A stretch of 53,900 nucleotides of DNA, from NCBI GenBank assembly GCA_032718475.1, contig JAUCBJ010008310.1:1-53900 (forward strand). Direction: 5' to 3'. The DNA comes from Nemertoderma westbladi. Its lineage: Eukaryota > Animalia > Xenacoelomorpha. The position numbers were made by a program, and so were the translations under genes. The notes beneath the pieces were generated by a model. It was given only the letters and a program-made list of their open reading frames with translations, had not been told where the DNA came from and ran no database searches. Position 1 is the first letter of the stretch; each line of letters opens with the position of its first letter. This document shows positions 1 to 53,900 of this stretch, one piece after another.

Positions 1-364
1 TAATAATTTCCAATAAGATAATAATTTAGATGGGGATTGGATAAAAGAAAAATGTTATTATTCCTTTTACACTTTCTGTTTACCGGTACTATAATAAAAT
101 ATATACCCTAAAACTCGGGCTATTAAAGCCGGTCCATGCTTTCTTGGATTGGCCAATGAAACAAGGATGAAATATACCAGGCAATGAAATAGTGCTTATC
201 ACGTTACTGTAGGTCATTGGCATGGAAACCTTTGCTAAATAATTAGATCCCGTGAATCGTTAGGTCCCATGGGAAAAGAGCAGGTTATAAAGGCGCGTTG
301 GGAGAACCAAAACAATAAATAAAGTTAACCCCTAAAACCCGGTCCTAAAACTGCCATAAAAGTC

Positions 365-1255
365 AGTCGGACTGACAACCTTAAGTCCGTTGGACTGCCA
401 TTGGTCTATTGCACTGTCATTGGTCATGGTCAGTTGGACTTCCATTTGTCTGTCTGACTGCTTTAAACCGGCCTATTGTAGTGATATTGGTCTTTTGGAC
501 TGCCATTGGTTTCTTGGATTGCCATTGGTCTATTGGACTGTTTGATCTGTTTCTGTTGGACTGATTGACTTTTCTGACTATTATTGGTCCATTGCACTGC
601 CATAAGTGGGTCGGACTGCAATTGGTCTGTTGGACTTCCTTTGGTCTGTTGGACTTCCATTGGTTTATTTGACTGCCATTGGTCCATGTTGCACGCAGCC
701 ATTGGTCTGTTGGACTTCCATTGGTCTGTTGGACTTCCATTGGTCTGTTGGACTTCCATTGGTCTGTTGGACTCCCTTTGGTCTGTTGGACTTCCATTGG
801 TTTATTTGACTGCCATTGGTCCGTGTTGCACTGACATTGGTCCGTGTTGGACTGCCATTGGTCCGTGTTGCACTGCCATTGGTCTGTTGGACTTCCATTG
901 GTATGTTGGACTTCCATTGGTCTGTTGGACTTCCATTGGTCTGTTGGACTCCCTTTGGTCTGTTGGACTTCCATTGGTTTATTTGACTGCCATTGGTCCG
1001 TGTTGCACTGCCATTGGTCTGTTGGACTTCCATTGGTATGTTGGACTTCCATTGGTCTGTTGGACTTCCATTGGTCTGTTGGACTCCCTTTGGTCTGTTA
1101 GACTTCCATTGGTTTATTTGACTGCCATTGGTCCGTGTTGCACTGCCATTGGTCTGTTGCACTTCCATTGGTCTGTTGGACTTCCTTTGGTCTGTTGGAC
1201 TTCCATTGGTTTATTTGACTGCCATTGGTCCGTGTTGCACAGACATTGGTCTGTT
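365..1255. repeat. 19-bp minisatellite (TTGGTCTGTTGGACTTCCA) with 21-bp variants and a ~135-bp higher-order repeat
   Basis: The tandem units are directly visible. The variant TTGGTTTATTTGACTGCCA recurs at ~660, 797, 974, 1109 and 1206 (974 to 1109 = 135 bp). The array degenerates toward its left end. Confidence 0.95.
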
Positions 1256-1419
1256 TTTAGTGGAATTTCGGACATTATTGACATTTAGTGCCCTTCGGTC
1301 CTAGAGGGGAATATAAAAGAATCAACGTTTTTTAAACTTTTCCGTAATTGTATTTATTCAATTATCGGTATATAACTTTTTACTTAGAACTGAACTGAAC
1401 TAATCTCATAATGTTTTAG

Positions 1420-1580
1420 GTCAATTATGAGACTAAGCAGCGCGTTCTACGGCGTATCGAGAATGAATGGCGATTGACCAATCAGCGCGCAAGCGATAGC
1501 GTTAACACGTGGTCTGTGTCTGCTGTGGTCGCTGGAATTGTTCATAACATACAGCTGGATGTATCGAATATCCAGATAAG
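1420..1580 (+). CDS. VPS13D: VPS13D internal coding exon (N-terminal chorein region)
   Basis: Acceptor ttttag|G and donor AG|gtgccg. Translates VNYETKQRVLRRIENEW...IVHNIQLDVSNIQIR, resembling VPS13D 'IVENIELKIQDVHLR'. It ends in phase 2, matching the next exon. Confidence 0.85.
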
Positions 1581-1799
1581 GTGCCGTTATTTTCATTAAA
1601 TTAATTATTTATCCCTGTGGGGTCGTTATATTCCATAAGTTCATAAGTCTCCAACCATCAGTTTCATCCACATTGACATAATAATGACACAATAAATAAT
1701 GCTAGACTTATTTTGGAAATCCTCAACTATATATAAATGCATACAATGTACCTACAATGTACGTGTGACGCGATTATATTAATTTAATTATGGATTTCA

Positions 1800-2075
1800 T
1801 ATATCGTAGCTTAAGAGTCATAGAAAGGGCTTTTAGTCAAAAATTGTAATTGTTCATAAGAGCATATAAAAGATATAGGGCCTTTCTGCAGTAGTATTGC
1901 CCAATAGAATTATTGGATTTCACTTTACCACGCAATAATCATCACTTCCCATTGGTTAACGTGTTCCAAACTTCACCAGCTGACAGAGTATGTCTTAAAG
2001 TATGTAATTATTGTATAAAAAGTAAAATCCGTCAAAAATCGACTTAGGGCCTAATGAAACTTAAGCTACGATATA
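1800..2075. mobile_element. Small MITE (~275 bp) in a VPS13D intron
   Basis: Inverted repeat TATATCGTAGCTTAAG (1800-1815) / CTTAAGCTACGATATA (2060-2075). The outer TA may be the target duplication. Confidence 0.6.
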
Positions 2076-2265
2076 GTAAGTAGTCTGGGGCCATTTTAGA
2101 ACTAAAAGGCCCAAAATGTTGGTATATAGATCTAGCTAGATTGTATGTTAGTATAATGTTAGCACCCAGTAATATGAATTATATAGTTATATTATAAAGT
2201 TGTTATATTTTTAATTTATATAATCACGTATATTTTATTTTTTATTAACATTTCGATTATTATAG

Positions 2266-2386
2266 ATATTTGGACAATGTAACCATACCGGATTGCCCGT
2301 TCGTTCTTGGTTTACAAGTGGGTTGTCTGTCTGCAGTTAGTACTGATAACCAATGGCAATCTGGCGTCTACATCCAACCATCTAGT
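2266..2386 (+). CDS. VPS13D: VPS13D internal coding exon
   Basis: Acceptor tatag|A and donor AGT|gtaagt. Translates (R)YLDNVTIPDCPFVLGLQVGCLSAVSTDNQWQSG..., matching the VPS13 'RxEDxxTxPxxPFxxG...STDxxW' pattern. Phases 2 to 0 are consistent with neighbours. Confidence 0.9.
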
Positions 2387-2744
2387 GTAAGTCTTTCTAA
2401 CTATAGGGCCCGGAACACGAAAGCCGATTGCAATATTTCCAGAAATTAAACAATTTCTTGCAAACGGTCTTATTACTCATTGGTATTACATCGGTAAACT
2501 ATTGTTTACAAGTTTTTCTACTGACAGGGAAAATTTTATGGTTGATTGCACATACACTAGCAAGCCGGTTATCAACAAGCAGACACGCAACAGGCTCTAG
2601 TTTGTAGTGATGCTTCCCATGGTTAGTTGCACGTCATTGCATTATCCGTTCTCCATTCCGTTTGCGCTTCCCACGTCACTCTAGCTTTTCACTTTCTGTA
2701 CTGCTGTAAATACCTACCTAACGTGTTTATACTTAACTTGATTT

Positions 2745-3863
2745 ATTAAATCCACGAAGCTAAGGAAAATCAACTACTTTCGCTAAGAAAGATTTTCCTT
2801 AGTTTCCATGGCAACGGACTTAGAAAAAAGTCTATGTATTTCAAGTCAATATTTATAACTCTATTTAGTCTATTTGTAGGAAAACTATAATACATATAAA
2901 CTTGGGGTTTCTCACCACAACTATAAGGTCCATAGCAGAGCCGATTGAGGTTAAATAGAAAATCCAGTTACCTAGGCAACCGGGCTAAACAGATGTTAAA
3001 ATTTATTAAATGTTAATTTGAAGCCTAAGGTTAAGATGTTATGACTTGGGACCAACCCCTACCCCCACTATATAACTTATTCTGCGTCCGAATTTGATTG
3101 TTCTATTTTGCAGTTACCATGACAACCGCTGAAACATGTGTTTTTATACAAAAATTATTCATTTGGACATAGACTTAACGATAAAATTTTACGAAACTGG
3201 GTATGTGTTATCTGGACCACTAGTTGGAACTTTTAGTGAAACTCAAATCATTCCAGAAATATATAGTTACCATGGTAACTGTAGTTTATTAAAGTCTACA
3301 TCATTCAAGTCTATATTCATAACTCTATTTGTAGCAAAACTGTAATATATATAAACTTGGGGTTTTGCAACTCATCTATAAGGTCCATATACAAGCCGTT
3401 CGAGGTTAATTTGAAAATCCAGCTACCATAGCAACAAAATTAAACAGATGTTAAAATTTATACACTGATAATTCGAAGCACAAGTTAATAGTATTATGAC
3501 TTGGGACCAAAACCTACCCCCACTATATGACTTATTGTGCATCCGAATTACATTGTTCTATTTTTCTGATTCCATGACAACCACTGCAAACAGATGCATT
3601 TTGATAGATAGAAAATTGGTAATTTGGACATAAACTACAATATTTTCTGAAACTCGATATGTGTTATCTGAACCACAATCTGGACTGAATCTTTTTTCAA
3701 AGGTAAAACCAACAGTTTCAGAGAACTTTAGTTTCCATGGGAATATAAGTTAATTATTGGCAAATACTACTAAACTAGGCTAAGCAATTAACCAAAGTAT
3801 GGCCGTCTGTTTAATTTTCCTTAGCTTCGTGGTTGCATTTCCTTTAGGAAATGCCTTTCTAGT
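2745..3863. mobile_element. Helentron-associated non-autonomous element (HINE/DINE-1-like) with internal tandem repeats
   Basis: 19-bp subterminal inverted repeats CCACGAAGCTAAGGAAAAT (2752-2770) / ATTTTCCTTAGCTTCGTGG (3814-3832). An extra partial IR lies at 2791-2802. A 3' hairpin GCATTTCC-TTTA-GGAAATGC (3835-3854) is followed by CTAGT. The interior holds a ~464-bp duplicated block. Confidence 0.7.
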
Positions 3864-3989
3864 AAATTAAAGTATAAATTTAATATATTAATACTACTTG
3901 GGCCCTTATATCATTATACAGAACGTCACAGATAGTGATAGACATCATACAGAGTTCGATACTCTGACTACTACTTTCATACTTTGCAG

Positions 3990-6900
3990 ATTTCCTTCAA
4001 ACTTATTGAATTGGTTGATATTTTGCTATACTTGGACGTATGCGTACCCAGCAGAAGCCATCATCACCAGTCAGATAAGTTGGAACACACCCACCTGATT
4101 GCCCCTGTGCATGTTACCGCTAAGCTACAACGGGATCTCAGCAATCAAGCCTTGAAAACTCGCAGCAAAGCGCGTGTTTCCTGCGACCTTTCGGTGCAGA
4201 ATATATCACTAAGTTTTACAGATATACAATATCATATTATTGCCTCACTAGTCAAGGAAATTGAACGTTACCAGGCTTCTAGGAGATATATACACCACCG
4301 CCCCGAGTCAACTGTTCATCAAGCTCCTAAGGATTGGTGGAATTTTGCCAAAAATTGCTTATTTGAGGATTTTGTTAAACAAAGACCTTCGTGGACTTCC
4401 GTAATTAGATCTGCCAGCGAAAATGTCCAATATTGTTCCATATACCGTTTAATACTTTTAGATAAAAAACCTATGCCTTATGAAGAAAAAATATTTAAGG
4501 ACATCGAGTCTTCTAGAACTCTTACGGAATTGAAGATCTTGCGCACTTTGGTTATGAGTAAAGTAGAGGATGAGATTAATAAAGAAGATGTTACTGCAAG
4601 TGCTGGAAATGGTCTTATTAATTCTAATGGTAAGGCAAAACAATCGTGGGCAAATTATCTATACAGTTGGGTTCCAAGTGGGTGGTCGACTATTGATCAA
4701 TCAGATAGTTCAGTATCTGCAGACAATAAGCAATACATTGAAGAAGAGGAAGTCATCGATGTGCTTGAAAGTTTGTCGACTGATAATTCAATGAAGCACA
4801 AGGATGCGGTGTTTTTACGATTAAATTTTTCTTTAATTCGTGGTAGTCTAACACTTTTACAACATAAATTAGTTTCTAATGTATTTAAATCCGTTTTGTG
4901 TTTAAACTTTGATGATTTAAATTTGGCAGTGCATATAAGACCAAGGTCCCGAACTGTTGCATACTTGCTCCATCTTGGATCATTATACCTCAATGATTTA
5001 TTGGCATCAACTACATCGGCATTCCCAACCTTGGTATCACCAAAACTCAGTGCAAAGAACAGTGAACCAGCCTCACACAACACTGACTCAAATCATCTGT
5101 TTGAACTAATGTATGAAAGATCGTCTATGACAACATCAAAAACACACAAATTGAATGTAAAAACATTGCCATTGGACATTGTTTACAGACCAAGTGCCCT
5201 AGAAACGGTGTCTGAGTTGTTTACTAAAAATCCGCTTCCTAAGATTGCCTTACAAAGGTATTCGGATTTTAAGGAGTCAACAGGACGCCATATTCAAGGG
5301 CACCTTTGTGCTCTATTGGATGGTTCCATCACCCCAGTTACGTGGGAAATTAACCTACAGTTGGCCACCCCACGTGTTTTTATTCCAGAGCCAATGAGCT
5401 ATACTAAAGACAACAGCCACCTTTCTTTAGTTATGCTTGATTTGGGACAATTACATTTTCGCAATGTAGAGAGTTCAGATAAAACTTTAACTGTTGTAGA
5501 TGGTGGTTTAGATGTAGAGGAAGAAGAATTTGTCACACCGTTGAGCAGTCCTGACAATGATGATGACTATTTGTCTTTACTAGCTGATTTTAAGGAGAAT
5601 TCATCTATAAATAGTGAGGCTAACATTTCCTATGAGAACTATACGGTTGAACTTAGTGATATTGAGGTAATGGTTGGTACATTAAGTGATATCTCCAATT
5701 TTAACTCAGTGCATTTTCTTAATTTAATTGACAAGTTTTCTATATCTTTAATGCTTGAACGTCGCATAGTCCATACAATAAACCCTTTATTTCCATTGTT
5801 TAAAGTATCTGGGTCATTGCCATCTTTGACTTGCCATCTTAGTGAAGTCAAAGTAAAGAGTTTGTTGGATTGTTGTCAAAGGAGTCCAGTTCTGCAACCC
5901 AAAGTATCGAGTATGGATCTTCCAACATCAATATCTGCCATACCCAAAGATGATATACATGGGTCTCCATGGTTGAAAACAACCACGAACCTCCTCGCTG
6001 CTAATTTTTGTATTGAAGTCATTGCTGTTGGCCTTCACAATCAAGATATATCTCTGGCTGAACTGAAGGTGTTTGGAGTAGTTGTGAGTGTCCTCAAAAA
6101 ACAGAACTCTGCATCATTTTCGGCATGTGTGGAGGGAATGCTTTTGGTAGATGCTCTGAATAACTATGGTCCGAATTTCGAATTACTGGCAGCTTCCCAT
6201 CGCAATCTCATTATGGATATGCCGAGTGGTAGTATTGTTGATTCGGTGCTTCACAGCCCAGCTTCACCTCAAACAGTTCAACCCACAAACGATTCATCCT
6301 TTTCTGATCTCGCTGCAGCTTTGAAGGATGTAAAAACTCAAGAGATTATGCAAGAATTGTTTGGTAGAAGTAATACTGTTGATAACTTGATCAGTATCGA
6401 TATTGATTGGGTGTCAGCTGATGCGAATACACAAAATCATTCACTGCTTATAGCTAACTGTAACTTAAATAATTTAGATGTAGTTGCTATTCAAGAATCT
6501 TTTGCTGAATTACATAAGTTTGTATTGTCCTTGGTTAGGCTACTTCGACCCCCAAGTAACCACAGTTGTCCAACAACAGTGTCACCAGTTCCTAGTGTCA
6601 TCAGTAAATTGAAACATTTGCATGATTTTGAGCCCAGTCCCTTGACATCATCGTCAAGCGAATATTACTCTTATCACAACATGGACATGGATATTGATGA
6701 TGAAAATAGTCCACATAAATCGATAGGAACTTTATCATCACCATCACAAGCTTTTGCATCGCCATATTCTAATATAAGTAACATATCGAAGAGCGTTTCT
6801 GAACAATATCTTAACAATCAAGGATTTTGGTTGTTTTCTCCTGCCTCTGGAATAGGTTCACAAGAAGTACTTTCTGAACGAAATGCTCTGAAAATTGAAG

Positions 6901-9900
6901 TATTCGTCAATATCAAGTCTTTAAATATTTTACTTGTTACTCAACCTGTATCCCAAGTCTCCCAGAATGATTGTAGATTAGAAAAAGTAGCCACTATTGG
7001 CATATCATCTGCAAAAGTTGTTGTATCTCAATATAAATCATTGTCAGTGAAAGGTTCATTGGGGGGTGTTGAGCTTCGCGATATCTTCACACATGAGAAT
7101 CCTAACCCTATTATATTTCAAGTGGGTAAAATGGCCGTGTCTAATAATGGCTTAGTCGATGTTGACAACATGATAAAGGCCATAAATTTATCATTTATTG
7201 ATGAGGATTCTGCTGGGTCATCTTTTTCAGGTGAAATTGCTTCCGTTCAATACAATCACAATGCTATATTTCTGTATACTTTACAACGTTGTCTACATGA
7301 ATTCCATTTCAATCTTTTATTAGTCAAGAATTCCATCACCAATGTTGCAAGTGATATTGCCCAAACTCTAATTGATGATATATCAGTATTGAATGATGAA
7401 ACGGATCAAACTATTGTTGATAATGATTGTATTTCTGGAACACCAAGTCCAAGTAGAAGACGAAATCTTCTCAAAGTTTGTATTACCCTCGAAACACCAA
7501 TTATTTCTTTGCCGACCAACTCTTCAAGAAGGGAGATCTTGGTAATTGAACTTGGTCGAATGATTATTAATCATTGTCAGGGGAAACCATTTTACTTCAC
7601 CATAGACAACATGAATGCAGTTAGTATTTCAAAGACGGGGGTTTCAACACCTTGTTTTATTAATGGCAATATTCCTTTAAGTGACATTCAAACGTGTGTA
7701 GAAACGTATCTTTTGCATAATGTTTCATTTGAACTAAAGGCATCGAAGGATATTTGTACATCAACTTTAAAAGTTGAGGGTGGATTGCCAATGCCTGTTA
7801 GGCTATCACTCACTAAAGCTACTTTCAATCAACTGGTCAAGACAATTGATAATTTGGTGTTTGACCCTGCTAATGAAACCACAGAATTACCCTCACCAGA
7901 GCCAGTGATTAAGTCACCTCAACAAACGCTAACATTCGCCCAGAAGCAGCTTCAATCTAAGATTTCTGGCAATTTTACACTTCCATCATTTACTGTCACT
8001 TTAAATGGCGATCTGTCTGAAGGACTCCAAGAGATGATTCAACTAACTGTTACAAATTTGACAGCAAGTATCAACTGCCCAGAGCGCTACCTTGTACAGG
8101 CTGTGTTAGAACTAGAGTCATTAGTGGTTGAGGATCTTCTTCAGCCAGTTGGCTCAGAATTTAGAATTATGGTTGATTCTCGATCCAAACCAAGCAGCCA
8201 TAATTCTTCCATTATAAGTACATCATGCCCATTGCCAAATAGTAGTGATATAAAATCAATGTTAGAAGCCCCAAACTCATTTCCAGGTATTCTAGCTGTG
8301 AACTCTTTGAGACCATTTAATGTATTTGGAGAATCTTCGAGGGATGTTCCAATGGGTCCCTTAAAAGAGCAAAAGCAAAAGACAGTAAAGCTACTTCAAG
8401 TATTTGTTGATTTAGTTGACAGAAAACATTCCAATTTTAAAAGCATCCATGATAGTTGTAATAGAAATGTTGTTGTGCATTTTAATACTTTGAGAACTGT
8501 AGTTAATGTTCAGACATGGGTAATGTTTTTGGATTTCTTTGGTGTAGGAACGGTAAAATATGATGAATCTAATGCTTCTGCACTATTTTCATTACAAGTG
8601 TCTCAGAATATTGTAGACAATGGCAGTGGCTACGACTTGAATTTGACCATTAAGGAAGATGTTCATATCAACACAAAATTAGATATAAAGGTAGAAAGTC
8701 TTGATTTGATTTTAAAAGATCCCAGTCATCCTTTAGCGAAAGTTTCGATTTCAAGATTCTCATGTTTTGGTAAAGATTATGATGGCAATATTGATGTTCA
8801 AGGAGAGTTGGGGAGGCTTTTAGTGGTTGATTTGACACCCCATGGGGTCCTGTATAGAGAACGATTTACAACAACTGGTAGTCATGCAGTTCAGTATAAA
8901 ATTTTCAAATATGGTGAACGTGACCCAGAATTGAAAAGGGACTGGGATGCAAGTGTTAAGGTGACTATGAGTTCTGTCCGATACACTCATACTAATCGTT
9001 TCCAATCTGAAATTCTTGGGTTTTTACAACATTTCGCCCAGCTCCAAGATGTTGTCAACAGGATGCGAGCTGCCGGTGTAGGTGAGGTTGTGGCTGAAAC
9101 TATGAACCATGGTATTAGAATACTAGTCAAGGTAGACATCCATGGCCCTGTATTAATCCTTCCCCACAGCTCTGGTGATCCACAGTGTATCATTTTCAAC
9201 ACATCTGATGTGTCTGTTGTCAATCAACATATCCAAAAGCAACTTAATGCTAGCAGTGATTTACCATATTGTCTAGTTGATGACATGGACATTATTTTGC
9301 ATCAGGTAGACATATATTCTGGTCACACCACAAGTGTGGAAAGTGAAAAGTGGTATACATTTGATAATTCTACTCTGGCTTTTCCATCATATACCATTAA
9401 AAGAGATGAATATAATATGTTGGAGAAATCTATTAAAATTCGAATAAATGTTATTCGTAATTTAGATCAAGACTACACACATGCTATTCCAGATATTGAG
9501 GCAATTGTGTGGCTGTCAATGGCTCATGCAAGGCTGAATTTAAAACAATATAAACTTATAAAGGGTTTCCTTTCTCATAATTTAGGTGAATGTCTTGATG
9601 AATTGAAGACAAAACTAAGGGTATACTTACCTTCAGCAGTAACCTCTGAGGCGGTTGTTAAATCCTTATGGACTTCAGTAATAGTAAACTTCATTCTTTC
9701 AGATGTCTGTTTTGAGTTAGTAACCGATATTGGGTTTTTGGACAACCTTGAACGACCTTTTGCATCCATTAATTTTAGAAAATCTAAACTAGTAATTTCA
9801 AACTTTTCCGATGGCTCTCGAAGTACTAATTTGATCTCAGAAGTTATCATCTGTGGTGATATGAGACAGGGAACAGATAATGTTTATCGGGAAATTTTGG

Positions 9901-12900
9901 CTCAAAGCAGGAAAATGAATGAAAAAAACAATGACCAGCTGCAATTAGAAATTCATACAAAAGTTACTAAACAGGGCACTGTCACTTCTGTGATATTTAA
10001 CAACATAAGAGTCTATGTGATAGCTGATTGGATTATTGAAGTTAACAATTTCTTATCTACTCCTTCCGATAATCCGCAAAATCGAATTTTTGTTCGAGTA
10101 AATGAGAAGAATCAGATAAATTTTCCAATGGACCGCCATACTAGTATTAGTAGCACAGGAAGTGGAAATACTGTAAGAAGTGGTTCAACTGCAGCCATGG
10201 TCAAACCCGGCATAATTACTCAGCTTTCTCTGTCTACTTCACCAACATACAGTGGGGGTTCTTCATCATCAAAACTGCTTCATGTTGATTCTGGTATACT
10301 GATGCGAGGGTCTGCAATCAGTAATGCTGCACTTGCCAATAATAACTTCGAATTGAAAGTAAATACTAATCACACAGAGTTTGTATTTTTAGAAAAACAA
10401 AACATATGTAACTCTTTAGCTGTTGTGCTTCGGATTAGTGCTTTCATAGTGTACCGGCCACAATATCTGCATAAACCACTGGCATGTAACTTTCAATCCT
10501 TGGATGTTTTTTCTTGTTTCCTTGGTCGAGAAAGAGATACATCTCTTAGCATTATTGATCCTTTCTCATTAGTTATTGATCTGGTTTCCACCGAAAACAA
10601 GGGTTTGTCCAACTTATCCTCATTATCTGTTGTTGAAGCTGTTCTCCAACCACTAACTATGAGGGTCTCCTACAACGATGTCAAATTGTTTCTCGCAATT
10701 CTTGATTCAACTAAGAATTCCATATCTAGAGCCCGAATTTTCCCATCGTGTGATGTACAGCATACAGAAAACAATCAAGATAGCAGATTATGTGATAATT
10801 ATGATGAGTCTATGTTTAATCCACATTGTATGTCATGTGTTGTCAATGGAAACTATATAAATTTTGTACTCATTGATGATTGTGGTCAGTGTGATATTCC
10901 TCTCATCAAGCTAGAACTTACTTGTGGGAAAGCCAGTTGCAGCTTCAAAAACATTAATGGTCAACTTAAAACTGTTGTTTGTATTGACTATTATAATAGA
11001 TCTTTATCAGGTTGGGAACCTATTGTTGAGCCTTGGCCTTCAGAATTTACTTGGGATTATAAGAATGGGGGATGTTCTGTATTTACTGCCTCATCGAAAG
11101 AATACCTTGATATAACTGTAACGGATACTTTACTGGATCTTATACGTACCACTCGGTCTGTATGGATAGAAGACATTACAAGAAATCCCGAATGCCTCAC
11201 GCAATACCGCCAACCATTTTACCCATTTAAATTTATAAATCATACTGGTGTACGATTGCTGTATTATGCTGTTCAGCTAGAGGGGATGGCTAAGAACTGG
11301 GGAACCAATAATCACTCATCATTTTGGAAGTCAGCCATTGCAATTAATCCACATGAAGAATGCTATATAGAGTTTGCTGGATGTAAAGTAACTAGGCAGC
11401 ACCAGAGCAGCGATGTTCTGACTTCACACAGGCTTCTTTACCTGTGGCTGGACAAAATGCAAGAGGTGCCAGCTGTATTTATTGATAGAGTAGGAACATT
11501 TCTTAGGGAAGTTGGATCAATGCGACATACGAGCATGGTAGTTGAAGTCAGTCTTGTTGGAAAATCTAAGGCCCAAAAAGCTATCACTGTTCGGTCTTCT
11601 TTGTTGATTATTAATCAAATGTCTATGACGCTTTCCATTTTACTTCGCAATCCTAGAGATAAAAACGTTTTTGAATTCATTGATATCGAGCAGTTCCAGT
11701 CATTACCAGTTCCTCTTAATAAAACCACATGGAATATATATATTAAGCCAAAGCATGGTTCATTATCATATTGCGATAGACCTATCACATGGGAAATGTT
11801 TTGTGATGAATCATCAAAAGAGGAATACCTACAATGCAAGTGGGAACGTGATTCAAAACCACCTTTTCGGTTCTGCGCCACTAAAACTTCAAAAATACAT
11901 TCACCATTGTGCGGCAGTGATTCAAACATAAGTGAAAGTACAAGTGTGTCTGGACGCTGCATAACTCTATTCCCAGGAATTATAGTAACCAACCAACTTC
12001 CAGTAGATTGTACAGTTTCAATTACATATCCCTCAACAAGTTACGGGTCAGTTGCCGAGTTCACGATAGCTCCAAACTCATTGATGCCATTGTATTCAGT
12101 CGATGTTCTGCGAGATATACAGATTAGTATTTTATCAGATGACTTCCCAAATTGCATTCCATTGACTATTCCTAATGGCGTCCGAGATAGTGATGTCAAC
12201 ATTCGAGTCACCGATAATCAAGGTCGACCATTGGATCTTCAGCTATCAATACAGAAGAATCCCAACGCTCATATGCAGTTATCGATTTCAGCCAGTTACT
12301 TAATTGTTAACTTGTCTTCCATTCCTTTAATATTTAAGCAACAAGACTCTCCCATGGATGCTGCAGGTCAGGACACTGAGAATGAGATTTGCGTTAATAA
12401 AAATCCTCTCATGTTTTCATTTTGTGCGACACAGCTTCCTGCGAAACTGCAAATGCGTCTTGGGCACGGCATGTGTGCTAAAGGTGATAGTATTCCCGAT
12501 TTTTGCCATCGTTTTAACCTCGAAGGAAATGGGTTGCGGCCTTGCAGAATGCGTACAGGGGATCGTTTCAAACCGGAAATTGTCTACAATGTTTGTTATG
12601 AGAGTCAAGTTGGCAGTGGAAAACACAGTTCCACTTGCATCGTCACTTTACTACCTCAGTTCCAACTCCACAACCTCACCTCATACAATTGCTATATTAT
12701 GCAATCATGGCAGGTCACTGATCGCCATACATCTCCAAGCGGCGGTAATGGTTTGGTTTTAGCTTCAAACTCTTACATTAGCTTTCATTGGCCACGCTTT
12801 GATTTGGACCACTTGCTACGTATTCAAGCTGTAGCCATTCCTGGTTGTCAGTGGTCTGGTGGTTTTGAAGTTGAAACAGTCTCGGCATTTTTTGTGAGTA

Positions 12901-14802
12901 TGAGGATTTCTGGGGGTAGCATTATTTTTGTGCATGTCGAGGTTATACAGCAGGGTAGCCAGTTTATTGTAACATTATCTGACACAACACACCTTCCCCC
13001 ACCATATAGAATTGATAATCATTCTCAGGTTGATGTAACTTTCTTTCAAGTGAATTGCTTAGATGCAAGCATGTGGACTACAATGCAAACAAAGGCATCA
13101 CAGCCTTATGTTTTTGATGAGCCCACTTTAGCGCGTAAGCTTTCATGTTTTGTTCAGAGGGAGATTATTTGTGTAGTTGACATGGAAAGGCTTGGGAGTG
13201 AAGAACAACTTCAATATAGCAATTCCTTCTATATTGCAATAGCGTCACAAATTGCAGACACTCAAGGGTTAGATACACACTTAGTATTGGATGTTCCTCA
13301 TGGATCAGTTGTCCTGCTTAAAAGAAAAGAATCGTTCAAGCGTTCACAACTTTGGCGAATGACTTCTGATGGGTTGCTCTTTAATGAAGCTTCTATACCA
13401 TTGACGTCCAGTGGTGGACTTTGTCAACTTTCAGCGACATCACCATATGGGAAAGTGTTAGATGTATATAATTGGCCACACAATGATAGCAGCTCTATTG
13501 TTTCTCTAATGTTGCGCCAACCGAATCCAAAAAGAAGCTCAACACAACAGTGGGAATTTACTCATAAAAATAATCTGCGTTTACGATCAGAAGTTGGGTT
13601 TGTGGTTCAAGCTAAAAATAATTTGACTGGTTTAAGAAATGGCCAAGAAGTCTTACTATCGAAGCCATCTCCTAATACTGACGGAACTACAGTCCCATGG
13701 CAACATGTGATTCAACAACGCCCACGTGAGGGGTCTGGTATGTTAACATTGAGAGTTATTGTCGATGGCCCGACACAAGTGTTATCAATAAAGGACATGT
13801 TGGATACTGGCAGACACTCCCAGATGTTGCAAATTCCTGAGCGTCGGTTCGAGTGGGAAGCCAACTGCAAGATGCCATTGGGTATCCGTCTGTCCGTAGT
13901 TTCCTCTCGTTTGGGCCGTAACGAGGAGTTGATATTGGCGACACTGCAAGGATTCGATATCGGTCTGCGACATGGTCGCACAGAGACAACTCTCGATATC
14001 AATGTTGTCCACGTCCAATGCGATAATCAGTGTCTGTTTTCCGAGCATCCAGTCATATTCTACTCCATTAAGGGCCGCGAAGATTCCTCCGTGAGTGCCG
14101 TTAGAATGTCTATATGTAAAACCCACGACAGCCGTTATCACATTCACATACTGAAACGAGTTAATTTAGAGGTTCTCCCTTTCTCTATTGTTGTCAATGA
14201 GTCTTTGTTACTTAAATTGATGCTATTTTTACAATATATGCCGGACGAAGAGGCATTGCCAACCGCGAATTCGTTGGGATTAGATCTACGTCGTAGGTCA
14301 TCTGTTGGGAATTCTTCTACTCATTCAACGAAATTCTACTTCGAGGATCTTATAATATCGCCAACTTATATAAAACTGCAAACTTTACGGGCGCCGTACC
14401 TTCAAGCCAATCTCAAACAAATGCGTCAAGATATCGGTATTTGGTTTCTCAATATGGATATTCCAATGATTAATTTTGGAACGTTTTCTCGCCATCGTTC
14501 GTATGAAACTGCAAGTTTCCTATTGGCCAATCTCAGTAAGCATTACATGCAGTGCTGCAAGAAGGCGGTCCTCTATATGGTCGCATCTCTCCTTAATATG
14601 GGTGGTCTGCTTGGCGACCTCAAGGAAGGGGCCCTTGAACTCACCAGCCTCAACTTTAAGGGCGCTATTCGGAACACTTTTCACGGAATGTCGGATTTCG
14701 CCGTCAAGTCTACTGGAACTTTGGTAAACGCATTGGAGATAATTGCTATGGACGAGCAACACTATACTGAGAGAAGACGCATTGAGGCCAGCCATAGGTC
14801 AG
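3990..14802 (+). CDS. VPS13D: VPS13D giant coding exon (10,813 bp): lipid-transfer rod, VAB/SHR-binding repeats, ricin-B-like domain, start of C-terminal region
   Basis: Uninterrupted ORF bounded by acceptor actttgcag|ATT and donor TCAG|gtaagt. VPS13 motifs include 'WWNFA', 'YYNRSLSGWEPIVEPW' and 'PPYRIDNHS'. VPS13D-type motifs include 'FNTLRTVVNVQTWVMFLDFFGVG', 'SVRYTHTNRF' and the ricin-like 'RSQLWRMT...STQQWEF'. Confidence 0.95.
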
Positions 14803-15807
14803 GTAAGTGCAGTATCTGGGTGTCAGAATTAAAAAAAAATTATTTAATCTTTTTCGGTATATAATTGAAAATGTTACTATATATATAGATATATTATTTT
14901 AATTTTCAAGTCGCGGTTGGTGCTATATATCACGGCGTGAAATAAGGTAACAGTATTCTTTCAGTATGATTGTACTGTATTATACGGTCACGCTGAGGTA
15001 GGCCTAACAGCAAGTCATTCATCACAGAGACAGACAACACAAGATACATAAGGTCGTTACAGGTACCATACCGCGGACAGGATGAATGTAACTTAAAGGT
15101 CGTTGCCCACACCTAGTAGGTTCAGCCTGTAGGCTGCAGACTGCACAGCACACGTATAGGTTGTTGTAGGTACGGTACCGGTATAACACACAATTTCTAA
15201 TAAAAAAAAACTTCGAAACTTGAAAATAAAACAAATTCAATTGTCATATTTTAAATTGGCGGCACGGGCGGAACTCTAGATCACACTTAATTGTTGCTAT
15301 TTTTATTCCAGAACTTATTGTTTTCTTCTAGAACTTTAAATAAAGTGCTATACATAATGTAATCTAGTTGTTAGCTATTGCCATTCTTTTTATTATTTTT
15401 ACATTGAAAATATAACCCTTTAGAGACTTTTAAAATAAAAAGTTTCTCAGTAGTAGGTACTAATTATTGTTTACTACAAGAAGTAGGGACTTTATGTTAA
15501 TTAAATTGAAAAGATTATAAACAAAATATGAGTCTCTGCTTAATATTTCCCTTAAGCGGGAGACTGTGGGCGGATGATAGGGTAACTGCAGACGGGTGGG
15601 TCTCACCCTCACAAATACACAGCCTATAGCCAGGTATCAGCTCAAAAATATTATAAACAGTACGAAATTGTTTGCTCTATCAGATATTTCACCTAGCGGT
15701 AGACCTGAGATAGGATAATCTGCTGTATTTAATATATATTAACCCGCTAACCGTTGAAAGACTTTGTTACAGGTTTTTTTAAATATATCTGTAAATTTTC
15801 CCTACAG

Positions 15808-15999
15808 GTGGAATAGACCCCTTTGTTGGAGGTATTGTTTCCTTCTCCCATGGTATTGTTGGTGGGTTTGGTGGTTTGGTTAAGAAGCCTATGGAAGGTT
15901 TTACTAAGCAAGGCGCTTTCGGGGCCGTTAAGGGCGTTGGCAAAGGCCTCGTTGGTCTGTTAGCTAAACCAGCAGCTGGTGTGTTGGACATTGCTACAG
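15808..15999 (+). CDS. VPS13D: VPS13D exon, Gly-rich ATG2_C-like amphipathic helices
   Basis: Acceptor ccctacag|GT and donor CAG|gtatgt. Translates GIDPFVGGIVSFSHGIVGGFGGLVKKPMEG...KGVGKGLVGLLAKPAAGVLDIAT. Phase 1 to 1. Confidence 0.92.
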
Positions 16000-16310
16000 G
16001 TATGTGGCACATTGCTACAGGTATTTGGCACATTGTTAGAGGTAGGTGGAACTTTCTCCAGGTAGTTACTTTCTACAGGTATGCTACAGGTAGTTACCAC
16101 ATCGCTACAACAGCCAGATGGCACAATTCATTCGGTGGCTGGCACATTGCTACATTTAGGTGGCTGGTACCTCAACGCTACCGGTAGGAGGCACAATGTT
16201 ACATGTAGTGACACATTGCTACAGACAGGTGGTACATTATTGCTACAGGTAGGTTGTACCGTTCATTGACTACATGTTGCTGGGACATAGCTGGTAAGTG
16301 AACCTTGCTA
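15988..16310 (+). repeat. Degenerate ~21-bp tandem repeat derived from the exon/intron junction (CACATTGCTACAGGTA...)
   Basis: ATTGCTACAG|GTATGT at the true donor is repeated as ATTGCTACAG|GTATTT and ATTGTTAGAG|GTAGGT, with further decayed copies downstream. Confidence 0.75.
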
Positions 16311-16384
16311 CATAGTACGTGGGACAAAATCTTCTTCAATGTGGCGTATTTATTAAATGGCCTGCAGTTGAAGTATATATATTT

Positions 16385-16514
16385 ACTACATGGGAAAAAA
16401 GTATAACTTTTTTTCATTATTCTCGAGGCATTTTATTCACCGAGCGTCAACGAGGTTAATAAAGGGTCGAGAGAATATTGAAAAAAAAATTTCTATGTTT
16501 TTTTCCCATGTAAT
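16385..16514. repeat. ~130-bp imperfect palindrome (likely a non-autonomous TE remnant)
   Basis: Arms TACATGGGAAAAAA...ATTCTCGA...TTATTCACC and GGTTAATAA...TCGAGAGAAT...TTTTTTCCCATGTA flank a short loop. Confidence 0.6.
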
Positions 16515-16984
16515 ACGTAATGTTTTTCTTAAATTTGTACTTTTTTGTTGCTCAAATCTTTAATAAAAGATAGAGCGATATTGTGCTACAAAACAAATTG
16601 AACTGTAGTATTTTACTATATTGCTTCCATAGTTACTGCGATTCAAATTATTGTACTCTTAAACTGCCTTACTCTGTTCTCCAATATTTATTGTTTAACT
16701 AAAGAGCCGCTTAACTACATAAACCAATATTTGATATTGACTTCCGTATTAGAGTTCGCCGCGCAGATACTAAAGTTGCAATAACTTGGTGGATTTTGCA
16801 CAAATTATGTGCAAAACCTTTTCTACTTCGACGTTATTTAAACACAACACATAAGACAATTTGAGAAATTCCACCAAATATATTTTCAAATTTTTCTTAT
16901 TTTACTTTTTGGAAAAAGTTAAAGCTAATAATTAAGCATTCAGGGCGCCGATAAGTTGACCTAATGTAACAAAATTACGTACAC

Positions 16985-17105
16985 CATTGCGTGTGAAGGG
17001 GCACTATTCAGCGTGGGTGGGTTGGGTACCGCTTACATTGTAAAGTCGGCTATGACATCCAGGTGGGATCGAACTGGCGACCTCTAGGTTGGAAGTCAAT
17101 CTCCT
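16985..17105 (-). mobile_element. Partial tRNA-derived SINE
   Basis: The minus strand reads ...CAACCTAGAGGTCGCCAGTTCGATCCCACC..., a B-box/T-arm-like motif. The 5' end is missing. Confidence 0.45.
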
Positions 17106-17232
17106 CCAAAACACCAATAATAAATGTGTATTTATGTGAAACTTACTCGCTGCGATCGCTCGGTAGTTACTTGTCACACAATCATGTAAATAGTTAAATA
17201 TTTCAAATATTGTTATCTTTGATTTATCGCAG

Positions 17233-17341
17233 GTGCAGCGACGACACTGAAAAACTTTAGCAGTAAACCGGAATCTCAGGATGCGGTGAATAGGTCGAGA
17301 TTAACTCGGTGTTGTGCAGACTCAGTTGGGTTGTTACCCAG
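17233..17341 (+). CDS. VPS13D: VPS13D exon
   Basis: Acceptor atcgcag|GT and donor AG|gttggt. Translates GAATTLKNF...RSRLTRCCADSVGLLPR, resembling VPS13D 'RVRKPRCCTGPQGLLPR'. Confidence 0.9.
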
Positions 17342-17412
17342 GTTGGTTGGGTTCCTAAGTTCTACGTGTTTGTTGGATATTATTACCCGGGTTGGGTTAG
17401 GTTATTTGTTTG

Positions 17413-17713
17413 AAGTAAAAGTAAAGTAAATTTTCTTCGGCCGTTATGCCAGATATTACGCATAAAGTCTGACGACTTATTTCCAGTGCGGTCCCCCCAG
17501 AACTATACTCCCCACAGGAGACCAGGGAGGCACGGGAGGCTACAATTTAAGGAAGCAAGGCAGATATGCGCCCTGGCTAGTTCATTTAAAGCGAAACTAA
17601 AACGCCCCCTCCCCCCCCCCCCCCCCTCCCCCTCCCCCGTGCTGGGATCGAACCCACGACCTCCAGAGAGAAGTGAATTCAGGGCAACGTATTTCACCAC
17701 TGGTCACTGCACC
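17413..17713 (-). mobile_element. tRNA-derived SINE with a LINE-like 3' stem-loop and (TTTAC)n tail
   Basis: On the minus strand: A-box-like GGTGCAGTGACCAGTGG, B box GGTTCGATCCC (17644-17654), a G-run and body, the 3' motif GGACCGCACTGGAAATAAG-hairpin, then a TTTAC tail. Confidence 0.75.
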
Positions 17714-17797
17714 AATTAAGGTATGACGTTTTGAGGTATCTGGTTTGTTTGGGTTAACTGTACTAATATATTTATTTTAATAAAATAACCTTTACAG

Positions 17798-17939
17798 ATA
17801 CAACGAAGATGCCGCATTGGGACAGGAACTTCTTTATTCTATAAACAACGGCGACACAGCAGAGGAATTTATTGCTTTGGACGCGGCTTCACCTAAAACT
17901 CATATTCTCGTGTCTTCCCAGAATATTTACCACCTTAAA
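17798..17939 (+). CDS. VPS13D: VPS13D exon (start of C-terminal PH-like domain); last exon identified in the window
   Basis: Acceptor tttacag|A and donor AAA|gtgagt. Translates (R)YNEDAALGQELLYSINNGDTAEEFIALD...ILVSSQNIYHLK, resembling VPS13D 'RYSESQAEGQEQL...EFFIAVE...LISSKAVYFLK'. Confidence 0.9.
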
Positions 17940-18119
17940 GTGAGTCTCGGTGTTATTTTGTGAGTTTGAGGGGCTTCACCTCCCGTCGCCGTAGGGGGAC
18001 AACCACCACATTTTATACAATCAAATATAATATAATTTACAACCCGTTTATCAATCATCGACAGGCTTCAATACTGCAGCTTGCATTAAGAATGCTGTGC
18101 CGGCTTATCGCCAAAATAA

Positions 18120-20800
18120 GCCCTTTTAATATCATAATCGTCATCAGTAGGCCTACTGCTGTGTATTATGTGACCTAAACAATTGAATTTAGTAACTATT
18201 TCTATCGCACTGTTATAAAGGTAAACATCAGCAACAATACAGTTACTGGAGCACCTAGGTATAAAATATAGTTACTGGAGCACCTAGGTATAAAATACAG
18301 TTACTGGAGCACCTAGGTATAAAATATAGTTACTGGAGCACCTAGGTATAAAATATAGTTACTGGAGCACCTAGGTATAAAATACAGTTACTGGAGCACC
18401 TAGGTATAAAATACAGTTACTGGAGCACCTAGGTATAAAATACAGTTACTGGAGCACCTAGGTATAAAATACAGTTACTGGAGCACCTAGGTATAAAATA
18501 CAGTTACTGGAGCACCTAGGTATAAAATACAGTTACTGGAGCACCTAGGTATAAAATACAGTTACTGGAGCACCTAGGTATAAAATACAGTTACTGGAGC
18601 ACCTAGGTATAAAATACAGTTACTGGAGCACCTAGGTATAAAATACAGTTACTGGAGCACCTAGGTATAAAATACAGTTACTGGAGCACCTAGGTATAAA
18701 ATACAGTTACTGGAGCACCTAGGTATAAAATACAGTTACTGGAGCACCTAGGTATAAAATACAGTTACTGGAGCACCTAGGTATAAAATACAGTTACTGG
18801 AGCACCTAGGTATAAAATACAGTTACTGGAGCACCTAGGTATAAAATACAGTTACTGGAGCACCTAGGTATAAAATATAGTTACTGGAGCACCTAGGTAT
18901 AAAATACAGTTACTGGAGCACCTAGGTATAAAATACAGTTACTGGAGCACCTAGGTATAAAATACAGTTACTGGAGCACCTAGGTATAAAATACAGTTAC
19001 TGGAGCACCTAGGTATAAAATACAGTTACTGGAGCACCTAGGTATAAAATACAGTTACTGGAGCACCTAGGTATAAAATACAGTTACTGGAGCACCTAGG
19101 TATAAAATACAGTTACTGGAGCACCTAGGTATAAAATACAGTTACTGGAGCACCTAGGTATAAAATACAGTTACTGGAGCACCTAGGTATAAAATACAGT
19201 TACTGGAGCACCTAGGTATTAAATACAGTTACTGGAGCACCTAGGTATAAAATACAGTTACTGGAGCACCTAGGTATAAAATACAGTTACTGGAGCACCT
19301 AGGTATAAAATACAGTTACTGGAGCACCTAGGTATAAAATACAGTTACTGGAGCACCTAGGTATAAAATACAGTTACTGGAGCACCTAGGTATAAAATAC
19401 AGTTACTGGAGCACCTAGGTATAAAATACAGTTACTGGAGCACCTAGGTATAAAATATAGTTACTGGAGCACCTAGGTATAAAATACAGTTACTGGAGCA
19501 CCTAGGTATAAAATACAGTTACTGGAGCACCTAGGTATAAAATACAGTTACTGGAGCACCTAGGTATAAAATACAGTTACTGGAGCACCTAGGTATAAAA
19601 TACAGTTACTGGAGCACCTAGGTATAAAATACAGTTACTGGAGCACCTAGGTATAAAATACAGTTACTGGAGCACCTAGGTATAAAATACAGTTACTGGT
19701 GCACCTAGGTATAAAATACAGTTACTGGAGCACCTAGGTATAAAATACAGTTACTGGAGCACCTAGGTATAAAATATAGTTACTGGAGCACCTAGGTATA
19801 AAATACAGTTACTGGAGCACCTAGGTATAAAATGTAGTTACTGGAGCACCTAGGTATAAAATATAGACATTTTGTTTTCTTCTTATTAAATAAAATGGAG
19901 TTCCGTTCAGCAAAAAGTTCAGCTACATTAGTTAAACGTTGTAAACCAAAAATAGAGTTAGACAAAAGACATAAATCATCTGCATACCTAAGTGATTTAT
20001 TCCTGTATCCCCTATCAGACAGCCCACCCCTGTATTGGTTAAATCTTAACCTAGCTAGATGTAAACATTAAACAGCAACGGCGATAGAACTCCACCCTGT
20101 TTAGTTCCATTTGTTACCAAAAACGTAGAAGAAGTATACCCATCCCACCTAAAACACATGTACACTGCTCTCTGTACCAAGAGATAAAATGCTAACTATG
20201 TACATCGGTAAGCCCCTATCTATTAGCTTACGAAAAAGACCAAAGTGATTAATTCTAACGAAGGCTTTACTAGCATCTAACATGCATACAAACAATGGAG
20301 TATTTTGTGATAGATAATAGTTTACTTCCTTCAACGCATATACACATGTTTCGGTCACCAATTTTTCTTTAAAGCCAAATTGGTTATCCGAAGTTTTTAA
20401 CTTATTAATACACCTAGTTAATATAATACGTTCTAGAATTTTACCAAGTACGGATGATAGCTATCCCGTATCCCTCTATAATTATCTTTACTACTAATAT
20501 CCCCAGTCCTATCCTTAATTATTGGCAGTATGACAGAGTCAATCATTCCAGATGGTAAGTACCCGTGTACAAATATACAAGTAAAAAGCACAGATAGAAC
20601 CGTAAATAAATTTAGACTGCACCCATTTAAAAAATTCTCAGCTGTTAACATATCCGGACCAACAGCCTTATTGGTATTTAAACTATTAATTGAATCAAAA
20701 ACCTCATGTAACTTAACAATATCAGAGTCTAAAAACACGTTTGGTAATCCTAATTTAACCTTATCTAAAAACATAGCTGTAAAAGCTTTTGCGGACATAA
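18120..20800 (-). mobile_element. Decayed non-LTR retrotransposon RT region (RTEX-like), interrupted by a satellite
   Basis: Minus-strand fragments 'KAVGPDML', 'DNYRGI', 'CMLDASKAF', 'YADDLCLL' and 'FNKKKTKC'. Beyond the satellite it continues 'IEIVTKFNCLGHIIHS..DDDYDIKR'. Multiple frameshifts. Confidence 0.8.
18236..19866. repeat. 29-bp satellite (AGTTACTGGAGCACCTAGGTATAAAATAC), ~56 near-identical copies
   Basis: Head-to-tail array with only rare single-base variants and no spacers. Confidence 0.98.
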
Positions 20801-22043
20801 CAAGTCATTTTTACGCAATGCGCTGAATACTCTAAAAAAGCCTAGAATTGTTCAGCTACGCGTCTGTCAGAAAATAGAACTGAGATGACGAAATCTGCCA
20901 GCTGATTCTTTGTGTACGTGGAAGTTTCTTTGTTGGACATATTTCAGCCAATCAGAGCAATCTTCCCAGTTATGCCAACAGAGCCCTATGGAAAATGGCG
21001 TAATGCGGCAGTTTTTCCTAGAATCCAATTTCATTCTGGATTCAGTCAGAAGTTTTAACGTTTAGACTTTGCCCAAGAACATCTGATGGCTAGAGTCATA
21101 AGAACGCAAATCTATTAACGAACGAAACGAACATTGCATAACGCATCACATCAGAACACATTTCATATTACTGTCTCTTTGCACCGTACTGCTTTAATAC
21201 TGTTTTATATTGTTAATTGCTGTTTATATTAATGTATGTTATATTTGGAGAATACCGATAAATAATCGTAAACCCCCTCAACTTTCTTAATTACTGAGGT
21301 AAGCAGAAGGTTGTACCGGTAGCAATTGCGACTCAAATTATAGTGGTTTTGTGTGAATTAAATGCTATTTCATAATCCCTACGTATGTCAGTGGCAATCC
21401 TCCTTATATATGATCAAAATCAGTGACGGTCGGCAAATTAGTGTGAAGTAGTGTGAAGGTTAATAAAGCATCTCCTAAAGAATGCGCTATGTACGAAACT
21501 CTGTGACCAGTAAAGATGGTTCAATTCAAATATCAGGATAGAACTTATAATATTGTACTGCTGTAATAGACTTTGTTATTGTCACATTATGTCAACTTAT
21601 CAGCGCTCTGGTTAATTACTTGTAACACTGCTATAAGTTTTATTCCCACTATTGCTATCATTTTATTATAAATAAACTCGAAACTCTGATTGCGGTGCTC
21701 CCACACTCACTACTATTACTACACTCACTTATTATATTTGTAGGCCTATTGTATTATTTGTATATTTATATTGTATGTATTATATTCACGTATGTATTAT
21801 TATTGTATGTATGTATTATATTTGTATTTGTGTGATATTCCTCTTTAAATTATCATCTACTCCCGATATGAGATCTACTGTATTTATTATTTATTTTTAT
21901 CTGAAAAAACATTTTTAAAATCTTTAATTATCAGACAAAAACAGACAGACATACTAATACTAACTACTTATATTAATTTAATTTTTATCTTACTCAAGGC
22001 AGCAAGGACTTATTACAACAATAAGATTTTCATCACATAGCGA

Positions 22044-22084
22044 GGACCCCCATGGAAACGAGACGCAGTCTCATGGGGCTATCC
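22044..22084 (+). mobile_element. Isolated 3'-end stem-loop of a CR1/L2-group LINE (remnant)
   Basis: GGACCCCCATGGAAACGAGAC-GCA-GTCTCATGGGGCTATCC has the same architecture as the 3' UTR motif of the LINE at 25042-25083. It is preceded by an AT-rich UTR-like stretch. Confidence 0.55.
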
Positions 22085-22446
22085 TCGACGACAAATCATT
22101 ATAACTCAATGTTTTAGAGAGTTTTTTAACCTGCGATACTATTGACTATTAAATCCATATCCAATTCAATTCATGTTCCAACTCCACCTCCGAAACCGCG
22201 AACAACTTCACGATTGAGTTTAGAAACACGCAATCCCGCGATTGATGAACTAGAAGATTTTATTAGTTCGGATATAATAAAATCAATTGACCTTAAAGAA
22301 CTCAACCAGAGACTTCCAGGCGTACTTGTTGCCGTGGCTGAGTCGTTTATCGAGGTCCAATCTGGTTAGGTACACATCTTGGTTAGGTACCGGTAAGGAT
22401 GAAGAAAATATAGACATTTTGAGTACCGAACCCGAGTATAGCTGCT

Positions 22447-23040
22447 TTGAGGGTAACGACAATTTCGAATGTATCTATGAGAAAAACTGCTAAATTTATT
22501 GAGATAATTTTAAAATTTTGGAATATTGTTAATATTCAGACATCCTTTGGTTTCCAGCGATCTCGGGATCCAAACCGCGCTCCTTTCCAAACGACCAGCG
22601 ACAATAGATTATCGTTTTTCGCAACTTTGCTCAACTTGTTGGTTTCATGGGTGCACCGTTAACGATATAAGAATACAGCAACTTACTACAGCTACGAGTA
22701 ACTCCCTACATAATACTTGTCTTTGTCTTCATGATTTGATTATTCACCTATTGACAACTGAGAAAGTTTACAAACATAAATATGTTAAAACCGCTGACTT
22801 TCTTCAGGATGATTTAGAAGGACATTACGGACATTTGAGGTAATCAGCTGGTGGAAATAGCAGAATAACTCACGCTGAAGCGATTCATACACATCGCATT
22901 GACATTGCTAAACTTTATACGGACTGGATCTGGATGTTTCTACTGAATTAGCCTCCCATCACTGTGAACAATGTCATATTCTGGAATTGACAGACATTGA
23001 AATTGAAGTATTCGATCAGATTGTTTGTAATGTTGAATTG
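22447..23040 (+). pseudogene. Decayed P-element/THAP9-type transposase fragment
   Basis: Frameshifted pieces 'TAKFIEIILKFWNIVN' and 'KYVKTADFLQDDLEGHYGHLR*SAGGN' resemble the P-transposase 'QDxLExxFxxxRxxxG.N' motif around the catalytic Glu. Confidence 0.6.
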
Positions 23041-23224
23041 ATGGAGTAGATGAGATAGTGGCACTATTTTATATTGTATATATTTGACGTTATATTATAT
23101 ACATACGCCTTTATTGTTTACCTTCATCTCATCCCCTGTATCATCCGAATGATGTTTTACATAAAAACCGCATAACTCCTCTATAAACTATAACTCTTGA
23201 AACGGTTTGGCGAGATCTTTTTCA

Positions 23225-23375
23225 GTTCTCGAGTTATCACTGTCTTTCCGTCTATCAGTTTGTCCGTCAAAATTTAGAAGACAGACAGACAGGCTGTCAG
23301 ACAGACATATTAGATACAACTAAACATTAAAACTGACATCAGAAATGAAATCACCGACCCCGAAAACCCCCATAT
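23225..23375. repeat. Dispersed repeat; inverted copy at ~53384-53550
   Basis: GAAATCACCGACCCCGAAAACCCCCATA plus (GACA)n here matches the reverse complement of TATGGGGGTTTTCGGGGTCGTTGATTTC at 53384 onward. Confidence 0.7.
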
Positions 23376-24819
23376 TGATAATTTTAGTGAGTTGGTATGA
23401 AGCCATAGTGTCAAACATTACTGACCGATTAACAGACTACAGACAGTCAGGTTTGTGCGGGAATGTTCAAATTTTAAAGCAAATTATCTCGAAATTACAT
23501 TTCACGATATTTCCATTTTTCAAAATACTACTCATCAGCCGTTTTTCACCCAAATTCGATAATTTAATGCTCGTTTGAAAGGTTTTTTGAACTTCTTCAA
23601 AAATTATCCAGCACTTTTTTGAAATTTTTTTTTTTTTTCACATTATTGAAAATTTTGAATAATTTTATTAATTTTAATTAATAAATTTAACTAATTTACT
23701 TGAAAATTAATAAGTTAAAAAATCAGCTGGATAATTTTTGTAGAAACGAAGGTGCTGAGTCCCAAAAAGTTGGTTTCAAAAAAATTGGATAAATATTAAT
23801 GGACTAGCAGTGTTTTTAGTGAATATTTAATTCAGCCACTCACCGCTAGAGGCACACAAAAAAATTTCAATTTCAATTTTTGTTGCTCTTTGGCCTTCCC
23901 CACGTTGGCTGAACACAACATAACAGTGATATTGACCTACAACACGAAGTTAGAGCTGTTTAAAAAAACTCTCCTGAGGGGGTACCCCCCCTTAAATTAG
24001 GGTTTGAGCCTGACCAACTAACCCTAACCAAAAAAAAAAATCAAATCCAAGTTAAAGTGCTGGGCTGGCTAGTACTGCAGTATTACTATACTTAAGTCTA
24101 TAAACTATACACTTTTTAAATTTCCCGCTCCATTTTAATTGTTTGTTCAATGTAAATACTGTAGGTGATTGGTGTTGTTTTATGTGTGCATTTTTGAAAG
24201 TTTTTAATATTCTATTTTTATTTAATATTAAACAAGACTTGTAAGAGTGAAAAAAAAAAAATACTTAAGTCTATGGGGAGGGGCGCATTCCGCGCGGGGG
24301 GGGGGGGGGGGGGGAGGGGGGTGCATATTCGCCTAGGACACCCAGACACCCGGTTTTGAATTTTCCTTGTCAGCATGTAGGTGTAGGCTACTCGTAGGCT
24401 ACGCGTAGTGAATGGAATGCAGTTTCACATATAGGTAAAGTTATAGGCAACCAATGAATGAATCGAACTAGAGCCTTTAAAAAAGAGAGGTAGATTCAAA
24501 TATACTCAATCCAACAAACAATATAGAGTTGTTCGGCAGTTTGGAGTGTTACGATAGGGTAGTACAGCAATACAGATGTAATCTATCTAACTTAGGCGAT
24601 GCTATGACAACGGCACCGACGAAGCACATCTCTGCGCCAGCCCCTCCAGCCTATGTAACCCGGCATACATTCATTCCTTTTACCACAAGTCGAAATGCTG
24701 CGTCGAACGTTTTCGGTGAACTTATATATCTTTCAAAAGGACTCGCCTTACTTTATTTACTACAGCTTGATGACGCAAACGTATGAGGCGCCGTTGAAGC
24801 CAAAAGGTTAACACAAATA

Positions 24820-24926
24820 TTGAGATTACAAAAAAATAATGAGATTACAAAAATAATATTGAGATTACAAAAAAAAATTAAGATTACAAGAAAACTTGAG
24901 ATTACAAAAAATATTTGAGATTACAT
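24820..24926. repeat. Short tandem array of TGAGATTACA(A)n (~6 copies, ~20-bp period) abutting the LINE tail
   Basis: GAGATTACA is repeated six times with A-rich linkers. Confidence 0.85.
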
Positions 24927-25274
24927 AAAAATTATGTTTTGAATAGATAGATAGATAGATTTATTTATACATTATGTAAAAACAATAACAAATACACCAA
25001 ACAATGTATCGGTATAAAGGTATTGTCCAACATAACATATAGGATTACCCCTAAAGCTTTGCAGCTTATTTCCAAGGGGGTCCTTTATGTTACTTGGTTA
25101 CAAATACAATATTACACTACGCTAACCTAAAACCAATATAAAACGTAATTACACTATGTACATGTACAACTTTACCGAGAGCGTGACAATGCCCGACTCA
25201 ACGATAAAGATGTAATGTACAGAACAATTTATTATAAAACGTATTTACAGCATAAATAGTAAATAATTAATAAA

Positions 25275-27482
25275 CTAATAACTTACTGTAGGACTATTGT
25301 ACCTATTTTTACATTGCACACGGAGATGAGATTTAACTGCAGATTTAAAAGAATGTTGATTATTTAGGTTTTTAATTTCATTAGGCAGAGCGTTCCAATT
25401 TTTTATGCCGTTAAAAAAGAAAGTATCAGATTCAAAGGATTTACAATTCGGGAGGTAGAAGTTTGAAGCACTAGCTCTGGTACTGTAAGAGTGTGTATCG
25501 CGTACTCTGTTGAATTTTTGTTTTAGGTAATTGGGACATTTACCATTATACACTTTATGCACATGGTTAAGGCGTAGCTGCTTAACTCTACTATCTAAGT
25601 TAAGTAGTCCAGATTCAGAAAAGTCATCTGGAGTTAGGTGGTGCCTAGGTTTGTAGTCTTTAATAAATCGTACTACTTTATTCTGAGCTACTTGTAATTT
25701 ACATTTAAGCTGTTTGGTTAAGCCTTCATACCAAGAAGAGCAAGCATAGTCCATGTGACACTGTATTAAAGAAGAGCAAAGTAACTTGCGGGAGTCGGTG
25801 TTTAAACTATTTTTATTTCTGTATAGAAACCTAAGCCTACTGTTAACTTTCGAGAAAATATTTTTCACTGTACTTTCTCCTGATAAGCAGTTATCCAATG
25901 TGGCGCCTAAATATTTAACTTCCTTTTTATTTTCAATCTTATGTCCATTACTAGTGACTTCAAACTTAGTTACCTTCTTCAACTTTCTTTTGGAACCAAA
26001 CAAAATACTTTCAGTTTTACCGTAGTGAATGGATAGCTTATTATCAACCAACCACTCATTACAGGATTCTAGAACTGCACTTAACTTTTGGGAAATATGG
26101 ATAGGATCTTTATGAGAGAAAATAAGAGCACTGTCGTCGGCATATAAAATGAGTTTAAAATCGGGATCTATACTACTTATCATATCATTTACATAGCATA
26201 CAAAAAGTAGAGGACCTAATATACTACCTTGCGGTACACCACAGGTAATCTCTTGTACAGTAGACTGCGATTTGCTAATGACTACAGTTTGACCTCTGTC
26301 TGACAGGTAGGACTTGAACCAGTCTATAGAACCTACACCCATCAGGCCTAACTTACCAAGCAGAATTTCGTGATCTACAGTATCGAAAGCCTTTTGTAGG
26401 TCCAACATTACCATACCAGTATATAAACCCTTTGCGTTATTACATCTAATTGTATCAGTTAAGCTAATAAGGCAGGTGTCTGTAGAATATGATTTACGAA
26501 AACCGGACTGAAGTTCATAGATCAGATTTAGCCTACTAAGATGTACCTCCAGCTGTAGAAAAACAGAACGTTCTAGAATTTTAGATACAATACTTAAGAT
26601 ACTAACAGGTCTGTAATTACAGGGTTCTACTTTACTATTCTTTTTATACAGAGGAACAACCTTAGCTAATTTCAGTTCGTCTGGTACTACATTATCTACG
26701 ATAGAGTAATTAATAATAAAAGTAATAGGCACTTTAAGTACTACAGCACCATCCTTAAGAAAACGGGCAGGTATTAGATCTAGACCGGTACTTTTTGAGG
26801 CTGATAGGCTAAGTAGATTTTTAAAAACGAAATCCTCAGAAACGGGTTTTAAAAATAACTTTTCTGAATTTTGTAACTTTTCTAAATAAAAATTATTTAG
26901 AGTTTCGGACCCTATACTATATTTATTACTTGATAACGGTAATTTCTTAACTAAATTAGAGGCAACATTAGTAAAATAATTATTAAATAAATTACTAACT
27001 AGAGTATGATCATGAATCAGCTCACCGTTATCTTGCAGAACAATATTCGATTTAGATTTAAGGTTTTTATAACCTAAAGATTTTAGGGTAGACCATAGAC
27101 TTTTTGGATTATCTTTATTCTCACTTATTTTGTTGTACAAATATTCAGATTTAGCTTTTTTTATTTCCCGTTGGACAAGGTTTCTATATTTGCAGTAATT
27201 ATTATAATCAGCTAAAACACGGTATTTCCTAAATTTATACAAATAGTTATCTCTTTCTCTGATATTACTAAGAATACCCGAGGTCATCCAGGGCTCAGTG
27301 CGTTGTTTAAGACTAATTTCTTTAATTGGTGCTACAGTATTAAGTGCCTTTAAAAATATATCTTTAAAAACAGTGTACGCAAGGTTAATGTCAGCGGCCT
27401 TAAAACAGGGTTCCCAGTCAGAATTAACTAACAAACTTAAAAAGCGTTCCTTGCTGTAATTTTTCATAGACCTAACTGTTAC
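25275..27482 (-). CDS. Host LINE ORF, 3' part: reverse transcriptase and C-terminal domain
   Basis: Motifs [42 protein letters not shown] and KYLG, plus the CR1/L2-type C-terminus 'HSYSTR...WNALP..IK...SFK'. No internal stops. Confidence 0.93.
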
Positions 27483-29044
27483 CTGGAGAAAAAGGTGGAC
27501 GTTACACACAGAGTACATCTAAGGCGCATAGTGGATAACGAGAGGCAGTGGGGACGCCGGAACCTTATCGTAATGAACATTAAAGAATCACGTAACGAGG
27601 ATTTAAAGCAGGTTGCTCATAACTTTTTGAGAAAAGATCTCGGGATCACGGAGCGACTAGGTGTTGATCGTGTTTCGAGGCAAGGTATGTTCAAGCGCGG
27701 TTCCACCCGGCCTATAAAAATTGAATTTACAAATATGACTGACAAATATACAGCATTGGACGCCAAGGACTGAAGGAGCAACTAATTGGCTCAGAGTATC
27801 GAATGGTGGATGATTACCCCCCTGAACTGAGATCACAGAGAGCAATTCTTTTCCGCTTATCCAGACAAGCTAAAGAGATGGGGCTTATTGCACGAGTATC
27901 AGGTAACGTTTTGAAACTGACTAATTTTTCAGTTAGTGGTTGGGACATAATCGATTCTCCTAATATTAATATCAGGACACTGCTCGACAGGCACTCCCCT
28001 GGACGAGCACGGGAGCCATCCCATCCCGATAGGAATCTATACAGGTCGCATGAGCAGGTTTCGAGAGGTCTGGACATCCATCCTAATACGAGATTTCGAT
28101 ACCAGGTAAACCTGCCAACCAGTGGGGGTGAACAACTGGGAAGCAATGAGGTTGAGGAATATGATAGGAGACGAGCGGATGAGAGAAATCCGTGGGAGAC
28201 AGAACGGCGGCAGGAAGAGTGGAAGCGTGGAGAGGAAGAGCGACGGCGGGCGGAGGTACGGAAGCGTGGAGAGGAAGAACGATGGCGGGCGGAGGAACGG
28301 AAGCGTGAAGAGGAAGAGCGACGGCGGGCGGAGGAACGGAAGCGTGGAGAGGAAGAACGATGGCGGGCGGAGGAACGGAAGCGTGAAGAGGAAGAGCGAC
28401 GGTGGGCGGAGGAACAGAAGCGTGGAGAGGAAGAGCGGCGGCGGGCGGAGGAACGGAAGCGAGGAGAGGAAGAGCGACGGCGGGCGGAGGAACTGAAGCG
28501 TAGAGAGGAAGAGCGACGGCGGGCAGAGGAACGGAAGCGTGGAGAGGAGGAGCGACGGCGGGCAGAGGAACGGAAGCGTGGAGAGGAGGAGCGACGGTGG
28601 GCGGAAGAACAGAAGCGTGGAGAGGAAGAGCGACGGCGGGCGGAGGAATGGAAGCGTGGAGAGGAAGAGCGATGGCGGGCGGAGGAACGGAAGCGTGAAG
28701 AGGAAGAGCGACGGCGGGCGGAGGAACGGAAGCGTAGAGAGGAAGAGCGACGGCGGGCGGAGGAACGGAAGCATGGAGAGGAAGAGCGACGGCGGGTGGA
28801 GGGGCCACAATTGGGTTGCCCAGATGCAGCTCAGGCCTCGCCTATTGGTTCTGAGCTGCAGTCAGCCCCAAATCGGGAAGGTATGGCTGAGTTGGTATCA
28901 GACCGAGTGGGGGTTGACTCTGTGGATCCTCAGCACACCCCGGTAATAATTATACAGCGGGGTACAGGCGGAGATGATCAGACTTGGCGAATCCGGGAAA
29001 GTGCGGGGGATTTCCAGCCCGAACAGGAAACTCAAACAGGCTGA
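27483..29044 (+). pseudogene. ORF1 of the nested LINE (L1-ORF1/Transposase_22-like RRM + CTD, then E/R-rich repeat); frameshift near 27769
   Basis: Motifs 'RRNLIVMNIKE', 'DRVSRQG...RPIKIEF' and 'DDYPPELRSQRAIL...AKEMG'. The frame switches at ...GCCAAGGA/CTGAAGGAGCAA (continuing LKEQLIGSEYRMVDDYP). Confidence 0.8.
28223..28807 (+). repeat. 39-bp coding tandem repeat, 15 copies (KRGEEERRRAEER)
   Basis: Fifteen 13-aa units counted in the ORF1 frame, all in frame. Confidence 0.95.
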
Positions 29045-29091
29045 ACCCAGAACTAAAAGTTGAGCCGCCAAAAGCAGGGACTGATAAAAAT

Positions 29092-32000
29092 ATGCTGAAG
29101 GTTGGCTTGCTAAACATAGAAGGTATAAATACGGCGATTGCCGATCCTGACTTCTGTCAAACAATTAAAAAACATGACATTTTCGTTTGTGTGGAAACTT
29201 GGCAGGCCCCAAACAATCCTCGTGATATTGGCATTGGGGGATATAAGGATTTTAGTGTTTGTAGGAAATATAAACATAGATATGCTAAAAGATACAATGG
29301 GGGTGTAACTGTTTATATATCTGAAGCGCTCGGTAATGAAGTTGCGATTCTGAATAACGTGACAAGTGAAGATTTATTATGGCTTAAATTTGTAGGTAAA
29401 CCGAACTCAAGAATACATAAGGATTTAATTATCTGTGCTGCGTATATTCCACCTCATAATTCTCCTAGCTATTTTAATGATTCTGGTTGTTTGTTTGATA
29501 AAATTCTAGAAGGTGTTTCTTTATACCAGAATGTTGATACTACTGATTTTTTAATAGTTGGAGATTTAAATGCAAGAACTGGTGTGCTATTAGATTATGT
29601 CTGTCATGATTCTTTGTTTACTGGTTTTAATGATTTATTACCCGATGAATACGTTTTTGATGATAATGATTGGCCAAATGATACTAAGATCCGTTCCAAT
29701 AGGGATTCGATTACTAACAGACATGGTGAGAAATTGATTTCTCTCTGTCGGTCTAGCAACTTAAAGATATTAAATGGTCGTGTGGGAGCGGATAAGGGTG
29801 TAGGTAACTTTACATATTATAGTGACGGAGGGAGGCATGGGGTTCGTAAGTCTACAATAGATTACTTTTTGGGTAATATTTCAATGATCACGGCCTGCAA
29901 ATATTTTAGTATAGGCGACCCCAACAGTTTATCGCCTCATTGTACCGTATCAGCCGCTTTCAACATTAGTGGCAGTGAATATTTCTGTTGCAGTGAATCT
30001 TATGATAATAGAACCAATGTTACTGCTGGTAAGTTAGCCAATAGCCGAAAATACAAATTTCTGCAAACAAAAAGTGGGGACTTTAGAGATGCATTAAACT
30101 CAGAAGCAACACAGCTGGAATTTGACAAGGTGTTGGACAATGTCTTATGTATGGAACCGCTTACCTGCAGTAAGGTTGATGCTGCCGTAACGGGGTTTAC
30201 CGATATTTTAAGTAATGCAGCCGATATTTATTTTAAAGTTGATAATAATGGTGTTTACCGTGCCTGTAATAATGCCCCTTGGTTTAATGAAAACTGTGCG
30301 GTAGCTAGAGATGCCTTTAGGCAGGCACTGGGAAGCTTTAAGAATAAGGGTGATGCAACGTCGAACGCTGCTATGGTGAAAATGAGGACCCAATACAGGA
30401 AGGTACTTCGTAAAGCTCGTTTTGACTTTAATTGTGGGAGGTCGGACAAGTTGCGGAAATTTAAAATTGTAGACTCAAAAAAATTCTGGAAACTATTAAG
30501 GCAGAGTTGCCAGGGTTCAAGTAGCCCACAGCAATCTCCAATAAGTGCGGAGGTATTTGCGTCCCATTTTAGGGCGCTGAATGAGGAAGGATCGAACTTT
30601 GTGGATATGGACGTTGTTGGGCTGCCTCCTAATAATAATAATAATGACTTTGCTTTAGCCAAACATATTTTTGAAAATTATATCTGTACGCCTTTGGAGG
30701 AGGAGGAGGTTGCCACGACTATCAATAGGTTACGTAGTAATAAAGCACCGGGTTTTGATGGTATTTTAAACGAATTTTTCATAGTGGGGGCGGAAACTTT
30801 AGTCCCAGTTGTTACGAGCATATTTAATGCAGCCCTCCATTGTGGTTATTTCCCAGACAGTTGGACTACTGGTATAATCACACCCATCTACAAAAATAAA
30901 GGTACAAGGTTAGACTCTAACAACTATAGAGGTATAACTTTGTTAAGTGCATTTGGTAAATTATTTACGCTTATATTAAACGGACGACTCCAATGGTGGG
31001 CTGAGGGGTTTGCGATAATAATTGAAGCTCAAGCTGGGTTTCGAGGTGGTCGTTCTACAGTAGATCAGATTTTTATTTTGAAAACAATTATTGATAATTT
31101 TATAGGTAAACGTGTTAAGATTTATTGTGCATTTATTGACCTAAGAAAAGCGTTTGATTGTGTAGATAGAAGTGCTTTATGGGTAAAACTAAGGAGGCTT
31201 GGTTTTTCAGGAAAAGTCTTTAATGTAATAAAAAGTATGTACAGTGCAGTTAAATCACGAGTACGTGTAGATGGGGAACTTTCTGGTGAGTTTATATGTT
31301 GGTTGGGCGTGAGGCAGGGCGAATGTCTTAGTCCATTGTTATTTAATCTATTTTTAAATGATTTAGAATCTGAATTGGCTGCAAATGGTATTCAAGGTAT
31401 CTCAATTGGCACATTTAAACTTTTAATGTTGTTGTATGCCGATGACATTGTGCTGATGGCAAACTCAGTTAATGATTTACAACATGCATTTGATATATTG
31501 GGTAGTTATTGTGATTATTGGTCTCTTACGGTTAACCTTGACAAATCTAACGTTGTTGTATTTAGGAAAGGGGGACAAGTGGCCTCCCATGAAAAATGGA
31601 AATATAAGGGTCATAATGTTAAAGTGGTGGGTGAATATATGTATCTGGGAGTATTATTTACTTGTGGGGGCAGCTTTGCCTGCGCTCAGAAAAATCTGGC
31701 TAACAAAGGGGAAAAAGCTAATTTTTCGTTAACAAAGTATTTGGCTAATTTTCCCACCACGGATTTCATTACGGCTTGTGATTTGTTTAATGCATTAGTT
31801 AAGCCAATTTTGACATATGGTTGCGAAGTTTGGGGTTTTTGTTCATCAGTTGATACAGAACGTGTCTTATTAAAATTCCTAAAGAACCGCCTTGGAGTGA
31901 AGGTAACAACCCCAAACTTCATGGTTTACGGTGTATCTGGCATTTTTCCGCTAGAAATTGAAAGATACTGTAGGATTATAAAGTATTGGTTAAAGTTACT

Positions 32001-32651
32001 AAGGTGCAATGACACTAGATTAGTTAAACAGGCCTATATTTTGCAATTGAACGAACTAAATACTGGTAGAACAGGGGATGGTGGAAATTGGGCTATCTCG
32101 GTGCGTAATTTACTAAATAATCTGGGATTTACTTGGGCGTGGGAAAGACCCGGGGACATATTAAATGAGAGGAAATTCATTCTAAATGTTCGTGAACGAT
32201 TATATGCACAGTTCGTACAGGGTTGGTGGGGTGCCATCGAGCGGTCGCCGAAGTGTATGCTCTATAGCAAAAGGGATTTCAGTTTGGAGAATAACCTATC
32301 TATGTTGAGAGGTCACGCAGGTCTTAGTAGGTTGATTTCCAGGTTCAGGTGTTCGTCACATGCACTTCTGATCGAGAGCGGCCGGTGGTATAAAATACCC
32401 AGGGAATCGAGAATATGCCCGGTTTGTAATAAAAATGATGGGAGGATGAATATCATTTTTTGTTGGTGTGTGATGGTTATCGAGATCTGCGCATGAAGTA
32501 CTTCTCTGGGCGCTACAATGTGAATCCTACTATATTGAAATACCATGAGCTAATGGGGGCAACTACCAGGGAAAAACTACTAAAGTTAGGTCGTTACCTT
32601 AACGAGGCTTTTCGCGTTAGGGAGAACATTATGCAATGTCGTTCCATATAA
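29092..32651 (+). CDS. ORF2 of the nested LINE: APE endonuclease + RT + C-terminal CCHC zinc knuckle (one frameshift near 32440)
   Basis: APE motifs 'LNIEG', 'VETW', 'GDLNAR' and 'IDY'. RT motifs 'NYRGITL', 'QAGFR', 'DLRKAFD', 'GVRQGECLSPLLF' and 'YADD'. The zinc knuckle CPVC...EDEYHFLLVC is split by the frameshift. The frame is open from 28984 and the first ATG is at 29092. Confidence 0.9.
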
Positions 32652-32858
32652 TATTCATATCAATTATTTTTGTGGGAATTATACAGTATGTGCTTTCGTC
32701 AGTTTATTTTTCAAACCAAACATTTATTTTTTATATTAGTAGATTTCTTTTGTGTTTATTATTTCCTTATAGTTACTTGTGCAGTTAATTGTGCGGTCAC
32801 TAATAGCCTTAATTGGTTGATGTGCTTATTATACAATTATACAATTCCTTATTGTTAC

Positions 32859-33570
32859 TGTTTTATGATCCCCGAAAAAAGATTTTTGTGTCTTTCTTGT
32901 GCAAACAACTATAAAATGATCGCTTAGACCTATAGGTAAAACCCCAGATTGAGAAATAATATCGGTATTATTACAAAGGATATGATCTAGTAAAGTAGAA
33001 GTTTTACTGGTAATTCTGGTAGAATCTCGAATAATTTGTTTTAAACCAAACAAATTTAAAATACTTTGGTACTGTTTACAGATGGGGGATGCTTTGTGAT
33101 GGTAACAGATATTAAAATCACCTAAGAAATATATTTCACAGTCTGACCTAAGATTACATAAAATTGTATTTTCAAAATTTTGCAAAAAATCTGATTGTTT
33201 AGGGGGCCGATATAAAGCACCGATTAAAATAGGTTTAGTTTTAGAAAGTAAAAGTTCCACCAGTAAAACTTCGTCACAAGTCTCTAAATCTTCCCTACGA
33301 TTAAAAGCTAAATCACATCGAATGTAAGTACAGACACCACCACCGTGTCTGTCCCTATCCTTACGTAAATCTACGTAATTATCAATATAAATTTCTCCAT
33401 CAGAAACACTATCATCGAGCCAAGTTTCAGAGATTGTTAAAACTGCTGGGTTGGATTTATTGATTAAAATACGAATTTCGGAAAGTTTTGGAAGCAGAGA
33501 TCGTGCGTTTAAGTGCAAAAAATGCAGACCTTTTTTCTTAAAAAAATTAAAAGTTTCACTCTCAGCATCA
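32859..33570 (-). CDS. Host LINE ORF, middle part: APE endonuclease
   Basis: Motifs 'GLHFLHLNARSL', 'ISETWL', 'RHGGGV', 'YRPP', 'GDFN', 'LLDHI' and 'GLSDH'. Confidence 0.92.
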
Positions 33571-34155
33571 CTCAGTCACTTGGAGTTTGCAGAGGGATGT
33601 GAGAAATGAATCGTCGGTTTCTGATTCTAAAATTGTATCATGAAAGGGAAGTTCGGTAAAAATACAGCTATTGCAGAGAAAACTTGGTTCAAGATTGTTT
33701 CTGGTGGAGAATAAATTACTGCGTTTCCTACGGTAACATTTTAAATGTACAAATGTGTCACAACTCTCGCATTGGACGATCTTACTCCGAGAGTTTGTTC
33801 CTCGTTGACAGACGGGACAGTTGATCTTCGGGGCCCGCGTCCTGCTGGGTCCTGGGTTGGTCTCAATATCCCCAGCCAGAGACAGTAGACAGAGTTTAGC
33901 GATTAGGCCTCTAGATCGTGGAGAGGAGACCCAAGATCTTCTTCCTCGACGAGAGCAGTAGAGGCTAAATCCACTCGTCGACCACATCTCCGTCGATTCG
34001 GCGCGGCAGTTCGAAACGGTAGCGACAGGGTGTTCCGCAAACCAGTCCAATACGGGTATTGGGTGGGTTGCAGGGTTACCCCGCGGATCGGATGGTTCTG
34101 CCACAACGAAACGACCCAGAACGATGAAAACTGTGGAGATTAAGAGCGGGGACAT
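33568..34155 (-). CDS. Host LINE ORF, 5' part: hydrophobic leader, 2A-like StopGo peptide, PHD finger
   Basis: Leader MSPLLISTVFIVLGRFVVA; LIAKLCLLSLAGDIETNPGP; C4HC3 pattern CPVC...CESC...HLKC...CNSC. It is frameshifted relative to APE around 33570-33600. Confidence 0.88.
   Translation of the reverse strand: MSPLLISTVFIVLGRFVVAEPSDPRGNPATHPIPVLDWFAEHPVATVSNCRAESTEMWSTSGFSLYCSRRGRRSWVSSPRSRGLIAKLCLLSLAGDIETNPGPSRTRAPKINCPVCQRGTNSRSKIVQCESCDTFVHLKCYRRKRSNLFSTRNNLEPSFLCNSCIFTELPFHDTILESETDDSFLTSLCKLQVTE
33847..33909 (-). other. 2A-like (StopGo/ribosome-skipping) sequence
   Basis: Exact D(V/I)ExNPGP consensus (DIETNPGP, 33847-33870), preceded by G and a Leu-rich helix. Confidence 0.85.
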
Positions 34156-34208
34156 TGTGCTGTCTGGCTGTAGTCTGACTCAGGGATAAAAACTGTATAG
34201 GCCTAGTA

Positions 34209-37200
34209 CCCTATTGAAAAGTTTTACATGTACGCCGAACACGTTCGGCGCAGCACTAGAACTTGCGCCGGGAGCTGGCGCAGAAATGTGCTACGCCGGG
34301 TAATGAGCCGGAAGGGTCGGCGCAGAGATGTGCTACGCCGGCGTAGCCGGCGGAGCACTGACTATGGTAGAGATGCTGCGCTCGGCGCAGCAGGCGTCGA
34401 AATATTCCCGGCGTCATCGCTGCAGAAATTGACCCGGCGCTGGAGCAGGAATCAGCCCAGCACACCCGGCGTACATATTTGCCTGGCGCAGAAATCAGCC
34501 GAACCAAGCACCGGACAGATAGTGAGACTGAGACAGAGCACGACAACAGACATGCGTTCATCAGACCAACAGCACAGCAACACAATAAAACCAACAGACC
34601 AACTGGCCTGGCCATGCAGGAGGCAGAATGGAAACTCACACTGGCTGACTACAACTGGTCATTTATTTACGTATTTAGCCTTATGCTGTAGTAGGCAGGT
34701 CAGCAGGTAGGCTATCACAGTTCCAGCTATCAGCTGATCATTCATTATTGCTATTGGTTAGTCAGTTTATTTATTTACATATTGCTGTATTGTATTAAGC
34801 TATATTTATACAGTATTATACTGTTATATTATATATTATTTGGATGGAGACACCGCTGTCATAGAAGCGTATAAATAAAACTGCACATAATAAAACAGGA
34901 TAAAGTTGAACAGTGAATAAAACAAAACGACTTCTACTATGGCAATGGCACTATTGATAATGAAACAATTTATTACTGACACACATAGGCCTTACAGGCT
35001 GATCTACAGTAGACACTAGTGGAATGTTGTAACCATTGGAAATTGCAGTTCAGCAGTTCAATGACTCCAAGTGCAAGGTCATGCATCTAGGTTCTAGAAA
35101 TCCCCAAGCAACTTTTTACACAATGAGTGGACGGACACTTTTATCGGCAACCGAGGAACGTGATTTGGGAATTACATTTAAACCACAAACTTGTCCTTCA
35201 CAACTCACTGCACAAAGACTGCAGCCCGTGCCATATGCAAGTCGTCCATTTAATACGACGAACTTTTACATATTTGGAAGCTCCGATGTTTACCCTCTGA
35301 CCCTGTTATACAAATCCCTTGTTCGGCCTCTCCTTGAATACGAATCGTCTTGAACAAGTACAACCCCGTGCCACAGTTGTCATATGAAAACCGACTACGT
35401 GCACTCAAACTACCGACATTAATATATCGCCGTGTACTAGCCGACCTTATAACAACATACAAGTTTATCCACGGGATTGACAATATTGAGCGAAGTAATT
35501 TCTTCCAATTTCGTTCCGAACTCCCCCAATACTCAACACGAGGCTCTTCCTTGGCGCTGTACAATGTTCGAACTATAGGACTCAAATGAGATGCAACAAC
35601 TTTGCAGACAGCGTTGTAAACATTTGGAATCCTTTACCATTACTGGAAAGTGTTGTTAATGCACGTAATACTTGGTACTCCATGGTTGAACACATTCAAA
35701 AATAGACTAGACTGCGAAATGTCCCTTAAAATTAATATGTAGTGATACTGTATTCCTGTGCGCCAAGTGGCAGTAGCGAAAGCGATATCTTTCAGATATC
35801 TTTCGGATACAACGATATCTTTATTAAAATCTAGCTACAGTAGCTATTATTTTCATTTTTTCAATCCCAAAAAAAAAACATTTTTTTTGTTAAATTTTAA
35901 ATAGTGTTTTTTTATGTTTAATTGTTTTCCTATCTTTTGTAGTTTCTTTACTTTGCACGTTTTATTTCAGCAGTATTATTTTACCAAAGCGACATACCTA
36001 CGGTACCAAATTTATGTTCCGTATAACTACGTATTGTTGTGTTGTTTGTATCCTATAGAGTATTGTAAACTTCTCCTTTATTAATATGCTTGCCTTTAGA
36101 ACTGTATGTTGTTGAAGCCCTTGAACCTAAGTATGCTTTGCCGATTTTATATTTAATTTTACTGTAATCATTTTTTTTAATAATTAACATGCATCAACTG
36201 TAAACCATTATCCGTATTTTTCTTACAATAGTACATACGCTTATTCGCGTACTTTGCCAGATTTGTTTATTTTATTTTAATCTACTGTACGTGTACGTAC
36301 CTGTACATGTGCAAAAATATATATTTTATTGTTATTCTGGCGATGTAAATAACATAACATAACATACAGCTAGTCATTATTCATTCAGACATACCGTATC
36401 TGTAGCATAGACGTATACTGGACCACAGTACTTAGTCTGTTAGTATGTAGTAAAGTAGAACGTAGTACTTAAATACAAGGACTAGGCCTACTGAAGTAGT
36501 CTTTAATATTCTTTCTATAATTTATAATCATATTGTAACATTTGACTAATTTCAAAAAATGTACACTTTACTTGACAACAAAAATTTACATGCAGTGTTT
36601 CATAAGTAGTTGTTTCGTAATGTTACACTTTTGGAATAAAACAACGCACCTAAACTGTACTTGTTGCATTTGTCTTTAAGGTATTCCGTCTCTCTCTTCA
36701 TCCTTATTTTAATTTCACCCATCAACTACTGTACTTTCGTTCGTTTAAGTAACAACTCGGATTAGCACAATTTCCAAAAGTGCTACTTTACAAACACATT
36801 CCAATACCATGAATACTTATTAATGGCACGCTGTACCTGATGATTTAGTTTAACATGCAAGAAATAATAATTATTAAAATCATAAAAAGTTTAATATATT
36901 CAAATATCCAAATCTTTCCCCATCCTTTTATTGTGGTACTGTATCTTATAAAATATAAATCTTGTTATGGAACGAACATAAGTTTGTCGAATTCGAATAC
37001 AATACGATATCATCAGTATTTAAATGAATACGTGTCTCTTGTAGGTGCCATCAACTCAAGACAGGGGGGTGGGGGAGGGGGGGGGGGGGGGGGGTCATGG
37101 GGGATATGTTTCATTACATACGTCATACATATTTTATAATTTACATACAGTATACTATATGCGGCTGCAGTATTATAGATAACATAATAGACTACAGGTA

Positions 37201-37565
37201 CTGTCAGACTGTACAGTATAACAGCCAGATTTTATATTTGATGTTTTATACTAGTCATCCCGGTGCAGCTTTGAAGAGCCGGCGGAAGATTTTTCACCCG
37301 GCGCAGCATTTTGCATTGCACAGAGCTAGCGCAGGATTTTTGCACCCGACATGGCCATAGGCGAATTTTGCAGAGACGGCGCATAATTTTTTGCACCCGG
37401 TGCGGTTTTGCACAGAGCCGGCGCAGAATTTTTTGCACCCGGCGTGGTTTTGCTCAGAGCCGGCGCAGAATTTTTGGCACCTGGCGTGGTTTTGTTCAGA
37501 GCCGGCGCAGGATTTTTGGCACCCGGCGCCGCGTTCGGCGCAGAAAATAAAACTTTTCAATAGGG
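34209..37565. mobile_element. 3.36-kb non-autonomous TIR DNA transposon with subterminal repeats; superfamily unassigned
   Basis: 18-bp TIR CCCTATTGAAAAGTTTTA / TAAAACTTTTCAATAGGG. TSD GCCTAGTA at 34201-34208 and 37566-37573. GC-rich (GCC)GGCGCAG subterminal repeats occur at both ends, as 42-bp units at ~37260-37545. Confidence 0.85.
35036..35720 (+). mobile_element. Decayed CR1-type LINE 3' fragment inside the TIR element
   Basis: Motifs 'FNDSKCKVMHLG', 'EERDLG', 'LYKSLVRPLLEY' and 'LSYENRLRALKLPTLIYRR..ADLITTYKFIHG', with frameshifts. Confidence 0.85.
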
Positions 37566-38043
37566 GCCTAGTACCGGTATCTTTCTTGGTCTTATTGTCG
37601 GCAGGCCTACAGCTTAATCGGTTGAAGGTTCGAAGCTGATTTACAAATGTTCCAGAAGCTTGGACCTGATAAGTCCGGAAAACCTCCACCAATTTTGATT
37701 AATGACATATTTGGAAAACACTAGGCATATCGGTTAGAAACAAACCATTCACTAATTCAAAAGATGTATGTTACCGGTAGATATGTCGAATCCGTGCTTG
37801 GTCAGCTTTCTAATAATGTATTGTATTACCATCAAATCATTATATGGTTGAAGAATAACTGCGATGTAACTGGTGCAATATCGACGGAGAAACTTTTTTT
37901 AAACGGTTGTACAGCAGCTAAAAAAATGAAAGCAAAAATTAAAATCCTGACTCACCCAGGGAGGAGGAGTTGAGCCAAACTAACTATAAGTATATCTAAT
38001 TCAAATTTTATGCAATATACAATTTGAACAGGGGGGAGGGGGA

Positions 38044-38779
38044 GGGTTTGTCTTTTTACTGTATGTGTACGTATTTGAAATAGTTCCCGTAGCCTACCAT
38101 AGGCTACCGTATGTAGGACGTATTTGCCCGTATTCAGGAAGCAGTACTGCAGTAGTCAGTGCACTGCAGCACTACTGCACTATGGCTAAATCTCACGGTA
38201 CTGTACAGGGCCTATTTATCCATGTTTATAGACCTGTACGTACAGTACAGGTAAATACTGTAATACAGCGAGCCGGCTGTACTGTGTGCTAAGATTATAC
38301 AGCTCGCGTTTGTGGGGTGAGCCACGACGTTGCCGGAGCATTAGTGAACTGACAATGTTAGGGGTGGGACAATAATGGCAAATAGTTGTTGACGCCGCCA
38401 CCTTAGTGTTAGAAACTAAATCGTCCTTTATCGTCTGCTCGTTGATTACACTGGAGGGGCAATTCAACATTCAGCCATCAACGAACAGTATAATAAATTA
38501 TTATGATTATTTCATAATAAAATGATAAATAATAAAAAAATATCCTTGAAAAAAAATTAAACTCTCAGAGAATTTCCAAACCCCTGGTATCGGGAGCATA
38601 GAACACGTAGTATAAAAACACTTAAAACAGGCCAGGTTGCCAGGTACAGTACCGTTAGCGGTAAGCAGTGCACTGATTCTGCTTCCTGAATACGGGCAAA
38701 TACATCCCACATACGGTAGCCTACGGTAGGCTACGGGAACTCTTTCAAATACGTACACATACGGCAAAAAGACAAACCC
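38044..38779. repeat. ~110-120-bp inverted repeat pair (38044-38167 / 38665-38779) enclosing ~500 bp; MITE-like
   Basis: GGGTTTGTCTTTTT...GCCCGTATTCAGGAAGCAG matches its reverse complement at the right arm. No TSD was found. Confidence 0.75.
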
Positions 38780-39829
38780 GGAGGGGGCGGGACGTGTCAC
38801 TGAATTACGATACTACTGTATATTCCAGGACATTTTTGCACAGTGGTAACTAAAGTTTATAAATTTGCAGATTGCCTGTATTAAATATAATACAGTACTG
38901 TATTAGCAACAATGAGGCCATCTGAATGATAAACATAGACAAAGCATGATTAGATAAAGATAAATTAAATATTAAAATAGATTATTATGACTGGTATTTG
39001 TTTCAGTTTTCATTGGTAATACATTGTTTAATACTAACCCCAAAAAGATTCAAAGTCCAATTGTTTTGTATTGAACCCCTTTAAGAAACTCTCTTCCCGG
39101 GGGTACTTCCCTGTGCTGTTCCCTCCTCTAAATGGCTAGCTCGATCATGATACTATATTTGGGTTATCATTTATATTAAAGAAAGATTTAGTAGCCTTAG
39201 GGACGTCGGATAACCCTGATTAAGCGGATAACGCAGCCTTGCGCAACATACATTATATTTTCCCAGAGTTGTTGCTGCCTGTGTTTTGTCTCTTAGCTGT
39301 CTGTTCATAAATATATACAACAAAATGTATATTGTAATGGATCAACATAATGTTTATCAGTGAAGTCTTACTGGGTTTGAACGCCCGTCAACCGACATTC
39401 AGTGTAACGCTTACACTACTGCAATTATATTATCTACTGTACAGTAGCTCCTGCCATATAGGACTGCGTTCTAATGTACTGGTTTTAAAGAGGCGCAGGA
39501 AGTGGAGCACAGTAGCCTAGGTGTGGCCAAAATACCCCGAAATCCAGTTTGTTTTAACAGGGAAATCCCGGGAAATTTTTCAGTAATAAGAGCAGAAACC
39601 CATTCGGTTAGTGGGTGGCTGGCGACTTGTTTCAGGAAGTGAGAAAGAATACCTGCCATTTTTACATATTAGTTTCAGCAAATGATTATTTGCTATTATT
39701 AGCCATTATGTTACTGTAACACTACAATAGTGAATGCCTACCTTTCGTTTAGCAAATTAACATGCCATAGACAGATTATATTTTAGGCATACAAATTGCT
39801 GCTAAGGACTACTAATGTACAACTAAGGA

Positions 39830-40760
39830 CATGGGAGATGGTTGGCGACTTGCCCTCTCATCATCAGCACATGCAGCATTAGACAAAATAAACCAAATCT
39901 ACAACCGCATCATCCATTTCCACATCTTATGTTCTGGAAGACTTGCTAAGAAGTTTCCTAAGGTGGTTGTGATTGTGTGCTATTCTCAAACTAGTGTTGC
40001 CCCAGGAGAAGAGGTGTAAAATTTCTACCACAATCTACAAGCAGCTACGAGTTGATCAGCATGCATTCTTAACATTCCTGGGAGACTCTAATGCAAGTCT
40101 ACCTCACTCATCTACTGTACATCACTCTGGGTCGATAGCAACAGTGGTAACCCAAATTCCGTCCATCTTCAGGATTTCATCTCTGGCAATGGATTGTTTT
40201 CGGTTGGAACACAGTTTAATAAACGAACTGGAAAGCTATGGACTCATAGTGGACCCAGTGGTCACAAGTCCCAGATAATAAACACATTATGTTTCATAGG
40301 GAATACAGGAGCTCTATACAAGACTGTAATGCATTTACACTTCGACCCTTCTCCAGTGATCACCGCCTTATAGTGGCCAAGGTAAGACTTTGTCTGCGTG
40401 CTAGCAGAACAACGAAATCTGCCTTGCCACGGCCTGACTGGTCCTCTTTGTTCCAACAGCCCAGTGTGAGATTCAGCTTCACATTACAGCTGACAGGTAT
40501 GAGGCTGTTGCCTCATACTTTGAGATAACTTTGAGGTACATCGTATATCAGAGTCTGTGCATACATATATCCCCATTGTTGACAACTCCTTTTGATGAAA
40601 TCAAGACTGTGGCAAGACCAATCGTGCCAGTGGAGTAGATGGCGTGGCGATGGAGCTCATTCACCCCATTGCATTGGACATGTATAGGACAAAGATAATC
40701 CCTCAATAAATGAAAACAAATAAATTGGTCCCTGTCTCAAAGCGCGGGCATTCTATCAAC
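39830..40760 (+). mobile_element. Highly decayed RTE-type LINE fragment (APE region to RT start)
   Basis: Fragments 'VVIVCYS', 'FLGDSNA', 'KLWTHSGPSG' and 'FSSDHRLIVAKVRLCLRA'. Confidence 0.6.
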
Positions 40761-40899
40761 CTATGATCTTTTCTATGTCCAAGATTTGGAATTTCAATCG
40801 GAATCTCAAGGTTCGATTATTTAGGGCAGCAGTAATATCGGTACTCTTATACTGTATATTAGCAGCACCTTAGAGTACTCTGGAATTGTATCTTACAAG

Positions 40900-42300
40900 T
40901 GTGTCTTATGAATTTATGGTGACTAATGGTACGATGCAAGGTGGCATTCTAAAGTTCTTTACAATGTTTATGTTGACACGTTAAGTATTACTCTTACAGT
41001 TTCAAATATACACGAGCCATGTACACGGTACCGTGTCTTGGCTCGACCACGTGATATCGAGTTGCGAATTTCATAAGTTAATTTTGGATATGAAGATACT
41101 GTATGAGGTGTCAGATTTTGATCATATGCCTATTTCATTCAAATTTATTCTTTTGCAGTGTGATAATTTTTTTAATGGAACTAATAATTTGAATAATGAC
41201 TCAGGTAATAATTATAGCGCCCCCTTCTGGGACAAAGTAGATAATAACATGAAACATGCATATGCCGATCGTACTAATGTTTTATTTTCTGATATTATAT
41301 TGCCCCACGAAGCAATTATTTGTTCTGATGTACATTGTTGCAACGAGGCACATTTGTTACAATTTCAGTTGTGACATGATAATGTTATGCGTATTTTGAA
41401 AAATTCTGGTTCGGAATGTTTTCCGGATTCTAAAACGGGGGGCTCTAACAAACCAGTGGTCCCCGGTTGGAATGAATTTGTGAAAGAAAAACGTGAGGCC
41501 TCTTGTGAGGCCTTCCGTATTTGGCGGGGAAATGGAAACGAGCGCTATTTAAAACTTATTGTTACAGTCTTTATTGTACTTCATTGTGGAGTATATTTAG
41601 AGTTGAGGAACTGCGTAAGGTCCGTGTAGCCTACAATACTGCGTTCAGGTTACTTTTTAAGTATAGTCGCTGTGATGACGCGGATACAATTTTTGTAAAT
41701 AATTGAGTTAATGCTTTTGTAGCAATATGTAGGGTTGTGGCAGGCTCGCTCGCAAGGCGAGTAGCGTCTTCTAGTAACGATTTACTTTCAGTTTGTTTTA
41801 ATATTTGTCCGTCCTCGACTTTACGGGACCGTTGGGAAGTACTTCTATCTGTGTAATATTGTATAATTAATATATTCGCAATACTGGGCCATAAATATCC
41901 ACCCTCGTAAATTTTTTTTTTTTTTGTTTTTTTTTTGCATTTTTCACTTTGTAATGATAGTGTATAATGAAGTTCTATTGGTTTCATTTTTGTTCTTTTT
42001 TCTTTGGTCGATTGTCGGTCACTGTGAATTTAAGTATAGATGGTAGGGTCCAACCGTAATTAATTTTGTGCTATGTGTTTCGTTTAGTATATATTAATGT
42101 ACGTACAGTAACATGGGTCATTAGTGCCCGATAATGGAAAGGAAATAAAATAAATATTGGTTGTTTTATTGGGGAGATTCGAATAAATTACCTACTACAG
42201 TATATGCTGATGATCTATGTTTAATATCATATTATGCTAATAATAACTCTATTATGTTTAAACGTAAGAATACTAACTGAAATTTTTTTCTACCTAAATA
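40900..42300 (+). mobile_element. Scrambled fragments of an RTEX-like LINE
   Basis: Fragments 'NGTMQGGIL', 'SWLDHVISS...DHMPI', 'PGWNEFVKE', 'LFKTYCYSLYCTSLW' and YADDLCLI at ~42202. Confidence 0.6.
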
Positions 42301-42439
42301 TTTCAGTTTAAGTGTAGTCACGCATATTACTTTAAATGGCTGCCCAATTCAAGTAGTTATTCAATATTCAATATTGCTACCTACAGTAGTTCACATTTTA
42401 CATTCAGATGGTGACTTTAATATTCGAAACCAACTGCGT

Positions 42440-42665
42440 TCACTCTATTGGAGGTGTCTCATTTGTTACCCCAAGCTTGACACGAGAACAAAGCCGCCCC
42501 CGCTTTACAGGACATTGCTTTCGCCGTGAGGACCAGCCAGTGCATAATCTTGTGCTTTGGCGCCATCATGGAGTGAATAATCATGGTGGACAGCCCATGG
42601 CTTTCTTGAGACGCATCTTAAAGGACACTGGCCTTGAAGATGCGGATGATCATGCCGCATGCCCA
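42440..42665 (+). mobile_element. RTE 3' fragment, same family as the copy at 46040-46240 (minus)
   Basis: 'RFTGHCFRREDQPVHNLVLW' here versus 'RFAGHCFRREDQPVHNLVLW' in the other copy; nucleotide similarity is visible. Confidence 0.8.
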
Positions 42666-44445
42666 TAGTACTCAGCTATATTACACTCTACAATGAAATG
42701 GTAGGGGTCTACTGAACACGTGTACAGTAGTATTTATATGATAAACTCTCACGGCTACAATAAGCTTTTTTTTCATTCCTCATGAAACACATGCCTCATT
42801 TATTCACAAAATACTAACTACCTTCAGAAATTAAACACTGGACTATAGATATTGAACAAACAACGAAAAATTATTTCTGAAGCGAGAGAAATTTAAAAGC
42901 AACAAACCAGTTTATTGTCGTACCACCCATAATATTTTTATTATCAACAAATACACCGACTACAGTACTGTACAACACACAAAAAAAAAATGTCTAAATA
43001 AATAATATGTCGTTAATCTCCTTTTAATCAGATACCATGTTGCTTTGGAAAAACATTCTGTGCATTTGCAGTATGTGACCTAACATAAGGTCCCAGGCAG
43101 CACGAGTGTGATATTTTATACGCACTGCTACAGTATGCGAATCCCAAAAGCAAAAGTCCCATACAAAAATATAGTAGAGAGTCCATTAGTATTCCCTACA
43201 TGTTTACCGGCATGTAACATGAGACAGTGGTTGAAGGGGAACTTATAATTAAAGGAAGTGAAAATCGAGAAGAAATGAAAGAAAAATTTGAATTATGGTA
43301 GAGGGTGAGGAAGCTATGCGGCTGTGCCGTACATACACACAATAACCTAGGAAAAGATTGAATTACGTGAGATTTTAGGGGACAGAATTTAATGAGCGGT
43401 TTAGCTTTCGGATGAATTGCAAAGCGTGTTACCAATCTGGATCCATTCCTCCATGGGTACTCCATGGGCACTTGGCAATATAATGAAGCAATAATGGACT
43501 AACTATATAAAAATATTGGTTATAACCTAGAATTAATGACATGCAAAATGACTATAATCTCCAAATTATGTGTTTAGTGAGTTTAAAAACATTATGAGAA
43601 AGGTAATGGCGGTGTTTTCTAGCCGAAACCATAAGTGAAACTTTATTTAATATTCGACGAATTAGCGCTGGTTCACTTTTTAAATTTACTGTCAATTTGC
43701 GCCCGTATCTCCTTTCGGAATGATATATCGAATGAACAATATTTTTTCCATCGTAAGACGGTTAACACTGTAATGGTTATACCACCCTTCCCCAACTTGG
43801 TAACCGGTGGAGGGTTACGATAATACCAGTTGTATCCTCTCCATTACCAATCGTCATTATCGTAACGTTTAATTTCCATTGATGAGATATCGAGTGGCTT
43901 CCCACTCCACGGTGTAAATAACTAGACCTCTAAGCGCTAAGTTAAAAAACATGAAAATGTATATATATAATCAGCCTCAACCCTCAACATAACATAAACA
44001 AACTAATTCCTCAACAACAAATTTCAAACGTTTTAACATATTCTGAATCCTTGAAAGTTCACATTTCCATATCGGTGCAAATCTATCAGAAACGGACGAA
44101 GAGCATCAGGGAGTGGGGTAATTGGCGTCGGAATACACCATGTATGTCCTGGAATACAGTGTCTTTATTCAGGAACATGCCCCGCTCCCCCAAAATTGTC
44201 TACCAATCTTAATGAGATTGGATGAAATTTGAAACAGAGATACAGTAGTACAGTAGTACAGCAGTACAGTAGTACAGTATCACCTCCTCCTGACTGGGTG
44301 AGCCAGAATTTTTATTTTCGTTTTCATTCTTTCCTACAAATCGTTTTGAGAAACGTATCTCCCCCGTGATTTGTTGGTACAGTACTATTAGAAAGGTGGC
44401 CGTGCAAGGATTCCAAATATGTAACACAATATAAATTGCGTCGTA

Positions 44446-44895
44446 AAATATGAGCGTTTAAATATTAAACACAAATATGAGCGTTTAAATATTAAACACA
44501 AATATGAGCGTTTAAATATTAAACACAAATATGAGCGTTTAAATATTAAACACAAATATGAGCGTTTAAATATTAAACACAAATATGAGCGTTTAAATAT
44601 TAAACACAAATATGAGCGTTTAAATATTAAACACAAATATGAGCGTTTAAATATTAAACACAAATATGAGCGTTTAAATATTAAACACAAATATGAGCGT
44701 TTAAATATTAAACACAAATATGAGCGTTTAAATATTAAACACAAATATGAGCGTTTAAATATTAAACACAAATATGAGCGTTTAAATATTAAACACAAAT
44801 ATGAGCGTTTAAATATTAAACACAAATATGAGCGTTTAAATATTAAACACAAATATGAGCGTTTAAATATTAAACACAAATATGAGTGTTTAAAT
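44446..44895. repeat. 27-bp minisatellite (AAATATGAGCGTTTAAATATTAAACAC), 16 full copies plus a partial one
   Basis: Near-perfect tandem array. Confidence 0.97.
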
Positions 44896-45173
44896 CTTTC
44901 ATGGGTTTGCATATGACTGAGGCAATTTTATTCTGTTCAATAAAATACTCCATATTTTGGAACATTTTGTTAATGCATAAGTAGCTACGTATGTACAGTA
45001 ATAATATTATTAAATACAGTAGGTATTTAATTAATAATTAATAGGTATGTAATTGCATTGCTGTCAAGCTACGTATTGGTCAAACAAAATATTCCAGATG
45101 TTGTATTTATTTAATAGAATAAAATAGTCTCGCTATTATGCAAAACCATGAATTTTAAACCGACGAAATTTAG

Positions 45174-47222
45174 GGCTTCCTGGAAAACACGCAACAGCGC
45201 AACGGCGCAACAGCGCAACGGCGCAACAGCGCAACAGCTCTATAACCAATGGGCAGCATTGGCGCAACATCGCAACAACGTAAGATTGGTTTATACATTC
45301 CACTCTAATTCCATTGGCTTGTACATTCTGTTGCGTTCTATGACATTCCATTTCTGTAGTGCCGATGGCGCAACATAGTAATAAATAAAGCAAGGTACTG
45401 TACGTTCTAAAAGGGATGCGACCTATAACAATCCAATACAATATGGAACTCACTTCCCAGTGACGTTATCGAATCAGTAATAAGTCCTTTTGTGACAAAC
45501 TTAAAACTTGTAATTTATTAGAACATTGCCATTTCAATAGATTCGATTAATTAGGACGCATGATCATTCATTTATTTTTAGTTTCTACTCAGTATGCATA
45601 AACTTTTGTCCTTATAAAACACCAATCATGGTATACAATTTAGTCTCCCCCTTCCCTTGTCAAGGGGTTAGCATATTAAATATATCCTTGCCCTCTCGTG
45701 AACAAAGTCAATAAAAAGCAATGGAGGCGGTTCGTATAGGCATAGTTATGGGTAGCACCTACGCGTAGTTATACGTAGCACCTCCGCGTAGCACATACGC
45801 GTAGTTAATGTTAAAACTCTGAAACTGGTGATGTATGACCCAATGTTGCGAACTACGCGTAGGTCGAAAAGATTTACCCTGCCTGTGCGTTGCCAACACT
45901 ACAGCACTACCTGACAGCCTGACTACTACTACTACTAGGATCGGCATGCTGCATTGCAGCTGCATTTTTAAGAATGCTGTGCCGGCTTGTCGACAAAATT
46001 GCGCCGCCACAACTCCCTATCACCCATGCCATTTGCTAGATCATCCGCATCTTCAAGGCCAGTGTCCTTTAAGATGCGTCTCAAGAAAGTCATGGTCTGT
46101 CCACCATGCTTATTCACTCAATGAGGCTGCCAAAGTACAAGATTATGCACTGGCTGGTCCTCACGGCGAAAGCAATGTCCTGCAAAGCGGAGGCGATTTT
46201 GTTCTAGTGTCAAGCTTGGGGGAACCAATAAGACACCTCCAATGTTATATAGTGTCTGGTTGGAGATGTGTGCATTGTACTTGACACAATGAACCCGGCG
46301 TAGCATTCTTGTGAATGTACCATCCTGAGATTTGGCGTCCTCAGCAGTTAGAGCCCAGCATGGACTCCCATGCTGGAACTACTGCTGCTCTAAATAATCG
46401 GACCTTAACTTTCCGATTAATTCTTGGTGATTTCCAAATCCTGGAAAGCCTATTCAAGGCTGCCCATGCCTTTCCCTTACGTATTCGAAGGTCCTCACCT
46501 GACTTCCGGATCCATGATCCCAGGTAACAGAAGTCGTCCACATGCTAAAGCATACCATCCTTCGAGCTTATGCTCATACGATCGATCAGAGACTTGCTGA
46601 GGACTTTCAAAGTTAACTGTCAAAATTTTGGTCTTTCTGGAGTTAATAAAAAGACCAACACTAGAAGCAGCATGTTCTAATGAGCTGAGGAGCCGTTGGG
46701 CTCCCTCTAGTGAATCTGAGAGTACTCCTAAGTCATCAGCAAAGTCTAGATCAGTTAGGTACTTGGCAGGATTTCCTCGACTTCTGGAGCCAGTAGGTGG
46801 AGTTGTCATCACCCCATCATCATTAAGATGATCTAAGGACATGCGTAGAACATAGTCAACCACAATTATGAACAAGAATGGTGCAAGTGTGTCTCCCTGG
46901 AGGACGCCCCATAACACTTCAAATGGTTCTGTGTCACCGTCACCGTCACAGCCTGACTACTTCCTGTCAGCTAATCAATAACCAGTATTTTCATGTATTT
47001 GTAGGCCTAACTTCTCCTGTTCTCTGCTTGTTGCGCCATCGGCGCTACAGAAATGGAATGCCATAGAACGCAACAGAATGTACAAGCCAATGGAATTAGA
47101 GTGGAATGTATAAACCAATCTTAGGTTGTTGCGCTGTTGCGCCAATGTTGTTCATTGGTTATAGGGCTGTTGTGCTGTTGCGCCATTGCGCCGTTGCGCT
47201 GTTGCGTGTTTTCCAGGAAGCC
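45174..47222. mobile_element. 2.05-kb non-autonomous DNA transposon with ~200-bp TIRs and an 8-bp TSD (MULE- or Merlin-like), carrying an RTE fragment
   Basis: TIRs at 45174-45375 and 47029-47222 start GGCTTCCTGGAAAACACGCAAC and contain GCGCAACA/G repeats. TSD AAATTTAG at 45166-45173 and 47223-47230. Confidence 0.88.
46010..46935 (-). mobile_element. RTE-clade LINE RT/3' fragment
   Basis: Motifs 'GVLQGDTLAPFLFIIVVDYVL', 'DLDFADDL', 'DDFCYLGSWI', 'KVRLFRAAV' and 'RLRFAGHC'. Confidence 0.9.
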
Positions 47223-48049
47223 AAATTTAGACTGTGTTACATATTTTGAATCATTGCACAGCTTTCTAATAGTACCAACAAATCACTATAACGGTGAAGA
47301 ATAACTGTGCTGTAACTGGAGGGGGGAGGTGAAACTATCACTGTTTCAAATTGTATGCATCTCATTAAAGATTTGTATAACAATTTGGGGGGATCGGACA
47401 GGTACCTGAATAACGACACAATATTCCAGGACATGGTGTAGACCGGTGCAACATTGTAGGTAACGATAGAGGGAGACTCTCCATAAATTCTTCCAGCTAA
47501 AGATTGTATTAGAAAATATAATTTTTGGAGACAGTATAACATTATAACAGTTTGCAGTTTTATTTTTGAGAGATTTCAAACAATACACAATAATAATTGA
47601 TTTGATTACATACAATTTTTAGAAATGTGTATAACAATTGGAGGGGGGGGGGGGGGGGTGATGTGTGTAAGGGGGTTTAGGGGCTTATTCTGCGAAGGGA
47701 GGATGGGGGTAGGATGAAGGGAATTGATGAACAATATAAAGAGGTTCCACTTTCGCCCAACAACAACGTTTGTCAGAAATCCTAGATTACAACCTACAGT
47801 ACCCTACTGTACAGTAATCTCCTCTTACTGTCTGGTAAAATTGGAAGGATATTGATCGCTGATTGATCTGTCACTGAATTGAAGCACCTCTTCAGAAAGG
47901 ATAAGGTTTATGGTAGCAGGAAACAAATAAAAGTCAAACACGAAGTGGGGCCTTCGCGCAGCACGTGACTTAAATTTAATTTAAGTACTAATTCTAAAGT
48001 ATTACTGTATTAGCAAATTTTAAGCAGATTTCGCCTAATCACTTTTTAC

Positions 48050-49245
48050 CTCTTTCATTTCTATTCAGACATTTCTGACTCTAGCGGTATAGTGAGAACT
48101 GAAGATGGATTAGGGTCTCCAGCCCCACAAAGACACAGCCTATGGATGAATAGTACATACGTACATCGGCCAAGTTTCATCTTGAATAACGGATAACGAA
48201 ATGAGAGACGGATCTCACTTTCAGAAATTTCGTCGTATAGCGGCAGACCGATAAAAATCTCCCCCCCCCCCCCCCCCCCCCCCACAAAGACGCAGCATGT
48301 GGTCCAGAATATATGGCAAGATTCAGCTTAAACTGATTAAAATCAATGAGACGGGAGAATCTATTCACTTTCAGGCATAAAGTAGTCCTATAGCGGGTGA
48401 CTGTTGAACTGATTTTCAACAAAACAAATTTTCAACTTGGCAGCTTTAAATTCGACAAAGTTATAAGCATGTCAATATCATAACGACGACAACGATTTCA
48501 CTTTCAGACATTTGGCCCTCTAGCGGCAGACTGGAGAACTGCAGATGGATTCGCCTCCTTTGAAAGTCACAGCTAATGGTCTAATACATATCTGCCAAGT
48601 TTCAGCTTAAACGGATTAAAAGCAAAGAAATGGGAGGGCATTTAATGTTTAGACATGTGGCCCTCTAGCGGGAGACCATTGCACTGATGGTGTCTGAAAG
48701 TCTCTCAAAAATCTCAACTTTAGCTCATATTGATACCTACAAATTTTCAACTTGGCAGCTTTAAATCCGACAAAGTTATTAGCATGTCAAAATCGTAACG
48801 ACGACAACGATTTCACTTTCAGACCTTTGGCCCTCTAGCGGCAGACTGGAGAACTGCAGATGGATTCGCCTCCTTTGAAAGTCACAGCTAATGGTCTAAT
48901 ACATATCTGCCAAGTTTCAGCTTAAACGGATTAAAAGCAAAGAAATGGGAGGGCATTTAATGTTTAGACATGTGGCCCTCTAGCGGGAGACCATTGCACT
49001 GATGGTGTCTGAAAGTCTCTCAAAAATCTCAACTTTTGCTCATATTGATACCTACAAATTTTCAACTTGGCAGCTTTAAATCCGACAAAGTTATTAGCAT
49101 GTCAAAATCGTAACGACGACGACGACGACAACGACGACGACGACGACGACAACGACGACGACGACAACTATTTGCATAAATTGACCCACCCCCTAACAGT
49201 GTCAATTCGCTAAGGCTCCGCCAACTTCGTGGCTCGCCCCACAAT
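48050..49245. mobile_element. Non-autonomous repeat (HINE-like) with a 315-bp tandem duplication and (GAC)n microsatellite
   Basis: Units start at 48425, 48740 and 49055 (315-bp period). (GAC)n lies at ~49113-49167. The terminal segment 49160-49243 has an inverted second copy at ~38311-38400. Confidence 0.7.
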
Positions 49246-49686
49246 GATAAGTACAGAAGGGCCTACATATGTCAGAACGACAATACAGAATCAGTATCTA
49301 ATCTATCAGTATCTAATACACAATCGCATTACGGGCTGTGTTACTTCGACATCCCAAAAACCAATATGGCACCCTAATAGCCATCAACTATTTCACGGCA
49401 TTTCTTAGTACCTATCAGAAGTGGATTCCTACCCAATAATGTTAGGGCACCAATCTACTGTGACGTTGCACTAGCTATGTAGGGTATGTGTTATACAGTA
49501 ACTATTATAACTTTTGTTCGGTACAGCCACGCAGTCAGGGCGAGCTTAGCGCACAATTATAATTAGTAAATAGGGCAAAATTTCATGTCCGTCTGTCTGT
49601 CTGTCCGTCTGTAATGACAAATTCATTCGTAAATAACTTTAGAAGATTTTAACCATTTTCAACCAAATTTTGTATATGGGCTTACT

Positions 49687-50417
49687 TACGGTGGCTGAAT
49701 TGTGCCACTTAATACTTTTTTTTATTTTTTTTTTGAAGCGACTTTTTGGTCGACCAAAAAGTACTTTTTGGTCGACCAATAAGTCGACTTTTTGGTCGAC
49801 CAAAAAGTAGTTTTTGGTCGACCAATAAGTCGACTTTTTGGTCGACCAAAAAGTCTGGAAGTATTATCCAATAGAAAACATACAACTATTTTCGAGGCAA
49901 AATCAAATTACATTAAGTGAATTAGGTGGTTATTTAAAACCGTAACACTATCATGATGAAGGATTAATATCCTAGGTACCGGTAGGCCTAGCGATCAATG
50001 TGTTTAACAAAGCTTTATGTACACCGGTACAGTAATTTGATTTTACCTCCAAAATAGTTATATATATGTTTTCTATTGGATAATACTTCCAGACTTTTTG
50101 GTCGACCAAAAAGTACTTTTTGGTCGACCAATAAGTCGACTTTTTGGTCGACCAATAAGTAGTTTTTGGTCGACCAATAAGTCGACTTTTTGGTCGACCA
50201 ATAAGTCGACTTTTTGGTCGACCAAAAAGTACTTATTGGTCGACCAAAAAGTACTTTTTGGTCGACCAAAAAGTCGACTTATTGGTCGACCAAAAAGTAC
50301 TTTTGGTCGACCAAAAAGTACTTATTGGTCGACCAAAAAGTACTTTTTGGTCGACCAAAAAGTCCCTTAAAAAAATAAATAAAAAAAAGTATTAAGTGGC
50401 ACAATTCAGCCACCGTA
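49687..50417. mobile_element. 731-bp fold-back MITE with TAC...GTA termini and a 6-bp TSD (IS3EU-like)
   Basis: Termini TACGGTGGCTGAATTGTGCCACTTAATACT / AGTATTAAGTGGCACAATTCAGCCACCGTA. TSD CTTACT at 49681-49686 and 50418-50423. The arms extend to ~49910 and from ~50032 and contain arrays of the palindrome TTGGTCGACCAA. Confidence 0.85.
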
Positions 50418-50699
50418 CTTACTAGAGAAAAAGTTCTAATATTTTTTACAATTACGGGCACTCTCGAACTTTTGACTCCATATCAAATCGAACTTGGTAT
50501 ATGAATATGATTAATTTATTTTAATAAATAAAATAGCCTAGCGCAGGGGCAAAATCATGCAACTTTTGAACGCTCATATCTCAGCTATTTCCCAGCCAAA
50601 TTCAAATGTTTTTACTTATTTGGAAACCTTGCATGGCCAGCTCACAAATAGTACCAACAAATCAGTACAGTATAAGGGTGAAGAATAGATGCTTTGTAT

Positions 50700-50910
50700 C
50701 TGGTGAAATTTCGCCGGAGAGATTTTTTTCAAACGCTTGTAACTAAAGAATTAAAACGAAAATAAAACTTCTGGCTCACCCAGCAAGGAGGAGGGAGGTA
50801 AAACTATCTCTGGTTTAAGTTTCATGCATTCTCATTTAAGATTTGTAGGAAAATTTGGGGGGGGGGGGGTCAGGTACCTGAATAAAGACACTATATTCCA
50901 GAACATGGTG
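50700..50910. repeat. Dispersed repeat; related copies at ~44140-44380 (inverted) and ~47340-47450
   Basis: Shared CTGGCTCACCCAG..AGGAGGAGG, CATCTCATT(T)AAGATTTGTA and CAGGTACCTGAATAA.GACAC.ATATTCCAG.ACATGGTGTA. Confidence 0.7.
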
Positions 50911-51469
50911 TACCCTGGTGACCTGGGCACGGAACTACAGTACCTTCTTAATTTAGTTGCCTGATGTCGGCGTAGCGTTTACACCCAATATGTAATATTC
51001 AATATTCATGCTTGCTTACATGTACAGTATAATATTGCTAGCCGTCTCATGTCAAATAATTGGATGTTGTAATTTAGGCTCGATTGACGGGGTGGTATAT
51101 AAACCAAAGTAACATGTGCACTTTTTTGCTCCATATAATATTTAATTTATTCGAGATACGGGAATTTAACTTGCAAAACGTTTTCCTTAAACCGAATTTG
51201 GATACTGTATGTGTGATAGCTGTGGGTGCAATGTTGTTACTGAAACGAATGCAAATGAACGAAGTGAAATGTTGGAGGCTGACAGTTGCCATGTTCAGTT
51301 GCCTTCGCGTTGGCAATGCCAATGTCATCGCTGTTATGGGATACTACCATGGGTGTTAGATGATGATTTCCAGTGTTTTACTGGGTTCTGAACGTATAAT
51401 TATATGGATTTTACGGGACGACGGTCTTTCGCGCTAGCAGTAGGGTTCAAAAGAGTTTGATGCTCAGTT

Positions 51470-51707
51470 CTATTTATTGTCTGATAGCACGATGACAGAT
51501 CCAGTCTTTCTTATAACACCGAAAGCTCCTCCACTTTCGATAACTGCCACCCGAAGGTGGGCGCTACTCCTATACCTTGTTTTGCTCCCAGTAATTTAAC
51601 TGGTACAGTACTCATTTTATCGACTCCAGTGGATGAAAGGCCGAGTGGACCCTTCTTGAGGGCCTGAACCTTGAGGGCCCGGCGCACAACCAACTGAGCT
51701 AGCTACC
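51470..51707 (-). mobile_element. tRNA-derived SINE with a conserved central core
   Basis: On the minus strand: A box TAGCTCAGTTGG (51690-51701), degenerate B box GGTTCAGGCCC, and core GCCTTTCATCC..GGAGTCGATAAAATGAGTAC resembling a widespread animal SINE core (MetaSINE/Sauria-like, from recall). AATAAA lies near the 3' end. Confidence 0.7.
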
Positions 51708-53900
51708 TTGCCAACACCAAATATAATGGTATAAATACCGTCATAGTAACAGCAATAATATGACGTTTGGTAAATTTAATATACAATTTCAATGGAACCA
51801 TACAAATCAGTCTAGGTTCTTACTGTAAAACACCTAAAATACACTACTTTGGAACTCACTTTTTACATCACTGGCTGAATGATACAGGATAAGGTGAAGC
51901 AAGGTGAGAGGTCAAACCTCATACTGTGTAAGTAATAATGGGAGTTCCCTATTGGCTAACCAGTGAAGTAATAATCGAATTATTTATGATTAGTTTGCTG
52001 GACTTTTGGGGGCATCAAGCGAATAACAGATTTCACCAATAATACTGTATTGTAGTGAGCGCGATTCTCGCATTAGCGCGACTCACATCATTTCAACGTA
52101 ATATATTCAGATATTACAGTCAGGAACATGTACTATGTTGACACCAGGACAGCTGGTGTGGTACCGGTAGGTATATATATAAAACCAGTAAACGGTAGTA
52201 TGAGTGTAATATGAAGACTGACACGGACAGCAGTATGTTGTCCGTCGAAAGTGAAAGTATCTCACGGTTCGATATCTGTTATCGCTAGAGTATGTTGCTA
52301 TCACTGTAGGCTATAAGCAAGCATCGAATATATTAATAATATTGTTGAGTACATATATTTGGGGGATTCTGAGCGCCTTCTAAATTGGCTATAAATGGAT
52401 TTTGAGGAGTGTAAAGAAGATGTATTTGTGTATGTGCGACATTAAGAGAACGTCACCACTTCTAAAGTGATATATCGTAAATCACTTTAAGAACATGTAA
52501 TATAATATTATGTTTATCTCATGTGTTTGAACGTCTTAATAACGAAGCGGAGGTTCGCGCATAAGGGTAAGGCGAACCTAACCTTCGTATGCGCGATTAT
52601 GCGAAGTTAAAATATTGTTGTACATAAAATAAAATGTATTTCTTTACATAGGTAGTACTGTACAAACAATACAACTATTTAAAATAATACATAAATAATA
52701 AAACCATAGAACAAAACAATTTATTTACTTTCTCGAAACGTCGCAACATACCTGGAGGCTCGCCCCAGGAAATACGACATAAACCTTTGGATTCTTTGCA
52801 ATCTACCAACTATTTGGGTATTAAGTTAAGGGGGGATTTTTTTGCGCCCCCTAGTGGCGTGCGTGAGATTTTACAAATTTCGCTAAAAATACCACTCCGT
52901 TATTTTTCATTTTTATTTTCCGATACCACATTTTTTGGAACCAGCATGTTCTGTTCATTGTCATCATATTTTTCGGCCACTTCTATTTTTAATTTTCTAC
53001 TCAGAATTTAAAAAAATTAAAAAACACATGTTTTTTTCTACTTTTTCGAGACAGGGGGGGGGGGGGGGAAACTGGACGCAAAACCCGCCTTGGCGAATTA
53101 ATATCCCGCCTCAATGTTAAATTCTGAATTTAGGGAAAGGAGCACGTTACAGTGGGACGTTATTTTAACCAAAACAATCAACTAAATACAATAGAACAGC
53201 TTACAGTAACTGTCCAATTCTTCTAAATCAAAAATTGCAAAAACGATTAAGAGATGGCGGAGGAGTATTTTTCTTCGTTGCCTTCAAAGTTCAAACCTTC
53301 TCGTGCAAAATTACCCGTATGGGATCTGTTTGGTTAGTAGTATCTGACATGAAGGAAGTACACCACCGAGATAAAGATTCTATTTATGGGGGTTTTCGGG
53401 GTCGTTGATTTCATTTTCAACGTCAGTTTTAATATTTAGTGGCATCTAGTCTGTTCGTCTGTCGGTTGACTGCCTGTCTGTCTTATATTTTGACAGACAG
53501 ATCGGCAGGCACATATAGCCTATTCCGCGATAACTCAAGAACTAAAAGAGTCAAAGAGTTCTCTCTAAGCGTTTTTCAGATTTGAAATCCCCATTCAATT
53601 CTGCTCTAGATGCAATAAAATTTATCAAATTTTTTCGGAGGTGGGAGGGGGGGGGGGGGGGGGGGGCTACCCCTCCCCTCCCCTCCTCCCTTATTGGTCC
53701 AGGTTTTGATCTAGCCAATCACACTATACTACAAAGCTAGGATGATAAAGTTAATGTGATTTACTCATATCGCCTCAGTGTGAGAGGCTGTGGGAGACCG
53801 AGTAATCTATGGTAGGTGAAGTTGTGCAAAACTATTTGAAATTAAAATTAATATTAAAATTTTGTTTTATAACTATTGGTTTAATATATAAGACGCGTGG

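What the first reader, a model, noticed from the sequence alone, without database searches (positions are those of the whole stretch)
33568..34155. LINE polyprotein with a signal-peptide-like leader and a virus-like 2A StopGo motif ahead of PHD-APE-RT
Seen: the - strand ORF starts with a hydrophobic leader (MSPLLISTVFIVLGRFVVA-EPSD) and runs 102 codons to ...LIAKLCLLSLAGDIETNPG|P. It then continues into a PHD finger and, across one frameshift, APE and RT. No separate ORF1 is visible upstream. Known: D(V/I)ExNPGP is the picornavirus-type 2A consensus, and 2A-like peptides have been reported at the N-termini of APE-type non-LTR elements in several invertebrates. Inference: ribosome skipping would release a ~100-aa, possibly secreted or ER-targeted peptide from a Pro-initiated PHD-APE-RT enzyme. 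Read-through would instead drag the enzyme into the secretory route. That would be a built-in switch for retrotransposase localisation or dose, plus an orphan small peptide of unknown function.
Basis: partly seen in the sequence, partly recalled or inferred. Interest (0 to 1): 0.82.

Follow-up and report, generated by a model that had tools for sequence, protein, structure and literature searches.

The report
ER-signal leader ahead of LINE 2A
This is a broken copy of a one-gene jumping element whose protein starts with a water-repelling leader followed by a ribosome-skipping motif; the motif is known in such elements, but the leader recurs in dozens of related elements with unrelated leader sequences and likely steers their translation to the cell's internal membranes.

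Summary
The rest needs correction. This copy is dead. A 5,370-bp second LINE splits APE from RT, and a 3,357-bp DNA transposon splits the 5' UTR; both have target-site duplications, and other copies show the empty sites. The frameshift comes from two indels that other copies lack. The family is high-copy, about 3.9 kb, with one 1,165-codon ORF whose first AUG is the leader's.

2A-PHD-APE-RT single-ORF LINEs are known (Odon 2013). What I found in no paper searched is the leader's conservation. A hydrophobic N-terminus precedes the motif in 65 of 77 LINE-type proteins with a leader of 60 or more residues, across 37 of 44 mutually unalignable leader groups. It is absent from relatives that begin at the PHD.

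Best reading, inferred: co-translational ER targeting followed by pause or skip, so only skipped enzyme stays cytosolic. No skipping, targeting or expression was measured, and SignalP was unavailable. The scan noted this layout twice before in other genomes.

The parts
37566..37616 (-). 5' end of the LINE and first 51 nt of its 5' UTR (includes one copy of the 8-bp TSD)
   Evidence: Depth falls from thousands to 0-45 beyond about 37634; 7 X3 contigs with diverse loose ends behind 37614; one X1 contig runs 37616-37565 and continues into the leader side
34209..37565 (.). Inserted 3,357-bp DNA transposon, 18-bp perfect terminal inverted repeat, 8-bp TSD; not part of the LINE
   Evidence: empty site in X1, X2 and X4 contigs; no transposase-length ORF. 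'hAT-like' is recalled from the 8-bp TSD only
34156..34208 (-). Rest of the 5' UTR (second TSD copy plus 45 nt), no ATG
34099..34155 (-). Hydrophobic N-terminus, residues 1-19; signal-peptide-like, with a (-3,-1)-compatible site after residue 19
   Evidence: no SignalP available
33907..34098 (-). Variable linker, residues 20-83, with an in-frame Met at residue 57; no detectable similarity to other leaders
33847..33906 (-). 2A-like segment, residues 84-103: Leu-rich helix plus canonical core; G|P between 33850 and 33849
   Evidence: 5 Leu in positions -19..-10; 11 of 19 positions identical to F2A as printed in the preprint (compared by eye)
33664..33819 (-). PHD finger, residues 113-164
   Evidence: Pfam PF00628, E 6.1e-8
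33568..33596 (-). Two indels (1 base missing, 8 extra) that break the frame in this copy
   Evidence: table 4; frame arithmetic
32853..33575 (-). APE endonuclease, catalytic motifs present
   Evidence: Pfam PF03372, E 3e-11; motifs
27483..32852 (+). Nested, unrelated LINE (5,370 bp, 6-bp TSD): likely 5'-truncated ORF1-like frames with a 39-bp coding repeat, plus a 1,172-codon APE-RT frame; not part of the element
   Evidence: empty site in X1 and X2
25275..27482 (-). Rest of the ORF with the reverse transcriptase (YADD motif present), open to its stop
   Evidence: Pfam PF00078, E 3e-36
24944..25274 (-). 3' UTR ending in a short 4-bp microsatellite tail
   Evidence: Read from sequence; this end was not checked against other copies

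Best explanation
This is a disrupted copy of a single-ORF, CR1/Crack-like LINE whose protein begins with a hydrophobic segment, a variable spacer and a 2A-like motif, a module that likely sends the translating ribosome and the element's RNA to the ER and then likely pauses it, so that only chains that skip at G|P would release a cytosolic PHD-APE-RT. Shown: the anatomy, the single ORF with the leader's AUG first, and clade-wide conservation of the hydrophobic start and of a spacing of 55 or more residues. Inferred: (1) SRP binds the leader; (2) the leader is already engaged at the translocon when the 2A segment is in the exit tunnel; (3) skipping frees the Pro-initiated enzyme beside its own RNA at the ER or nuclear-envelope membrane; (4) read-through product enters the ER and is lost, keeping enzyme dose low. 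The released peptide is most likely a disposable tether, not an effector.
For: Set chosen by RT or full-length similarity: 44 of 51 proteins with a 2A-like motif and a leader of 70+ residues have an N-terminal 12-mer with KD 1.8 or more, against 2 of 49 linkers and 2 of 34 controls. Both control positives carry 2A-like motifs that my first pattern missed, and none of the 10 relatives starting at the PHD is positive. Observed mean 2.34, shuffled leaders 1.24 +/- 0.07. Set chosen by the motif alone: 16 of 23 LINE-type proteins are positive; pooled, 65 of 77 in 37 of 44 unalignable leader groups. One apparent exception (P0096) has a cluster member with the full hydrophobic leader. N-side charge is at least the C-side charge in 43 of 49, fitting N-in/C-out orientation; spacing from hydrophobic core to G|P is at least 55, median 90, against 65-70 residues held in ribosome plus translocon (PMC2978324). 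The 2A segment is about as conserved as APE and RT while the leader sequence drifts (14 pairs), as expected for a signal plus spacer. The commonest residue at the E position is H (28 of 61), the one substitution there that keeps P2A active (bioRxiv 2026.09.24.754024). Precedents: SRP-dependent ER targeting of Ty1 RNA (PMC3945221, abstract), XBP1u hydrophobic region plus pause (PMC6624018, passages), membrane-binding ORF1p esterase (PMC3905857, abstract).
Against: Nothing was measured: no skipping, targeting, cleavage or expression. Hydropathy is a crude proxy and SignalP was not available. A (-3,-1) site occurs in only 24 of 49 leaders, so cleaved signal versus anchor is open. Only 5 of 61 motifs are canonical, and 20 of 61 lack the N that 2A activity needs; such elements could not skip by known rules and would lose all enzyme to the ER under this model. 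The window's motif differs from F2A at positions 4 and 8, where F2A tolerates few substitutions. Only 7.4% of retroelement 2As tested were highly active. N-glycosylation sites are not enriched. 37 of 65 linkers hold an internal Met that could bypass the signal. XBP1u's hydrophobic region recruits SRP without productive insertion, so 'into the ER' is not assured. Three of the four most distant 2A-bearing RTs with long leaders or weak RT similarity (P0425, P0426, P0429; 24-30% identity) fall below the threshold, and the fourth (P0435) has only a 41-residue leader. 180 of the first 271 proteins were 5'-truncated or uninformative and were dropped. The spacing minimum is partly imposed by my 60-residue cut-off.
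Confidence: 0.5

Rival explanations
1. Pure dose throttle without a localisation role: the Leu-rich 2A-like helix stalls the ribosome and the hydrophobic start acts as a quality-control degron (mislocalised-protein disposal, recalled), together keeping ORF2p scarce; ER targeting of the RNA is incidental.
For: Leu-rich eukaryotic 2A-like peptides (3-6 Leu) reduce protein abundance, including 59% of ORF2p cases tested (bioRxiv 2026.06.17.732966). The window has 5 Leu, and 43 of 58 motifs have 3-6. Odon 2013 and Luke 2013 propose down-regulation. It also fits motifs that lack N.
Against: It does not explain the charge bias or why the hydrophobic segment sits at the extreme N-terminus 55 or more residues ahead. 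The stall alone would throttle.
Confidence: 0.22
2. The released leader is a functional product: a small membrane-anchored or secreted ORF1 substitute that scaffolds RNP assembly or acts on the host.
For: Made in excess by design if ribosomes drop off at 2A. Some leaders are long with 2-3 hydrophobic segments (P0138 family, P0409). Leaders keep 21-65% linker identity within subfamilies. ORF1p membrane binding has precedent (PMC3905857).
Against: 44 unalignable groups among 77 leaders, length about 70-330 residues, no shared motif outside the 2A segment, and no sequon excess.
Confidence: 0.13
3. No skip is needed: the Leu-rich helix is a stop-transfer segment, so the full-length enzyme hangs on the cytosolic face of the ER by a hairpin anchor.
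For: It would rescue the 20 of 61 motifs without N. Basic residues follow G|P (mean net +1.7).
Against: The helix reaches 19-residue membrane-spanning hydrophobicity in 3 of 53. It is preceded by net basic residues on the would-be lumenal side (+2.3). Some subfamilies have a weakly hydrophobic helix. The G-D-[VI] core would need another reason to be conserved.
Confidence: 0.08
4. The hydrophobic start is a by-product of T-rich DNA or of an RNA or promoter element just inside the ORF, and has no protein-level role.
For: I had DNA for only this family; dN/dS could not be computed; LINE 5' regions hold internal promoters (recalled).
Against: T is concentrated at codon position 2, and the other two frames are polar with 2 and 5 stops. 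Hydrophobicity peaks at residues 9-16 across unrelated sequences and beats shuffles by about 15 SD. Open leaders cluster at 100-115 codons.
Confidence: 0.07

Closest known systems
[quoted passage not shown] 2013, PMC3708506; Crack-17_BF, CR1-1_BF type)
   Same: Single ORF, 2A-like motif near the N-terminus, PHD between 2A and APE, frequent E-to-H/A changes in Crack elements.
   Different: That paper places 2A about 40-80 residues from the start. In the four of six parts read (abstract, introduction, results, discussion) it mentions no hydrophobic or signal leader. Here the motif is at 102, behind a signal-like start conserved across the clade.
Sea-urchin NLR '2A-like signal sequences' (Roulston et al. 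2016, PMC4981915)
   Same: Signal plus StopGo gives dual targeting: skipped product cytosolic, unskipped product exocytic.
   Different: There the 26-residue 2A is itself the N-terminal signal of a host protein. Here a separate hydrophobic segment lies 55 to over 200 residues upstream of the 2A, in a retrotransposon.
XBP1u hydrophobic region plus arrest peptide (PMC6624018)
   Same: A hydrophobic segment outside the tunnel and a pausing peptide about 50 residues downstream bring an mRNA to the ER.
   Different: No sequence relation; XBP1u pauses without skipping and serves mRNA splicing.
Ty1 RNA targeting to the ER by SRP (PMC3945221) and membrane-binding ORF1p esterase of CR1/L2-type LINEs (PMC3905857)
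   Same: Retrotransposons that use membranes or co-translational ER targeting for particle assembly.
   Different: Ty1 is an LTR element using Gag. The esterase is a folded ORF1 domain. Neither has a leader-2A module.

Membership tests
APE-type non-LTR retrotransposon with N-terminal 2A (Odon 2013) | APE domain followed by RT in one ORF | tested here: met
   Pfam hits; other copies join APE to RT at the insertion site; nearest homologue P0026 is collinear
APE-type non-LTR retrotransposon with N-terminal 2A (Odon 2013) | D(V/I)ExNPGP motif in the N-terminal region, in frame with the enzyme | tested here: met
   in frame in other copies after net -7, although run X4 mostly does not show the 8-base difference
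APE-type non-LTR retrotransposon with N-terminal 2A (Odon 2013) | No ORF1 | tested here: met
   5' end near 37616, 96-nt UTR without ATG
Active StopGo/2A peptide | Measured skipping at G|P | not testable with these tools
   Sequence fit only: canonical core plus L6, L7; positions 4 and 8 differ from F2A
Crack clade (L2/CR1 group) | RT phylogeny with RTclass1 references | tested here: inconclusive
   Reference RTs seen only as text in the Odon supplement; resemblance to Crack entries judged by eye; 7 of 8 motifs taken from this family were absent there, 1 hit a Crack element; no tree with references could be built
Cleavable ER signal peptide | Hydrophobic core near the N-terminus, N-in/C-out charge bias | tested here: met
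   (hydropathy proxy only)
Cleavable ER signal peptide | Signal-peptidase site after the core | tested here: inconclusive
   Compatible site in the window; 24 of 49 leaders overall; no SignalP
Cleavable ER signal peptide | SRP-dependent translocation | not testable with these tools
   Needs experiment
2A-like signal sequences (Roulston 2016) | The 2A itself is the N-terminal signal | tested here: not met
   2A lies at residues 84-103, behind a separate hydrophobic start

The most novel reading that the evidence does not exclude
A large group of ORF1-less LINEs replaced ORF1 with a sequence-free 'signal - spacer - ribosome arrest/skip' module that docks their translating RNA on the ER or nuclear envelope and releases the enzyme there in cis. 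In the many members with non-canonical motifs, the outcome at G|P may be set by translocon engagement, making this a eukaryotic, transposon-borne counterpart of secretion-monitor peptides.
Probability: 0.3. Interest if true: 0.82.

Novelty: new variant of a known kind. Interest (0 to 1): 0.58.

Why it matters
Why ORF1-less LINEs keep an N-terminal 2A, often in weak or degenerate form, has been open since 2013. Published assays put the 20-30-residue motif between cytosolic reporters, without its native leader, and an upstream signal is known to change 2A behaviour in cells. If the leader targets the ER, those assays missed the natural context, and how these elements assemble particles without ORF1 becomes testable with simple leader mutants. 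It would also supply dozens of natural signal-plus-skip modules for dual targeting.

Tried and rejected
No whole genome is held for this window, so no family consensus or dN/dS could be made. The five leader-region differences listed among other copies were 3 synonymous and 2 non-synonymous, none in codons 1-69; 22 further rows were not shown. That is too few to use.

Searching with the leader-PHD protein for longer relatives gave 393 candidates, none significant. The ESM Atlas gave no usable hit for a homologue's leader. The metagenome scan gave 6 loci: two decayed copies and four unrelated PHD matches, of no use for selection tests. The genome-contig scan found none. No RNA holder was listed; X6 is only guessed to be RNA and was not used as evidence.

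An apparent likeness between the window's leader and that of its nearest RT relative P0026 did not beat background. My first idea that 34210 is a splice acceptor was rejected: it is a transposon end. The stop-transfer reading of the 2A helix was weakened. The tree is a quick search without bootstrap (59 rows; 20 of 56 inner branches open) and was used only to name the nearest relative. No structure or complex prediction was run: the leader has no alignable relatives.

Full report
Observation. The - strand ORF from 34155 has 195 codons, a hydrophobic start, a canonical 2A core with G|P after codon 102, and a PHD. The motif is unique in the window and expected about 4e-5 times by chance; the hydrophobic start is specific to this frame. 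Contigs from public DNA runs of one organism show a high-copy family of near-identical elements. A 5,370-bp LINE on the + strand separates APE from RT with a 6-bp duplication, and X1 and X2 contigs pass straight from APE into the RT-side sequence. A 3,357-bp element with 18-bp inverted ends and an 8-bp duplication sits 53 nt upstream of the ATG; the UTR resumes at 37566 and family depth ends near 37616. The PHD-APE frame break comes from a 1-base loss and an 8-base gain relative to other copies. One X1 contig shows both, although in X4 only 22 of 8,974 depth shows the 8-base difference. By length arithmetic the uninterrupted element is about 3.9 kb: a 96-nt UTR without ATG, a 1,165-codon ORF (nearest relative P0026: 1,162 residues, 50-54% identity over APE and RT) and a UTR with a microsatellite tail. 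So the leader's AUG is the first AUG of a single-ORF element, and this copy is dead.

Is the leader a family trait? I took the best 120 of 4,496 RT homologues and the best 150 hits of a full-length relative among 50%-identity representatives. Of these 270 plus the window, 180 were 5'-truncated or uninformative and were dropped; 57 had a 2A-like motif and 34 served as controls. Of the 51 with a leader of 70 or more residues, 44 have a 12-residue window of KD 1.8 or more in the first 40 residues. This compares with 2 of 49 linkers and 2 of 34 controls; both control positives have motifs that my pattern missed, and many controls are merely truncated ORFs, but none of the 10 that begin at the PHD is positive. 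Shuffling each leader gave 1.24 +/- 0.07 against 2.34 observed.

An independent set came from a profile of the motif alone (best 120 of 380 hits, 114 new). Among its LINE-type proteins with a leader of 60 or more residues, 16 of 23 were positive. The five RNA-virus polyproteins with RdRp domains showed no such start (four scored low; one has its motif at residue 33 and was not scored). 20 of 60 unclassified proteins were positive. Pooled with a wider pattern, 65 of 77 are positive, in 37 of 44 groups whose leaders do not align with each other. The window's leader is one such singleton. The most distant RTs (24-30% identity) mostly lack it, so it may be limited to the CR1/Crack-like group.

Shape of the module. 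In 49 leaders the N-side charge is at least the C-side charge in 43, and the distance from the core to G|P is 55-229 residues, median 90 (the lower bound is partly set by my cut-off). Sequons are not enriched (52 against 49). A (-3,-1) site is present in 24 of 49. In 14 related pairs the 2A segment is 57-95% identical, like APE (54-77%) and RT (53-81%), while the first 30 residues are 20-70% and the linker 21-65%. The pre-2A helix is membrane-spanning in length and hydrophobicity in 3 of 53. Only 5 of 61 motifs are canonical, 10 more are D-x-H-x-N, and 20 lack N. Some leaders reach 250-330 residues with several hydrophobic segments.

Mechanism. Established: 2A motifs pause the ribosome and can skip (PMC12846837, passages). 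An N-terminal signal upstream of a 2A can suppress skipping and send the fusion into the ER, and 65-70 residues fill ribosome plus translocon (PMC2978324, abstract and Discussion). E14H is the one tolerated change at that position in P2A, and most retroelement 2As are of middling activity (bioRxiv 2026.09.24.754024, passages and section 31). Leu-rich eukaryotic 2A-like peptides lower protein abundance (bioRxiv 2026.06.17.732966, sections 12, 13 and the first part of 14). Inferred: SRP brings the translating RNA to the ER, the 2A pauses it there, skipped enzyme is released beside its RNA, and unskipped enzyme is lost into the ER (0.5). Rivals: throttle only (0.22), functional released peptide (0.13), hairpin anchor (0.08), compositional by-product (0.07). 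The motifs lacking N are the main unexplained fact.

Known versus new. Odon 2013 (PMC3708506; parts 1-4 of 6 read; supplement file 2 searched, file 1 not searchable, figures not held) already describes single-ORF 2A-PHD-APE-RT elements. Luke 2013 (PMC3894237, parts 1-2 of 3) proposes down-regulation. Roulston 2016 (PMC4981915, passages) shows 2A itself acting as a signal in NLR proteins. Rao 2025 (PMC12338488, passages) notes that most eukaryotic 2As lie near the start without an annotated upstream domain. PMC4120745 (passages) lists single-ORF PHD elements, with no occurrence of 'signal', 'hydrophobic' or 'transmembrane'. Precedents were seen as abstracts (PMC3945221, PMC3905857, PMC5478143) or passages (PMC6624018). 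Searches listed no paper on a signal-like leader upstream of LINE 2As. Subscription papers, theses, Repbase and preprint supplements were not searchable, so an earlier mention is possible. Clade placement near Crack is by eye only. Two earlier notes of this scan on other genomes reached the same view; I saw them after my own census, and they are not evidence.

Verdict. An ordinary, dead copy of a known element class, carrying a real, clade-wide and apparently undescribed feature with a testable but unproven mechanism. New variant of a known kind; interest 0.58.

Noticed in passing
window 3942-14864 (+): A 3,640-codon uninterrupted ORF matching VPS13 families (Pfam); a giant host gene that is nearly intron-free here, with a likely further exon at 15795-16187.
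   Followed up: partly
window 27483-32852 (+): Nested LINE whose ORF1-like frame carries about 15 copies of a 39-bp repeat encoding a Glu/Arg-rich stretch; its APE-RT frame of 1,172 codons is open.
   Followed up: partly
window 34209-37565: Non-autonomous DNA transposon (18-bp inverted ends, 8-bp TSD) with GC-rich subterminal repeats; its ends are high-copy in runs X1-X4.
   Followed up: partly
proteins P0138, P0352-P0422 family, P0409: Leaders of 160-330 residues with two or three hydrophobic segments and internal repeats ahead of a canonical 2A.
   Followed up: partly
proteins P0010/P0054, P0034/P0055, P0037/P0044: Leader similarity and RT tree disagree, hinting at exchange of 5' modules between lineages; not tested.
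   Followed up: no
proteins P0044, P0046, P0048, P0058, P0088, P0152, P0166, P0248: A second type of pre-2A segment with an Arg/Tyr/Asn-Ser pattern and low hydrophobicity recurs in distant RT lineages.
   Followed up: no
window 18236-19863, 44446-44895, 486-1255, 48424-49125: Tandem arrays of 29 bp (56 copies, 98% matches), 27 bp, 19 bp and 315 bp.
   Followed up: no
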